Origin: a virus
Taxonomy: Duplodnaviria > Caudoviricetes
Length of the DNA stretch: 54,477 nt
Virus record (IMG/VR): IMGVR_UViG_3300017956_000016
Coordinates: 1-54,477 of that record
Strand: one strand, 5' to 3'
A program made the translations under genes and the position numbers. Below are positions 1 to 54,477 of this stretch, one piece after another; the first letter of the stretch is position 1, and the number at the start of each line of letters is the position of its first letter. The notes under the pieces are model-generated. The model was given only the letters and a program-made list of their open reading frames with translations, did not search any database and was not told where the DNA came from.

Positions 1-762
1 CTGACCGTCAGCATGTCTGACCAATCTTGCTAGTTTTTTGAGATCTCTCTGTCTGTCCTTATTGTCCTTGAAAGCGTATGCTGCTTTCTTGTCATCCTTA
101 GGAGCAGGTTCTTTCGCAATCTTCTCATATTTTGCTCTATCTACTGCTTCGCCCAGGTCGGGATGGGGTGCATACAGGGGACCCTGGTAGTTACCAGCAA
201 ACACTTCTTCTTTCTTCATGGCTGCTCTCTTTGCTGCTGCTTTTTTAAGTAGTCTTTGTCTTGCTGCTTCTTGCTCATCCTTGGGAATAGCAGTGACAGC
301 ACCAACTTTCTGGTCTACATCACCAGGGGCATATCCTTCGTTTGCCTTCTTCTTGGTGTCCATAATAGCACCCTTACCATGCTTCTTACGAATCTCTGCC
401 TTCACAATGTCCAGAGCAGACTTGCCCTTGCCGTGTTCTTTCTCCAGTTGTTTCTGAACCCAGGTTTTACCCTCAGGTTTTTTGCCCCCGCCACCAGATG
501 ACTTAGAAGGATAACGGGTGTTGCCATCAACTCCACCACGCTCCATACGGCGATCTCTTAGACGATCTGCCTCTTCTTCGTTAATAAATTCTTCCTTCTT
601 CATCGGTAGACCTTTGTGTTTGGTAGAAGCAAAATCTTTGGCGTCTTTCTTCTTCATGCTGGCAGCAACTTTGGCAACCTCAGGCGATGCTGCTCCTTCA
701 CCCTTTTGAGCAGCTCGGACCATACCCATAAAACGCTGTTGTTTGATAGATTTGGCGGGCAT
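1..762 (-). CDS. Lys/Glu-rich protein with N-terminal DUF3008-like domain, probable head-internal or scaffold-like protein (3' end runs out of the window)
   Basis: Not in the ORF track because it has no stop in the window. Manual translation from ATG at 762: MPAKSIKQQRFMGMVRAAQKGE...SMKKKDAKDFASTKHKGLP, open to base 1. The MPAKS..QQ and ASTK.KGLP pattern resembles DUF3008. Lies just downstream of gp16. Confidence 0.75.
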   Translation of the reverse strand, partial: MPAKSIKQQRFMGMVRAAQKGEGAASPEVAKVAASMKKKDAKDFASTKHKGLPMKKEEFINEEEADRLRDRRMERGGVDGNTRYPSKSSGGGGKKPEGKTWVQKQLEKEHGKGKSALDIVKAEIRKKHGKGAIMDTKKKANEGYAPGDVDQKVGAVTAIPKDEQEAARQRLLKKAAAKRAAMKKEEVFAGNYQGPLYAPHPDLGEAVDRAKYEKIAKEPAPKDDKKAAYAFKDNKDRQRDLKKLARLVRHADGQ

Positions 763-763
763 C

Positions 764-1048
764 TTACTGTCTCGCTACTTTGGTGCATTTGAGACCAGCG
801 CCATCGATAGTCTCCAAGGGATCCTTTTCCAGATAGAGGACGCCACCTGCTTCGATGCTGACGTTTCTGCTACCCAAAGCAACATACTGACTGTCGCCAA
901 CGTTTCTCTCGGCAACCACAGCAGCATCATCAACGACGAGCACGATGGTTGCAGCAGTGTCATTCACAACACGCACGGCAGTTGCCTTGCTCAGGTTGGT
1001 TGCAGCACTGAGAGTAACCTCAGACGCTAATACTCTTACTCTATCCAT
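764..1048 (-). CDS. Hypothetical beta-rich protein (94 aa)
   Basis: ORF with AGGAG Shine-Dalgarno upstream and a late promoter at 1074-1081. Packs tightly between gp16 and the next gene. Confidence 0.75.
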   Translation of the reverse strand: MDRVRVLASEVTLSAATNLSKATAVRVVNDTAATIVLVVDDAAVVAERNVGDSQYVALGSRNVSIEAGGVLYLEKDPLETIDGAGLKCTKVARQ

Positions 1049-1072
1049 CGGTAATAAGGTCTCCTACAAATA

Positions 1073-1486
1073 CTATTTATCACGTTGCTGTTTTAAGAAT
1101 TTGGCGAGATCCGCTGTGCTACCTACAAACATAGTATTGTTTGTGGTGTTGACCTCTTTGGTTTTCTTGGGATTCTCAATCTCAGCGACCTTCTTTTGAA
1201 GGTCTACCAGTTTGTCAGCAACGTCACCGACATGCTTGATTAACTGACCAGCAACTTCATATGCACGAGGTTGATCAGATTCCTGCGCCAATTCAAGAAT
1301 CCCATCCACTGCCTCTTGTCCCTTCTCGATGAGTGAATAGAGATTGCCACGAGTATACTCATAGTCTTTCTTCAACTGCTCCTTGGTTGAAGTTGCAATC
1401 TCCTCTACCTTTTCAACAGCAGGTTTTTCTGTTGAGACAATATCAGTTTCAATATCTAGAGCATCTTCAATGCCCTCAAACTTCAT
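1073..1486 (-). CDS. gp16: Terminase small subunit
   Basis: DYEYTRGNLYSLIEKGQEAVDGILELAQESDQPRAYEVAGQLIK and NNTMFVGSTADLAKFL are typical T4-like gp16 motifs. Start reassigned to MKFEG (1486) because the track start at 1660 overlaps gp15 by 170 nt. Confidence 0.93.
   Translation of the reverse strand: MKFEGIEDALDIETDIVSTEKPAVEKVEEIATSTKEQLKKDYEYTRGNLYSLIEKGQEAVDGILELAQESDQPRAYEVAGQLIKHVGDVADKLVDLQKKVAEIENPKKTKEVNTTNNTMFVGSTADLAKFLKQQRDK
1074..1081 (-). promoter_or_regulatory. T4-type late promoter (GATAAATA)
   Basis: Matches the NATAAATA gp55-type late promoter. Overlaps the gp16 stop codon and lies about 25 nt before the next ATG. Confidence 0.7.
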
Positions 1487-1490
1487 GAGT

Positions 1491-2285
1491 TTATTCGTCG
1501 TTTCCTGTGACTGGGTTTCTTGAGAGTCCATCTGAGTATTCACTATAGAGTTCATTAAATCCGAAGTTATCATCTGGGTCAGCATCCAGAGGATCTGGAG
1601 TGACTGTATAACGCACTTCCCTGGGAGCAGTGATCTTTGATTCTGTAGCCATGTCCACAATAGCCTTGGTGATAAGCTCGCCAGACTTGTCTTGGACAGG
1701 ACCGTAAAGATAGGTCTTTGCTTGAAACTGTAGGGTATATATCAGAGTGCGTCTTGTATCATAGTCTCCCTCATACTCATCACTATAATCTACAGATGTG
1801 AGACTCACAGGATAGTCTCGTGTCTCGCCAAGATCAGCGACAAGATTCATTGTCAGGTTAAAGCTTGGTTGGAAGTAAGGAAGGATCTGCTCAAGAATTT
1901 GCAGGGCGTCGTCTTGATTCTTGGAAAGAATTGCCAACTCAAAGTTGATGTTATAGGGAATTGGCATGAATCCCTTATATGTTGCCTCTCCAGACGTATT
2001 GCGAATATACGATGTTGGGGATAACTTTCTAGAGGGATCGTATGCAATGCCATTGATCTCAAAAGAGATTCTAGGCAGAGTGATCTGCACTTGATCTTGT
2101 GTCGTCAAGTCACCAACCTGACGTAGACGAGAAAGAAACTTTTGCTTAGGTCCGTATGCCAAAGGCACCTTCATCACTTCTGTTTTACTTCCAGAGGTGC
2201 GTCTAAGCTCAATGTTATTAAAGAGGGTGCCGAAAGCAACAACCGTCTTCTTAATAATCTCGTGGTATGAATAAGTTCCTAGCAT
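1491..2285 (-). CDS. gp15: Tail sheath stabilizer / tail terminator
   Basis: YHEIIKKTVVAFGTLFNNI, VPLAYGPKQKFL, LPRISFE and LQILEQILPYFQP motifs; position after gp14. Confidence 0.95.
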   Translation of the reverse strand: MLGTYSYHEIIKKTVVAFGTLFNNIELRRTSGSKTEVMKVPLAYGPKQKFLSRLRQVGDLTTQDQVQITLPRISFEINGIAYDPSRKLSPTSYIRNTSGEATYKGFMPIPYNINFELAILSKNQDDALQILEQILPYFQPSFNLTMNLVADLGETRDYPVSLTSVDYSDEYEGDYDTRRTLIYTLQFQAKTYLYGPVQDKSGELITKAIVDMATESKITAPREVRYTVTPDPLDADPDDNFGFNELYSEYSDGLSRNPVTGNDE

Positions 2286-3406
2286 TACTGTGCGTTACCA
2301 AACTCGCCAAATGGATTTGTCTCTGTGAAATCCAGGATATCATCTGCCTCAGATTCAATATTATAGTTTTGATCGACAGTATCGCTTAGATTCGTATTAT
2401 TTAGCGTATTGTAAGTTTCAGGACTCCAGAGAGCACCTGAAGTTAGACCCTTGACAGTTTCGCCAGTGTTGAATGTGCCAGTGCGATTGATCACTTGGAG
2501 TTCTCTTGTAGAAGAATTCCAGGACTTGACTTCTGCTCTGTTGTCTTTTGGTGAGTAGTCGATTGCAACGGATGGAGCGCTAGTATAACCATTACCACCA
2601 GATGTAATAGTGATGCCAGTAACGAGACCAGTAGAGTTGACTGTTGCGGTTGCAGTTGCACCTGTGCCTCCTCCTCCAGTGATAGTAACGGTTGGCGGTA
2701 TGGCACTATTATAGTGGTTTCCACCATCAGTCACGGTGAGTGCAGTGACAGTATCTCCAGTGATCGTTGCCGTTGCTGCTGCCCTATAAAGGTCACCAAC
2801 AATTTCTTCACCGACAACAAAGTCTCCAGTGCCACCAGGATCCATAACGAGTTTGATGGATGCAGCAAAGTTTGTCTGAATAGCATCAACCTCAGCAACA
2901 CCAGTGTCAATGTCTTCATCACTGTATTCAAACAGCTCACAACGAAGACCCCAGACATGAATCTTACCTAACTGGTAGAAGGGGACTTCATGCTCCACAA
3001 ACTGAATCTCAAACGTTTTCCCTGCCATAGGAAAATGCACAAGGTCTCCCTCATTGGGACGACCCTCCACAATCAGTGTGGTGTTATCGTCTACGGCTTC
3101 TTGGAATCTTTTGCGAGAGATGATAAAGGTTACCTGATCAGATACCCTAACCCCAAACTTACTAAACATGTCTCCGTCTCCACGGAAACCACCAGCATCT
3201 TCAACATATGCTTCAATCTCAAAAGCATCATCAAACCTAGAGAGAGTATCTTCTCCAAAGATGCTGTCTTCTTTAACAATAGTCCTGGGAATATAATAGA
3301 TATTTTTCCCAAACATCTTGATCTGCTCGATGATCAGACTCTCTTGGAGGTCTTGCTCACCCGACGTGCCTTGTGTGAAGTATGAGTTGAGTGCCATATC
3401 AGCCAA
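2285..3406 (-). CDS. gp14: Neck / head-closure protein
   Basis: IIEQIKMFG..YYIPR, SKFG...DQVTF, RPNEGDLVHFP, FEIQFVEHE.PFYQLGK, CELFEYS and C-terminal DFTETNPFG motifs. Carries an inserted Gly/Thr-rich module. Confidence 0.95.
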   Translation of the reverse strand: MADMALNSYFTQGTSGEQDLQESLIIEQIKMFGKNIYYIPRTIVKEDSIFGEDTLSRFDDAFEIEAYVEDAGGFRGDGDMFSKFGVRVSDQVTFIISRKRFQEAVDDNTTLIVEGRPNEGDLVHFPMAGKTFEIQFVEHEVPFYQLGKIHVWGLRCELFEYSDEDIDTGVAEVDAIQTNFAASIKLVMDPGGTGDFVVGEEIVGDLYRAAATATITGDTVTALTVTDGGNHYNSAIPPTVTITGGGGTGATATATVNSTGLVTGITITSGGNGYTSAPSVAIDYSPKDNRAEVKSWNSSTRELQVINRTGTFNTGETVKGLTSGALWSPETYNTLNNTNLSDTVDQNYNIESEADDILDFTETNPFGEFGNAQ

Positions 3407-4199
3407 TCATGTCCAGTGGAGGTGTTTCCCAGGTGGTGCGGAGTTGCTCGTCGAGAATCTTCAATTCCTCAACAGCATCATTGTAAATCATCTCGCCATT
3501 TAGAGTAACTCCACCAGGCATTTGCACGCCTTGGAATTTCGTCAGGTTTTGACCCCACTGCTTTTTAATCTTTGCAGTGGCATAGTCTTTAACCCACATT
3601 TGATTGTAAATCTCTGTCCAAGTTGTAGGATCCATTGCCCTCCAACATTTGATCACAATGTATTGATCGACCAATGCATCTGCTGTCCAGTCAAAGTCGA
3701 TATACAGTCTATCCTGCACTTGCGAATAGCGAACAGGTTTGATACCTTCCAGCAGGAAATCAATAGTTTCCAGATGCTGCTGGATCATATAGTAATGATA
3801 AAACTGTGTAGATGTAAAATCATACAGATCATTCAGACGCATCTGATATCTGATGTCAAACATGTTACGAGTGCCCTTGTCTGTGAAGGAGAATAGACCT
3901 TCAATGGAAAGGATATGATCAGGCACCTCAATGTAACCATTACCCTCTTTCCAACTATCGTTACCAGCCTTTGAGGTATAAGGGGTATTTGTTTTAGCAC
4001 GATCAATAACATCTTGAGTAATCTGATGTTTCAGATATACCCTCTCAGCACCATCGTAATGGAATTGCTGAAACTTTTGAAGCGTATAGTCGATAGCATC
4101 ATCGACCTGATCGTCGGATACATTGACCTCCAAGACTGGTTTACCCAGTCTACGGAGGCAGTATTCTTTGAGTTCTGCTTTAGATGTTGGAGATGCCAT
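3399..4199 (-). CDS. gp13: Neck / head-tail adaptor protein
   Basis: LKEYCLRRLGKPVLEVNV, WVKDYATAKIKKQWGQNL.KF and MPGGVTLNG motifs. Confidence 0.95.
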   Translation of the reverse strand: MASPTSKAELKEYCLRRLGKPVLEVNVSDDQVDDAIDYTLQKFQQFHYDGAERVYLKHQITQDVIDRAKTNTPYTSKAGNDSWKEGNGYIEVPDHILSIEGLFSFTDKGTRNMFDIRYQMRLNDLYDFTSTQFYHYYMIQQHLETIDFLLEGIKPVRYSQVQDRLYIDFDWTADALVDQYIVIKCWRAMDPTTWTEIYNQMWVKDYATAKIKKQWGQNLTKFQGVQMPGGVTLNGEMIYNDAVEELKILDEQLRTTWETPPLDMIG

Positions 4200-4205
4200 T
4201 AGTTA

Positions 4206-7200
4206 TCAGCGAGTGAGAGCGGCGAGAGCAGCCTTGAGTTGGGTAACAGTTGTAATACCAGCGTCATTACCGATCGCATTAAGAGCGGTATAGATGTCAT
4301 CAATATCAGCATCATTAGCATCTGCTGTTGCACCCTGAGCAGCAGTTGCATAAGCAGTGCTGTTGGTAGTAGCAGCACTGCCAAGACCAAGGGTAGTGCG
4401 AGCAGCAGATGCAGATGCATCATCAATCAGAGATGCACCGAATGTGCTGATTGTGGGGGTGCCAGTCAGATCACTATAAGCACCAGAGGTTGCGACAGTT
4501 GCAAGGTCGGCAGGTTGAATGGCAGAGTCTGCCAGTGTGCCTTGAGCAGCGGTAGCATAGTTTCCAGAAGCAGCGGTGATCCGAGCATCGGCGCGAGCAT
4601 CTGTGTAGTAAAGGTTAGTAAGACCCTCAGAGAGATCGTCTGTGCTTGCTGCAGCGATTCGTGCATCTGCACGAGCATCTGTGTAGTAAAGGTTGACAAC
4701 ACCCTCAGTGATGTCATCAGTTGTCTTAGTTGCAAGGCGAGCATCCCATCTTGCAGTGGTGTAATACAGATTTGATCCTTCTGCCAGGTCGGTTGTAGTC
4801 TTGCTGCTGAGGTCGAGGTTTGCACCAACTTGAAGTGCAATACGAGCATCAGCAAGTCCATTTACCTCAGCATCAGTGCGCTCGGTGAAGCTAAAGACAC
4901 CAGTAGAAGCGTTGTAAGACAGATCCCCAGAAGCCCCAAATGCACCCCTAGCACGAGAATTTGTAAAGAAGACATTCGTCGATCCCTCAGTTACGTTGTC
5001 GGTATTGATATCCGACTGAGTAACCGACAGACCACCGCTACCATCATGTGTAATACCCACTCCATATGTAAAGTGGCTACGAGTGCGAGCAGCAGTTGTG
5101 AAGAGGTTTGTAGATCCTTCAGTCAGATTGTCTGTATTGATATCAGATTGGACTGCACTCAGAGTCAGCAGGTTACCTGCATCATCGTAGGTAGCAGAGA
5201 TGCCAGTGCCACCACTGATCAGAGCAGCAACACGATCATCAACTCTCTCATCGGTGAAATAAAGGTTGCTAGTGCCCTCTGGAAGACCGTCAGTCGTGTG
5301 ATTAGCGATGCTACCAACCTGAGACAGGTTATAGGTAATGGTGCCAGTCACATTCAGGTTACCAGCAACTTCAAAGTCAGTAGTTGATTTGAAGTTGGAA
5401 ACCGTGAGTCGGTTTTCAAATGGGTTATAGGTGAGGTTAGTGGAGTCTGTGCGGACCTCGGTGTATCCCGTGTTTGCAGAGACAAACGGGACATAGTAAG
5501 TAAGGTTAGAAGATGCAGTCTCTGTAATGTTAACCAGATCTGCCTTATCGGCGGTGCCTGTGAGGTTACCAGTAACATTACCAGTGGTCGTGCCAGTGAC
5601 AGTAAGGTTGCCAAGGACGCTAGCGTTGGTTGTAACTTCAAGACTGTTGAGAGTTGCCAAACCAGCACCAGTGATGTTACCAGAAGTGGATTGCAACTCA
5701 ATCTTAGTCGTGCCAGCACCGTTGTTGAGTTGCAGTGCCTTAGAAGCGCCCTGCAGGACAACGTTATCGTTGAAACGAGTTGTGCTGTTTTGAGTGATTG
5801 TATTGTTGAAGGTTGTGGCACCGTCAACATTCAGTGTGCTGTCGAAGTCAACAGCATTAACAACATTCAGTGTGCTGTTGAGAGTTGTAGCGCCAGTAAC
5901 ACCCAAAGTGCCTGCGATATCAGTATTACCAGAGGTGCCTTGGACTGTAAACTTGTTAGTGTTGATCAGCAGAGATCCACCAACGTTTGCAGTTGCACTT
6001 GTAGTGATACTGGAGGTGTTGATCGTGGTGAATGTCGATGTGCCAGTAACACCAAGAGTGCCACCGATATTAACATTACCACTTGTGCCATTCAGAGTAA
6101 TGGTGCCAGCGTTGTTGGGACCAAGTGTCAGCAGTTGACCGAAGTAAACATCTTCAGCAACGGTCATACCACCATTGCTCAGTCGGACAGCAGCATTAGA
6201 GCTGAGACTTGAGGGGTTTGTGCCGTTGGAGAAGAGGACTCTACCTCTGAATTCCTGACTACCCTTCTGGACCACGTTACCATCTACAGTGAAATCACCA
6301 TAAATTTGGATGTCAGCCCCAAAGGCAACGTTACCAGCGAATGAAGCGCCTCCAGAGACCCTCAGAGCGCCTCCAGCAGTGAAGAGTGCAGGTAGGTTGG
6401 TAGTGTTTGTTGTATCAGTGATAGTGACAATATCATTGACTTCCAGAGTGCTGTCCAGATCGACAGCGCCAGTGACATTGAAAGTATCGTCGATGACAGT
6501 AGCACCTTCAACATTCAATGTGCCTTGAATATCGGTGTTACCAGTTGAGGAAGCAACGCTAAACTTAGTGATCGAAGATCCATTCTGAATTCTGATAAAC
6601 TTAGATGCAGAATTAAGAGTGATGTTGTTGGTGAAGACAGACACACCAGCCACATCGAGTGTGCCATTGACTGTCAGATTATCATCAACAATCGTTTCAC
6701 CAGTAAAGGAATCTAAGGTCAGAGCACCAGCAGATGTGCTGATCTCAGAAGATGCATCAACACCGATCTTGATGTTGTCTGCTGTGATATCAGTAGAGGT
6801 GATCGCATGATTAAAGGTAGTGGTGCCATTGATGACATGGTTGTCTGTGCCAGCATTACCAATAGTGGTATTGCCATCAACTTGCAGAGTGCCAGTTACA
6901 AAGAGGTTTGCCTGGTTGTAGATAGCACCAGTAGCAGACTGGAATGTTAGAGCACCAGAGTTAGTATCGATGACGTTATTAGCAACAACGCCGATTGTGA
7001 TGCTATCGATGGTGACATCAGTAGCAGTCATGGCATTGTTAAACTGGACAGTGCCCGTCACAACGTGGGAGTCTGTGCCAGCATTACCAAGAGTAACGTT
7101 ACCGTCAACTGTAAGTGTGCCATCAATCTGAGTGTTGCCATCAACATTCAGGTCAAGATCAACGTCAAGGTTGTCGGTGATGTTAACAGTGCCACCGACA

Positions 7201-10200
7201 GAATCCAGGATCAGGTTACCTGCCGTTGTGCTGATCTCGTTAGGAGCGTCAACACCGATTCTGATTTGATCGGCAGTGATATCCGTAGAGGTGATCGCTT
7301 GGTTGAATGTGACTGTGCCGTTGACAACATGAGCATCAGATCCAGCGTTGCCAATAGTTGCATTGCCTTGGACCTGCAGAGTGCCACCCACATAGGTGTT
7401 ACCTGTGCTGATACCAACGGTAAAGACTGTGCCAACGTTGAAGTTATTCTGGGTTGACAGAGCACCAGTAACACTCAGGTTACCACCAATGGCAGCGTCA
7501 TCAGTAACTGTCAGATCATCACCCACATACAGGTCAAGACCGATACCAACGCCACCGCCAACAATCAGGGTGCCAGTAGAGGCAGAGGTGGAGTTTGTGA
7601 CATCAAACAGTTTGATGCTACCAGCATCCAGACCAGAGCGAGTGCCAGAGAATGCTTCGCTAGCGTTAGTTGCGTTGTGATACAGAGCATAGCGGCTTGC
7701 TGAGTTATCCCAACCGAAGAAACCGACTCGTGCTCCAGAATCATAGTATCTAAACTCAATACCACGATCCTTAGCATCGGCTTGGGTAGGAGCAGTATCA
7801 CCACCCAGAGTGAAGACGGGATCGTCCAGGGTTTGTGTGGTGGAGTTAATAGTTGTAGTTACGCCGTTGACAGTCAGGTTACCTTCAAGGACCGTGTTGC
7901 CATCAACAGTGAAATCTCCGTTAACTGTGACATCATCAGTAAAGGTAGAAACACTGTTAACAGTAAGAGTGTCAGTTGCAGCATCACCGATTCTAGTGTT
8001 GCCATTGATAAACACATCTCTATTGAATGTGCCATCGCCATGGACAGTCAGTGTGCCGAGAGCAGCGGTGCCCTGACCGACACGACCAATTACAGTGTTG
8101 CCATTATCGAAGTCAACACTAAACTCTGTCTGTGCAGATCCGTTTTGAATCTGGAATGTCTTGTTGCCACTTCTAAGAAGGACATCGTTATAGATGGTTG
8201 TTGCACCATCAACAGTCAGAGTGTTGTTGAAGTCAACCGCACCATCAACATTAAGAGTGCTGTCAAAGTCAACTGCCAGATTAACCGTCAGGTTATCTGT
8301 GATAGTTGTATCAGAATTGATTGTGAGGATGTCTGTGCCAGCGTCACCCAGAGTGATGTTGCCATCGACCTGTAGAGTTGACTCAAAGTGGACAGCAGAT
8401 CCAACGTCCAGAGTGCCACGAATATCGGTGTTGCCGTTGGTGGACAGGACAGTAAACTTATCAACTGTGCCATTGGTAATCTTGAAATACTTACCAGTGG
8501 TATCCAGAGTGATGTCATTATGGAAGACTGCATCGTCATCCAGATCAAACGTGCTGTTGAATGTTACGGCACCATCAACATTAAGAGTATTATCAAAGTC
8601 AACGGCAGAGATAATATTAAGAGTGCCTTGAATGACAGTATTGCCATTATCAGTATCAACTTCAAACTTAGTGACACTACCGTCATTGATAGTGAAAACA
8701 GTGTTTGGACCAGAAATCCTAACGTCATCTTCAAACGTGGTGTCGGAGTTGACCAGGACAGTATCTGTCGATGCGTTACCCAAGGTAACGTTGCTATCAA
8801 CCGTCAGATCGCCCTGCGTATAGATGTCGCCATTGGAAGCGGTGACTGTGAATTGACCAGAGTTGATGTCAAAGTCGTTGGCGATATCAACAGTGCCGCC
8901 GACATAGACATTCTCAGAGATGCCAACACCACCTGTGACAACTAGCGTGCCTGTTGTTGTGGATGTCGATCCTGTGTTTGTCGTAAGCCTGAGGTTACCA
9001 GCAATGATAGCAGCGTCAGTGCCAGCATAGACTTCATTTGTGTTGGTGGCATTGTAGAGGAAGCGATACCCGCCAGTGCCATTCCATATGTTAGCGTCTG
9101 CATAGTCTTCATCCCACCCGAAGAAACCAAACCTCTCCTGACTATCATAGTATCTAAATTCGATACCACGGTCAAGGTTGTCATCTAGTGTAAGAGTATC
9201 CTCGCCACCAAGAGTGATAATGGGATCTTGGATAGTCGTTGTTACGCTATTGACTGTGGTTGTGGTGCCATCGACTTGAAGGTCACCACGAATTCTCACA
9301 AGACCAGTAACGTCATCATCGTCATTGGGATCCAGCACCATTGTAGAGTTGGTGGTGGACAAGACGTTATCTTGGAAGTGATAGTCTTCTACGTTGACTC
9401 TGCTGTTGACATCAGTAGCATAGATCGTGATGTCGTTGTCTGCCGAGATATCGAGCAGCGCCTGACCAGTGCCAACGTTTGTCGAAGCAATAGCAAACGT
9501 GCGATTGCTAGCAGAGTTTTGGGTCAGGAAGATATCCAGGTTACCTTCGCCATACTTATCAATGAGTTGATCAGTGGCACCATCAAGATCAATATTAGGA
9601 TCCGAGAAATAGGAGCGGACATTGACATCAATCTCGCCAGCGCCACTGTCCCCTGTATTATTAGCGCCAAACAGAAGATTGCCGCTCGTGTCATTAACTT
9701 TGACGTAGTTAAGATAATTGAATCCTCTGTATCCAGTGGTGCTAGTAAGCTCCTGGTCAAGCTCAAAATCTTCTTTTGTATTTCCATCAGCAAAAGAGAT
9801 TCTATTATTCTGAAGTTGCCAGTTGTCAACACCAGCAGCAGCGATGCTAACGAAACCACCTTCATAGGTGTTAGCAGGATCCCAAGAAGTAACATCAAAG
9901 TCTTCTTGGTTGAAGGATGCGAGACCTTTCTGAGGACTCAGAGCAGATCCGAGATATCTCCAAGAGCCTGCGTCAGAGGTGTCTGTATGTGTAGGCTCGC
10001 CGCCGCCTGCGTTAATATCAAGGATAGCCTCATAAAGGCGACCACTTGAATTTCGGACCTTATCATAACGAGAATAAGCAATAGCGTTATCATACAAGGC
10101 ATCTTCAGACCCCTGTTTTGCCGTAGCGATAGGGATAGTCCTTGCATAGGTGAAGCGACCATAACGGTCTGTGGTGAATTGAGTTGTATTAACAGACTCA

Positions 10201-10958
10201 TCACCAGTCAAGTTAACCGAGATCAGAGGTGTATCCAGGTTACCAGTCGGGTTGTATTCACCAACCACAACTGTGGTATCTGCCAAGTCAATGAATGGGT
10301 TGGCAGACTGTGCGTTACCATTCTGGACAATAATACGACCACTACCACCAGTAATTGTGCGAGTGGTGATAGTGCCTTCTGCTTGACGAGACATCAGACC
10401 AAAAGAGGTCAGACCAGCAATAGATGTCAGGTCACTGTCTAATGGTTGAGCGTCAGCAATACCGAAGTCACTCAGGGTTGTGGGGTTGTCAGCGTCCACA
10501 ATACGACCACGAGAGTCAACCGTGATACGAGTATATGTGCCTGTCGCGTCTAGGTCTTGCTCGTCGTAGTGGGGAAGTGCCACCACATAATTCAACTCAG
10601 CAGTAATGGTCAGATTTGCGGATCCATCAAACGTGCCACTACCAGACATGTCGCCACCAAGCGAGATTTGTCTAGCGTTTGCGAGTCTAGTTGCAGTAGA
10701 AGCGTTACCAACCAGTGAAGCAGTAATGGCACCTGCCTCAAAGTTACCGTCAGCATCTCTCTTTACAAGAGTGTTAGCGGTGTTGGATTCTGTCTCCAGT
10801 GGTCGCTCATATTTAAGCGAGTTCCATGGAGTAACACCATCACCGATCTTGATACGAGAGGTATCAATCTCGATTCCCAATTCGCCTTGGGCGAGGATTG
10901 GGTTGATGTTTGCCCACTGCTGAGCACCATCTCTTCTAAGTTGAATTCTATTCGCCAT
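4206..10958 (-). CDS. Long tail fibre / fibre-like adhesin (2250 aa)
   Basis: N-terminal RIQLRR..W...NPILAQGELGIEIDT.RIKIGDG.TPWNSLKY (Mtd_N / hyaluronidase N-terminal type). Long Gly/Thr/Asp/Asn-rich beta repeats (LNVDGAVDFNNT type) and C-terminal TDxLxEGxxNLYYT repeats. Confidence 0.85.
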   Translation of the reverse strand: MANRIQLRRDGAQQWANINPILAQGELGIEIDTSRIKIGDGVTPWNSLKYERPLETESNTANTLVKRDADGNFEAGAITASLVGNASTATRLANARQISLGGDMSGSGTFDGSANLTITAELNYVVALPHYDEQDLDATGTYTRITVDSRGRIVDADNPTTLSDFGIADAQPLDSDLTSIAGLTSFGLMSRQAEGTITTRTITGGSGRIIVQNGNAQSANPFIDLADTTVVVGEYNPTGNLDTPLISVNLTGDESVNTTQFTTDRYGRFTYARTIPIATAKQGSEDALYDNAIAYSRYDKVRNSSGRLYEAILDINAGGGEPTHTDTSDAGSWRYLGSALSPQKGLASFNQEDFDVTSWDPANTYEGGFVSIAAAGVDNWQLQNNRISFADGNTKEDFELDQELTSTTGYRGFNYLNYVKVNDTSGNLLFGANNTGDSGAGEIDVNVRSYFSDPNIDLDGATDQLIDKYGEGNLDIFLTQNSASNRTFAIASTNVGTGQALLDISADNDITIYATDVNSRVNVEDYHFQDNVLSTTNSTMVLDPNDDDDVTGLVRIRGDLQVDGTTTTVNSVTTTIQDPIITLGGEDTLTLDDNLDRGIEFRYYDSQERFGFFGWDEDYADANIWNGTGGYRFLYNATNTNEVYAGTDAAIIAGNLRLTTNTGSTSTTTGTLVVTGGVGISENVYVGGTVDIANDFDINSGQFTVTASNGDIYTQGDLTVDSNVTLGNASTDTVLVNSDTTFEDDVRISGPNTVFTINDGSVTKFEVDTDNGNTVIQGTLNIISAVDFDNTLNVDGAVTFNSTFDLDDDAVFHNDITLDTTGKYFKITNGTVDKFTVLSTNGNTDIRGTLDVGSAVHFESTLQVDGNITLGDAGTDILTINSDTTITDNLTVNLAVDFDSTLNVDGAVDFNNTLTVDGATTIYNDVLLRSGNKTFQIQNGSAQTEFSVDFDNGNTVIGRVGQGTAALGTLTVHGDGTFNRDVFINGNTRIGDAATDTLTVNSVSTFTDDVTVNGDFTVDGNTVLEGNLTVNGVTTTINSTTQTLDDPVFTLGGDTAPTQADAKDRGIEFRYYDSGARVGFFGWDNSASRYALYHNATNASEAFSGTRSGLDAGSIKLFDVTNSTSASTGTLIVGGGVGIGLDLYVGDDLTVTDDAAIGGNLSVTGALSTQNNFNVGTVFTVGISTGNTYVGGTLQVQGNATIGNAGSDAHVVNGTVTFNQAITSTDITADQIRIGVDAPNEISTTAGNLILDSVGGTVNITDNLDVDLDLNVDGNTQIDGTLTVDGNVTLGNAGTDSHVVTGTVQFNNAMTATDVTIDSITIGVVANNVIDTNSGALTFQSATGAIYNQANLFVTGTLQVDGNTTIGNAGTDNHVINGTTTFNHAITSTDITADNIKIGVDASSEISTSAGALTLDSFTGETIVDDNLTVNGTLDVAGVSVFTNNITLNSASKFIRIQNGSSITKFSVASSTGNTDIQGTLNVEGATVIDDTFNVTGAVDLDSTLEVNDIVTITDTTNTTNLPALFTAGGALRVSGGASFAGNVAFGADIQIYGDFTVDGNVVQKGSQEFRGRVLFSNGTNPSSLSSNAAVRLSNGGMTVAEDVYFGQLLTLGPNNAGTITLNGTSGNVNIGGTLGVTGTSTFTTINTSSITTSATANVGGSLLINTNKFTVQGTSGNTDIAGTLGVTGATTLNSTLNVVNAVDFDSTLNVDGATTFNNTITQNSTTRFNDNVVLQGASKALQLNNGAGTTKIELQSTSGNITGAGLATLNSLEVTTNASVLGNLTVTGTTTGNVTGNLTGTADKADLVNITETASSNLTYYVPFVSANTGYTEVRTDSTNLTYNPFENRLTVSNFKSTTDFEVAGNLNVTGTITYNLSQVGSIANHTTDGLPEGTSNLYFTDERVDDRVAALISGGTGISATYDDAGNLLTLSAVQSDINTDNLTEGSTNLFTTAARTRSHFTYGVGITHDGSGGLSVTQSDINTDNVTEGSTNVFFTNSRARGAFGASGDLSYNASTGVFSFTERTDAEVNGLADARIALQVGANLDLSSKTTTDLAEGSNLYYTTARWDARLATKTTDDITEGVVNLYYTDARADARIAAASTDDLSEGLTNLYYTDARADARITAASGNYATAAQGTLADSAIQPADLATVATSGAYSDLTGTPTISTFGASLIDDASASAARTTLGLGSAATTNSTAYATAAQGATADANDADIDDIYTALNAIGNDAGITTVTQLKAALAALTR
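4590..5300 (-). repeat. Six T-D-x-L-x-E-G-x-x-N-L-(Y/F)-x-T-x-x-R peptide repeats in the fibre C-terminus
   Basis: Six copies are visible in the translation. The last copies have a 78-bp DNA period, with identical 23-mers (cgagcatctgtgtagtaaaggtt) at 4594 and 4672. Confidence 0.85.
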
Positions 10959-10998
10959 TGCTTAAGGATCCTTGCGACTGCACAGTAGCCATCTAAGT

Positions 10999-11006
10999 TA
11001 TTTATG
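10999..11006 (-). promoter_or_regulatory. T4-type late promoter (CATAAATA)
   Basis: NATAAATA motif in the intergenic space about 40 nt upstream of the fibre ATG. Confidence 0.8.
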
Positions 11007-11012
11007 CCAAAT

Positions 11013-11035
11013 AAAAAGAGTCCCCGCAGGGACTC
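11013..11035 (-). terminator. Rho-independent terminator
   Basis: Minus strand reads GAGTCCC-TGCG-GGGACTC-TTTTT: a perfect 7-bp GC-rich stem plus U tract, 5 nt after the stop at 11041. Confidence 0.9.
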
Positions 11036-11040
11036 AGGAA

Positions 11041-11259
11041 TCACTCGGTTTCTTCCTCGGTCCCCTCTGTCGTTTCTTCGGCAGGGGGATTCAAATACTC
11101 CAACGTCTCAATAGCACCCAGGAGTTTTAGGGCAGTCTGCTCATTCTCACGGATCTTTGCAGACAGTGACTTGTTTTCGGAAATAAGATTTTCGTAACGA
11201 GTCTTAAAGTTATTGAGAAGCTCTTCTGGAGCCATAGTTTCAGTTTGGGTGGCAGTCAT
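11041..11259 (-). CDS. Small coiled-coil protein with acidic tail (72 aa)
   Basis: Heptad pattern, ATGA overlap with the upstream gene and GGAG Shine-Dalgarno. Confidence 0.75.
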   Translation of the reverse strand: MTATQTETMAPEELLNNFKTRYENLISENKSLSAKIRENEQTALKLLGAIETLEYLNPPAEETTEGTEEETE

Positions 11260-11495
11260 TGATTTTTCTCCAATAATGTCTTCAGCAGATCCTTGATTTC
11301 ATTCAGATCTGATTTTACAGTTTCAACTTCATTTTGTAAAGCCTCTACCGTGGTTTCTTTCTTCTGCCTCTTGTTGTAGGCAGCCATGTATCTTTCGTAT
11401 TCTACTTTGTTTGTGTTAATTACAGCATTAGTTTTCGGATCACGAAACCATCCGACCTTGCCTTCAACTGGTTGTAACTGTGAGTGGTCTAACAT
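11256..11495 (-). CDS. Small conserved-type myovirus protein with C-terminal coiled coil (79 aa)
   Basis: RDPKTNAVINTN..EYERY followed by a coiled coil (LQNEVETVKSDLNEIKDLLKTLL). This type of ORF typically follows the DUF4815 gene in T4-like marine phages. Confidence 0.75.
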   Translation of the reverse strand: MLDHSQLQPVEGKVGWFRDPKTNAVINTNKVEYERYMAAYNKRQKKETTVEALQNEVETVKSDLNEIKDLLKTLLEKNQ

Positions 11496-11558
11496 CTTGA
11501 CAAGATACCAAATAATAATTAGAATAAGCCTGTGGGTTTCAGAGATCAGCTCTAGTAC

Positions 11559-14500
11559 TTAAGTAGCTAGAGCAATGCTTCTAAGATCAATAATCTGAGG
11601 CACAATAGCCTGATTCTTAGATCTCATTACGATCTTCACTTGGAAAGCATTAAACGAAAGACCCGTTTGCTCATAACTGTAATCTCTGAATTCATATACA
11701 TCAGAAGCAGGAATATCTGCAACAGGGAAGATCTCAGTAAAGTTAACTGTTTCGGGATCGCTGTCAGCACCACTTTCAAATGTCTTGATGTAGACACGGA
11801 CTTCGCTGCCTTGAGGTTTGTATGCACCAAAGTCAATCTTTAGAGTCCTAGACAGTTGAGTCAGATTTGCGATTCTAGTGAGATAGACTGCATCGTTTTG
11901 ATCACCAACAGGCTCAAGTGAAACGTTTGACTGAGTGTCAATTTCAGCGTTGATGCCATACTGTTGGGGACCACCTGGCCATTGGTTGATCCTGTTTGAC
12001 ACACAAATCAAAGATGTGCGGTCGAGGTCAACATAAGGAGACAGGTTGGGGTTGTCAGTTGCCAGAGCACAGTCAATACTGATGGACTTGTTACCACCCA
12101 GTTTATTGCTCTCATTAACTTTGGAGCAAACCATCTGAGGAGTAGTAAAGTAGTTTTCAGTATTCAACGTGATGTCATAATATTGACCATTGTTAACAAA
12201 CGATGCTTGATCGATAACAGTGGTGCCGTCACCAACAGAAGTTGCTGTAGTAGTATTTACACGAGCAGAAATACTTGTATCTGGGAAGACCATGTTAGCG
12301 ATGGAAGGTCTCAGCACTTCAAACTGGAAGTTTTGAGATGCAAGCACATTGGCGCCACCACCACGAATTCCGTTGGTTGCCACCGAAGTTGTATTCAACA
12401 GATAGTGATCGATCCAAGGATCATCAATACCATCATGGACTTTGTTGATCTCTGTCAGAGGAATGCCGTCAAAGTTGTAGCATTGAACCACTGCACCAGT
12501 GGGGTGATCTGTATCGGTAGTGCCAGCAGCACCTCTACCATTAGTAGCAACAGTGATGACTTGACCGTTGGAAGAGATAGCAGAGTATTGAATGATCTCG
12601 TTACCGATAATCAGATAACCAGGGTTGAGGTTGCCAATGGCAGTGCCATTCACAAAGGTGTGGAAACCACCTGCTGCTTCAACGTTGATTGAAGTAGACC
12701 CAGCACTCAGAGAAGAAGTGAGTGTTGTCGGGGGCACTTCAGAAACAACGCCGCTAATTTCAACGTTGTTGGTGCGTTGATGCATACAGTGATTCTTGTG
12801 ATACACCAAGACCTTTCTGTCCTTCTGCTGGTAGGAAGGTGCAGCAGTTGGGAATTGGTTGTATGTGTCACCAGAGTATGCAACGCTAGTAATGGTTGCA
12901 GTAACAACACCACCATTCTCAGACAGGGTGTCACTCAGGTCGAATGCCTTATCGACATAGTTAACATACAGCACAGGGTTTGCTGCTGTTGTCACGCCAT
13001 CGGGGAGAGTGTCACCAGTTGCATAGTATCCAGTAACCGTTGCAGTTGCATTGGAAGTAGATCCAGAAATAATATCTACCTCAGTGGTAGCACCACCAGG
13101 GGCACCAGGGCGAGGTGAGAAGTCACCGTTAGAAACTGTAGACAGTTGGAAGATAGCAGTTGACTGGGAAGACTTAATGCCTTGGAATGCATTATTATTG
13201 CCATCCAAGAAACCTGCTGCCCATGTGCCTTCAATGTCTGTCAAGGTGATGGTTTCGGGATCAGATGTCGAATCAAATTCCACAACTGTGCCTTCTGCGT
13301 TGGAAGGTGTCTGCTTCAGTCTTGCACCAACAGTGTATGTATTATTAGTGCCTGCAGGTAGGGTGAGGACTTGCTCTGGTTGAATCGTGACAAGAGGATT
13401 GTTTCTCAACTGCGTGTAACCGCCGTTAGTTTCTCCCATCTCAACGTTTTCGAGAGTGACTGTGCCAGTCAAGGATGTGTAGTTTGCTTTATAGATGGTA
13501 AACTTCAAGTCCTCATATTGGTCAGCAGTCCAAGTCGATGCGTTTTGTGACTTGAAGAGCACACCTGCATACGGTTGCTCGGAGATTGTCCTGTTACCAG
13601 ACTTCTCAATGTCACCCATTCTGGAGATCCAGACTTGATATTCATTAGAGTCTGACAGCAGCACAAAACAATATTCAACCGACTGCTTAATATATACGGG
13701 AGATCTGAATTCAAATCTTGTTGGGATTTCAGCACTTTCAGACACCTCAACATCGTTTGCGTTGATTGTGATGTCTGAGAGGGGCAGAATATCCTTAGTG
13801 GGATTACCATTCTCCATTGTCCTGATCTGCATAGAGATCGGAATATTGTCATCTCTAGTTCTGAAGAAGATATCAACACCAGTGATGAAGATACCACCCT
13901 CTTCGTCAACAATGAAAGATTGTGCCAGGGGGTCATACCAACCGATCTGACGTGTCTCCGTCCTTGTGCCACTAACAATGGTCCTTTCGTCGTTAACTGT
14001 ATCTCTAACGATCTCAGCGTTTCTGACTGCCAGGATGTTTTCTCTAACAGTTTGAAGAATACCAGATGCTCTGTATTCTGTATCTGCCGAAGAATCCACT
14101 GCACCAGCTTCTCTGCTGTTTTGTGGGTTTGTTGTAAATCTAAGGGTCCTTGTGCCAGTTGCCCAACGTGGGTTGGAATCAACCTTGGGGTTGGGGATGA
14201 AGAATGTGCCTTTGAAGTTACCAACGTTGTCAGTCAGAAGACGACGATCCTTAACATATGCAGCAGCACCAGATGTCAAACCAACCAGCAACTCACCAAT
14301 CTTCATATTGCCTTGGAATCTACCATTGGCAGTCTTTGCCATCTCCTCAACATCTACATTGAGATATGGAGTGTTGGATGCATAGGAAGACGGAAGAGTT
14401 TCTGTGCCTTGACCATATGGATTGGTCACATAAGCATCATCAGCAGCGGCAACTTTGAGACGCACGTTGCTCTCTGTGCCAATAACAGTTTCTCCAACAA

Positions 14501-17500
14501 CAAACGGAATCTGATTGCTGTTGTCGATTGTTGGGTCGGGTGGGAGCACAACGGAAGGAGTGGAAAGACCTTCGCTTCCCTCTGGACCGATTACATCTCT
14601 AGAAATGGTGCTGTTTGTGCCAGACTTGTTGAGCTCGATAACCTTAGGTGTGATATATGCACTCACATCAACGCCATCGAAGAAGCAATAGATTCTAGTC
14701 CTGGGCTTCATTCTATAAACGTCAAATGCCAGGTTTCTGGAGCGAATCCAGGGCACTGCAGTTTGAGACAGGATGCTATCACCCAGAGATTTACGCTCAA
14801 TTCTGGGGACGATTCTCGTGCGGATACCTTGACGGGACTGGTTAGTCCTGACTTGGAAGGTGCGTCTTTGGTGAATAAATTCCAGACCTCTGTGTCTGGT
14901 GCCGACCCAACCACCACCACCATGAGTGCTACCAGATCTGTTGATGATCGTATCAGTAGAAACTAGGGATTCTGAAGACCAGTTGGTTCTCCAACCACCC
15001 CATTGAATTGGGGCAAACCCTGTGTTGGGATCGATATCCAACTCTCTGGCAACACTAGAGAAGTCACCTTCAACGTTTTCCACACGAGCAGGAAGTCGAT
15101 TCGTTTCCAACCAGTCATCTGACGTAGGTGTCAGGTCAATACGACCGATGAAAGTAAACACGTTAAACGGGTTAACGTTTTCACTTCTAGATGCATAGGG
15201 TTGTGTGACAACAGCAACGTCTTCATAAGGAAGCATTGCAATGTTTCCAGATGTCACAACAACATTTTGTGACTTGGTGGTATTGATCTGCAGGGGGACG
15301 TTGGATGTGTAGTGCGAAGGACGAAGCAGACCCTCTTGGAAATCGAGAGAGCACTTATAGTCTCCACTGTTAACGTCACCAATCTTATGATCAGTAAAGT
15401 CATCAACCACAAAACCATTCTTCAGACGATCGAAACCGTTTTCGTCATAGGATCTGGTAGCATCTGTCTGCACTTCAAGAAGTGACAGGGCAGTGTAATA
15501 TTCAACGTTATTGATTCTCTTCTCAAGGTCACCAATATCCTTCATCGTATAACGACGAATGATTTCTTGGGTGATTGTAGAATCTCTTTGAGGATCATAC
15601 ATATATGCCTTGTGCTTCATCACAGCAAGACACATGGCATTTTGGATATTCTCTGGCGGTTGAGGATCTTCTGCCGAGATGCCGTAAACCAGCTTCAGTT
15701 TATTGTCGTGAGACAGGAAGAGTTTATCCGTCCTGGGCAGATAATATTCGTAGTCGCAACGGAATTCTGTTTCTGCTTTGGGAATATCAAATAGAGTTGC
15801 AACTGCTGCAGCACCAGCACCTTGGTTTGTTGTGCTAAAGACACGAGCGTCGAAATCGAGAGTTGCACAAGTAACTTCAAAAGGACCAGTAACTGTGCCA
15901 TTGCCTGTTGCCAATTCACCAACAGCGGGACGGAAGTCAATTTGATCTCTGACGTTTTTGCTGGATCCTTGCAAAATCGGAGCAGGGATCTGGTCAAAGT
16001 CAATACCAGTATATGACTGTGCAGAGAAGTAGTCACCAGATGCTTCATGAATGAAGTAGTCAAAGATGACCATCAGTTGTCTGGTGGGAGCAGTAACACC
16101 AGACTTTCTTACAAGTTTGGAAACATTGTAATAGAAAGGTGTTTGTCCATCATTCAAGTTAAAGAGGTCCGTGACCACTTTGCTTCCCTTGACAACGGAT
16201 CCATCGGCATCATCGATTGTTGCTCTCAGGACATTACCATCAGAATCTTCACCAACGATTTGCTCGCCAGGGTTGAATTGAATATCGTTGAGGTTGACGT
16301 TATAGAGTCGCAGAGTTGCGTTAATGAAACTAACAACAGTTGCTCTAGCACCAGATGTAGCACCAGTTACAACTGTGCCAGGTGCAAAGAAGGTTGCTTC
16401 GCTCAAGACAACGTAAGGGACTTTTGGTGCGTTATCGTCTTCGGATTCATAAACAGCATGAATCTTGTAGACATCATTCAAACCAAAAGAAATTTCTTGG
16501 TCTTGGATTCTTGTGCCATACAAGTTACCATAAAGAAGACCATACTTCTGGATATCATTATTTTTGTTTGTGCGAGTAACTTTAAGAGCACGCATCTTGG
16601 ATGCAGTCTTAATCTTTCTGCTCACAATATTCTTAGACACCAAAGCAGTCAGTTTGACTGTAGTGACACCCGTAAGACCATCAATCGTGATCGACTGTCT
16701 ATCGGCACCGAAGGTAACTGTCAGAGTGCCTGCCTCATCCAATGCTTCCAAATCCAGGTTATCTCCAACAGCATATGCAGATCCAGATTGGGCAAGGATT
16801 GTCAGTTGATAGTTTTCATCGTCAAGAGATGCAAATTGCTCAGACTCGGGCAGTGCAACTGTCAAACCACCAGACACAACAGTTTTGTTGCTGAATGTGC
16901 GATAGACAAAGAATGACTCGTCACTCAGAGACTTCATCGACTGTCTCGGAAGGTCGATGGAAAGTTGACCAGTGGGTTGGGTTGTGTTGAATATGAAAGG
17001 ACGATATCTGACAACTGTTGTGTAATCGCCGTCTGTGATAGCACCTTTCGTTAAACCTGTGTCCAGCAATGCAGTCTGGGACTGGTAATTAAATACTGGA
17101 GTGCCACCGACGTTGTTGCCAGATGTGTGGTTGATTGCAGATTTTGTGATCTTCTTGACCACAAGAGAAATATCACCTTCTGTTGAGGACGCACCATTCG
17201 GGCTCAGGATATCACCAGGGCGCAGGTCTTCTTCAAATTTGCTACCCTGCAGACCAATGATATTTTGATTACCTGCCTGATCGATTGTAATAGTTGCGCC
17301 TCTAACCACAGAAGTATCATTCAACAACCAGTTGGCAAGGAATGAAACTTGGGAGTTGCTGTTGTATGCAACGCAGGATCTAACATCGTTAACTTGATAA
17401 CTGAAAACAGCATCAACTGTACCGACAACGCGACCGTCTCTAGTGATAACTTCACCGTCAGTAAAGACACCACTGACTTGCTCAAGACCCACATAAGTGC

Positions 17501-19004
17501 CACTAATGTCTGTAGTAGCAAAACCTCTGGCGCCAGAAATTCTACCGACCAGAAGATCTCCAGCAGCAACAGTTGCATTACCTGCGACAAAGTTGAGTGC
17601 TGTAAACATCTGGATGTCCATCATATAAAGATCCCAGATGCCAGTTGCTGCTTTTTGCAACTGCACGCAGCGTGCCCTACCAATCTTTTGACCAGTTACA
17701 CTGTTTCCACCATTCAGAGTCCATCCATCATGCAGATCGAGGACTTGATATGCGTCGGCAACACCTTCACCAGTAATATCAGGCCAACCATAGACATCAT
17801 AAACTTTGACATACTGACCCCATTCAATCGGAATGATTGAGTTTTGGACACCAGTAAAGTCTCTGGGTTTCTTGAGGTCAACATATTGAGGAGTAAGAAA
17901 CTCTGTCCTATAACCTCTAATGTATGCTTTACCTGGCGACACCTCAATAGCAGCGTATTCTTCGCTGGCAGCTTGACCCTCTCTAGAGGACTGACCAGGA
18001 CCATAAACGCCGTTATTGAAACCGTCGTCTCTATGCTCTCTTAATTTAACGTCGAATGTATCAATAACATAGTCACCAGACTCTTCATAAGTGCGTCTAG
18101 CGAGTGACTTTTCAAGGACAGAGTATGCTGTGTCATTAACGAATTGCTCGATCTTAGATTCTCTGATCCTGACCAATTCGATGAAGTTTTTATCAGTCTC
18201 GTCATCAATCGGTTTCTTGACGAGAGTTGTGCTAATCTTGAATCTATGAGATCCAGGAGCAGAATAGTTTGACGTGCCAGCAGCGTTATCATTCAGAGAA
18301 GGATCGTCTTCTGGAGTAACAATAGACTCCGAAATTTCAAGACCAATCCTATAAGAAGGGTTATTGCTATACTGGTCGAGGATAATATAAGCAGAAGGAA
18401 CATTGACAAAGTGACCACGAATAAAGTAAACACCATTGTTAATGTATGCAACCGATGCCACAGCGGAAGCATTAACAGGAAGGAGTTGAGCAAAAGGTGA
18501 TCCAACCTCAATGAGAGTTGTGCCAAAGGTCAACTCAGATTCGCAAATGAGTTGCTCGTTGTTTTGGAAACCCTTAACACCAACATCAGATGTAGTATCG
18601 CCCGAGTCGATATACTTCACATATACTGTGATGTATCCTTTGGAAGATTCTGCAGCAGAAATTGAATACAGGACCTTTGCTCGGATGCCACTTGTCAAAC
18701 CCGAGATGATCTTGCCATTCAGTTGAGATCTATAGGTTTCAACATCAACACCAAGGAATGCTTGTTGCAGGATGATTGCTTGGACGTTGAGATCGTATCC
18801 CACTTGACCAGGGATAACCATGGCACCTTCTTTGAAGAAGTGCTGACCCATGGACTCAATCTGATTCTGCAGAATGCTCTGCATCGTCGTGAGTTCTCTT
18901 GCCTGAATTGGGAATCCAGGTCTATACAACACTCGATAAAAATTCTTATCCTTATCGAAGTCGTCGAAATACGGACTAATGTTGAGGTTGGTATTTTGTG
19001 GCAT
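11559..19004 (-). CDS. Large virion structural protein, DUF4815 / VrlC-like (2481 aa)
   Basis: N-terminal PYFDDFD..KNFYRVLYRPG.PIQARELT.MQSILQNQ, LARRTYEESGDY, RYTMKDIGDLEKRI.NVEYYT.LSLLE, GFVVDDF, DPLAQSF, FKSQNASTWT.DQYEDLKF. Directly follows gp8. Confidence 0.85.
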   Translation of the reverse strand: MPQNTNLNISPYFDDFDKDKNFYRVLYRPGFPIQARELTTMQSILQNQIESMGQHFFKEGAMVIPGQVGYDLNVQAIILQQAFLGVDVETYRSQLNGKIISGLTSGIRAKVLYSISAAESSKGYITVYVKYIDSGDTTSDVGVKGFQNNEQLICESELTFGTTLIEVGSPFAQLLPVNASAVASVAYINNGVYFIRGHFVNVPSAYIILDQYSNNPSYRIGLEISESIVTPEDDPSLNDNAAGTSNYSAPGSHRFKISTTLVKKPIDDETDKNFIELVRIRESKIEQFVNDTAYSVLEKSLARRTYEESGDYVIDTFDVKLREHRDDGFNNGVYGPGQSSREGQAASEEYAAIEVSPGKAYIRGYRTEFLTPQYVDLKKPRDFTGVQNSIIPIEWGQYVKVYDVYGWPDITGEGVADAYQVLDLHDGWTLNGGNSVTGQKIGRARCVQLQKAATGIWDLYMMDIQMFTALNFVAGNATVAAGDLLVGRISGARGFATTDISGTYVGLEQVSGVFTDGEVITRDGRVVGTVDAVFSYQVNDVRSCVAYNSNSQVSFLANWLLNDTSVVRGATITIDQAGNQNIIGLQGSKFEEDLRPGDILSPNGASSTEGDISLVVKKITKSAINHTSGNNVGGTPVFNYQSQTALLDTGLTKGAITDGDYTTVVRYRPFIFNTTQPTGQLSIDLPRQSMKSLSDESFFVYRTFSNKTVVSGGLTVALPESEQFASLDDENYQLTILAQSGSAYAVGDNLDLEALDEAGTLTVTFGADRQSITIDGLTGVTTVKLTALVSKNIVSRKIKTASKMRALKVTRTNKNNDIQKYGLLYGNLYGTRIQDQEISFGLNDVYKIHAVYESEDDNAPKVPYVVLSEATFFAPGTVVTGATSGARATVVSFINATLRLYNVNLNDIQFNPGEQIVGEDSDGNVLRATIDDADGSVVKGSKVVTDLFNLNDGQTPFYYNVSKLVRKSGVTAPTRQLMVIFDYFIHEASGDYFSAQSYTGIDFDQIPAPILQGSSKNVRDQIDFRPAVGELATGNGTVTGPFEVTCATLDFDARVFSTTNQGAGAAAVATLFDIPKAETEFRCDYEYYLPRTDKLFLSHDNKLKLVYGISAEDPQPPENIQNAMCLAVMKHKAYMYDPQRDSTITQEIIRRYTMKDIGDLEKRINNVEYYTALSLLEVQTDATRSYDENGFDRLKNGFVVDDFTDHKIGDVNSGDYKCSLDFQEGLLRPSHYTSNVPLQINTTKSQNVVVTSGNIAMLPYEDVAVVTQPYASRSENVNPFNVFTFIGRIDLTPTSDDWLETNRLPARVENVEGDFSSVARELDIDPNTGFAPIQWGGWRTNWSSESLVSTDTIINRSGSTHGGGGWVGTRHRGLEFIHQRRTFQVRTNQSRQGIRTRIVPRIERKSLGDSILSQTAVPWIRSRNLAFDVYRMKPRTRIYCFFDGVDVSAYITPKVIELNKSGTNSTISRDVIGPEGSEGLSTPSVVLPPDPTIDNSNQIPFVVGETVIGTESNVRLKVAAADDAYVTNPYGQGTETLPSSYASNTPYLNVDVEEMAKTANGRFQGNMKIGELLVGLTSGAAAYVKDRRLLTDNVGNFKGTFFIPNPKVDSNPRWATGTRTLRFTTNPQNSREAGAVDSSADTEYRASGILQTVRENILAVRNAEIVRDTVNDERTIVSGTRTETRQIGWYDPLAQSFIVDEEGGIFITGVDIFFRTRDDNIPISMQIRTMENGNPTKDILPLSDITINANDVEVSESAEIPTRFEFRSPVYIKQSVEYCFVLLSDSNEYQVWISRMGDIEKSGNRTISEQPYAGVLFKSQNASTWTADQYEDLKFTIYKANYTSLTGTVTLENVEMGETNGGYTQLRNNPLVTIQPEQVLTLPAGTNNTYTVGARLKQTPSNAEGTVVEFDSTSDPETITLTDIEGTWAAGFLDGNNNAFQGIKSSQSTAIFQLSTVSNGDFSPRPGAPGGATTEVDIISGSTSNATATVTGYYATGDTLPDGVTTAANPVLYVNYVDKAFDLSDTLSENGGVVTATITSVAYSGDTYNQFPTAAPSYQQKDRKVLVYHKNHCMHQRTNNVEISGVVSEVPPTTLTSSLSAGSTSINVEAAGGFHTFVNGTAIGNLNPGYLIIGNEIIQYSAISSNGQVITVATNGRGAAGTTDTDHPTGAVVQCYNFDGIPLTEINKVHDGIDDPWIDHYLLNTTSVATNGIRGGGANVLASQNFQFEVLRPSIANMVFPDTSISARVNTTTATSVGDGTTVIDQASFVNNGQYYDITLNTENYFTTPQMVCSKVNESNKLGGNKSISIDCALATDNPNLSPYVDLDRTSLICVSNRINQWPGGPQQYGINAEIDTQSNVSLEPVGDQNDAVYLTRIANLTQLSRTLKIDFGAYKPQGSEVRVYIKTFESGADSDPETVNFTEIFPVADIPASDVYEFRDYSYEQTGLSFNAFQVKIVMRSKNQAIVPQIIDLRSIALAT

Positions 19005-19007
19005 CTC

Positions 19008-20543
19008 TTAGAACTCGATTACGACTTTAATGTCTTCAATTTGGTCACCAGCACGAGTGATGGGACCTCTATTATCTATGTAAATAATTCTTCCCGAATT
19101 TGGCTCAATCTCAGGATCGGCATAACCATTAGTAAATGCCATACCCAAGTCATATTCAGTGTTGTTGATAACACGAGTGGAAGTGCCAGATACAATCGGG
19201 AAGTTGATATCTGGGTCTCCAGACGTGCCAGAGATAGCACCCACAATCGGGTTACCACCGTCAAACTCTGTGAGACTACCTGTGATCTCAGGGAAAATAC
19301 CGTCAATTCTATTTTGATAGAATTTCAGGACTTTAGTTGTGCTATTCCAAGAAACAACACGACCACGAGCAGTCACTTGCTGACCACCAACAGTCCTTGA
19401 CTGAGTAACAATCTCGTCTGTTGTATAGTTGCCAGTAAATGTTGGCGAGAAGATTGCTGCCTTTGTGCCAGACAAAGTTAATTCTGCAGTCAATTCCTGA
19501 GTGCCAAATCTATTGGGGTTGAGCAAAAGACCAATACGACGATAATCGTTATCAGTCGGGAAGTCTCCGCTACCCTCATCGTAGGTAAACTTAGTGTTGA
19601 TCATCACACGATATCCGCCCAACTCTGTGTCTGGGGCAGCACCGTGACCAGTCGGGGGAGGAATGATAACCTCTACGTTAGCACCAGCGCCAGCGCCAGC
19701 ACCGATACCATTCACCTCGTCAATCACAACCTTACCGAAGGTGTAGTTAGATCCACCAGAAGTCACTGTGGCAGTAACCAACTTACCACCATCAACCACC
19801 AGAGAAACACGACCACCAACGCCGTCGCCCTTGATGGGCACGTTTTCGTAAGTGCCGTTGTTGTAACCTGTGCCAGAAGATCCAATAATAATAGTATCGA
19901 TCTCACCGCCAACTGCATCAGACACAACAGCAGTGTCATTCAACACTGGCATATATTCGTTGGAGAAGAATTTAAGCACCTGTCCCACAGGGATGGTGTA
20001 GAGATACTTCCAACGATAACCGTCAGCAGTTGTAATAATAGATGTCGATGTGCCTGTTGGCTCAACCGTGGAAGGTTTGCCGTTGGGGTCACTGGGAGAC
20101 GTGCCGTTGTAGATACACTTGTAAACTTGATACGATGAGTTAACAACGTAGAAGTCGGCGTCAAACAGTTTAGTTGCACCAGAAGATGCAGTCTTTGTTG
20201 AGGAGTAGTCATGACGATACATGTCATAGACATAACCCAAACCACCAGTTGTCTGCTCTGGGGGAATCCAGTTAACACGACGGACAACCTGAATAGTGTC
20301 GTTTGCCAAGACTCGCTTCAGGGAGATCATGTCAGCGAAGTCGTCAGAAAACTCCTGCAGAGAGTCTGTCGGATCGGGGGGATCATTCTCATTATCCCAA
20401 GACTGAGGGCGACCAATAAACACATAGAGTCTATCCCTGCTTGCGCCAGCATCCAAATCGGACTGGGCGGAATCAGGACCCTCAAGTGATTTGATAAATC
20501 GCTTCGCAGTAAAAATTCTAAACTGGTCGGTAAGTAGCGCCAT
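19008..20543 (-). CDS. gp8: Baseplate wedge subunit
   Basis: LYVFIGRPQSW, VVRRVNW, YDMYRHDYS, FYVVNSSYQVYKCIYNG, DGYRWKYLYTI and SGRIIYIDNR.PITRA.DQ.EDIKVVIEF motifs. Confidence 0.95.
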   Translation of the reverse strand: MALLTDQFRIFTAKRFIKSLEGPDSAQSDLDAGASRDRLYVFIGRPQSWDNENDPPDPTDSLQEFSDDFADMISLKRVLANDTIQVVRRVNWIPPEQTTGGLGYVYDMYRHDYSSTKTASSGATKLFDADFYVVNSSYQVYKCIYNGTSPSDPNGKPSTVEPTGTSTSIITTADGYRWKYLYTIPVGQVLKFFSNEYMPVLNDTAVVSDAVGGEIDTIIIGSSGTGYNNGTYENVPIKGDGVGGRVSLVVDGGKLVTATVTSGGSNYTFGKVVIDEVNGIGAGAGAGANVEVIIPPPTGHGAAPDTELGGYRVMINTKFTYDEGSGDFPTDNDYRRIGLLLNPNRFGTQELTAELTLSGTKAAIFSPTFTGNYTTDEIVTQSRTVGGQQVTARGRVVSWNSTTKVLKFYQNRIDGIFPEITGSLTEFDGGNPIVGAISGTSGDPDINFPIVSGTSTRVINNTEYDLGMAFTNGYADPEIEPNSGRIIYIDNRGPITRAGDQIEDIKVVIEF

Positions 20544-20568
20544 TTAACTAATAGGATCTCCCACTCTT

Positions 20569-20576
20569 TATTTATG
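20569..20576 (-). promoter_or_regulatory. T4-type late promoter (CATAAATA)
   Basis: NATAAATA motif in the short intergenic gap 25 nt upstream of the gp8 ATG. Confidence 0.8.
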
Positions 20577-20580
20577 GACT

Positions 20581-22422
20581 TTATTCATCCTCGTTTCTGA
20601 GTCTGTTTGTATACTCTACGACCAACATATTGGTTGTTGCACCAGTCTGTTGACCTAATATTTGCTCGTTAGCAGTAAACTTGACTGCAACTCCAGGAAG
20701 GATTGACTGTAGACTCAGATAATATTCCCCAGACTTCTCTGCAGCAACAAAAGAAGTTACAGTTGCAGCAACACCAGACACCTGTCCAACAACAGTCTCT
20801 CCAACAACATATGTTGCATTAGGAGACTTGTTGTTTACTCTCAATACGGCGGTCGAGGTGTGTGCATCTCCATCTCCAAGAGCACCAGCACCAATGATTG
20901 TTGCCAGTTGTTGTGGAGATCCACCGTCATAAACTTTATCTGCAAGTTGGAATAGTGTCAGGTTGACTCCACCCAACTCCTCTTCAATACCATATTTGGA
21001 TGATGCAATACCACCGTCAAGATTTGTATCGAATTCAAATTCTGTGCCAGTATTTACCAAGTCGGGGATGCCGTCTCCAGCACCATCCAATTCGTCATCA
21101 TCTTCAAATCGTCTATTTAGAATTAGACTGAGTGGATTTGTAAATGCAACAATGTCATCCCCAATGGATTCGACAAGGGTGTGTGGAGATACGCCAGTGG
21201 CAGATGACTGTGCAGCACCAGCGACAAACTGGATAGATTTGGTTTTGTCGGCAGAATTGCCACCATCAATAAAGGCAAGCTCGTCAACCTCAAAGGTCAA
21301 ATACAGAGCATGGGATACTGGATCCCAATCATAAACAATAGCAATTCTGTTTGACGCACTGCTCTGATATCTTTTTACTTGGTCGGTAACGTTAAAGATA
21401 TACTGAGATACGCCATCTGCATCATCTTGCAATGTATCCAAAAAGACCTTCTGGTCATATCTAAAGTTTGTGCCTCTATCGCAACCAGTGAATGATGTAG
21501 CAGTTTTACCTGTATATCTAACGATCTCTTTGTTGAGAAGAATTTTACCAGATCCAGGGAAGGGTGCAGTTGTCTGCACATTGATCGTTGTATCACTGGG
21601 AGTGACATCCTCAATCAGACCAGTGATATTGTAAAGAATTGAGTTAAGTGACTGTCTGTTTCTTTGCTTCCTAATTAAGTTTGTATCTCTAGCAAAAACA
21701 ACTTTTGGAGGATTGGTATATCCATTTCCAGGACTATCAATATCAATACTTGTAATTGATCCAAGATTGATATATGCAGTTGCCGTAGCACCCCTACCAC
21801 CACCACCAATAAGTTGGATGATGGGTGATGTTTCAAAGAATTCTCCACTATTGGTGATGGTAACCCCAGTAACCTTACCAAACTGGTTAACGCCCACAAC
21901 ACCAGTTGCACCATCACCACCGCCACCGCTGATAATGATGTTTGCATCTTCGGGGGTATAGTTTCTCCCCTCTCTTTCGATCTTTAGACCAGTAACACCG
22001 CCAGTGACAGGTACCAACTCTGCACCAGTGCCACCGCCACCTATTACTCTTGCAGTTGTGCCGCTGAAGTAGTTATCACCATTTGTTGTGACTTGGATAA
22101 AATCCAATTCACCAGTTGGAGTGAGATTGATCTTACCTTTTGCCCCATATGCACCATCATCAGTGCTTTCGATTATGAGACGAAGGGGATCGTAACCCTC
22201 TCCAGGATCAATAACCTCAACGGAAAGAATCCTGCCATTGGCAATGACAGGTCTTAAAACCGCTTCTCTGAGCGGTGTGCCACAATTTTGGACTGTTAGT
22301 TTTGGAGGATCTGTTGGATCGTAACCCGACCCACCTTCCACAACATAAACGTCTCTAACCCCAAAGACACTATTGAATTGGGGAGAAATTATAGCACCAG
22401 ATCCAGGGACTGTTCTTGGCAT
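20581..22422 (-). CDS. Virion structural protein, baseplate-associated (613 aa)
   Basis: Repeated GxGY..PxVxIxGGGGxGAxA modules as in gp7, plus EIVRYTGKT..SFTGCDRG. Sits between gp7 and gp8, coupled by a TAATG overlap. Confidence 0.75.
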   Translation of the reverse strand: MPRTVPGSGAIISPQFNSVFGVRDVYVVEGGSGYDPTDPPKLTVQNCGTPLREAVLRPVIANGRILSVEVIDPGEGYDPLRLIIESTDDGAYGAKGKINLTPTGELDFIQVTTNGDNYFSGTTARVIGGGGTGAELVPVTGGVTGLKIEREGRNYTPEDANIIISGGGGDGATGVVGVNQFGKVTGVTITNSGEFFETSPIIQLIGGGGRGATATAYINLGSITSIDIDSPGNGYTNPPKVVFARDTNLIRKQRNRQSLNSILYNITGLIEDVTPSDTTINVQTTAPFPGSGKILLNKEIVRYTGKTATSFTGCDRGTNFRYDQKVFLDTLQDDADGVSQYIFNVTDQVKRYQSSASNRIAIVYDWDPVSHALYLTFEVDELAFIDGGNSADKTKSIQFVAGAAQSSATGVSPHTLVESIGDDIVAFTNPLSLILNRRFEDDDELDGAGDGIPDLVNTGTEFEFDTNLDGGIASSKYGIEEELGGVNLTLFQLADKVYDGGSPQQLATIIGAGALGDGDAHTSTAVLRVNNKSPNATYVVGETVVGQVSGVAATVTSFVAAEKSGEYYLSLQSILPGVAVKFTANEQILGQQTGATTNMLVVEYTNRLRNEDE

Positions 22423-23897
22423 TAGACGACTACGATATTACCGACCATATTGCTATGGACTGTGCATTGATAAACATATGTGGTGCCAGCAGAAAGGCTG
22501 TGAGGCACGGTCCAATATTGAATGCCCATTTGGTTTCCTGTGACGCCACTGACTGCAGCTCCACCGTTGGAAACTCTAATCTCCAGCGGGTGGCTGGGAG
22601 CATTGTTTTCAAATCTGTATGTAAACCCACGATAGACATAAATCGTGGGATCGGTTTGACCCGAGAATCCAGCACCATTCAACGTATAATCGCTGTTGCT
22701 CGAAGCAGTGAATACGATGTTAAGTGCAGGTGATGCAACAGCATCCCACTGATTAACACCGTAAATGATATTCTGACCTTCCGATGCAGACGGCAGTTTA
22801 TATGCTGTTGTTTGATCGATTGTCAGGGTAGACCCAGCCAGGCTGGTGCTAATTGCAGCGCTACCAGTGATTGTAAATTCATCGGTAGAAGATGTTGCCG
22901 TATACGATCCACCAACACTATCGTTAATTGTCTGCAGGACGTTTTGCACCACATTAGGTGATGTGTTGGTGAATGTCAGGTTATTTGCATTGAGGTTTGT
23001 CTCAATACCTGTGCCGCCAACAAAGTTGATAGTATCTGTTGTTGTGGTTGCTGTGCGAGTGCCGTTGTCTGCTCCAAAGGTCACAAATACATTCTGATCA
23101 GGATCGCCCAGAGCGCCAGTCATATCAATAGTGACTGTATCTCCAGTGATCGTTGTCGAAATATTTGTGCCACCAGCAATAATCAAAGTATCATTTGCTG
23201 CAGAGGCAGTTGTCGTGCCCGTATCAGCATTGATGGTTTCAAAAAGGTTTTGTGTAGTGCCACCGCCAGTGCCAGAGTCTTCATCATTAGCAGGCTCCCA
23301 TGCAGTATTAGTAGCATTCCACTTCAGGACTTGACCATCGGAAGGACCACCATTAACTGTGGTGTCAACATCTGTGAGTGCAGAGATGCCATCGTTTACG
23401 TCAAGCAAACGAATCCAATTACCAGCATGAGCAAAGTAACCATTGCCAGGATCGTGAGCGTGGGCAAACATGCCATGGTGATCTGCTGCAACTGGGAAAG
23501 AAGCAACGTCAGCATAGTCACCAACATACTTTAGGTAACCATCATCGCCATCAATATATACCTTTCTGCTACCCTGACTACCTGCTTTGAAGTCGATGTC
23601 TCCAGTAGCGTTTGGCTCAATAACAATATTTCCACTGTCTTCCGAAACAATCTTGAATTCACCAACATTCAAGTCTGCACTCAGTCGATCGAAATGACCC
23701 TCAGCAAAGATCGATCCATTCCAACGCAACACTTGCCCATCCAGAGGAGCATTGATTCCAATCTGGAGGTTGGTGTCATTTCCTAATGATGCATATATCT
23801 CATCGATAACGGAATTGATTTTAATCGCACCGTCTCGTAGAGTATCACCTGTGCCATCATTAGCAGCACTGCCGACGTTAAGATTTTGCTTTGCCAT
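22422..23897 (-). CDS. gp9/gp10-type baseplate-anchored fibre with C-terminal cupredoxin-like domain (491 aa)
   Basis: N-terminal QNLNVGSAANDGTGDTLRDGAIKIN is the T4 gp9/gp10 N-terminal motif. DGQVLxWN fibre repeats follow. C-terminus PTIYVYRGFTYRF..SHPL..YVYQCTVHSNMVG. Confidence 0.75.
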   Translation of the reverse strand: MAKQNLNVGSAANDGTGDTLRDGAIKINSVIDEIYASLGNDTNLQIGINAPLDGQVLRWNGSIFAEGHFDRLSADLNVGEFKIVSEDSGNIVIEPNATGDIDFKAGSQGSRKVYIDGDDGYLKYVGDYADVASFPVAADHHGMFAHAHDPGNGYFAHAGNWIRLLDVNDGISALTDVDTTVNGGPSDGQVLKWNATNTAWEPANDEDSGTGGGTTQNLFETINADTGTTTASAANDTLIIAGGTNISTTITGDTVTIDMTGALGDPDQNVFVTFGADNGTRTATTTTDTINFVGGTGIETNLNANNLTFTNTSPNVVQNVLQTINDSVGGSYTATSSTDEFTITGSAAISTSLAGSTLTIDQTTAYKLPSASEGQNIIYGVNQWDAVASPALNIVFTASSNSDYTLNGAGFSGQTDPTIYVYRGFTYRFENNAPSHPLEIRVSNGGAAVSGVTGNQMGIQYWTVPHSLSAGTTYVYQCTVHSNMVGNIVVV

Positions 23898-23919
23898 GGG
23901 AGGTAGTTTTCTACAGTGT

Positions 23920-23927
23920 TATTTAGG
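23920..23927 (-). promoter_or_regulatory. Probable late promoter variant (CCTAAATA)
   Basis: TAAATA core overlapping the upstream stop codon, about 22 nt before the next ATG. One mismatch to NATAAATA. Confidence 0.55.
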
Positions 23928-25518
23928 TGCCATCAAAGGTTTGAGTTGTGGAGTCAAACGTGGTAGATGTGAAGGATAGGTCAGCACCAGTTTGACCAGC
24001 ACCACCGCCAAGGACAGTAAGTGTTGCCACATTAGATTCCAAGGGTGAGTTTTGTGCAGGAGCAGGAGCGCCAATGGGTCCACGAATCTCACACTTATAT
24101 CGGTATCCCGCCATGTAGGACAAGGCAGTGAATGTCAGTGAATTGGATGTTGCTCCTGTGATGACTGCATATGCAAATCCACCATCAGTAGATCTATACC
24201 AGCGATAACTGATAGGTCCGTTTTCTGGAAGAATTTGTGCTTGGATGCTGAATGTAACTGATGTATTTGCGTTGACAGAAGCAGACTGTGGTTGGAGGGT
24301 AATCTGCAGTGTGGGTGGAGTGACCGTCCCTCCGCCACCTGTGGGGGGTGCAGGAGGCGCTGCAGCACCGTTGTTTGGTGGTTGTGCTATGGTTTCCCTA
24401 GTGGTGCTACCAATCAGATATGGGAATGCTGGATGATCTACATCGCCAGGCAATGTTGAAAGGAAGTAAGCATATGTCCCACTTGGGAATTCGGGAGTCA
24501 CGCAGAATCTGCCATTATGATAGTCAAGGTCACCTAGACCCTCTACATACTCCCAGTCCTGCATCAGAGACCCTGCAGGGGGGTTTTGAGCAGTGCTACC
24601 ATATGCAGGTCTATTTTCTACTTCAATAGATCTTGCACGATATTGGGACTGCATTGGAAGAGTTGTTTGGGATGCCTGCCAAGGATCCTCATAACCATAA
24701 GGTCCATAAATGGGAAATCCATCAAATGCAAATCCAACGATCTTTGAGTGACCATCGGGGTGCCTTAGGTTATCTCCGTTAAACTGACTGCCACCGTAGT
24801 AGTCGTTATAGTTTGCCATGGAGGCATTGTCTTTCCAGCAATCTAGAAAGTGTGTGTCATGGTAGTGATATTGACCAGTTTGCTCTGGATGACCACCACA
24901 GGCATCATCGCCAAAATCTACAGGTGATCCTTCAAAGTGAGCGTTCCAGTTGAAACCCACAGGAGGATTACCGCCATTTCCAGCACTGGGGTTAAAGAAA
25001 ACAACACCATTAGCAGAAATGCCAATAGCGCCCAGCGGCGTAGCCGACCGCCCGTTTCTTTGGTCGTAGTATGTGTATGTCCTTCCTTCTGCATATGCAA
25101 TGGTTTGCGACTCTGCAACAATTAAGTCAAGACGATCATCTTCAGCCAACCAACATTCACCAGCGATAGATGTAAATACTGGTCCTCTAAAGATAAACTT
25201 TTGCTTTCTTCCATCGGAAAAAACAAAAAGGATGTTATCACCTGGGACAATTTGTCCACCACTAAATATCCCATTGTCATTCAATGACAAGTTGATAGAT
25301 ATCACAAAACCAGTTTGAGCGAATACGTTATCGTCAAACTGTCTGGGGGTGCCAAACTCACCACCTCTATATGTAAACGTCCATTCAAAATCCTGCTCAG
25401 TTACACTGTTTGGATTATTTTGATTAGGAAACGTCCCGTATGAAACGGGGGTGGGAAGACCATCCCCCGTTACGGTTAGTTGTTTAGTGCCAGGTTCGTA
25501 GCTTGCAGTTGCGGTCAT
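23923..25518 (-). CDS. YHYH-domain protein with C-terminal Ig-like domain (531 aa)
   Basis: TPLGAIGISANGVVFFNP, DACGGHP...QYHYH, HSKIVGFAFDGFPIYGPYG and GDLDYHNGRFCVTPEFP.GTYAYF. A Pro/Gly linker precedes an Ig-like domain (ITLQPQS..YRWY..YRYKC). Confidence 0.85.
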   Translation of the reverse strand: MTATASYEPGTKQLTVTGDGLPTPVSYGTFPNQNNPNSVTEQDFEWTFTYRGGEFGTPRQFDDNVFAQTGFVISINLSLNDNGIFSGGQIVPGDNILFVFSDGRKQKFIFRGPVFTSIAGECWLAEDDRLDLIVAESQTIAYAEGRTYTYYDQRNGRSATPLGAIGISANGVVFFNPSAGNGGNPPVGFNWNAHFEGSPVDFGDDACGGHPEQTGQYHYHDTHFLDCWKDNASMANYNDYYGGSQFNGDNLRHPDGHSKIVGFAFDGFPIYGPYGYEDPWQASQTTLPMQSQYRARSIEVENRPAYGSTAQNPPAGSLMQDWEYVEGLGDLDYHNGRFCVTPEFPSGTYAYFLSTLPGDVDHPAFPYLIGSTTRETIAQPPNNGAAAPPAPPTGGGGTVTPPTLQITLQPQSASVNANTSVTFSIQAQILPENGPISYRWYRSTDGGFAYAVITGATSNSLTFTALSYMAGYRYKCEIRGPIGAPAPAQNSPLESNVATLTVLGGGAGQTGADLSFTSTTFDSTTQTFDGT

Positions 25519-28500
25519 GCGTCGTCGAAGATTTGAGCAGGACTGAAGTTGGCAATGATTGTCGTGCCAATCTGGACCGACAAGATAGCAGAGTTACTGT
25601 AGACAGGTGTAGCACCAGCAGCAGTAATTGCCACTCTGTATTCGTCACCATCATCTTGTTGTGTCGTGACACCAGTCGGGAATGTAGAAGCGTTAGCGCC
25701 AATGATGTTAGTCCAGGCGGTTTGACCGTATTCCTTCTTCTGCCACTGATAATTCAATGTAGTTGTATTTATCGCACCATCGCTTGCCCTTCTAAATTCA
25801 GCAACGACTGTGAATGCAGCATTTTGACCCTGGTTAACTGTCACGTTAACTGGGCTGCTGAGGATAGCGACCAGACCATCTTCAACTACGATCGGGTTGC
25901 CCTGATAATCGGTTGCTTCTCCTGCATAAACATCTTGACCGTTGTTGACAGGCTCGCCCACGGGTGAAACAAAATCATCTTCAACGGTATTCTGCACAGC
26001 GATGAGTGGAGCACCATATGAAGCACCAGGACTCTTAACTTCAATTCTGGAGATACCCATCATTGGAGTCACGCGAGCGTCAAAACCAGTAGAAGAGATA
26101 ACCTCAACGTTTGGTTTGGATGTGTATCCGTCGCCAGGGTTGGTGATGTTTGCACTGATCACCTGACCGAGCGTGATGTCTGCAAGTGCTTCAGCGTTAC
26201 GACCCTTAACGGATCCTGTGTATTCAAAGGTAATCAGGGAGTTGGAAGACTCGATCAGAGCAACCTCACGAGCAAATTCTTCACCTTCAATATTCAATTC
26301 ATCACCAGTCTCAATCGGAGGCACGACTGTTGCAGAGATCACGTCAGCGTCAGATCCGATGTAGGAGAATCCAACGAATGTAGATCCTGCGCGAGGCACT
26401 TCAGAGAAGATAATTCTAGAACCGACAATCTCATAAGAGACTCCTGGCTCTTGAATGATGCCGTTGAGCGAGATTAGGATGTTATTTTCTGGCAGAATTG
26501 TTGCCGAAGAAACGCCCTCTGTCAAAGTCAGTGAGTAGAAGATACCATCCAACTTCAGGTTAAAGGACGACTTCAGGGAGTCAAACTCAAAGCTGATATC
26601 GTCAAGTTGACGGAGTTTGCCGACGTAGTAACCAATGAATTCGGATCCAACTTCGGGAGGCTCAGTAAACTGAATCTGATCAGAGAATGCTGTGTATGCA
26701 GCATTAGGAGGTTGCAGAATGCCATTAACAAAGACCAGCAGGTGACCAGCGGGATCTGGGAAGTATGCCTGACCATTCTCAATCGAGAGTGAGAAATCAG
26801 TCTGCACACCATCAAATCCACGGAAGTAACGGTCAACTCTACCTTCAAGGGTCGAAGCCGTTGTAACTGCAGCAGACCAACCATCATCACCACGGATGGA
26901 CATGTTATTGTAGAATTCACCAACAACCTGCTCAAGCCAAACTCTTGCAGTAATGCCACTTTGCTCAACAGCAGCGACCTTGCCATATGCGGCATAGTCG
27001 GTTTGAGTAACGTTACTAACAGTTGCGTAGATGGAGGGGAAGTTTGTGCCAACGTCAAATTTACCAATGTTGTTGCCAGAGATATTCAGAGCAGCAGCAG
27101 TCTCTCCCAATCCCACGGGTTGCAGATTTGCGATCCACAGTTTGTGAGGTGTGATGGGATTTGTTGTTGCATCATATGGTTGATACTTAGTGACGGTGGC
27201 AGTGAATCCAGGATTCTTCTGCACAGTGCCTTGGAGGAGTGTGACCTCATCTCCAGGTCTGAATGTGGCAGCAAGACCAGACTCAACAAACGTAGCAGCA
27301 ATATCCAATTCAATAACAGAGACGCCATGAATGGTGTCATTCACTTCGATAACGCCGTTGGGTTGATAGATGCCCTGCAGATCCAGGATGTAATCTGTCA
27401 AACTACCATAGATGATGTCATTGCTTTCCCAGGAGTTTTGGATTGTTTCCACATCCATCACAACACGACCACTTTCATTGCTGATAATAGCGCCAGATTT
27501 GTTTACATAAGAAACAATATCTGCTTCTGTGTTATCTGCCTTTTTGAAGATCACATCGCCGTTGGCATAATCGCCAAGGTCAACGTTGATCAACATGCGA
27601 TCGGTTTGCAACTCAATGGTGCCTTCGGTAGCAGAATCTTCGCCCACGAGGACATCACCAGTGACCCACGCAGCACCTGTCTTGTTGATAACTTTTAGAA
27701 TTGCATAGGTATTGCTTTCGTAGTAGTTAACTTGAAGGATGGTGCCAATCGACGTATTATCGCCATCTTTGTAGACTCTTTCATTGTTAGTGAATACTGA
27801 TATAATAGGATCAGTAAGATTATTAACTCTAATGTATGTGAATGTCTCTTTAACAACTGCAGTGTTGAAGGACTGAGCGGCAATTTCACCATAGACATCA
27901 GAAGATGTGCCATAAAGAATATCTGCAGTAATGAATCCGCCTTGATATGGGGTGTCTGTTGGAGGGTTGCCATAAGTGGTAGTTTCTCTCTCAACACCAG
28001 ATCTCACAACAACTTGGAAGAGGTGTTGATTTGTGTCAGATGTATCAAGAGCAAATGACTGATATCTGGCATCGTGCGTGGAGAATTCGCCAATCTCGAA
28101 GAATGAAGCATCAGCATTCAAGACATAGTAATAAACCTGATTGATGCCATCCAGAAGACTGCCCGAAGAAGGAATGTATTGGACAACATCACCACGACGG
28201 AAGAAGTTTGCACGATTGATTCTAACTCTAAATTCTGCTCTGTCATATCCAACAGGGACAGTCGGAGTCAGGACCACGAGTTGTGGATCGGTATTCCAGT
28301 CGAAACCTTCATCATAAGTGGTGCTGAGGTTAACAACGTCAGTGGAAGGCACGAAGGTTGTTTTTGCCTCAGTTGGGAAGATGGATCTTTCCAGTGCAAA
28401 CTCAAACGGGTTAATGGAGGAATCCATGTCAAACTCTGTGGACTCTTGATCCCACTCAGGACGATTGGGTGGAATGTAAATGCCAGGAGTTGTGATATAG

Positions 28501-31500
28501 GGTTGCCAACCAGCAGATGTTGGGCTATAGATGATGGACTTGACGTATTCTCTGATACGAGTCAGATGATAGATTAGGTGCGTGCGAGTGATGTTTTGAT
28601 AGACAATAAAGTTACCGTCACCATCAAACCAAGAGGAAAGTTTATCAAACGCAGCATTGTTACCTCTAGTGATGATGTCGTAGATCACAGAATCAATAAC
28701 TTGATCTGCAAAGTCTGCATCACCAGCGTAAGATGGGTAGAAAGTGACAGTTTGATCGTATGCTCTCTGCTTGATTGCCTCTCTGTTGAAGTGGATCAAG
28801 CGTGCATCAACTTTGCTGCTGTTGGTGCCAGCACCAAAGGCAGTTTGATACATATCGAAGATGGTAGCGATTGCCTGACGCACGTCATAGCAGCTGCCCT
28901 GGTTATATTCCGTGGGGGCAGTATATGTCCCATCAGTCTTAGTGACCGTGGTGCCATAATAAGTAAGACCATTGCCAGCAATACCAGCATCCACGCCTTG
29001 AATTAGGATGTCAAACAATGTGTCGATTGCAGTTGCCTGCTGACCACATGCCTGATTCCAATCTGCTTGGTTTGTGCTTCCAACAGAGTAGTCCCAAGTA
29101 ACGGTGAGATCTCTGATGGGGAGATCGCCAGAATACTTACAAGGCCAGATGTTGGGAAGATCGCCAGAATAACCACCGCCAACTGTCTTAGGATATGTCT
29201 GGGCGTTGAGACCAGCAGGATCTGCAACAGTATCAGTGAGGACTTGAATAAGGGCATCTACAGCGTCATCAACGTCAGTGTCGCTAACGGCAGAAGAAAT
29301 AGCAGTCACGCTATATGTGTTGCCAGCAGAAACAGTCGGATTGCCACCCTGATAGATCTGCTTGGCAATATCTCTAGCAGTATTGAAAATCCAAATGGAC
29401 TCATTTGCCTGAGAAGTGATGTGTTGCAGATTGCCAGAAGAAACGTAGTATTCTGCAGAGGTGACCATCATGTTATCGCCACCATTTTGCAGGTTCCAGG
29501 ACATCCAATACAGGATGTCTGCAACGTCATGCATACAATTTTCAGATCCACCAGGAATCACCAGGGAAGGATATTGTGCTTGACCACGCAGCACTGCTTC
29601 CTCAGCAATGAAACGGATGTTTCTTTCAATAGATCTTGCAGCAGCAATTCTATTGTCGGAAGCGCCATTTCTTTCGTAGGATTCGTAAGTGTAGGAGTTG
29701 TCGTTGTGACCATCGATGTTGAAACGACCAAAACCGTTTCTAATGGTAAGAATTGCCATTTCCTTGGCAAACTTAAACACAGTCTTAGTTGCTTCCTCCT
29801 CACCTTCAATGTGGGAAAGGAATCCATCTTCTCTGATATAGAGTTGACCTGCTTCAAAGATTTCAGCGTTGCCACCAAACCTAAGGTCATGGACCAGGGC
29901 GCCAAGAATGTCAACAACGTCATCAACGCAATTTTGACGACCACCAGGAACCTGGAAGTCTGCAAACTTGGACAAGTCATTCATCATGCCAACTGCTTCC
30001 TTGGCAATGATGTGCTTGTTGCGCTCGATCATATTTGCAGCGTCAACATAGCGATCTGACTGATTTCTAGTCTGATCAAACTGCTCAGGATCCAGAGTAA
30101 CTGTAGTGTCTCTATATGCACTTCTGGAGGTGTAGATTGCGCTGTAATATTCATCTTGATAGAGTGCAGCAGCTCCATTGCTAGCAGCGGTTTCTCCAGG
30201 TCCGAGCAGCAGGTTGTTTGCTGCCTTCATGCACAAATCCTTAGCAAACTCAAATGCTTCAAGCATCGGTTGCAACTCATCTGTGATAAACAGAATTTCG
30301 TTGTCGGAATTGAGATAGAAGTCAATCGCAGCCTGTGTTTGGTAGTTGCCACCAGTCTGGAGGTCGGCAATAAGGGCGGGGATGATATAGTCCTTCATGT
30401 CCCGAATGCAAGCATTGCGATCGGGGATATTCAGAGTATTGACAGTTTGCCCACCGAGACTAATTGTGTAGAGGTTTTCAATGTAACCGACTGTTTCTTC
30501 AGCGATATAATCGCGGTTTTTCCAGATCAAGTCACCAGCATTTCTAAATCTGTGACCAGTAGGAGCAAGCTCATCAGCGATATAATCGCCAAGGGTGTCG
30601 AGTCTTGTTTCTACCTGAGTCGTGCCAGAAAGGGTATGGGGGATGCGAAGTTTGGTGGTGTATGTGCCAGACAGATCGGCAGATGCTGTGTTGATCACAT
30701 ACTTGCAGAGTTTGATGACTTCTCTCCAAGAATAGAGAGTCTGCAGCAACTCACTGCCAATAAACTTCAGATCGCCACCCTTGTTTCTATAGAAGCGTGC
30801 GTTGACGATAACGTTGTAGTTACCACCTTCCTTGAGGTCTTGGACAATAGCAGGAATGATGTAATCTCTAGTATCTCTGATGCAGATATTTGTGCCACCA
30901 TAAGATCCAGCAGCAGCACTGTCACCAGGAATAACAAAGTCGGGATAGTGTGCCTGCATGATGCCGACTGCTTCTTCTGCAATCCAAGCAGCATTCGCAG
31001 AAATGATGTCTGCAGAATCTCTGTAGATTTCATTTCCGAGATCAATCTCTTCAATAGTGATACGCTTGTTTTCATAATCAACGGCACCAAGAGTTGCAGA
31101 AGAAATGTTAGTGCCAGACAAAGTAGCAATCACATCGCCAGTGCCAACAACAGCGCCTTGCTGAGCATTCAAACCAAGGACAACACCAGTCCTGGTGAAG
31201 TCTGTGATGGTTGGACTTGTGAATGCAGCAGTGCGATCTGCATATCCTTTCCTGACCAGGAAGTTATCGAGATATCCATCAAGGTTATCGCCGCCGCCAG
31301 CGTTAGATCCAACATGACATTCTTGACTAATACCATAGTTGTTATTGTCAGCATCGCTGGAAACTTCAGCACCATCAATAAACAACTTTGTCGTTGATGT
31401 CTCAGAATCTTTAGAAACTGAAATGTGATACCATGTATCTACCACTAGACCAGCAGATGTTGTCTCAGAAACAGCAGTGCCGTTTCTCATCCAAGAAACT

Positions 31501-34500
31501 GTGTTGCCAGAGTTAGAAACAATCAGATAACCAGCGGAAGTGTCGCTCACATCCAGTCTATTATCGACCAGAGTAATTGTGCCCGTCAGAGAATTGAATC
31601 TGAAGTAACCTTCGATTGTGAAAGATCCATCTTCAAAACCAAAGTCATAGCTACGAGTTGCTTGACGGATATAGGGGCTACCGCCAGAGGTAAACGAATA
31701 ACTTGAAGTATTGTTTTGAATATTTGTGTTGTAGATGACGTTGCTGATGGAGACATTGTTTGATTCCAGACTGGAGTTTGTAATCAACTCTCCATTTTGG
31801 AATGCGCCTGTAATATTTCCACCATAGATCCACTTCAGACCAGAGTTGGACCCCTTGATTGGAGTGGTAGCATTGCTAGTGATACCTCTAAGTGTTTGAC
31901 CAGCAAAGAAGATCTTATTGCCACCCTCAGCATCTTTGTATGCAAATTTAGTAACACGAATAACCTCACCCGACTGATATCCACCATCGGTGATGATAAC
32001 CTCAGTGGGAGCAGTGCGGGTAGCATGTGACATGTTACCGTTGGTGTAAGACAGTGTGTAGATGCTCAGAAGAGAATCGACAAGTGCCGTCTCAGTGTTA
32101 CATGGAGTTAGAGATTGATCTGGTGTGATCGATACATCGAAGAATTGTTTCTTGCCATGGACGCCAGTAACAGCGACTCTAGGATAGAAGTAATCACCAC
32201 CAGCATGAGTGAAGTGCAGGTGTTGGAGGATGACACTAGATCCGTTGCTGAATGCAGGAGTGCCATCAACTGTGATGCTTAGAGTGCCATTCACTTCATC
32301 ATAAGTTGCACTCATGACGTTGTGGGTTGCTGATGCAGTGCTGACTTTGCCAGATCCAACATAAACAAAGGAATCACCAGGATCCAGAGATACAACAGGG
32401 ACAGCGACACTGAAGGTATTGCCAACTAGACCAGAAACGGTATGTGCCGTTGCCGAATTCTTGAGACATTCTTTAGCAATAGTTGCAACTTCTGCATAGA
32501 TGTTTGTAACTTCAGTTGGTGTTGCAGTGGAGTTATCGTATGCGATGGAATATGTGCCAGCATCATAAATTCTGCTGTTTCCACCATAACGAATGTCATA
32601 CGCGATTGCTTCAATGACATCTTTAATGTCGTCGAGGCAGTCATTGTCATTGCCCGTGGAAATGCTGAATCCAGGGTTTGCTGTCTTATAGACAAACAGA
32701 CCTTCTGCAGCAATAAATTCCTTATTCTTCAGGAGAAGGTCAGCAGCATCAATGCCATTGTTGCCGCCTGCAGTTGTGGGATCTGCATAGAGACCAACGA
32801 TCTTAGGACCACCAACACCTTCTGAAGTATAAGAAATAGCACCAGTTAGGTTGTGGGTATTCTCCGCAGCGAGAGATGTTGTGATGATATTTGTCAACTC
32901 TCTGACTGTTTGCTGGATATCCAAGCAATTAGTCAGGCTTGTGTTGTTACCTGCGCTGTAGTTTGCGTCATATGTGTAACCAGGAGCAGTGCCACCATAA
33001 GATGCAGGATCATTAAGGACTGCCAAGTCCTTAACAAACAGGAGGTTATTCATCGCATAATACATCATGTCTCTTGCTTTCAGCAGTGCTGTAAGAGACT
33101 CAGGCACCTCGCCATACAGACCATTCAGCAGGTAGTTGCCAGTTTCATCAAAATAGTTTTCAGCAAAGAATTGCGAATTAAACTCACCACCAGAAGCAAC
33201 ATCATTTGCAATGGCGTCAACAAAGTATCCAACATCTCTACGGCACTTCTCTTGGTTTGGTGTGAAGGAAGGCTTGGTCGATGCAGGAATGTCTAGAAGA
33301 TTTCCAGCAGTCAACGCCTCATCTTGCCATGTGTAAATTGTTGTCAGAGCAGCTCTAACATCAGCACAGGACTCGGGATCGTTGTTATCTGTATTGGTGC
33401 CTGGGGTGCCATATGGATCTCCAGGGGATACATCTGCAGTAATTGATTCATCGACATAACCAACTGCTTGATCACTGCTATTGACAGCAGTCCAAAGACC
33501 ACCATAGTTATTTGTGATTGCAGATTCGCAGTAAGCCTTTGCTTGACCCAAAGCATAAAGTAATTCAGAAGTGTTTCTGTCGTAACTTACAGTATTTGTA
33601 TCTGTGAAATACTCATTGATCCACTGCAGTGAATAGAGGTTGCCACCAGAATGAAGATCCAGTGCTACCGTTTCAACCCAAAGTCTCAGGTCGCTCAGGT
33701 ATCCGTCCTTGTCACCAGATGGTGTTGCAGGATACTGGGTCTTAAGATCATCATATGCATTGTGGATGATCTTATCAATATTTTTAATCAGTAGGCGATA
33801 AGCATCTCTATATCTGGAGGTGGTGTTTGTTTGGATATCTCCAGGGTAGTAGAAGTCTGGATGCACAACTGCAATTTCCCTTTCTGCTCTGTCAATGATT
33901 TCGTCCTTATTGAGACGAATCAGACGAGCGGCATCATATGCTCTATTGGATGCATTTGTGGTTACATTTCCATAGAAAATGGATCTGTTTCTGAGTTGAT
34001 CTCCCTTAGCGAAAGATCCTCCAGTAAGATTCTCATATTCAACTTCAGTGCTTCTAACCTCTTCAAAGTCGAGGAAGTCTTCATTGATTCTGGCACTGGA
34101 ATCTGTTACAGAGACTGGAGTGATGCTGGACTGAGAAATGTCATCAAGAATGATGTTGGGATTCTGAATAGCAACCAGTCTTTCATAAATCAGACCGAAG
34201 AATGTAGATCCTTGGTTAATGATAAGAGTGTCAACTGGTTGACCATTGTTGGGATCCAGGTATGGGCTGATGTAGATAATTTGAGCGACAATCTTACTCG
34301 TTGCCGAATAGATATACTCATTCAATTTGAGGTCAAAGATACCAGTTTCAAATCTTGCTGTGCCAGATGTCTTACTAACCAACAGTTCGTCAGTCAGGTT
34401 ACCATCTTCGTCAATGTTTGTGGTTTCGACCAGGGCAGTATCGCCCTCAAAGTTGGTGATAGACTCGCCAAACTTATAGATGCCCTCAGTATTCAAGAGA

Positions 34501-37500
34501 GTGACGCTTTCAACGATTGCGCTGAAAAGAGTTGTCCTCTTAATCAATTCACTGATCTCGAAAGGACCATCAGTGATGTTGATAACATCAATGTGGAATG
34601 TCCCAGAGTCAACAACAGTTGCATATGCCTCAGAGAAGTCTCCAGTAACTTGCTGACCGATGGTCGGGAAAATACCTTGAGGGTCGGTCAGTTGGATTCT
34701 ATAGACGGGGACAGTTGCAACTCGGATTGTGCGATATTTAACTTGAGATGCTGCCTTGGGTGGCTCATCAAAAACAATTTGACCACCAACAACACTATAT
34801 GCACTCTGGGGTGCTTGGATCACGCCATTCAGGGTGATAACCAGTTGGTTGGAATTGACAATAACTTGCTCACCCTCCACCGTAATTGGGAAGGTTTTTT
34901 CAATTCCATCAAATCTGCCAGAGATGTCATCGATTTTCTTGACGATAGATGTCAAGATTTCCTCAGAAGAAGTCAGTCTCTTATTTCTAAACAGGACTTC
35001 AGTGTTGTTGTAGTCTGTGTAGACGGGTTCGGCAGCACCGAAAGATGTAATTTGGTTGACGTTGGAGTACTCGTTAATGTTGACCTGCTTGATAAACTCA
35101 GTGCCAACACGACGACCAGAAACGTCCTTACCACCAGTCAGTTGCAGCTGACCAAACAGTTTGAAACCAGCAGGGTGGTTGTTATCCAGAATCTGTTTCT
35201 TCCACTTGGTGATGGGAATCTCAGAGCTGATAACGTAAGAGAAGTTTTGGTAGAAGAAGGAGTCTTGGATCTTCTGAATAATCTCAGAAGGTTTACCAAC
35301 ATCATCTGTGAAACGACCAGGAGTCGAGGTCAGGGAGTCAATATTCAACACACCCTTGGCGATGCTCAGGTTGTCGATAATACCAGATGCTTTGGACACC
35401 TCACCGTTGATCTTTTCTCCAACAGCAAAGTTGCCTGTATAGTTGACAATCTTCAGGATCTTGGGACCAGACTGCCAACCAGTGTTAGTGGAGACATAAC
35501 CAGTCGCAGATGCCAATTCGGGGCTGCTGCCTTGATAAATTTTCTCACCAGCAAGGAATCTAGAAGTTGCCACGACTGCTTCTGCTCTACCACCAAAGAC
35601 CTCAGTCAGAAGAGTCTGACGACCTTCACCTTGAGTCAGGAAAGTGATATAGTCACCAGCAGCTGCTGCCTCTGGTGTCAGAGCAAATCTCAACTGGTCA
35701 GAATCCAGACCATCAGCGATTGCATAGTAAATCTGACCTTCAACCAACGAAGTCAAACCAACACTGCTAGGTTTGGGCAGGATGCCAGTCGTTGATCCAA
35801 CATCATCAGCACGCAGTTGGACTTCAGCAGCAGTGGTAATGCCATGAGGGAAGTTAAACTGCAGATAGTTGAGGTCGAGGTTAATGACATAGTTAAACTC
35901 AGACTTCAGAGTAACCACGGGCTCGGAAGAATAACCACTACCAGGATTCTTGATTTGAATCTCATTCAAACGGTTGTTTTTCACAACAGCAACTGCTTCG
36001 GCACCTGTGCCACCACCGCCAGAGATGACAACAGCAGGAGCAGAGGTATAACCAGCACCAGGATCAGTGATCTTGATCTCTGTCAGAATAGATGTATTGA
36101 AGAGTTGCAGGTTGACTGGGAAGGAAATCTCAGGACGCAGAGTGTAGTCATGGGAATAACCGAAACCAAACTCATTATTCTTGAGTCTCTTGATCTTACC
36201 AATGTTTTTACCTGTCAGGAAGACAGAAGCACCGCTACCTTCGCTGGGGATGATAACGCTCAGAGCAGCACCAGATCCAGCGAGAGTGGGTCCAAGAATA
36301 CCTGTGATACCATCAACATCGATAGATGCTGTTGTGTATCCTTTACCAGGATCGGAAACTTGAGCAGAGGTGATAGCACCAGATCCAGTCTCATCATCAA
36401 GAGTAACTGTAATTGTAGCAAGACCACCTTCTCCGTCACCAGCAATAGGCACCTGATAGTAAACTCCAGGTTGATATTCTGTGCCACCATCAATAATTTC
36501 GATTCTTTCAATTTGACGGAAAGATGCAATATCAGAAACCACAGGAAGTTTCTGATAGAAACCACCAGGAGACACAAGTTTGATTGTGTTAATCGGACCA
36601 ATCGCCTTAACGGAAGTGGTGGAATAGTAACTATATGGGTTACCATTTTCATCATCTTGGACCTCAGCGTTAGTGGTCTCTGGCTCAACAAGAAGTGGGA
36701 ATTTGAATTCGGTTTGACTTACAACCTCAGAGATTTTGAAAGTGCCATCGAAAGGTGTCTTAATGACATCGATGAAGGAATTAGATCCAACGGGGGAATC
36801 TGCACCAACTCTTGACGGGTCGAAGTAGTAAGAAATATTGGTAACGTTACCAATGGCAGAGAATTTCACATAAGGCTGGCTACTAACACCAGACACACCA
36901 GGGGTGCCAACTCTAGTAATGTTGTTGAAAGAGTATTCGAGTTTATACTGGTTGTCTTGTGCAAACGACAGATAGTAACCGAAGTTTGTGCCATCACTAA
37001 CGTCAAAGACATATTGATGGTTTCTGATGAAGTTAATCGTGGGATGCTTAGCGTAAATGTTTACACTAGCAATAGTGCCTTGGTCAAATGTTGGAGCACC
37101 AGTAGCGGTGTCTCTGATCTTGAAGATGAATTCTCTAGATCCAAAGACTTCTTGGACGAAGAAAGATCCATTAAATTCATCTGCAACAAATCCTTCAGTA
37201 TAAAGGACTTCATTGACCACATAATTGTGGGGAGTGAGTGATGTTGCGTAAATCAGATCAGTGAGAGCACTGCTGCTTCTCTTGATATCTTTCTTGAGTG
37301 TGCAAACCAACTCAACTTTCTTAACCGAGGCGAAACCAGAAATTGTAAGGACCTTTTCCTTATCTGCACCCTGGTCATCGATTGTGATATTTGCAGAGCT
37401 GAGAGCGACCACATCACCAGGAATGTAAGAAGATGCAGGTTGCACATCCAGAATTTTGACTTGGTAGTTTGCGCCAGCGTCAAATCCAAGGAATCTTGCA

Positions 37501-40500
37501 TAATCTGAAAGTGCTTCCTCTGTGGATATCCAAGTCCATGTAACACCACCATCGCTAGCATCACCAGTCAGATGGACAGGAGCAGTGTCACCAGATGTGC
37601 CAGCAACTGCAACTTCATAGACGTTTCTCTTCCAGAAGACTCTGTATCCAACAGGATACAGGACACCTTCATCCCATCTCTCCATATCAGATCCCAACCA
37701 CTGAGGCAGGGGATACGGCTCCTCTTGAATATCGATGGTAAATTGACCAGCGGTCCTAATAAACACCCAAGTAATTGATCCGTCACTTACAGCACCAGTT
37801 GTATGAGTCGGAGGAGTTACACCAGAGGTGCCACCTGCTTGTGCCTCATAAATTCTGCCACCATAGTAAACTCTATCGCCAGTGGCATATGCTGTAGCAG
37901 TTACCCAAAGATCTTCTTCCTCAATACCAACAAACTTACCATCCATGGTATTAACGTCTGTTGCTTCAGTGGATTGGAGAAGCTCTCCGTTATCAAATGT
38001 GCCAAAGATCTTACCAATTTTGTATGTTGTGCCAAGACCAGGATTGGTAGTGGTGCCAGTCGGCACATCAACAATAGTGCCATATGCTTGGACAACACCG
38101 CTGTCGTTAACTTGCTGAAGAATTGATCCCTTGGTGAATTTAGCGTCTTGATTGAGGGTAAATTCAAAGATGTTGTCGATCTTGCTGTATCCAGCATCTT
38201 TAATGTAGAATTTGGGGATGACGTTTGGAGTGACAAACATCTTCTGACCATTCTTCACTGGGACAGTAGAAGACTTGGAGGACAGAGTTTCTTTTGTATT
38301 TGTCCATGTATATGTCTGGACAGTGGTATACAGAGACGGAGCATCAGAGAAGTCCAGAAGTTGCAGACCACCAGCACCAAGATCCCACTGATCAACTGCA
38401 GGTTGTGTTGTAACCTGAGTCCAAGTGCCAGCAGTAAATTCGGAAATCGTGAGATTGACGTGGTTAGTTGCTTCAGTGAGTGTATAAGTCCCTCTAGAAG
38501 TGGAGTGCTGTCTGTCGATCTTGACCATGACGATATCAGAATCGACACTGGTCACTTCAAACTGCTCAGTGGGCAAAGTAAATGCATTCGCATCAGTAAA
38601 CTCAGCTTTACCTGACATCACAACATCGTCGATGTTGCCTTGGAAACAAAGGGAAGAAGTCTGAGAAGAATCTCCACCAACAGCGATGTCACCAACATTA
38701 ACGTCAATTAGTGACTGATATGTGATAGCAGGATTGCCATTAACAAATACTGTAAAGTCCCAAACACCAACAGCGGTATTCTCCTTAACTATAGCAATGT
38801 GGACCCAAGCACTAGATCCAAATTCAGTATAGTAAGTGTTGGCAGCAGACACACCCACCTGGGTGCCGTTGATGTCCAACTCAACCTTTCCTTGATCAGC
38901 GTCACCATTGATGCCATTGATTCTGACCTGACAACCAGTAGAGGAATCAATTTCTGTAATGTCGAAGAAAATTGGAGTTGTATTCTGTGCTGCATATTGA
39001 GCAGTTGCCATGTTAAACCAACCAGCAACAGTCCAATTCAAAGCCGATGAATCAATGTCAGCATAAAGGAGTCTGTTTGGTGCAGTGAATTTCAGCGACC
39101 CTGTGCCAAACTTGTAAATTGCTTCATCGATTGATGCATCTCCAGGCACAGCAATGCTGAATGTGCCAATATTTCTCTTGGTGGTGTCGTAATCGTCATC
39201 ACTGGCGTCATCAAATCTAAAGACTGCAAACTGCTCTGGGACGAGTCTTTCATTGATGACGATAATATCACCAGAGTTATCAACAACAGAAGTTTTGTTT
39301 CTCGATCCAACCTGATCGGTAGTTTCGATGATGCTTTCATATTGAAGCGTGCCATCAAACTTAAGGGAATGGATGGTTGTTGCTTTTCTATCTTCCGCAT
39401 AGTCAATAGTAGTAGTAATGACAACGTTGCCGAAGATGTCAACGTGGAAACCAGTTGCATTGATGGAAGTGTAGTCTCCCTGAGGAGTCATAGTTTTGAT
39501 AAACTTCCAAGCATTTGCATTGTTTACATCAGAAAGAGTAAACTTACCAAATTGAATTCTTTCAAACTTACTATTAGCGTTGTTAAATACATCCCAGCAG
39601 ATGAATACGTCACCATACTCATCAATTTCAAACTTGGAGTTTCTTACATAACCACCACCGATGGGGGGAATCTGCTTGACGTAATCAACTTCGATGTTTG
39701 CCCCATCGAAGAAGAATTCACCATAAATGAGGTTATCTGTATCAAAGTTAACGCCAGTGAAGAAGAATCTGTCATCGGAGATCCACTTGATTTGGTCAAT
39801 TCTTTCATCACCATTGGAAGAAGCAATCTTACGCTTCTCTTTGATGTCGCCATCATTGTTGGATTGAATGACCCAGATATCCATCGCATCTAATGCGTTA
39901 GTATCTGTATAACCAACCAGATAGATTGACTTATTCTGATCCAGATAGATATCACTTACGAAATCCCTTCTGGCAGGACCAGAGATACCTGCGATAGATT
40001 TCTGCCACTGTAGAGTGCCTGTGGGGGCATTCTGAGCGTCTCTTTCGGAGATATACTTACCAAACCAGATATCAGGGTTAAATGCTGCGTTGTTGGGATC
40101 ATATGTTTGGCCTGCAACATAAATGGCGTCGTTTTCTTCTGTGTCATCAACATACAGAGAAACGAATTCCATTCTCTTGACGCCAGCGTTGTTGGGCAGC
40201 AAAGTCCTAACCCAAAGCACATCTCCATTGACATCAAACTTAGCGAGGATGCCGAGCATATCGTCATCTTCGGTTTCTTCAAGAGATCCACAAACGTAGT
40301 ATTCTCTCTTGCTGGTAATTGTCGAATCGTGGACCTGCAGAGTGCCACCATCATTCAGATATTCAGACAACCAATATCTAGTCTTGGTAAACGATTGTGG
40401 GTGACTGACACGAATCTGCGGGGGGTCGTTAATATCAAAACCATTACCAGAGTTGATGATATTAAAGGAATCTGCAACACCATCGGATCTGAGGTTAATT

Positions 40501-43500
40501 GAAAACTCACCATCTTTACCATTGTTGCTGATCAGCTCATAAGTGGGAGGAATGGTCGCTGTATATCCACTACCAGGGATATCAACGGTAACATCTTCAA
40601 TACCAGACACCACCTTAACTTTGAAAGTCTTGTTGGTGTTGGCGGTGATGGGCTCAGAGTTGACAATGATTTCATCGCCAGCAATCAGATCATGATTCTC
40701 AGATGTTGTGATAACACCGTAGGGTCTATCGTTGATGATCTCCTTACTATATGACGTGACTGCAACACCTTTAATCGAATCGATGATTGCCGATGCGCCA
40801 AAACCACCTGTGCCTTCGTTGTCAAAGAAAATAGTGTCATTGACCTGATAAGATTGACCAGGGTTTTCAATAACGAAACCATCAATCTGTGCAGTTTCAA
40901 ACTGAGTAACAGTTTCAATGTCAATATCGACTTTGGACTCTGCAGAAACTTTCGGGAAGTAATCATAAATTTGCAGGGTTGCTTCCTCGGTCATCTCCAG
41001 AAGCTCTTGTTGCTCTAGAGCATCGATGATGCCATCCTGATTGCTATCTTGAATCTCAAAGATGATGGGCCAACCTTCATTCTCTGTCGTCAGGACATCA
41101 GACTCTTGGTTTGGTTGACGCTCAACATCGATATCAACCTCAACAAAAGGCACACGATATCTAACAACGTCTGTGGGGATGTTTTCTTGAGTTGCACCTT
41201 GAGACAGGTTCCAGGAGTCTGGGAGTGAGTTGAATGCTCCACCCAAGATGTATGGAAACTGAGGAATACCTGCATCAGAAGAGTCGATGGTTACAAAGTA
41301 TGCATAGGTGCCATCGGGATACTCTGGTGTTTTGCAGAAACGACCATTATACTGATCGAGATCACCAGACTGGAAGACATACTCATAGTCGGGCACAAAG
41401 GATCCAGCAGGATAGTCCGAAAGCAAAGGACCATCTACCCTAGCGGGGTTTGTATTGGTCAGAGCGTCATAGACGATCTCATCTTTCAGTTTGTAAGATG
41501 TGCGAAGTCTTCTGATACCACTGTTTTGGTCAGTGGGATCGCCATAACCATAAGGTCCATAAATCGGGTTGCCGTCATATGCCCAACCCAAGATTGGAGA
41601 GTGCTTATAGTTTGTCTCTAATTCTTGGAATCTATTCGTTTCTGCATTGAGGAAGACGTTATCGCCAACCACATAACGCAATTCCTTGGGGTCGGAGAGG
41701 TGGGCATATTCACCACCATATTGGTTGTTGAGACCAGTAAAGACGTAACCTCTAGCAACGTCATACTTGGAATTCAACTCATATTCAAAGTTTTTATTCC
41801 ATTCAAACACCTGCGCTTCAAACGTTGCAAAATCGCCAACTGCTTCAAGTCTAACAGTGGTGTTACCTTGGGTATAGTTAATACCTCTGTTTACGATCTC
41901 AATACCAATTACTTTACCAGCGTCTTCACCAGTAGTTGCAATAGTCGCCTTAGCAATAGCACCAAATCCATCACCGTTGATAATGACTCTAGGAGCAGTG
42001 GTATAACGTCTACCAGAGTTAATAGTAGCAATAGACACGATACGGCCATTCAGGACGATCGGTTGTGCTAGAGCACCTTCACCAGAGGTCACAGTGACCT
42101 TAGGAAGCGATGTGTAACCACTACCAGCATTAGTCAAAGTGACAGACTGGATAGGACCACGAATGTTTGCAATAGCAGTAGCACCCGTGCCACCACCACC
42201 AGTAATGGTGATGCTAGGTTGGGAAGTGAATCCACTACCAGGAGATGCAACCAGAATTCTGGTGATAACACCATTAGTAACCACAGCGGTGCCAGATGCA
42301 CCTGTGCCACCTCCACCAACGATGGAGATTAGTGGAGAAGTTTCATAACCACTACCACCATTTGTGACCTCAAAAGAGGATACGCTACCGTTAACGGTAA
42401 CAGTTGCAGACGCGCCAGCTCCACCACCACCTTCGATCAAGACTACTGGGGGAGCACCAGCATCATAGTCTTGACCAGGATTTGTAACACTAATACCAGT
42501 AAGAGGACCAAAGAGAATTGCCTCAGCAGACTTATATGTCCAAATAGAGACACCATTCACCCATGCACCAATAGCGGTGTTGGGTTTGATCACTTCTCTT
42601 TCTGAAACGGTATTAACAACCCTGGGGATCCTAACCAGTTTTCTCTGGTTACCAGGGATAAGTGCCGATCCAGTAAAGGGTCCAATCTTGTAGTTTGGCA
42701 GACCAGATGCTGCCACATACACAAAATTATTGTTAAAGAAGGAGTTTTGAATATTAGTCGTAAACTCGGTAACGACTCTATTGATTGCAGGTTCTGTTGA
42801 CTTACCTCTGTTGAGGTCAACGGAAAGCAGAATATTGCCAACAGGAACAATGTCGCTAGGGGTGTCGATTCTATACGAGAAAGTATATTCATCGATACGA
42901 GAAGAAACTTGGAATGTGCCGTTGTAAATAACTGGGTTTGCACCATAGATTGTGACGGTATCTTCCACAAGCAGACCGTGGGGTTGCTCTGTGGTAACAG
43001 TTGCAATCTGAAGAAGACCACCAGGCTCGATGTTATCGACCTGAATCAGTTTCTTAACATTGTAGAACCAGGATTCCAGTCTTTGCTCACCAGGGGAGTC
43101 GGATCCCAAAGCAGCAACGTTGAGTTTGTCACCTGGCAGGTAGTAAGATCCAGTATCATCCAGAACAGTGCCTGCTGCTTCAGCAATACCAAGCACACGC
43201 ATCTTCACTTCATTGCTTGTGCCTTTATTGGCATAAATGAAGATATTGGACGAAATCAAAGACCCTGGATCCCAATCTTCGACAACACCATTTTTAGATC
43301 TGGTGCATTCGATAAATTGGTTGAGTGATTTTTCCTTATACTGAACTTCTTCAGTCTCAGAAATAAAGAATGTGCCATTTCTCTCTGGCCATCCAATAGT
43401 GGAGTCAACAGTGATAATCTGATCTGTTGTAGTCAGAGGCTCGACAAGACGAGTGTTGTATGGGATTTTGAATGTCCCAACAAGTGTTTCCTCAGAAATG

Positions 43501-45893
43501 ACCAATTCGTAAATTGTATCTTCACCTTTAATGATGGAGATTGCATTTTCAACGAGTGCCGAAGCATATTTGACATCCTGGTCAACTTCGTCGGCATATT
43601 GGACGATCTCAGACTCAATTAGGTTTACTGCAGACCCAGAAACGATCTGACATCTCAAAATCGTGTCAACAACCCAAGTTGCAGCAGATGGAGAGATGAT
43701 TTGATCCTTTGGATAAGAAATATCGACTTCTTCACCAAACAGGACCTTAAACAGGAATTTGGCGCCAAGAGCAGTGCCCTTTGCCAAATAGAAGTCACGA
43801 ATATTCTTAATGACTTCTGTTGGGTTGACCTTGGTCGGATCTAACTCAATAGTGGGGAGATATTGCTTTCTAAACTTCTCAAACAGTTGATAGATGAAAA
43901 TTGCATCTAGGTTGTGGACAACCGACCCCACTGGGTGAGTTGAAATACGAGTTTGAGATTCTTTTGCAAAGATTTGGTTACCATAGTCATCATATTCAAC
44001 TGTGGAAGAGACTCCACGCACAATGCCATTAAAGGATGAAGGCACATACTTTCTGCCACTCTCTTCAATGACAAAACCAGTAACTTCATCATATCCAACG
44101 TCAACTGATGCTTTGGCAGCACTGGGCTCAGCAATAAAGATTTTGGGAGGGAATTGCTCAGAATATCCTGTGCCAAAGTTGGTAATGTTGATGTCAGTTA
44201 TCTCACCATTGAAAATAGTAGCAACAGCAGTGGCTCCTCTGCCGCCAACGGCATTGCCATATGCATCTTTTCTATCATCAACAATGTAGACGGATGGAGC
44301 ATCTTCATAACCCCTACCTCCAGTAAGAAGCTCGATATCGGTAACTGCACCAGATGCAACAGTTACATCAAGCACCTGAGCGCCTACTGGATCGATGACA
44401 CGGCATCTAGGAGGTGTTGTATACCCACGACCTCGGTTGGTAACTGTAACAGTAGCAATGCCACCATTGGAATCCAGAGAGCACTCTGCCTGAGCGCTAA
44501 TGCCGTCAGCAGGAGCAGGATCGATGTAAATAGTTGGAGGATTGGAATAAAATACGCCAGGGGCAGTGATGCCAATGCTATCAACATTTACGCGACCTTC
44601 GGAGTCGATAGTGGCATCGGTAATTCTACCACCACCAGGATTCTGGAAGTTAATAACTGGAATGAAGTCATATCCCGATCCAGAGTCGGTGATATTGATG
44701 CTGGTGACCTGACCAGTCGCATCATCAATTTCTATAGAAACCTGAGCTTGTCTGCCATTAGGGTTTGTAGGTGCAGTTACGGTTGGGATCGGGGGATTGT
44801 ATGATGTATACCCCTGACCACCAGCAATAAGATTGATATTCTTAATACCACCAACCAAACTATTAGCACAGGCAAATTCTCCTGTTGTGTCGGTCTGGAT
44901 AGTTACCCTAGGAGCAAATTCCAGTCTATATCCATTACCACCTTGCTTAACAAGGACTTTAGTCAGTTGGTTGTTTTCAACATTACAAACAGCACTTGCG
45001 CCAGATCCAAAACTGGCAGGCACAAATTCAACTGCTCGCACATGCATGGTATCCGAGGATCCCAATGCATACTTCATGACAAGGTTGTCATAATAAACGT
45101 TATATTGCTCAAACGGACGCTGGAGTTGACCAGTGCGGTTAACAATCAGACCAACGTCAGAAATGGGAGTATATGCTTCCCCATTCACCCTCAGAGGATA
45201 ATACTTAGACTGATCCCACTCAGACAGAGGAATCTCGTCCATGGTGACAACAACTTTGTCAGCAAAACCAACCAGATAGACGATGCTAGTGAATCCTTCG
45301 TCATCGCCACCTACAGGGACCCTAGGGGGGTCTGTAAAGACGATATCGGTGGCATCGACGGTATAGTCATCCCCAGGACGTAATGTTTGACCATAGACGG
45401 TCACGATGAGGTGATCTGCTGATGCAGCGCTTACTGGAGTGCCAAGATAGGTAAGCGGGAATCTACGACGAGTGCCATCAAACCCAAAATAAGGGTTTTC
45501 TAGGAATTGCTTCTTTTTGTCAAATTCAAACGGAGCAATACCAGGGGTCAGAATAGAGTCAGGACCACGAGTAGTAGACTCATAGTACATGATCTCATTA
45601 TCGACCATCAGGGTGCCATTTGTTTCCTGATAACCGTTAATGTCTTCAACAACGACCTCTGTGGAGTTTAGATCCACAGACTGCAGCACCGTAGTGCTAC
45701 TGGTCAAATTATCTGAGGTATATGTGCTAACATCCAACCACTTCAACAAGTCGTTGAGGATGTTGTATGGTCTGCCGATTTTCTCCTGGGATTTGTAATA
45801 TTCCTGGAGGAACGCGATAAGTTGTCTATCTTCCGACTTGATAAAGTCAGGAAACTGCTGCTCTACCCTGTCGGAAATTCTTAGTGTAGACAT
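25515..45893 (-). CDS. gp7: Giant baseplate wedge initiator, gp7-like multidomain virion protein (6792 aa)
   Basis: Follows gp6. N-terminal QFPDFI..FLQEYYKSQE, IKNIRDFYLAKGT..KFLFKVLFGE and KIQDSFFYQNFSYVI.S..W...HPAGFKLFG are gp7-type motifs. Uninterrupted 20.4-kb ORF. Confidence 0.85.
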   Translation of the reverse strand: MSTLRISDRVEQQFPDFIKSEDRQLIAFLQEYYKSQEKIGRPYNILNDLLKWLDVSTYTSDNLTSSTTVLQSVDLNSTEVVVEDINGYQETNGTLMVDNEIMYYESTTRGPDSILTPGIAPFEFDKKKQFLENPYFGFDGTRRRFPLTYLGTPVSAASADHLIVTVYGQTLRPGDDYTVDATDIVFTDPPRVPVGGDDEGFTSIVYLVGFADKVVVTMDEIPLSEWDQSKYYPLRVNGEAYTPISDVGLIVNRTGQLQRPFEQYNVYYDNLVMKYALGSSDTMHVRAVEFVPASFGSGASAVCNVENNQLTKVLVKQGGNGYRLEFAPRVTIQTDTTGEFACANSLVGGIKNINLIAGGQGYTSYNPPIPTVTAPTNPNGRQAQVSIEIDDATGQVTSINITDSGSGYDFIPVINFQNPGGGRITDATIDSEGRVNVDSIGITAPGVFYSNPPTIYIDPAPADGISAQAECSLDSNGGIATVTVTNRGRGYTTPPRCRVIDPVGAQVLDVTVASGAVTDIELLTGGRGYEDAPSVYIVDDRKDAYGNAVGGRGATAVATIFNGEITDINITNFGTGYSEQFPPKIFIAEPSAAKASVDVGYDEVTGFVIEESGRKYVPSSFNGIVRGVSSTVEYDDYGNQIFAKESQTRISTHPVGSVVHNLDAIFIYQLFEKFRKQYLPTIELDPTKVNPTEVIKNIRDFYLAKGTALGAKFLFKVLFGEEVDISYPKDQIISPSAATWVVDTILRCQIVSGSAVNLIESEIVQYADEVDQDVKYASALVENAISIIKGEDTIYELVISEETLVGTFKIPYNTRLVEPLTTTDQIITVDSTIGWPERNGTFFISETEEVQYKEKSLNQFIECTRSKNGVVEDWDPGSLISSNIFIYANKGTSNEVKMRVLGIAEAAGTVLDDTGSYYLPGDKLNVAALGSDSPGEQRLESWFYNVKKLIQVDNIEPGGLLQIATVTTEQPHGLLVEDTVTIYGANPVIYNGTFQVSSRIDEYTFSYRIDTPSDIVPVGNILLSVDLNRGKSTEPAINRVVTEFTTNIQNSFFNNNFVYVAASGLPNYKIGPFTGSALIPGNQRKLVRIPRVVNTVSEREVIKPNTAIGAWVNGVSIWTYKSAEAILFGPLTGISVTNPGQDYDAGAPPVVLIEGGGGAGASATVTVNGSVSSFEVTNGGSGYETSPLISIVGGGGTGASGTAVVTNGVITRILVASPGSGFTSQPSITITGGGGTGATAIANIRGPIQSVTLTNAGSGYTSLPKVTVTSGEGALAQPIVLNGRIVSIATINSGRRYTTAPRVIINGDGFGAIAKATIATTGEDAGKVIGIEIVNRGINYTQGNTTVRLEAVGDFATFEAQVFEWNKNFEYELNSKYDVARGYVFTGLNNQYGGEYAHLSDPKELRYVVGDNVFLNAETNRFQELETNYKHSPILGWAYDGNPIYGPYGYGDPTDQNSGIRRLRTSYKLKDEIVYDALTNTNPARVDGPLLSDYPAGSFVPDYEYVFQSGDLDQYNGRFCKTPEYPDGTYAYFVTIDSSDAGIPQFPYILGGAFNSLPDSWNLSQGATQENIPTDVVRYRVPFVEVDIDVERQPNQESDVLTTENEGWPIIFEIQDSNQDGIIDALEQQELLEMTEEATLQIYDYFPKVSAESKVDIDIETVTQFETAQIDGFVIENPGQSYQVNDTIFFDNEGTGGFGASAIIDSIKGVAVTSYSKEIINDRPYGVITTSENHDLIAGDEIIVNSEPITANTNKTFKVKVVSGIEDVTVDIPGSGYTATIPPTYELISNNGKDGEFSINLRSDGVADSFNIINSGNGFDINDPPQIRVSHPQSFTKTRYWLSEYLNDGGTLQVHDSTITSKREYYVCGSLEETEDDDMLGILAKFDVNGDVLWVRTLLPNNAGVKRMEFVSLYVDDTEENDAIYVAGQTYDPNNAAFNPDIWFGKYISERDAQNAPTGTLQWQKSIAGISGPARRDFVSDIYLDQNKSIYLVGYTDTNALDAMDIWVIQSNNDGDIKEKRKIASSNGDERIDQIKWISDDRFFFTGVNFDTDNLIYGEFFFDGANIEVDYVKQIPPIGGGYVRNSKFEIDEYGDVFICWDVFNNANSKFERIQFGKFTLSDVNNANAWKFIKTMTPQGDYTSINATGFHVDIFGNVVITTTIDYAEDRKATTIHSLKFDGTLQYESIIETTDQVGSRNKTSVVDNSGDIIVINERLVPEQFAVFRFDDASDDDYDTTKRNIGTFSIAVPGDASIDEAIYKFGTGSLKFTAPNRLLYADIDSSALNWTVAGWFNMATAQYAAQNTTPIFFDITEIDSSTGCQVRINGINGDADQGKVELDINGTQVGVSAANTYYTEFGSSAWVHIAIVKENTAVGVWDFTVFVNGNPAITYQSLIDVNVGDIAVGGDSSQTSSLCFQGNIDDVVMSGKAEFTDANAFTLPTEQFEVTSVDSDIVMVKIDRQHSTSRGTYTLTEATNHVNLTISEFTAGTWTQVTTQPAVDQWDLGAGGLQLLDFSDAPSLYTTVQTYTWTNTKETLSSKSSTVPVKNGQKMFVTPNVIPKFYIKDAGYSKIDNIFEFTLNQDAKFTKGSILQQVNDSGVVQAYGTIVDVPTGTTTNPGLGTTYKIGKIFGTFDNGELLQSTEATDVNTMDGKFVGIEEEDLWVTATAYATGDRVYYGGRIYEAQAGGTSGVTPPTHTTGAVSDGSITWVFIRTAGQFTIDIQEEPYPLPQWLGSDMERWDEGVLYPVGYRVFWKRNVYEVAVAGTSGDTAPVHLTGDASDGGVTWTWISTEEALSDYARFLGFDAGANYQVKILDVQPASSYIPGDVVALSSANITIDDQGADKEKVLTISGFASVKKVELVCTLKKDIKRSSSALTDLIYATSLTPHNYVVNEVLYTEGFVADEFNGSFFVQEVFGSREFIFKIRDTATGAPTFDQGTIASVNIYAKHPTINFIRNHQYVFDVSDGTNFGYYLSFAQDNQYKLEYSFNNITRVGTPGVSGVSSQPYVKFSAIGNVTNISYYFDPSRVGADSPVGSNSFIDVIKTPFDGTFKISEVVSQTEFKFPLLVEPETTNAEVQDDENGNPYSYYSTTSVKAIGPINTIKLVSPGGFYQKLPVVSDIASFRQIERIEIIDGGTEYQPGVYYQVPIAGDGEGGLATITVTLDDETGSGAITSAQVSDPGKGYTTASIDVDGITGILGPTLAGSGAALSVIIPSEGSGASVFLTGKNIGKIKRLKNNEFGFGYSHDYTLRPEISFPVNLQLFNTSILTEIKITDPGAGYTSAPAVVISGGGGTGAEAVAVVKNNRLNEIQIKNPGSGYSSEPVVTLKSEFNYVINLDLNYLQFNFPHGITTAAEVQLRADDVGSTTGILPKPSSVGLTSLVEGQIYYAIADGLDSDQLRFALTPEAAAAGDYITFLTQGEGRQTLLTEVFGGRAEAVVATSRFLAGEKIYQGSSPELASATGYVSTNTGWQSGPKILKIVNYTGNFAVGEKINGEVSKASGIIDNLSIAKGVLNIDSLTSTPGRFTDDVGKPSEIIQKIQDSFFYQNFSYVISSEIPITKWKKQILDNNHPAGFKLFGQLQLTGGKDVSGRRVGTEFIKQVNINEYSNVNQITSFGAAEPVYTDYNNTEVLFRNKRLTSSEEILTSIVKKIDDISGRFDGIEKTFPITVEGEQVIVNSNQLVITLNGVIQAPQSAYSVVGGQIVFDEPPKAASQVKYRTIRVATVPVYRIQLTDPQGIFPTIGQQVTGDFSEAYATVVDSGTFHIDVINITDGPFEISELIKRTTLFSAIVESVTLLNTEGIYKFGESITNFEGDTALVETTNIDEDGNLTDELLVSKTSGTARFETGIFDLKLNEYIYSATSKIVAQIIYISPYLDPNNGQPVDTLIINQGSTFFGLIYERLVAIQNPNIILDDISQSSITPVSVTDSSARINEDFLDFEEVRSTEVEYENLTGGSFAKGDQLRNRSIFYGNVTTNASNRAYDAARLIRLNKDEIIDRAEREIAVVHPDFYYPGDIQTNTTSRYRDAYRLLIKNIDKIIHNAYDDLKTQYPATPSGDKDGYLSDLRLWVETVALDLHSGGNLYSLQWINEYFTDTNTVSYDRNTSELLYALGQAKAYCESAITNNYGGLWTAVNSSDQAVGYVDESITADVSPGDPYGTPGTNTDNNDPESCADVRAALTTIYTWQDEALTAGNLLDIPASTKPSFTPNQEKCRRDVGYFVDAIANDVASGGEFNSQFFAENYFDETGNYLLNGLYGEVPESLTALLKARDMMYYAMNNLLFVKDLAVLNDPASYGGTAPGYTYDANYSAGNNTSLTNCLDIQQTVRELTNIITTSLAAENTHNLTGAISYTSEGVGGPKIVGLYADPTTAGGNNGIDAADLLLKNKEFIAAEGLFVYKTANPGFSISTGNDNDCLDDIKDVIEAIAYDIRYGGNSRIYDAGTYSIAYDNSTATPTEVTNIYAEVATIAKECLKNSATAHTVSGLVGNTFSVAVPVVSLDPGDSFVYVGSGKVSTASATHNVMSATYDEVNGTLSITVDGTPAFSNGSSVILQHLHFTHAGGDYFYPRVAVTGVHGKKQFFDVSITPDQSLTPCNTETALVDSLLSIYTLSYTNGNMSHATRTAPTEVIITDGGYQSGEVIRVTKFAYKDAEGGNKIFFAGQTLRGITSNATTPIKGSNSGLKWIYGGNITGAFQNGELITNSSLESNNVSISNVIYNTNIQNNTSSYSFTSGGSPYIRQATRSYDFGFEDGSFTIEGYFRFNSLTGTITLVDNRLDVSDTSAGYLIVSNSGNTVSWMRNGTAVSETTSAGLVVDTWYHISVSKDSETSTTKLFIDGAEVSSDADNNNYGISQECHVGSNAGGGDNLDGYLDNFLVRKGYADRTAAFTSPTITDFTRTGVVLGLNAQQGAVVGTGDVIATLSGTNISSATLGAVDYENKRITIEEIDLGNEIYRDSADIISANAAWIAEEAVGIMQAHYPDFVIPGDSAAAGSYGGTNICIRDTRDYIIPAIVQDLKEGGNYNVIVNARFYRNKGGDLKFIGSELLQTLYSWREVIKLCKYVINTASADLSGTYTTKLRIPHTLSGTTQVETRLDTLGDYIADELAPTGHRFRNAGDLIWKNRDYIAEETVGYIENLYTISLGGQTVNTLNIPDRNACIRDMKDYIIPALIADLQTGGNYQTQAAIDFYLNSDNEILFITDELQPMLEAFEFAKDLCMKAANNLLLGPGETAASNGAAALYQDEYYSAIYTSRSAYRDTTVTLDPEQFDQTRNQSDRYVDAANMIERNKHIIAKEAVGMMNDLSKFADFQVPGGRQNCVDDVVDILGALVHDLRFGGNAEIFEAGQLYIREDGFLSHIEGEEEATKTVFKFAKEMAILTIRNGFGRFNIDGHNDNSYTYESYERNGASDNRIAAARSIERNIRFIAEEAVLRGQAQYPSLVIPGGSENCMHDVADILYWMSWNLQNGGDNMMVTSAEYYVSSGNLQHITSQANESIWIFNTARDIAKQIYQGGNPTVSAGNTYSVTAISSAVSDTDVDDAVDALIQVLTDTVADPAGLNAQTYPKTVGGGYSGDLPNIWPCKYSGDLPIRDLTVTWDYSVGSTNQADWNQACGQQATAIDTLFDILIQGVDAGIAGNGLTYYGTTVTKTDGTYTAPTEYNQGSCYDVRQAIATIFDMYQTAFGAGTNSSKVDARLIHFNREAIKQRAYDQTVTFYPSYAGDADFADQVIDSVIYDIITRGNNAAFDKLSSWFDGDGNFIVYQNITRTHLIYHLTRIREYVKSIIYSPTSAGWQPYITTPGIYIPPNRPEWDQESTEFDMDSSINPFEFALERSIFPTEAKTTFVPSTDVVNLSTTYDEGFDWNTDPQLVVLTPTVPVGYDRAEFRVRINRANFFRRGDVVQYIPSSGSLLDGINQVYYYVLNADASFFEIGEFSTHDARYQSFALDTSDTNQHLFQVVVRSGVERETTTYGNPPTDTPYQGGFITADILYGTSSDVYGEIAAQSFNTAVVKETFTYIRVNNLTDPIISVFTNNERVYKDGDNTSIGTILQVNYYESNTYAILKVINKTGAAWVTGDVLVGEDSATEGTIELQTDRMLINVDLGDYANGDVIFKKADNTEADIVSYVNKSGAIISNESGRVVMDVETIQNSWESNDIIYGSLTDYILDLQGIYQPNGVIEVNDTIHGVSVIELDIAATFVESGLAATFRPGDEVTLLQGTVQKNPGFTATVTKYQPYDATTNPITPHKLWIANLQPVGLGETAAALNISGNNIGKFDVGTNFPSIYATVSNVTQTDYAAYGKVAAVEQSGITARVWLEQVVGEFYNNMSIRGDDGWSAAVTTASTLEGRVDRYFRGFDGVQTDFSLSIENGQAYFPDPAGHLLVFVNGILQPPNAAYTAFSDQIQFTEPPEVGSEFIGYYVGKLRQLDDISFEFDSLKSSFNLKLDGIFYSLTLTEGVSSATILPENNILISLNGIIQEPGVSYEIVGSRIIFSEVPRAGSTFVGFSYIGSDADVISATVVPPIETGDELNIEGEEFAREVALIESSNSLITFEYTGSVKGRNAEALADITLGQVISANITNPGDGYTSKPNVEVISSTGFDARVTPMMGISRIEVKSPGASYGAPLIAVQNTVEDDFVSPVGEPVNNGQDVYAGEATDYQGNPIVVEDGLVAILSSPVNVTVNQGQNAAFTVVAEFRRASDGAINTTTLNYQWQKKEYGQTAWTNIIGANASTFPTGVTTQQDDGDEYRVAITAAGATPVYSNSAILSVQIGTTIIANFSPAQIFDDA
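28500..33950 (-). repeat. Array of about eight phycobiliprotein-like (globin-fold) domains within gp7, interrupted by a LamG-like domain
   Basis: Repeated DAxxLIxxNxxxIAxEAV...P(x)nPG...CxRD/CxxD...(I/V)xAxxxDLxxGGN pattern, aligned by eye to recalled Cpc/Apc subunit sequences. Confidence 0.7.
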
Positions 45894-45897
45894 ATTC

Positions 45898-47982
45898 TCA
45901 GAAGCACTCGTCTAGCTCGGGATACTGGAAGGTATCCGTGGGATATTCAATGATATTTATTGTCGATGTTCCACCGAAGTTGAAACCATTAAAGTTATTG
46001 GGATCAAACGTTGGAATAGTAATATCGTTGACTGTAAAGTCGATTGGGTTAACTTGAGGGTTTAGAATCGTTGGGTCTGTGCCAGCGGGGACCGTGAGAG
46101 ATCCACCAGCAGGATAAACCACAACAGGCACCCTATTTGTGTTATCAGGAGTCAAAGCGATATTCAGAGGACCGACGCAAACTGTGCCAGATGCGTAGTC
46201 AACTGTGCCGACATTGGTATTCAAAATTACTTCTTGCTCGTCCCTAACGGTAACGAGAATCATATTACCCAGACCGTCGTCTCTAAGATTCACAGGGACA
46301 AGAGTTTGGTTATTTTCTAGGCTACTAAATGCTGGAGTCTGAATAACGCCACCTGCAGTAGTTCCTGCTGCCACAAGATCTTCAGTGTATCCAGTAGCAT
46401 AGAATGTGCCAGATTTCACAACAGAGAAATTAGGAGCACATCCACCTCCCGTTCCGTTACCAGAAGTCGGGCTGCCAGAATAATTGTCTGGATTATACAG
46501 TGCGTTTCCAAAATCAAGACACTGGTTAAAGACTTGACCAAAATTGAATTCTGTCAGGTTTTGACCGAGAGTTACTTGAGATGTGCTACCAGAAATGGAA
46601 GGATCTGAATTGTCAATCACTGCTGCGAGTTTAGACGCTTCGATTCTTCCGTTGTATCTGTTGGCAGAATTCTGAGAATTGTAATCATCAATATTCTTAA
46701 GGATCTTAGTCCCAAGATCATTACCAGTCAGATTTGTCTTATTGCCGTTGTAGTAGACGTAGGTCTTCGGCAAGACATAGAAGACCTTGGGATCAATAAC
46801 TTCGATTCCAATAGATGCAATCGAATAATCTTTAAGTTGATTCCTAAGTCTTGCTTTTGTCGTTTCGTTTAGAGTCGATCCAGTTTGGGGTCTGACTGCA
46901 ATAAAAACTTTACCGTAGATAGGTGGATTGAGTCTCTCGCCACCATATGCAACAACGCTCTTAGATTGTGGGTAAAGTTGTCTAACGATGTTTTCATAGT
47001 CAGACTCCGTTACTGCTCTATTTTGAGTAGTGTAGAGTCTGGGGGCATTATATTTGATTGAAATTGGAGTTTCTCTTGGAGACCCGTCCTGAGCAGGAGT
47101 AACTGTCCTTGTGGAAATGGAGGATGCTGCAATAACTCTACCTTGTGAGTCTGTTGCTGTACCAATAAATTGGAAGTCTCTAGCACCGTTAGCGTCTTCG
47201 CCAGTGGTCCTAACATAATCAATCTTGACAAACTCACCATCAATCAATTTACGTCCGAGGACACCATCGCCAAAAATAAGACGATATCTGAGGTCATCTA
47301 CTTCCTCAAGGAAATAGACACGAGAATTGCTATCTAATGCAACGGCACTCGTTGCTTTGTTGTAGATATCAATTTCGCTGGACTGCACCGAGGGAGAGAT
47401 ATAGACAATCATTCTCTCTGTGTCCACATCTTCACTTGGGATAACATATTCCTTTGTCTTTGTGTTGTTGACAATAAAGGAATGGGTCAGAAGGTTTCCC
47501 TGATAGATGGCAAGACACTTGAATGTAGCAATACCCGTTGTTGGATCAACTGCTGCAGTTTGCTTTGTCATGAGTGTGAAGATAAAATCTTCAACCACCG
47601 TTTCAGCAATGAAGGAATCTCCCTTTCTGAGATTCACAAATTCTGGGTAGGTCAAACCGTTGGATCCAATTTCTGTTTGGACATCAACAGTCACCTCTGC
47701 CATTGCGGCTTTGATAGACCTAGGTGTATAATTAAGTTGCTTAGCAATCTTGACAATGTTATCTCTAACAGTTGCAGTTTCAAGGAATGCTTCATTCAGC
47801 GCCATGTTGGCATTGAATGCTGTGTAGTAAGTATTGTATGCTAGAATATCCAGCAAATAAGACGCAGCAGATCCCTCAAAATCGTAGTCGGTAAATTCAC
47901 TACGAGTCCTAAGGTATGATCTAATAGACTCTTTTATTTCAAAAAAGTCTAGTGACGTTACTTCTGATGGGATTGCCGACAT
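45898..47982 (-). CDS. gp6: Baseplate wedge subunit
   Basis: LDFFEIKESIRSYL..EFTDYDFEGS...LLDILAYNTYY.AFNANM..NE.FL.TA.VRDN, FGDGVLG, APRLY.TQNRAVT..DY and YGKVFIAVRP motifs. Confidence 0.96.
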   Translation of the reverse strand: MSAIPSEVTSLDFFEIKESIRSYLRTRSEFTDYDFEGSAASYLLDILAYNTYYTAFNANMALNEAFLETATVRDNIVKIAKQLNYTPRSIKAAMAEVTVDVQTEIGSNGLTYPEFVNLRKGDSFIAETVVEDFIFTLMTKQTAAVDPTTGIATFKCLAIYQGNLLTHSFIVNNTKTKEYVIPSEDVDTERMIVYISPSVQSSEIDIYNKATSAVALDSNSRVYFLEEVDDLRYRLIFGDGVLGRKLIDGEFVKIDYVRTTGEDANGARDFQFIGTATDSQGRVIAASSISTRTVTPAQDGSPRETPISIKYNAPRLYTTQNRAVTESDYENIVRQLYPQSKSVVAYGGERLNPPIYGKVFIAVRPQTGSTLNETTKARLRNQLKDYSIASIGIEVIDPKVFYVLPKTYVYYNGNKTNLTGNDLGTKILKNIDDYNSQNSANRYNGRIEASKLAAVIDNSDPSISGSTSQVTLGQNLTEFNFGQVFNQCLDFGNALYNPDNYSGSPTSGNGTGGGCAPNFSVVKSGTFYATGYTEDLVAAGTTAGGVIQTPAFSSLENNQTLVPVNLRDDGLGNMILVTVRDEQEVILNTNVGTVDYASGTVCVGPLNIALTPDNTNRVPVVVYPAGGSLTVPAGTDPTILNPQVNPIDFTVNDITIPTFDPNNFNGFNFGGTSTINIIEYPTDTFQYPELDECF

Positions 47983-47985
47983 GAC

Positions 47986-48405
47986 TTACGCTTTCTCCAG
48001 CACGAAATCTACTTCTTTAATAATTTGCTCTCCGATAATTGTGTAAGTAAGTTTGACTTCAATCTGATTGTTGTCATACCCATCACGCACATCAACTCCT
48101 CTTACGGAGATTCTCCTTTCAAAGCGAGAGAGTGTTGATCTGATCTCGTCTTTAATTGCCTCTCCAGTAAACACATCATACGGCTCAAATAGCAATGCAT
48201 TTACTCTAGATCCAACGTTATGCTGGAAAGGTCTTTCTCCAAGTGCTGTTTTCACAAGATTCATGACGGACTGCTTGATGGCATTCTCGTTTTTGACAGC
48301 ACCAAAGTCGCGGGTATTTGGATTGGAATTAAACGTCATGTTAAAATCCCGATACCCGCGACTTACGTTTTTGTCTGACTTAAACTTATAGGGCATTAGT
48401 GCCAA
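47986..48405 (-). CDS. gp25: Baseplate wedge subunit
   Basis: YRDFNMTF..NP, NENAIKQSVMNLV.T..GERPF...GS...LLFEP and FERRI motifs; directly upstream of gp6. Confidence 0.93.
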   Translation of the reverse strand: MALMPYKFKSDKNVSRGYRDFNMTFNSNPNTRDFGAVKNENAIKQSVMNLVKTALGERPFQHNVGSRVNALLFEPYDVFTGEAIKDEIRSTLSRFERRISVRGVDVRDGYDNNQIEVKLTYTIIGEQIIKEVDFVLEKA

Positions 48406-48587
48406 CGCTCAACGAAATCGTCAAACCCATTTTTACCACCACACCATTTTGAATAACGATCTTTGGGCGGATCGTTGGGGTGCTTATGCACCTTACCCAG
48501 GTATTTATCACTTCTAGGGTCGGTGATTAACACCATTCCCGACTTGATAAATTCGTTGCCTTGATCTGGAATAGGGTGATTTGCCAT
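48396..48587 (-). CDS. Hypothetical protein (63 aa)
   Basis: Strong AAGGAG Shine-Dalgarno, downstream of a perfect late promoter, overlapping the gp25 start. Confidence 0.7.
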   Translation of the reverse strand: MANHPIPDQGNEFIKSGMVLITDPRSDKYLGKVHKHPNDPPKDRYSKWCGGKNGFDDFVERWH

Positions 48588-48643
48588 CTGTCTCTCCTTT
48601 AGGGGTCAACAGAACTTTTATAGTGGTTTCTATCACTACGAAT

Positions 48644-49168
48644 TTATTTATAGTCCCAGGGCCAGTGGTTATTTGGTTTCTCCCACCAAAAATGTAAGTC
48701 TGTCATATAATCGTCATAATAGAGTGACACAAAGTCGCTCTTAAACTTGCTAAGCATATTTTCGCAAAGAGCAACAGTATAATAATTCTTCTCTACAAAC
48801 TTTTCCATGGTATTGGTAATCCAAGTGTAGTTGCTACCTCGGATTACCCCTGCCTCAATCAACACAAAATTTTTCCAATCTAATACCCACTCTGCAAAGT
48901 TTAACTCAAAGTTAATTTTGTATTGTTGTGCATCCTCATCTGGGAATGGGACGTTAACTGACTCAATATGAAAAATCTCCCCATCCATACTCAGACCGTG
49001 AGACAGAAGTTGCGTCACGATGCCTGAGTAGTCTGGGGAGACACAAAGAAAGCAGGTCTTACTCGGATGAATGTCTGGTTTAGACACTTTAATCTTATAG
49101 ATCATCTCTTCTATAAGTGCCATCTCTTGCTCTCTAGAGATGTAGAGTAAGTCTCTGCCGTTTGTCAT
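48644..49168 (-). CDS. Phosphoribosyltransferase-fold-like protein with degenerate PRPP loop (174 aa)
   Basis: FVLIEAGVIRGSNY resembles the type I PRTase hhhhDDhhxTGxT loop, and LHFWWE resembles the Gpt-type FPWE end. The ORF is secure; the fold call is an inference. Confidence 0.55.
   Translation of the reverse strand: MTNGRDLLYISREQEMALIEEMIYKIKVSKPDIHPSKTCFLCVSPDYSGIVTQLLSHGLSMDGEIFHIESVNVPFPDEDAQQYKINFELNFAEWVLDWKNFVLIEAGVIRGSNYTWITNTMEKFVEKNYYTVALCENMLSKFKSDFVSLYYDDYMTDLHFWWEKPNNHWPWDYK
48645..48652 (-). promoter_or_regulatory. T4 late promoter (TATAAATA) heading the gp25-gp6-gp7 operon
   Basis: Perfect TATAAATA overlapping the end of the upstream gene. Confidence 0.85.
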
Positions 49169-49344
49169 TAGAATAGATTCAGTTGATTGTTTTCGGTTTT
49201 ATAGGTCGGTGGGTGAAAAGCACAATACTCGTTGAATGTGATTTTCATTTCCTTCCAAGAAAGATTGCAATTCTCTGCTGCTTTGGGGACATTCCATTTG
49301 GCAGAGAAAAGCATCTCCATAGACTTTCTAGTCTCAGGTCTCAT
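49168..49344 (-). CDS. Small hypothetical protein, possible HTH-like (58 aa)
   Basis: Below the track cutoff. Manual translation MRPETRKSMEMLFSAKWNVPKAAENCNLSWKEMKITFNEYCAFHPPTYKTENNQLNLF. ATGA and TAATG overlaps with both neighbours. Confidence 0.75.
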   Translation of the reverse strand: MRPETRKSMEMLFSAKWNVPKAAENCNLSWKEMKITFNEYCAFHPPTYKTENNQLNLF

Positions 49345-49490
49345 TTCTTACCCTGACCACGATAACGCTTCTTGCGACCGTTGCGAGAGGAAGCACCAAG
49401 GTGAGTATTCTTAGAGCAACCTTGACGAGTTTTCTTGGGGGGACCTTCGGTATAATTGCTGCGGACAAGTCCAACTTTTGCCTTTGCCAT
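49341..49490 (-). CDS. Small highly basic protein (49 aa), likely nucleic-acid binding
   Basis: Below the track cutoff. MAKAKVGLVRSNYTEGPPKKTRQGCSKNTHLGASSRNGRKKRYRGQGKK, with GAGG Shine-Dalgarno and an upstream promoter. Confidence 0.8.
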   Translation of the reverse strand: MAKAKVGLVRSNYTEGPPKKTRQGCSKNTHLGASSRNGRKKRYRGQGKK

Positions 49491-49513
49491 GAGTGACCTC
49501 AAACTACCCACTA

Positions 49514-49542
49514 ATTATACATCATCCAGACCAAACTGTCAT
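49514..49542 (-). promoter_or_regulatory. Sigma70-type promoter ATGACA-N17-TATAAT
   Basis: 5/6 match at -35, perfect -10 and 17-nt spacer, 23 nt upstream of the ATG at 49490. The -10 also reads TATAATTA, one mismatch from the late promoter. Confidence 0.6.
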
Positions 49543-50052
49543 CGACCCATAAGCAACAACACTACTGCAGGGGTATGACCATCCTGGGAATCCGACGCCC
49601 AATGGATCAAGAATCCTTATGACAAGTCTCTTGAGTGCAAACGTGAAAATGGTGGTCGGATATGCCGTCCTAGAGTGTCCAATCCCTTTATCCTCTAGAG
49701 TTAGCACAGAGCATGGAATAGGGGTCGGCACGGGGCATACAGCGTTGCCACAGGGGCACATGTAGATGATGATGTTTGTGCATGTGCTCGGGTGGGGAAT
49801 AAATGTGTCTCCAGCAAGCATGATCGGAAATCCATGCACCAAAACAGTTGCTCTGTCTGGCGTAATTGGAAAAATGGGGATCAGAGACAGAGGTGGCCAC
49901 CAACAAGAGTATTCCTTGATTTTAATTGTCCTAGGAATAGGAGGACTACCACAAGATTGGGTGCTATGCACCACAGGAGGCAAACAGAGTCCATGTCCTG
50001 AGCAAGGAAGACCGTTTAGGGCGGCAACAGGTTTTAGAAGTCCTAATGGCAT
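49522..50052 (-). CDS. PAAR-like baseplate spike-tip protein, Cys/Pro-rich (gp5.4-like)
   Basis: Pattern CSGHG...TVLVHGFPIMLAGDTFIPH...GHSR...T.F....V.RILDPL...CSSVVAYGSMTV matches the PAAR architecture with His/Cys metal ligands. Confidence 0.7.
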   Translation of the reverse strand: MPLGLLKPVAALNGLPCSGHGLCLPPVVHSTQSCGSPPIPRTIKIKEYSCWWPPLSLIPIFPITPDRATVLVHGFPIMLAGDTFIPHPSTCTNIIIYMCPCGNAVCPVPTPIPCSVLTLEDKGIGHSRTAYPTTIFTFALKRLVIRILDPLGVGFPGWSYPCSSVVAYGSMTVWSG

Positions 50053-53000
50053 TAAGTTACACCTCCGATTGTCCTGCCATCGGTATATGGGTATTCATCT
50101 TGACACTCATCGAAGTAGGGGTTGCCCAAATTACGAAGTGTGCGACCGAGTGCTGTTGTGCCACCACTAAGATAATTCAATACCTTAAAGGTGCCAGAAT
50201 ACGGTCCCATCTTCATTCTATATTTACCAGTTGTTATTCTACTAGGGTCAATAGCAATAGAAACGTCGGCAACACTCTCTAGAGCGTTACAGGAGTGGCA
50301 GAGACCCGTCCCTGTGCTGCTCTGACCCGCAAAGAAGAGAGAATATGCTGTAGATGATGTCGGATGCGATATTTCGTAATAAGTCTCACCAGCAATACCA
50401 TTTCCATTCGCATCATAACCACAAAATACATCCAATGGACCATCTGTGTTAGTCCCCTTCCTCACATAGCGGTCCCAGCAGTCCTCAGGGATGCCTAAGG
50501 GGTCTGTTGGGCATTGATTGTTGTTTACAGTGATTGCTGTGTATGATGCAGAGTCTGTGCCAGCGACAAAACCCTCTGCATCGGCAGTTGGATCTGTGGG
50601 ACTGTAAGAATAGGTGGTCCAGAATCCATAAGTGGAGTTTGGGGTGTATCCAGCAACGTTATCTCCCAACCAAAGTTGGAATTGCTCCAATTCTGTAAAA
50701 TTACTGCGATTGTAGTCAAATGTATTTTCATCTAGACCAGTTGGGACGAAAACTAGGTCACTAGAGTTGTTGGGATCACGATAACATCTTCCTTGGACGG
50801 TGCCACGACTACAATTCCAAGTTTTCTTGCCACCAGCAAGTTTTCGCCTTTCTGTCAAGCGTGGTTTTGGTAAATTATTCAAAAATTCCATAAATGCTTG
50901 ACCCTGAGAGCCTTTTGTAGTGCCCTCAATGCTCATATGCACTTGGAATTGTGCTTCTTCCTCTTTTGAGGCACAATATTTGTAAGGAAGGTATCCATAT
51001 GCGACAGTTTTGCCATATGTGCGAGAATTTTCGTCCTCATCTGCCGCCATATAGGCACATGGCATCTGAAACCACTTCTTGATGTTGTAAATTATCGGTT
51101 GATCGACGTAAATGCAACGATTTCCACCAAAAGCACCGTAGAGACCATTCAATTCATTGCTTCTGCCCTCAATTCCCTCCAATTCTGACCCAACACGAGA
51201 GTGATACTTGGTTTGATACTCAGCAGCACCGTCATTTTGCGCCAAAACGTCAAACATTGACGCTGGTGGGAATGCATCAGTCAATGGAAGACCCATTCTG
51301 ATGTCAATACAGTCAGCAGGAAGCGATTGGCACATTGCAAACTTGCCATCTGGGTCAACTTCCGCCAATTCCATGTAAGTGACAGGCACATTTGTGGTGC
51401 TTCCCTCAGTTAAAGCACCAAAACTTTGCTTAATGATGTTTTGGTAGTCACTCATGTCGGTCCCGAGGTTGTCAGAATTCAACATCGAGCTTAAAGCGTC
51501 TGGTGTTGCCTTAATATCATCGGATGTAATCTTAGTTTCGACCGTAATTTGACTTCCCTGCTCAGCAATGTAGACTATTGGCGGGTTTTGGGGGTCATAT
51601 CCCCTCCCTCTCTTCGTAATTACGATCTTTCGGATCACACCAGACGGAGAAATGTCTGCAATTTTTGCTTCTGCCGCTTCATATTGCAAAACTGTGTCAA
51701 ATTCTCGGTCAGCTCTGCCATATTTGCGAGAAGCTTTGGTCAAAATACCCCTTTGAGAGTTTCTTGTCCCCCTTGCAGTCTCAGGTTCGGGGAATTGATT
51801 GATCCCATCCTTGTATGCAGACTTAAATCCACGTCTAACATTCTGTGCAGTGTCCTCTGCAGAGTATTCTTCCAACTGTTGTGGGTCAGAAATCACCAAA
51901 ATGGGGTTGATGTAACCAACACCACCATTGATAATGCGGATTTCAGTAACTTCACCCTCTGTATTGACCACTGCTTCTGCCTCAGCAAGGTCCAAAGTGC
52001 GGGTTGGGATCAGTGCTGATGGGTCAATCTTGACTTTATAGTATTGAATATTCTTTTCAAACTCATAAACACCCCAAAATGCGACCTTATCTGGGATTCC
52101 ATACCCCGACAAGACCACTGCAGTCGCTCCATCAGCAGCAGTTATGCTCTGATTGTAGCTAAATTTGTTTCCATCAGAGCCATTATACCTTCCCAACTCC
52201 ATATAACCGCACTTCATCTTGTCTCCGAAGTAGAAAACGCGGTTAATTATCCATCCTTGGAAGATTTCACCCTTCCTAAAACTACCAGAAGACGAGGTAT
52301 AGCGGAAAAATATAGTGCGATCATCAGTCCCAGCAGTCTGAAACGACTCTTCTACTCCAGATCCAGCGTTTCCTTCTAGGGTGATGGTGGATTTTGTGGT
52401 CTTCCAAGCATCTTCGCGGATCTGATAGAAGTGAGAATAGAATTCTCGGTTGGGAATACAGCATGGATAGCTTCTTGTAGTGCCTTGACCGTCATCAGCA
52501 GTGCATGTTGAGTTGGGACAACATGCCCTATCACTCAATTCATACTGAATTCCGAAGAGAGGACCATTCCAAGGGTATGATGTGTCATACAAATAATACA
52601 TGAATTGGGAATCATACCCAAATTGGAATCCCAAAAACCTTGGGACAGCACCTTTGATGGCGCCATTCAGTCCATACAACCATTCAAAGTTTGCTTGTGT
52701 GTCCAAAATAGAGACACCAGACCCTCCACCATGGACATCCCCAACAGGCCAACCGTATCCATCAGTAGCAGGAGTGCCAATATTGCTATTTCTTCTGTAT
52801 CTGTCGTAGGTGTGAGTGGTTTGATTCCATGCATACCACCCAGATTTGTCAATACATTGTCCTGTAGGACCAATTTTACCAATGTCAATGATTTGTTTCT
52901 TCTGAGCATCCAGAGAATCTGTGCGAAAAACATAGCAAAGGATGCCCTGATACCCATATTCGCCATTCATGGCGTCTTTGGGGGGCACAGGACCGCCACT

Positions 53001-53675
53001 CAGGTTGACTTCTTGAGATGGGTCAATGGTATAGAAGTTGTCAGACTCGGCAGATCCGTTGTGAATGACGTTATCTTTGAAATAGTGATACAGTGGGAGG
53101 ATGTTTTCACCAGATCCTAGGTAGTCTGCAGCGTCTGCAGCATTGGTAAACACATATCCTAACTTGCCAACTAACTGATAACTAGCATTGTTATCACTAG
53201 CAGGAGGAGTAGCAGATAATGTAAGAATAGAATCATCATTACTTCTTCCTCTATAATAACTATAGAGCGGCACAGAGTTACCAACTTGTTTCTTAAGAAT
53301 AAAGAACGCAGGAATATCCCCTGATCGGGGCTCGGGGTTGTATCCCCTCAGGACTTTACGCCACTCCTCGTTATCACCTACAGCATCCTCTTCTCTGAGT
53401 TGCTCTCTGTTGGTATACTTGTGATCGTATTTTGCGCCGCGATACCATCTGTAGATCGGTTGGCGACTATACTTAAAACAATCTCCTACACAGGTAGGCT
53501 CTTCATCGCCAATGTAGTGGACATTATCCCTGCCGAGCGGCATCGACCCAGGACCCTGATCAAGGAAGGAGAGTGTGTATGAAGACCCATCGTAATCGAT
53601 CATGGGTCTTTCATAATCTTCTCCGTCTACAGGGTTGGGGAAACTACGACCAGTTTCAAGGATATAGGCGGGCAT
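50052..53675 (-). CDS. Large Cys-rich putative virion protein with DUF5648-like repeats (1207 aa)
   Basis: Three P(I/L)Y(R/S/H)xY...D(H/N)xYT-type repeats near the N-terminus and two I.NGGVGY..P.LVI / TKRGRGY..PPIVYI modules shared with baseplate proteins. TAATG-coupled to the PAAR-like gene. Confidence 0.7.
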   Translation of the reverse strand: MPAYILETGRSFPNPVDGEDYERPMIDYDGSSYTLSFLDQGPGSMPLGRDNVHYIGDEEPTCVGDCFKYSRQPIYRWYRGAKYDHKYTNREQLREEDAVGDNEEWRKVLRGYNPEPRSGDIPAFFILKKQVGNSVPLYSYYRGRSNDDSILTLSATPPASDNNASYQLVGKLGYVFTNAADAADYLGSGENILPLYHYFKDNVIHNGSAESDNFYTIDPSQEVNLSGGPVPPKDAMNGEYGYQGILCYVFRTDSLDAQKKQIIDIGKIGPTGQCIDKSGWYAWNQTTHTYDRYRRNSNIGTPATDGYGWPVGDVHGGGSGVSILDTQANFEWLYGLNGAIKGAVPRFLGFQFGYDSQFMYYLYDTSYPWNGPLFGIQYELSDRACCPNSTCTADDGQGTTRSYPCCIPNREFYSHFYQIREDAWKTTKSTITLEGNAGSGVEESFQTAGTDDRTIFFRYTSSSGSFRKGEIFQGWIINRVFYFGDKMKCGYMELGRYNGSDGNKFSYNQSITAADGATAVVLSGYGIPDKVAFWGVYEFEKNIQYYKVKIDPSALIPTRTLDLAEAEAVVNTEGEVTEIRIINGGVGYINPILVISDPQQLEEYSAEDTAQNVRRGFKSAYKDGINQFPEPETARGTRNSQRGILTKASRKYGRADREFDTVLQYEAAEAKIADISPSGVIRKIVITKRGRGYDPQNPPIVYIAEQGSQITVETKITSDDIKATPDALSSMLNSDNLGTDMSDYQNIIKQSFGALTEGSTTNVPVTYMELAEVDPDGKFAMCQSLPADCIDIRMGLPLTDAFPPASMFDVLAQNDGAAEYQTKYHSRVGSELEGIEGRSNELNGLYGAFGGNRCIYVDQPIIYNIKKWFQMPCAYMAADEDENSRTYGKTVAYGYLPYKYCASKEEEAQFQVHMSIEGTTKGSQGQAFMEFLNNLPKPRLTERRKLAGGKKTWNCSRGTVQGRCYRDPNNSSDLVFVPTGLDENTFDYNRSNFTELEQFQLWLGDNVAGYTPNSTYGFWTTYSYSPTDPTADAEGFVAGTDSASYTAITVNNNQCPTDPLGIPEDCWDRYVRKGTNTDGPLDVFCGYDANGNGIAGETYYEISHPTSSTAYSLFFAGQSSTGTGLCHSCNALESVADVSIAIDPSRITTGKYRMKMGPYSGTFKVLNYLSGGTTALGRTLRNLGNPYFDECQDEYPYTDGRTIGGVT

Positions 53676-53680
53676 TCATG

Positions 53681-53956
53681 TTATTGAGCTTCCAGTTTAT
53701 TTAGACGCTCATACAGATCATCCAGGATCTCTTTGATGTTGAGATACTTGTCGCTTCCTGGTGGTTTGTATTGTATCATGTCCGCCGAAGGCGGCGGCAA
53801 TTTGGAAAGAGCACCCTCACACTGAGCAACACGCTTTGAAAGATTCTCGATTGCTTTGCCCACCTGTGTCAGTAAATACGCTAACTGATCAACCTCACTC
53901 TCCCCTTGGGGTGTAGTAGGATTCCCTGCAGGGTCATTGTAACTAATTGGATTCAT
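53681..53956 (-). CDS. Small coiled-coil hypothetical protein (91 aa)
   Basis: Two amphipathic helices around MIQYKPPG...YLNIKEILDDLYERLN; fits the operon spacing. Confidence 0.7.
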   Translation of the reverse strand: MNPISYNDPAGNPTTPQGESEVDQLAYLLTQVGKAIENLSKRVAQCEGALSKLPPPSADMIQYKPPGSDKYLNIKEILDDLYERLNKLEAQ

Positions 53957-53995
53957 TGGGTTAAACGCGGTTTTGGTTTTTCGCGGATTTTGTAA

Positions 53996-54169
53996 TTACT
54001 CAGAAACTGACTTCCGAATAATGATAGATCCGTCCACTTCCTCGGAGTATTCTAATTCATCCCCACAGACCCATCCAGTTTCATCAAGTAACTCGTCGGG
54101 AAGTGTGATGAAGCAATCTCCATGCTCATCTTCCTCTACTGGAAGGATATATCTTTTACTCATAGTCAT
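53996..54169 (-). CDS. AbrB/MazE/SpoVT-family DNA-binding protein (about 57 aa)
   Basis: FITLPDELLDETGW..GDELEY.....SIIIRK is the AbrB swapped-hairpin signature. Start reassigned to the ATG at 54169 (AGGT Shine-Dalgarno) rather than the TTG at 54202. Confidence 0.75.
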   Translation of the reverse strand: MTMSKRYILPVEEDEHGDCFITLPDELLDETGWVCGDELEYSEEVDGSIIIRKSVSE

Positions 54170-54238
54170 TGCAATACCTGTCAAATGTATGTAGTAAAAC
54201 AAGAAATTGACAATATATGCAAATAGTGATGAGACTGA

Positions 54239-54355
54239 CTATTTGCCCTTGAAGCGTGTTAGAAGTGCCTTGTAGGCGATTCTAGAGGTCTCTGAGAGGG
54301 TAATCAGAATATATTCTATTTGCTCTTTCATCGAGACCCTGTGGGAGATTTTCAT
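54239..54355 (-). CDS. Possible small helical peptide (38 aa)
   Basis: Manual translation MKISHRVSMKEQIEYILITLSETSRIAYKALLTRFKGK. Same strand as neighbours and amphipathic, but short with no canonical Shine-Dalgarno. Confidence 0.4.
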   Translation of the reverse strand: MKISHRVSMKEQIEYILITLSETSRIAYKALLTRFKGK

Positions 54356-54477
54356 ACCCCCAAAATTTTTTTCAGTGGGGGGGACCCGTAGTTTCATTTG
54401 ATTTCCCTCGGAATAACTCGAAGTCGATGCTATACTTTTGTAGGTTAGCGATAGGGAAGTTTTTATATATCAACCCC

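Follow-up and report, generated by a model that had tools for sequence, protein, structure and literature searches.

Tandem phycobiliprotein-like globin domains in the giant baseplate protein of a T4-type cyanophage

The giant protein at the gp7 position of the baseplate of a marine P-TIM40-like, T4-type cyanomyovirus contains eight tandem helical repeats (U1–U8) that are almost certainly homologous to phycobiliproteins. Six of them retain the cysteine at the bilin-attachment site. The window analysed here is the whole stretch of 54,477 nucleotides of the IMG/VR record IMGVR_UViG_3300017956_000016. Some cyanophages adsorb only in light, and the adsorption apparatus of such phages bears domains of a pigment-protein family whose attachment site is intact; through these domains the question of light-dependent adsorption becomes simply testable.

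Arrangement of the repeats

The region from 28500 to 33950, for which a first-pass annotation had proposed about eight helical repeats in a baseplate protein, is enclosed by a single ORF of 6792 residues. Both parts of this proposal hold. The gene order is that of P-TIM40 (gp25-like, gp6-like, giant protein, gp10-like, gp8-like), and the ORF matches the PHROG families phrog_701 ('virion structural protein') and phrog_2885 ('baseplate wedge subunit'), which places the gene in the baseplate module; the Pfam family Baseplate_wedge scores 21 bits, under its cut-off of 27. The ORF resembles T4 gp7 in being flanked by gp6-like and gp10-like genes, and in its wedge matches. T4 gp7, however, has about 1030 residues, so that the phage protein is about six times longer, and the globin block is without a counterpart in T4. 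Elsewhere in the protein Pfam finds Laminin_G_3, CBM_5_12 and YHYH domains, of which the Laminin_G_3 lectin domain separates the two blocks of globin units.

Eight units were obtained by alignment and with a profile from related phages, all within residues 3971–5798. The residue bounds given below are those of the profile, except for U4, where the profile delimits 4922–5087 and the entry refers to the unit including helix H.

25515..45893, minus strand: giant ORF, virion structural/baseplate wedge protein at the T4 gp7 position in the baseplate module
33450..33983, minus strand: U1, residues 3971–4148 (PF00502, 22.7 bits in two stretches; alignment; repeat profile)
32994..33437, minus strand: U2, residues 4153–4300, site C4217 in EKCRRDVGYF (alignment, repeat profile)
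32430..32987, minus strand: U3, residues 4303–4488, site C4419 in CLDD (alignment, repeat profile)
31257..31643, minus strand: Laminin_G_3/concanavalin-A-like lectin domain, residues 4751–4879 (Pfam E 1.9e-11, 44.8 bits, cut-off 27.6)
30564..31043, minus strand: U4 with helix H, residues 4951–5110, site C5004 in CIRD (structure model, fold search, orthologues)
30168..30668, minus strand: U5, residues 5076–5242, site C5162 in CIRD (repeat profile, model, orthologues)
29679..30218, minus strand: U6, residues 5226–5405, site C5322 in CVDD (repeat profile, model, orthologues)
29313..29708, minus strand: U7, residues 5396–5527, site C5453 in CMHD (best Pfam stretch, repeat profile, model, orthologues)
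28500..28979, minus strand: U8, residues 5639–5798 (alignment, repeat profile)

In the alignment of the eight window repeats, identity to U4 is 15–33%. Among the 17 window ORFs tested, the repeat profile matches the giant ORF alone, a check that is partly circular because the profile includes the window's own repeats. The six Cys codons singled out in the annotation (33243, 32637, 30882, 30408, 29928 and 29535) all read Cys in the ORF frame, as C4217, C4419, C5004, C5162, C5322 and C5453, and each residue is followed by x-x-D (CRRD, CLDD, CIRD, CIRD, CVDD and CMHD, respectively). In U1, where helix A/B is duplicated, Tyr replaces the site Cys and the Asp is kept. U8 has a gap at the site and no site Cys; a Cys-capped helix-H-like motif precedes this unit.

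Relationship to phycobiliproteins

The proposed likeness to phycobiliproteins was substantiated by Pfam at a level beyond chance: PF00502 matches a 2001-residue piece with E 5.6e-14 and 52.8 bits (curated cut-off 22.2), in an alignment spanning only profile positions 27–84 of 155. On single units, three of eight match (U1 with 22.7 bits, U7 with 18.7 and U4 with 15.6), U1 alone passing the cut-off, and the other five give no match. When a profile of 98 repeats was compared with PDB sequences, CpcA (2vjr_A) was the best match at E 3.7e-7, and phycobiliproteins make up all of the best 60 matches listed. The phage consensus nkCvrD is thereby aligned to KCARD of CpcA (Cys84/Arg86/Asp87), and the PG and GG motifs agree on both flanks. 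A PDB search with a single sequence returned phycobiliproteins in 14 of 15 matches (best E 0.01). The profile of the U1/U2 type matches CpcA chains only (6/6, E 0.19–0.63), aligned at KCARDIGYY. An 'LNGL' match suggested for U2 found no backing in any search, and U2 alone has no Pfam match. Alpha chains top the 98-sequence profile, whereas beta chains top an 8-sequence profile and the fold searches; from these sequence and model comparisons, none of the phycobiliprotein subfamilies appears clearly nearest.

Predicted fold

AlphaFold predicts the globin-like phycobiliprotein fold that would be expected of such domains, and the models match beta-subunits. U4 with helix H is modelled as a complete A-B-E-F-G-H globin core, which superimposes on chain residues 31–177 of beta-subunits (Z 17.2, rmsd 2.1 Å, 138 aligned residues, helices A–H). 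Over the beta-subunits compared (CpeB, CpcB, ApcB/ApcF and cryptophyte beta chains; PF00502), the core A–H aligns with Z 15–17 and rmsd 2.0–2.9 Å across 131–149 residues, at an identity of only 11–23%. The register is likewise shared: helix B, the PG loop, helix E with Cys-x-Arg-Asp, and then GG. For a single-unit model (pLDDT 81.2, pTM 0.73), the best 50 Foldseek matches listed are all phycobiliproteins or the 'bacterial fluorescent protein' 8u0f, with weak E-values of at least 0.07 and none ≤ 0.001. A Foldseek-independent search of 48,161 chains placed phycoerythrin, ApcB, far-red allophycocyanin, the ApcE bilin domain and photocobilin on top (Z 10.3–11.8), with other globins lower (Z ≤ 8.7).

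The marginal scores of single units, namely five of eight without a Pfam match and the modest single-sequence E-value, could also be produced by an unrelated helical bundle that resembles phycobiliprotein helices B and E by chance or convergence, and helical models often reach Z values of about 13 against unrelated chains. The superposition of U4, however, lies well over this helical background, the Pfam score exceeds its curated cut-off, and the 98-sequence profile retrieves phycobiliproteins at the E-value given above. Moreover, the register obtained from sequence is also that of the models and puts the Cys on helix E. Such a coincidence is therefore very improbable.

The N-terminal X and Y helices had been reported as apparently absent, and the models agree: the best structural matches begin at chain residue 31, and the single-unit model shows disorder (pLDDT < 50) over the 30 residues that precede helix A. 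Since this pairing hairpin is missing, the repeats are not classed as light-harvesting alpha/beta subunits. The models of U5–U7 contain helices A–G and no long helix H. Consequently, most units may have an open cleft or one of another shape. In these models, the domains represent a beta-subunit-like globin core of helices A, B, E, F and G, plus H in some units. They differ from beta-subunits in the missing hairpin, the mostly missing helix H and the frequent replacement of Arg; beta-subunits, moreover, are free proteins of about 170 residues, whereas the phage domains are fused head to tail in a virion protein of 6792 residues.

The chromophore site

Among 98 diverse non-redundant repeats, the Cys equivalent to Cys82/84 is present in 76 of 79 occupied cells (the remaining 19 of the 98 repeats have a gap there), and the Asp at Cys+3 in 88 of 98. 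Arg at Cys+2, which as Arg86 contacts a propionate in phycobiliproteins, is found in 44 of 79 repeats, with Asp in 21 and His in 10. The corresponding counts for the window units are 6/8 for Cys, 8/8 for Asp and 3/8 for Arg. In 62 distinct orthologues (48–84% identical, 87 of 581 columns invariant), Cys, Arg and Asp of U4 are each conserved in 62/62. U5 shows 62/62, 57/62 and 62/62 for the same residues; in U6 Cys and Asp are both retained in 62/62, and in U7 the Cys in 42 of 43 aligned sequences and the Asp in 43/43. Other Cys residues of the U4–U6 domains vary (32/62 and 19/62), and no second conserved Cys was found within the repeat core among the 98 repeats. As had been claimed for the attachment cysteines, the '84'-site Cys is conserved; together with the Asp it is the most strongly kept of the residues, and the pair is under strong selection.

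Conservation of this kind need not imply a pigment. The fold may have been captured from a cyanobacterium only to give baseplate arms and tail fibres a spacer or adhesion module of compact helical build that binds no bilin, its Cys and Asp being kept for folding, for a metal or other ligand, or for inter-chain disulfides in oxidising sea water. We regard this as quite possible, if short of an even chance. The family, which comprises 1270 representative clusters, behaves like a structural repeat: up to 35 stretches occur in one protein of 6382 residues, and repeats are also present in proteins annotated as tail fibres. The absent X-Y hairpin, the lack of helix H in most units, the frequent loss of Arg86 and the repeats without Cys (two of eight in the window, and the 19 gapped ones among the 98) point in the same direction. 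Yet a single unpaired Cys per domain persists in all 62 orthologues at the exact chromophore position while other Cys vary, and the core offers no second conserved Cys as a partner. An invariant Cys combined with the pyrrole-binding Asp is hard to account for by fold stability alone, and in tblastn searches the family is limited to phages whose hosts make bilins.

Distribution and light-dependent adsorption

This host range follows from tblastn searches of 50,697 phage records with four repeat queries, which gave 369, 356, 251 and 415 records. Apart from two records of the last query (one 'uncultured', one 'Pelagibacter'), every name is Synechococcus, Prochlorococcus, Cyanophage or Marine virus. 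No repeat was matched in HTVC008M, a T4-like phage of Pelagibacter. As far as tblastn sees, the repeats thus appear restricted to phages of picocyanobacteria that make bilins. Equal abundance in phages of hosts without bilins, which the first-pass annotation had named as speaking against its proposal, is therefore not what is seen.

According to statements in Liu et al. 2019 (PMC6628666), P-HM1 and P-HM2 do not adsorb in the dark and S-PM2 adsorbs only in light (Jia 2010, as cited there). P-HM1, P-HM2 and S-PM2 all carry the domain (6, 6 and 11 matches, respectively), and C-x-x-D is present in 9/9 S-PM2 and 5/5 P-HM2 matches that reach the site. Three different queries found no domain in P-SSM2 or P-SSP7, for both of which adsorption proceeds in the dark. 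The gene for the lyase CpeT occurs in 13 of 15 domain-bearing genomes versus none of four domain-less ones; the genes for heme oxygenase (2/15 versus 2/4) and bilin reductase (6/15 versus 2/4) do not track the domain. In a gp20 tree, the three domain-less myoviruses form one clade (SH-aLRT 100). Hence, the correlations with cpeT and with dark adsorption come down to a single independent contrast and are without statistical weight. The anticipated co-occurrence with phage bilin genes is accordingly seen for cpeT, as a single evolutionary event, but not for heme oxygenase or bilin reductase, and the link between domain and phage bilin genes is weak. T-type lyases, as stated in a review (PMC10452541), serve beta-Cys153/155 and not Cys82/84.

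Possible function in the virion

Because the repeats are relatives of phycobiliproteins in which the attachment residues are kept, the virion may carry pigment and sense light. During synthesis in the infected cell, the Cys-bearing domains would take host- or phage-made phycoerythrobilin or phycocyanobilin as a thioether, either autocatalytically, via a host lyase or via phage CpeT. ApcE attaches its bilin autocatalytically, without a lyase, and is thus a precedent for the first route. This core-membrane linker also places a phycobiliprotein domain within a long multidomain protein, and its bilin domain (4xxi_A) aligns to the phage unit with Z 11.3 and rmsd 2.9 Å over 98 residues. In contrast to the phage protein, ApcE is cellular, and linker repeats follow its only phycobiliprotein domain; no specific sequence affinity of the phage repeats to ApcE was seen. 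The assembled virion would bear a chromophore array on its baseplate arms with six sites per chain, or about 36 per particle if the protein is present in six copies, as is T4 gp7. This is the mechanism that we favour, at somewhat less than even odds, and covalent bilin on at least some of the domains is given about the same odds. We know of no coloured cyanophage preparation.

Absorption of light by the bilins could further cause a conformational change of the arm that permits adsorption, and a light-gated arm would account for the light-only adsorption of S-PM2, P-HM1 and P-HM2. Light gating through the bilin domains is more speculative and rather unlikely. The same low probability applies to the virion itself being a photoreceptor. 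Covalent bilins at the Cys84-type sites of baseplate arms and tail fibres, and perhaps also at Cys155-type sites loaded by phage CpeT, would then perceive light while the particle is still extracellular and so control adsorption. If true, the substrate of CpeT would be a component of the virion and not of the host antenna. The benefit to the phage of cpeT and the bilin-synthesis genes is unsettled, and the domains would offer a reason for these genes.

Bilins might also be bound for purposes other than sensing, as a photoprotective screen or quencher, or, ahead of assembly, as an intracellular sink or decoy that occupies bilins and lyases. The conservation and fold evidence is the same as for sensing, and both cpeT and genes for bilin synthesis are present in cyanomyoviruses. 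About 180 kb of DNA, however, could presumably not be shaded by the few dozen bilins of a particle, and a giant late structural protein would be an odd intracellular decoy, which makes such a role improbable.

Phycobiliprotein-like globins outside light harvesting are represented by the photocobilins 8j2y and 8j2w, which are light sensors (Z 10.3 and 8.8), and by 8u0f_C (Z 16.9 to the phage unit). The BBAGs of Rockwell et al. 2023 group with them as non-photosynthetic bilin-binding globins; unlike the phage domains, all these are cellular bacterial proteins and not tandem arrays. Where PMC10151467 mentions phages, the passages concern PcyA and PcyX enzymes only, not globins. In the literature, no paper was found that describes phycobiliprotein-type domains in a cyanophage baseplate protein. 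Should the domains bind bilin, they would make up a sensory module with chromophores that, as far as we know, is the first on any virion; should they not, the host antenna fold has nonetheless clearly been reused as a virion building block.

A second type of cysteine

Five further Cys residues cap a helix-H-like motif, N-C-[AS]-D-V-Q..A-I-x-T-L:

33366..33368, minus strand: C4176, the first of the five
32925-32927, minus strand: C4323
32100-32102, minus strand: C4598
29043-29045, minus strand: C5617
28890-28892, minus strand: C5668

In beta-subunits the Cys of the second chromophore site (Cys153/155) closes the G-H loop directly ahead of helix H. A profile of this motif gave no matches to beta-subunits at E ≤ 10, and the repeat alignment did not extend over the motif, so that the sequence profiles do not back an equivalence to beta-Cys155. 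In related loci the Cys is present in 96 of 102 instances, a count biased by the fact that all seeds had Cys. A Cys-less copy of the motif in the U4 model lies at the helix H position of beta-subunits.

Homology of the repeat units

The repeat units of the giant ORF are true phycobiliprotein-type domains, their attachment residues are under selection, and they belong to the adsorption apparatus of picocyanobacterial myoviruses. The stretch singled out in the first-pass annotation (28500..33950) is enclosed by a single ORF (25515..45893, minus strand) of 6792 amino acids, to which all residue numbers refer. The six codons named there as candidate bilin-attachment sites all encode Cys in the ORF frame, each followed by x-x-Asp, and the tandem repeats described there are indeed eight units that align with one another (U1 to U8, from the N- to the C-terminus). 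By a profile drawn from related phages, the units map to residues 3971-4148, 4153-4300, 4303-4488, 4922-5087, 5076-5242, 5226-5405, 5396-5527 and 5639-5798. Among the 17 window ORFs searched, the repeat profile had no match outside the giant ORF, a partly circular result since the window units are contained in the profile.

The Pfam family PF00502 matches a 2001-residue piece of the protein with an E-value of 5.6e-14 and 52.8 bits (curated cut-off 22.2 bits), covering only profile positions 27-84 of 155. Searched singly, U1, U7 and U4 reach 22.7, 18.7 and 15.6 bits, respectively, and five of the eight units give no match to this family. U4 alone had 15 matches at E<=10 among PDB sequences, 14 of them phycobiliproteins; in the best one (ApcF, 6hrk_A, E 0.01) the phage Cys is aligned with the chromophore Cys. 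From 73 related IMG/VR loci, 546 instances of the repeat were gathered; they were reduced to 90 at 75% identity and combined with the eight window units in an alignment of 98 sequences (A2). Against the PDB this profile found Gloeobacter CpcA (2vjr_A) with an E-value of 3.7e-7, and the best 60 of 127 matches at E<=1 were all phycobiliproteins. The alignment with CpcA spans chain residues 36-102 and ends in GG; it takes in helix B, the loop with PG, and helix E, where the phage residues nkCvrD face KCARD. A mere chance likeness to phycobiliproteins can be dismissed almost entirely.

The A/B helix region of U1 is doubled in tandem (residues ~3975-4031 and 4027-4052, window 33801-33971, two Pfam stretches), and fibre proteins of phage S-PM2 contain runs of matches over the A/B helices only (profile positions 46-108). 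Therefore, part-domains are repeated as well as whole domains.

A search of the openly accessible literature found no prior description of such phage domains. Judged by titles and abstract openings, none of the papers retrieved on cyanophage phycobiliproteins and baseplates concerns them, and in the BBAG paper (Rockwell et al. 2023, PMC10151467) the phage passages deal with enzymes only.

Predicted fold

The AlphaFold model of a single unit (pLDDT 81.2, pTM 0.73) comprises helices at positions 31-42, 44-58, 76-98, 102-110 and 125-144 behind a disordered lead-in. The X-Y hairpin, whose absence had been suspected from the sequence, does not occur in the predicted fold. Foldseek gave no PDB match to this model at E<=0.001; the matches listed to rank 50 are all phycobiliproteins or the 'bacterial fluorescent protein' 8u0f (E 0.07-0.26, TM 0.36-0.57). 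A structure search independent of Foldseek, covering 48,161 chains, was led by phycoerythrin (5aqd_M, Z 11.8) and ApcB1 (8imk_G, Z 11.4, 2.3 Å over 107 residues), with far-red allophycocyanin, the bilin domain of ApcE (Z 11.3) and photocobilins (Z 10.3 and 8.8) also among the leading chains. Haem globin sensors rank lower, at Z 8.7 or below.

A four-unit model was built from the U4-U7 alignment of 62 orthologues (A3; pLDDT 78.2, pTM 0.55). It repeats one helix pattern four times over and adds an extra helix at model residues 148-165, after helix G of U4. With this helix included, the U4 model superimposes on beta-subunits with a Z of 17.2 and an rmsd of 2.1 Å for 138 residues (chain residues 31-177), an aligned span that reaches from helix A to the end of helix H. 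The best 50 of the 160 chains with Z>=8 are all beta-type chains or 8u0f_C. For this predicted structure, the Z value is well above the background quoted by the search tool for helical models. A long helix H is not present in U5-U7 of the four-unit model.

Conservation of the chromophore site

At the position corresponding to the Cys82/84-type attachment site, Cys is found in 76 of the 79 occupied cells of the 98 diverse repeats (19 are gapped, as is U8). Asp at +3 is kept in 88/98, and the +2 position holds Arg in 44/79, Asp in 21 and His in 10. The orthologue set for U4-U7 consists of 62 distinct sequences with 48-84% identity to the window, in which 87 of 581 columns are invariant. In this set the site Cys occurs in 62/62 sequences in each of U4, U5 and U6 and in 42/43 in U7, and the site Asp in 62/62 in three units and 43/43 in one; the two other Cys of U4-U7 are kept in only 32/62 and 19/62 orthologues. 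In phycobiliproteins, the Asp next to the attachment Cys holds the pyrrole nitrogens. What argues most strongly for continued use of the site is a lone, unpaired and invariant Cys in an extracellular protein, placed where the parent family forms its thioether and beside the pyrrole Asp.

The main rival to a functional bilin site is an apo module with a structural role, for which the invariant Cys is the harder observation; we consider it a serious contender at clearly less than even chances. For bilin attachment we envisage that, in the infected cell, bilin would become linked to these virion-protein domains and would then be carried on the assembled particle. This course of events comes close to an even chance.

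A second cysteine motif

A Cys-capped helix motif, N-C-[AS]-D-V-Q..A-I-x-T-L, is present in five copies in the giant ORF.

Second-type Cys of the giant ORF, identified by the motif
33366-33368, minus strand, C4176
32925-32927, minus strand, C4323
32100-32102, minus strand, C4598
29043-29045, minus strand, C5617
28890-28892, minus strand, C5668

In related loci this Cys is found in 96 of 102 distinct instances, a biased count since all seeds had Cys. A Cys-less copy of the motif after U4 forms the helix at the helix H position of the model. Because this copy takes the place of helix H, the second Cys is expected where the G-H loop ends, the place of Cys155 in beta-subunits. Judged from the model, the second-motif Cys would thus occupy the place of beta-Cys153/155, a T-type lyase site. 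Sequence likeness of the motif to beta-Cys155 was also considered and found no support in either profile: the 50-position profile of the motif (A4) had 0 matches in the PDB at E<=10, and the profile of unit plus motif (A5) retrieved CpcA only, at the Cys84 site (6 matches, E 0.19-0.63), in an alignment that stops short of the motif. According to a review (PMC10452541), lyases of the T type, CpeT among them, act on beta-Cys153/155 rather than on Cys84-type sites. If the second Cys is a beta-155-type site, this mismatch is no longer an objection.

Genomic context of the giant gene

The window is the complete IMG/VR record of 54,477 bases, and the estimated completeness of the virus is ~30%. Among isolates, P-TIM40, a cyanophage of Prochlorococcus NATL2A, is closest, with 64% identity across the repeat block. 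Its genes are ordered gp25-like, gp6-like, a 7351-residue 'putative structural protein', hypothetical, gp10-like, hypothetical, gp8-like and a second giant protein, and the minus strand of the window follows the same order.

Family matches flanking the giant gene and domains within it
47986-48405, minus strand, baseplate wedge family match
45898-47982, minus strand, baseplate wedge family match
22422-23897, minus strand, wedge/tail-fibre connector match
19008-20543, minus strand, wedge subunit match
about 41283-41867, minus strand, YHYH domain (residues 1343-1537, E 1.1e-29)
about 37818-37907, minus strand, weak CBM_5_12 match (residues 2663-2692, 21.4 bits, under the cut-off of 26.2)
residues 4751-4879, minus strand, Laminin_G_3 lectin-like domain (Pfam), between units 1-3 and units 4-7

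Since its neighbours run in the order of the P-TIM40 baseplate module, the giant gene holds the position of T4 gp7. The Pfam family Baseplate_wedge gives 21 bits against the giant ORF, under its cut-off of 27, and the putative assignment of the product as a 'baseplate protein' is based on synteny together with PHROG matches. The giant protein seems to combine several binding modules into a mosaic.

Directly upstream of the gp25/gp6-like genes, an ORF of 176 residues (49522-50052, minus strand) matches the PHROG 'PAAR motif of membrane proteins' (E 1.1e-17) and is possibly a spike-tip protein. Two further giant virion proteins are encoded downstream of the baseplate genes, one of 2481 residues (11559-19004, minus strand; phrog_358, unknown function) and one of 2250 residues (4206-10958, minus strand; 'structural protein'). 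The repeat profile did not find the globin repeat in either of them.

Adsorption phenotype and bilin genes

The repeat profile and three Pfam families were run against 19 named genomes, of which 18 belong to myoviruses and one to the podovirus P-SSP7. The repeat domain is present in 15 of them and absent from P-SSM2, S-SM2, S-SSM7 and P-SSP7, as judged by the repeat profile, a protein query and PF00502 at E<=1, with S-PM2 as the positive control. Where a domain match reaches the site, it reads C-x-x-D in 9/9 cases in S-PM2 and 5/5 in P-HM2, mostly as C-x-R-D. As described by Liu et al. 2019 (PMC6628666), P-HM1 and P-HM2 show no adsorption in the dark and P-SSM2 and P-SSP7 do adsorb in the dark; the light dependence of S-PM2 needs no photosynthesis (Jia 2010, as cited there). 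Light-dependent adsorption thus tracks the repeat domain in 5/5 phages, a correlation with a single independent contrast behind it. On this pattern, S-SM2 and S-SSM7 would be expected to adsorb in the dark. Bilin on the particle may act as a light switch for adsorption; we regard this role of bilin-bearing domains as speculative and rather unlikely.

The link between the domain and phage bilin genes is weak. The lyase gene cpeT occurs in 13/15 genomes with the domain versus 0/4 without it; S-ShM2 and P-SSM7 carry the domain and have no cpeT match at E<=0.001. Counted naively, with kinship ignored, this corresponds to a Fisher value, calculated by hand, of about 0.004. In the gp20 tree, however, the domain-less myoviruses P-SSM2, S-SM2 and S-SSM7 fall into a single clade (SH-aLRT 100). 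Consequently, the domain changed once, and this single independent pair gives the co-occurrence with cpeT no significance. Neither ferredoxin-dependent bilin reductase (6/15 with the domain versus 2/4 without) nor heme oxygenase (2/15 versus 2/4) is linked to the domain.

Distribution of the domain

The eight-unit profile retrieved 1270 representative clusters at E<=0.001, 389 of them at E<=1e-30, from 1.84 billion proteins. For the phage survey, U4-U7 of the window and three distant family members were compared by tblastn with 50,697 phage records, and the four queries matched 369, 356, 251 and 415 records. Apart from one 'uncultured' and one 'Pelagibacter' record, which match somewhere along a 2927-residue query (P0022), all of these bear the name Synechococcus, Prochlorococcus, Cyanophage or Marine virus. 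The T4-like Pelagibacter myovirus HTVC008M has no repeat-profile match at E<=1, and the named confident matches of a BFVD fold search are proteins of Synechococcus phages or of an uncultured Caudovirales phage. Among the records surveyed, the repeats are thus not equally common in phages of hosts that make no bilins, with the caveat that giant repeat-bearing proteins are specific to this phage group anyway.

Two partial metagenomic proteins from one 90% cluster (P0116 and P0160) are labelled as a 'Candidatus Nanopelagicaceae' MAG. P0116 was rejected as an occurrence beyond cyanophages, since along its entire length it shares 65% identity with the short tail fibre of S-RSM4; the sequences probably stem from a cyanophage contig mis-binned into an actinobacterial MAG. 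In isolates, proteins annotated as tail fibres, whether short or long, also contain the repeat domain (S-RSM4, S-PM2 and S-WAM2). Up to 35 stretches per protein were found with the eight-unit profile, and three metagenomic family members of 4799-6382 residues (P0003-P0005) contain 31-35 stretches of the repeat domain each.

Follow-up and report, generated by a model that had tools for sequence, protein, structure and literature searches.

Phycobiliproteins, bilin lyases and their counterparts in a phage

Phycobiliprotein beta subunits (CpcB, CpeB and the cryptophyte beta chain; PF00502) combine a globin-like fold of helices A to H with a Cys84-Arg86-Asp87 triad on helix E, an Asp at position 39 and a second Cys that closes the long G-H loop and precedes the end of helix H by 19 residues, and these features appear to be shared by the phycobiliprotein-like units of a giant phage protein described here. 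The bilin-binding domain of ApcE is likewise phycobiliprotein-like, with a loop insertion, and is embedded in a large multidomain protein. Its bilin is attached without a lyase and it is not known to have a beta-155-type site; it differs from the phage protein in belonging to a cellular antenna protein and in being the single such domain there.

In beta subunits the second Cys, numbered beta-153 or beta-155, is served by T-type lyases (CpcT/CpeT, PF06206), and Cys153 is given as their site in one account (PMC10452541), while beta-Asp39 is described as hydrogen-bonding the pyrrole nitrogens of the beta-155 bilin (PMC6614406). T-type lyases are reported as the only lyases carried by phages of clusters A and B (PMC10665884), and cpeT is placed in an auxiliary-gene hot spot near gp5 (PMC3037559). 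The literature search found no publication describing a second-site Cys motif in a phage protein.

A giant baseplate-module protein with phycobiliprotein-like units

The DNA analysed, hereafter the window, is a 54.5-kb stretch representing an approximately 30% complete fragment of the genome of a marine cyanophage. Its phycobiliprotein-like units lie in a single gene:

25515..45893, minus strand: giant ORF of 6792 aa (P0001), placed like gp7 in the baseplate module of a T4-like cyanophage

The assignment to gp7 is suggested by gene order and by the annotation of other records: the succession of giant protein, 531-aa protein, gp10-like, gp8-like and DUF4815 genes matches that of P-TIM40, the homologue in S-RIM2 is annotated 'similar to gp7', and the ORF matches PHROG 701/18802, 'virion structural protein'. 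With gp7 of T4 it shares its position 3' of a gp6-like gene, in a run with gp10-like and gp8-like genes. It differs by its phycobiliprotein-like, Laminin_G_3 and other inserted modules, and presumably by a length about six times that of T4 gp7.

About eight phycobiliprotein-like units were recognised within the 6792 residues, and among all ORFs of the window the unit HMMs match this one only. Summed over the repeats of aa 3900-5800, PF00502 scores 53.4 bits against a gathering cut-off of 22.2, with single units at 15.3-21.5 bits, every one of them under that cut-off. The units are arranged as follows:

33858..33950, minus strand: R0 (aa 3982-4012), A/B helices only, with Asp D3987
33303..33827, minus strand: R1 (aa 4023-4197), complete phycobiliprotein-like domain with the C4176 helix at its end
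32859..33281, minus strand: R2 (aa 4205-4345), helices E-F-G-H, with the invariant K-C-R-R-D (C4217) and the C4323 helix
32034..32762, minus strand: R3 (aa 4378-4620), helices A/B, E (C4419), F and G, separated from the C4598 helix by a beta-rich insertion
29214..31031, minus strand: R4-R7 (aa 4955-5560), with E-helix Cys C5004, C5162, C5322 and C5453
28509..28817, minus strand: R8 (aa 5693-5795), without E-helix Cys, matched by the A4 profile

A globin-like fold of helices A, B, E, F, G and H is predicted for R1 and R7 by two AlphaFold models, model A and model B, the latter having a pLDDT of 82 and a pTM of 0.84 for the whole piece. R1 (model B residues 49-221) superposes on phycoerythrin beta 5aqd_M (30-184) with Z 15.2 and an rmsd of 2.3 A over 143 residues, and R7 (model A residues 3-158) on phycobiliprotein beta 25-177 with Z 15.7, values to be read against the Z of about 14-15 that helical models can reach through arrangement alone. 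Residues 13-158 of model A also match C-phycocyanin beta 34-172. The best 8 of 48,161 chains for R1 in model B are phycobiliproteins or ApcE, ApcE domains ranking among the top matches (4xxi_A at Z 13.4; 7eyd, 7sc7 and 9wg7 at Z 12.3-12.5), and every match that Foldseek lists for model A is a phycobiliprotein or derives from one.

Not every unit is complete in itself. The HMM of R0 matches at positions 2-69 only (model B helices 8-20 and 22-36) and that of R2 at positions 36-119 only (model B helices 238-260, 264-271, 289-307 and 350-369); R0 may supply the N-terminal portion, and R2 the rest, of one outer domain in a nested arrangement. The HMM match of R3 covers aa 4378-4496. R4 and R7 have their own helix H, in which the Cys is replaced by Thr (R4) or Asp (R7), R5 and R6 stop after helix G, and R8 is modelled as helices at residues 292-390 of model A (pLDDT 60-93).

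Several features set the phage units apart from beta subunits. They form part of a 6792-aa virion protein, in which they are fused and apparently nested; their G-H loops have 40-50 residues or contain entire inserted domains; and their sequence likeness is confined to helices B-E, the only part that HMMER aligns with phycobiliproteins, no likeness of helix H to that of CpcB being detectable in this comparison. The X-Y helix pair, which forms the alpha-beta monomer, is absent, as the structural alignments begin at chain residues 23-34 and the units begin at the A/B helices with no room for X-Y. Unlike phycobiliprotein beta subunits, the phage units are therefore expected to form neither an alpha-beta heterodimer nor a ring.

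Conservation and position of the cysteine helices

Five helices of this protein had been predicted to begin with a Cys equivalent to the beta-155 site, and all five Cys peptides are indeed present in the minus-strand ORF 25515-45893. The residues concerned, together with the presumed Asp partner of the first, are:

33804..33806, minus strand: D4030, Asp39 equivalent of R1, presumed partner of a putative C4176 bilin
33366..33368, minus strand: C4176 of R1, motif C-A-D-V, beta-155-equivalent Cys
32925..32927, minus strand: C4323, motif C-L-D-I, putative helix-H Cys of the outer R0+R2 domain
32100..32102, minus strand: C4598, possible helix-H Cys of R3, with the least support of the five
29046..29048, minus strand: C5616, heading the helix that follows R7, read as the helix H closing R6
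28890..28892, minus strand: C5668, motif C-Y-D-V, heading the helix that precedes R8, read as the helix H closing R5

The common C-x6-I-x3-F-D spacing of the peptides at 28890 and 29046 is read straight from the sequence. That the helices start at the Cys stands for four of the five, which directly precede a predicted helix: C4176 the helix 203-222 and C4323 the helix 350-369 in model B, and C5616 the helix 218-239 and C5668 the helix 270-287 in model A, where pLDDT is below 50; C4598 lies outside the modelled part.

The pattern of Cys is more than chance. Within the giant protein, 17 of 29 Cys fall in aa 4020-5800 (binomial p = 2.3e-4) and there are six C-x-x-D motifs, with R1 and R8 lacking the E-helix Cys. 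Homologues are 38-79% identical to the window in alignment A4 and 34-84% in alignment A3. C4176 is a Cys in 80/80 of them, followed at +2 by Asp or Asn (80/80) and at +3 by Val or Ile (80/80); C4323 is a Cys in 58/58 of the rows that extend to it, 22 of the 80 stopping earlier; C5616 and C5668 are each invariant (81/81 rows); and C4598 is a Cys in 5 of 7 loci, a count obtained by BLAST mapping only and thus less reliable. We know of no host counterpart of the C-x-[DN]-[VI] pattern that begins at the Cys of the phage motif.

The helices are also related to each other. HMMs built on the C4176 and C4323 helices each find the other helix as well as that of C5668 (E 1e-5 to 1.6e-4), and the C5668 helix is a paralogue of both (E 1.6e-5 to 4e-5). 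The same two HMMs detect the C5616 helix weakly (E 0.0027-0.3) and give no match to the C4598 helix.

In the structural alignment of model B the C4176 helix aligns with phycobiliprotein helix H. The aligned ranges reach the last residue of the chains (model B residue 221 with 184/184; model A residue 158 with 177/177 and 172/172), and the Cys column is reached by counting back 19 residues from these aligned ends of helix H, a register obtained from two independent models against beta chains of 172, 177 and 184 residues. This offset corresponds to beta-165, beta-158 and beta-153. The predicted identity with the 'beta-155' site thus appears to hold for C4176, the best-modelled case, at the beta-153/158/165 position. 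For C4323, C4598, C5616 and C5668 the placement is an extrapolation, in which such a site may be proposed from helix order, motif paralogy and the nested-domain reading. C4323 would be a helix-H Cys by helix order, and C5616 and C5668 may be read as helices H of nested domains because R5 and R6, which lack this helix, are followed by two extra Cys-helices.

The Asp partner and the helix-E Cys

The K-C-x-R-D motif aligns, in the profile of 80 homologues, to Cys84 of CpcA chains, and in R2 C4217, its R and its D are each kept in 80/80 rows. An Asp that is invariant at A4 positions 13 and 56, the latter being D4030 of R1, is aligned by HMMER to position 39 of phycocyanin alpha chains, and the Asp39 equivalent is found in R0, R1, R3, R4, R6 and R8, being replaced by Asn in R5 and Ala in R7. 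Among the 18 rows that cover both columns of R7, 15 have Asp together with Cys, three have Ala and no Cys, and none is mixed; the three are the window and two close relatives. Counting against a bilin reading are the helices H of R4 and R7, with Thr and Asp in place of the Cys, and the Asn of R5 at the Asp39 position.

Distribution and neighbourhood of cpeT

No cpeT, sought as a gene elsewhere in the genome, was found within the window, and as the window is so far from complete this absence is uninformative; both the closest relative (G002) and P-TIM40 have cpeT. In a sample of 29 cyanomyovirus genomes the anticipated correlation between cpeT and the repeats is visible in the counts (25 with both, four with neither and none discordant) but shrinks to one or two independent events: on the gp6 tree the co-occurrence needs two changes, of which the starred branches force only one, P-SSM2, S-SM2 and S-SSM7 forming one clade with S-CRM01 beside it. 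A T-type lyase gene occurs in 25/25 of the repeat-bearing genomes tested, and both Cys occur in units of P-HM1, the phage from which the studied PhiCpeT comes. P-SSM2 is listed with pebS and ho1 (Table 3 of PMC3037559) and has neither cpeT nor repeats, so that phage bilin synthesis is not tied to the repeats.

In some genomes the two genes are neighbours. Upstream of the repeat-bearing giant fibre gene, and on the same strand, cpeT lies at 1.4 kb in S-PM2 and at 0.7 kb in Syn1, and it is within about 2 kb of repeat matches in two further genomes (G005 and G006). Adjacency of cpeT and the fibre gene is confined to one clade, that of S-PM2, and given the auxiliary-gene hot spot near gp5 it may be incidental. 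Phage CpeT-like proteins are mostly divergent and only 134-160 aa long, matching PF06206 at E 1e-5 to 1e-11, and two are missed altogether by Pfam.

Proposed function and alternative explanations

We tentatively propose, with a probability of about 0.4, that the five Cys are second bilin-attachment Cys of the beta-153/155 type, the phage CpeT-like protein being the most plausible lyase. Each Cys would close a long G-H loop and immediately precede helix H, with an Asp placed where phycocyanin holds the beta-155 bilin; a T-type lyase, most plausibly the short CpeT-like protein of the phage itself, would join a bilin to the Cys by a thioether bond during synthesis of the virion protein in the infected cell, which would give a pigmented virion. 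The enzyme-substrate logic proposed here is that of T-type lyase systems, with a substrate-like Cys equivalently placed. It differs from these systems in that the substrate would be a structural protein instead of an antenna subunit, and most phage copies of the enzyme are shortened and divergent. For the idea of the original prediction that phage CpeT acts on a virion protein, the support is circumstantial, consisting of Asp39 conservation, the co-loss in R7, the co-occurrence in 25 of 29 genomes and the adjacency in S-PM2 and Syn1, and against it stand the one or two changes on the tree.

It is also a serious possibility that the phycobiliprotein fold only lends the baseplate or fibre a rigid helical element and binds no bilin, cpeT acting on host phycoerythrin, which reviews name as its target (PMC2984593, PMC10452541). 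The Cys would then be used for helix capping, metal binding, redox sensing or intersubunit disulfides formed in oxic sea water after release. The absence of X-Y helices, the scores of single units (15.3-21.5 bits, under the Pfam 22.2), the loss of one or both Cys in some units and the reduction of the cpeT co-occurrence to one or two events all fit such a scaffold. Unexpected for a pure scaffold, however, is that at 38% identity Cys84, Arg86 and Asp87 (80/80), the second Cys (80/80) and the Asp39 equivalent are kept, and the joint loss of Asp39 and Cys in R7 also argues against it. In addition, the E-helix Cys of R1, present in 65/80 rows, is a Tyr in the window phage and in 15/80 rows overall; C4176 is retained in those 15, so this pair is no obligatory disulfide, and from the phycobiliprotein fold the two Cys sites should lie far apart.

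Alternatively, the Cys could carry a bilin that they bind autocatalytically, in the manner of the ApcE bilin domain, or receive from T-type lyases of the host (CpcT/CpeT/RpcT); the phage CpeT-like protein would then serve otherwise, perhaps as a bilin carrier or on host phycoerythrin. This is unlikely. ApcE bilin domains are among the best structural matches (Z 12.3-13.4), most phage CpeT-like proteins are short and divergent, and PhiCpeT of P-HM1 reportedly binds phycoerythrobilin tightly with no transfer to host CpeB shown, all of which speak for such a route; it leaves unexplained, however, the strict co-distribution of CpeT-like genes and repeats in the 29 genomes and the adjacency in the S-PM2 clade. 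Finally, a mere coincidence of register, in which the Cys-helices are not equivalents of helix H and might be, e.g., interdomain linkers, is very improbable: the structural register does come from the ends of aligned ranges, C5616 and C5668 lie in low-confidence parts of the model and HMMER leaves helix H unaligned, but the 19-residue register recurs in two independent models and with beta chains of 172, 177 and 184 residues, the alignments extend to the last residue of these chains, and the partner Asp39, itself conserved, varies in step with the Cys.

With a Cys kept by a phage baseplate protein at the position of the second pigment, the unexplained CpeT of cyanophages gains a testable candidate target.

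Phycobiliprotein-like units in the giant protein

All five cysteine peptides of the original prediction are present, at aa 4176, 4323, 4598, 5616 and 5668 of a single giant ORF that occupies the gp7 position in the baseplate module. These cysteines are conserved helix-initial residues of phycobiliprotein-like domains. A unit HMM, made from four of the units, recovers eight to nine units in the ORF.

Features of the giant ORF
Window 25515-45893, minus strand: giant ORF, 6792 aa, carrying all five Cys peptides
R0: aa 3982-4051 (unit HMM)
R1: aa 4025-4143 (unit HMM)
R2: aa 4202-4285 (unit HMM)
R3: aa 4378-4496 (unit HMM)
Window 31257-31643, aa 4751-4879: Laminin_G_3 (concanavalin-like lectin) domain, E 1.8e-11
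R4: aa 4955-5110 (unit HMM)
R5: aa 5112-5270 (unit HMM)
R6: aa 5279-5387 (unit HMM)
R7: aa 5412-5560 (unit HMM)
R8: about aa 5690-5790

The Laminin_G_3 domain lies between the first (R0-R3) and second (R4-R8) groups of units and is a possible candidate for a receptor-binding module. The nearest named relative of the window is P-TIM40 (56.9% protein identity over the giant-ORF region), which has the same order of gp6-like, giant, 531-aa, gp10-like, 613-aa, gp8-like and DUF4815 proteins. Homologues in other phages are annotated as "virion structural protein", "baseplate wedge initiator" or "similar to gp7". A tblastn search of phages with aa 4000-5700 matched 401 records, 398 of them named Synechococcus, Prochlorococcus or "Cyanophage"; the other three are named Pseudomonas phage (two) or "Marine" (one). 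When all ORFs of the window are searched with the unit HMMs, units are found in the giant ORF only. Some phages have tandem 131-residue modules in a second or third giant protein (S-PM2 55555-58083; S-RSM4 169954-173325), each module consisting of the Cys-helix and helices E, F and G (about positions 195-326 of the profile from A4, a homologue alignment of 80 rows), so that the repeats are not restricted to the protein at the gp7 position.

The Pfam profile PF00502 (Phycobilisome) scores 53.4 bits on aa 3900-5800, with a cut-off of 22.2, and 15.3-21.5 bits on individual units, all slightly under this cut-off; on single units the alignment spans profile positions 27-84 (helices B-E) only. Against the PDB, a profile of 80 homologues finds CpcA chains at E 0.014-0.6, over helices B-E only, its motif K-C-x-R-D-I-G being matched to Cys84 of these chains. 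With a single 1801-aa stretch as phmmer query, the best PDB match is allophycocyanin beta-18, at an E of 0.4 only.

Two AlphaFold2 models were built on alignments of IMG/VR homologues. Model B (aa 3975-4365, 80 rows) has a pLDDT of 82.2 and a pTM of 0.84, while model A (aa 5400-5800, 81 rows) has a pLDDT of 65, with R7 and R8 good and residues 170-293 of the model below 50. When R1 (model B 49-221) was compared with 48,161 PDB representatives in a VIA wide search, the best match was phycoerythrin beta (5aqd_M 30-184; Z 15.2, rmsd 2.3 A over 143 residues), followed at ranks 2-8 by ApcE bilin domains, allophycocyanins and phycoerythrin alpha (Z 13.4-11.6). Globin-coupled sensors come next below the phycobiliproteins, at Z about 10. 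R7 (model A 3-158) matches residues 25-177 of beta chains with Z 15.7, and its residues 13-158 are aligned to 34-172 of C-phycocyanin beta. These alignments begin at chain residues 23-34, hence the X-Y helices (alpha-beta monomer) are absent from the units. With Foldseek, the matches listed for model A are all phycobiliproteins or derived proteins, the best at E 5.3e-3, with no match reaching 0.001; the whole two-domain model B matches unrelated helical proteins, with a single phycobiliprotein at rank 32. The search tool cautions that helical models can reach a Z of about 14 through arrangement alone; in this case, sequence homology also backs the likeness in fold.

Possible nested domains

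The unit HMM covers only the A/B part of R0 and only the E-G part of R2, and the complete R1 lies between them in model B, with the pTM of 0.84 applying to the whole piece. R0 and R2 therefore look like one outer domain, with R1 inserted between its helices B and E; in this arrangement, C4323 would serve as the helix-H Cys of the outer domain. R7 of P-TIM40 is split too, its A/B helices (aa 5622-5661) lying about 310 residues before the E-H part (aa 5975-6109), and is a further example of a domain inserted in the B-E loop. R5 and R6 stop after helix G, and exactly two additional Cys-helices are found downstream of R7, from which we infer that the C5616 helix closes R6 and the C5668 helix closes R5. 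The low confidence of model A around C5616 and C5668 would be due to the partner domains R5 and R6 lying outside the folded piece.

Position and conservation of the cysteines

In model B, helices 203-222 and 350-369 start directly after C4176 and C4323, as do helices 218-239 and 270-287 of model A after C5616 and C5668.

Ends of the structural alignments
Model B 221: chain residue 184 of 184, phycoerythrin beta
Model A 158: chain residue 177 of 177, beta chains, e.g., R-/B-phycoerythrin, cryptophyte
Model A 158: chain residue 172 of 172, C-phycocyanin beta

C4176 is residue 202 of model B, 19 residues ahead of the aligned chain end. The T-type lyase site of C-phycocyanin beta is described as Cys153 (PMC10452541). 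This residue likewise lies 19 residues ahead of residue 172. In the 177- and 184-residue beta chains, we take Cys158 and Cys165 to be the corresponding sites. By the same register, the position in R7 is residue 139 of model A, which is Asp in the window; S-WAM1 and S-SZBM1 have Cys there, in the motif C-x-[DN]-V. According to two independent models, with the register read from the ends of the aligned ranges, the Cys column is at the beta-153/155 position. The original prediction had placed the cysteines at beta-155: this placement is supported for C4176 by the modeled register, and we infer it for C4323, C4598, C5616 and C5668.

Conservation among homologues
C4176: Cys in 80/80
Asp/Asn at +2 of C4176: 80/80
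Val/Ile at +3 of C4176: 80/80
C4217, Arg, Asp: 80/80 each
C4323: 58/58 covering rows (22/80 rows stop earlier)
R1 E-helix Cys (Cys84-type): 65/80; Tyr in 15, the window among them
C4122: 13/80
C5616, C5668: 81/81 each
C4598: 5/7, by BLAST mapping

Cys-helix HMMs link the helices at 4176, 4323 and 5668, and weakly that at 5616; they give no link to the 4598 helix. The region aa 4020-5800 holds 17 of the 29 Cys of the giant protein (p = 2.3e-4).

The conserved beta-Asp39 of phycocyanin is described as forming hydrogen bonds with the pyrrole nitrogens of the beta-155 bilin (PMC6614406). An invariant Asp is found in the phage units (A4 positions 13 and 56) and is paired by HMMER with position 39 of phycocyanin alpha chains. 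Six units of the window (R0, R1, R3, R4, R6, R8) have Asp at this position; R5 has Asn and R7 Ala. Both R7 columns are covered by 18 rows of alignment A3 (81 homologue rows): 15 have Asp and Cys, three have Ala without Cys and none is mixed. All three belong to the window and two close relatives of it, so the joint loss is one evolutionary event, with a pattern as from a paired site. Exceptions to the pairing are R4, with Asp and no Cys, and, if the domains are nested, R5, with Cys and Asn.

Co-distribution with cpeT

PF06206 detects no cpeT elsewhere in the window, an entire IMG/VR record of 54,477 bases, which, for a fragment about 30% complete, is uninformative. A CpeT-like ORF of 152-155 aa is present both in P-TIM40 and in G002, the closest relative contig (83-86% identity, 58% complete). 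A CpeT search with one sequence led to two related loci, and further CpeT genes were drawn from the related IMG/VR genomes. Co-distribution was examined in 29 genomes, i.e., 23 RefSeq phages and six IMG/VR records (G002-G007); two repeat-bearing fragments in which no cpeT was found, the window (30% complete) and the related record G001 (19% complete), were left out. Both a CpeT-like gene and the repeats occur in 25 of the 29 genomes, neither occurs in P-SSM2, S-SM2, S-SSM7, and S-CRM01, which also yield no PF00502 candidates, and no genome has one alone. The CpeT of P-SSM7 and S-ShM2 is under the Pfam threshold and is matched only by a phage CpeT query (E 2.4e-7 and 1.9e-8).

A quickly built gp6 tree groups P-SSM2, S-SM2 and S-SSM7 in a single clade (SH-aLRT 98), next to S-CRM01. 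Two changes account for presence and absence on this tree, only one of which is forced by starred branches; shuffling the labels matches this in 3-4 of 500 cases. The expected correlation of cpeT with the repeats is borne out in that no genome is discordant, but with only one or two changes on the gp6 tree; the co-distribution is clean yet phylogenetically shallow. By tblastn against "phages", the repeats match 401 records, two CpeT queries 169 and 113, and gp6 at least 435 cyanophage records; these counts were kept out of the correlation because no intersection of them can be taken and divergent CpeT escapes tblastn.

Two classes of phage CpeT-like proteins can be distinguished in the 29 genomes. 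The clade of S-PM2, Syn1 and S-RSM4 has a canonical CpeT that is long, with about 175-189 aa (PF06206 E 1e-35 to 1e-43); elsewhere the protein is short and divergent, with 134-160 aa and E values of 1e-5 to 1e-11 or beyond the reach of Pfam. One IMG/VR record, G006, has both.

Gene neighborhood of cpeT

In S-PM2, cpeT is found 1.4 kb upstream of a giant gene with repeats ("short tail fiber"), both on one strand; Syn1 is arranged alike, the distance being 0.7 kb. The intervening gene codes for a 2OG-Fe(II) oxygenase (T4-GC 104):

S-PM2 165307-165888: 2OG-Fe(II) oxygenase gene, between cpeT and fiber gene
Syn1 20572-21144: 2OG-Fe(II) oxygenase gene, between cpeT and fiber gene

The three genes may form a conserved trio. 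By coordinates, cpeT is similarly near the repeats in the IMG/VR records G005 and G006 (within about 2 kb); in S-RSM4 the distance is about 3 kb. All five genomes belong to one gp6 clade and have the long canonical CpeT. An auxiliary-gene hot spot near gp5 is described as including cpeT (PMC3037559), so that adjacency to the fiber gene is weak evidence by itself.

In S-SZBM1 (35325-35774), a 2OG-Fe(II) oxygenase is annotated under or beside the CpeT-like match. Syn1 has an annotated full-length cpeT (19938-20477; PF06206 E 1.5e-35), although the text form of Table 3 in PMC3037559 gives "-" for cpeT under Syn1; either the columns moved in the text version or the gene was placed in another cluster. 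In the S-PM2 RefSeq record, sixteen tRNA features fall within the coordinates of the giant CDS (168556-173383) and have the locus tag of that CDS (S-PM2t009), which looks like a mismatch of annotation and coordinates.

Putative bilin attachment and its meaning

The best single explanation, to which we give a probability of about 0.4, is that the five cysteines carry a bilin attached by phage CpeT. Nearly as likely is a pigment-free structural role of the Cys-bearing units. Co-folding of R1 (aa 4019-4204, on A4) with the CpeT-like protein of G002, run without controls, gave 0.54, 0.12 and 0.11, i.e., a median of 0.12 for a mark of 0.32, a result that does not bear on binding either way. PhiCpeT, the CpeT-like protein of P-HM1, reportedly bound phycoerythrobilin in the 2017 work of Gasper and colleagues, transfer to host CpeB not being demonstrated there. 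P-HM1 itself has at least five units in two proteins, with both Cys in four of them.

Among marine cyanophages, cpeT is one of the commonest "host-like" genes, and its target has been open since 2005. It was counted in 12 of 16 cyanomyoviruses, with a role that "remains unresolved" in the wording of that article (Sullivan et al., 2010, PMC3037559), and reviews assign it host phycoerythrin as target (PMC2984593, PMC10452541). In a full-text literature search, no publication was found that describes domains of phycobiliprotein type in the structural proteins of cyanophages. With its conserved beta-155-type site, the baseplate protein of the phage itself is a concrete candidate substrate for phage CpeT.

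A wider reading, that most marine cyanomyoviruses have chromoproteins loaded by phage CpeT as baseplate and fiber proteins and that the pigmented array is a light sensor on the virion gating adsorption, seems improbable. Phage CpeT would in that case put bilins on the beta-155-type, and perhaps also the Cys84-type, cysteines of the phycobiliprotein-like domains. In the dark, P-SSM2 is described as adsorbing and P-HM1 and P-HM2 as not adsorbing (Liu et al., 2019, PMC6628666), and the same article presents the light-dependent adsorption of S-PM2 as independent of host photosynthesis. In our searches, CpeT-like genes occur together with repeats in S-PM2 and P-HM1, and neither was found in P-SSM2, a parallel that, with three genomes, is a lead. 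If true, a light sensor would explain the light requirement of S-PM2, P-HM1, and P-HM2, as opposed to dark adsorption of P-SSM2, and also why phages carry a T-type lyase alone, as a 2023 paper describes for clusters A and B (PMC10665884).

If no bilin is bound, the units would still be a striking case of a virus that reuses an antenna fold of its host to build the virion. If the putative bilin is present on virions, cyanophage particles would be pigmented, and this would be the first phycobiliprotein-type chromoprotein beyond photosynthetic antennae and antenna-derived sensors. It would also make light-dependent adsorption, and the diel infection rhythms of the most abundant phototrophs of the ocean, accessible at the molecular level.
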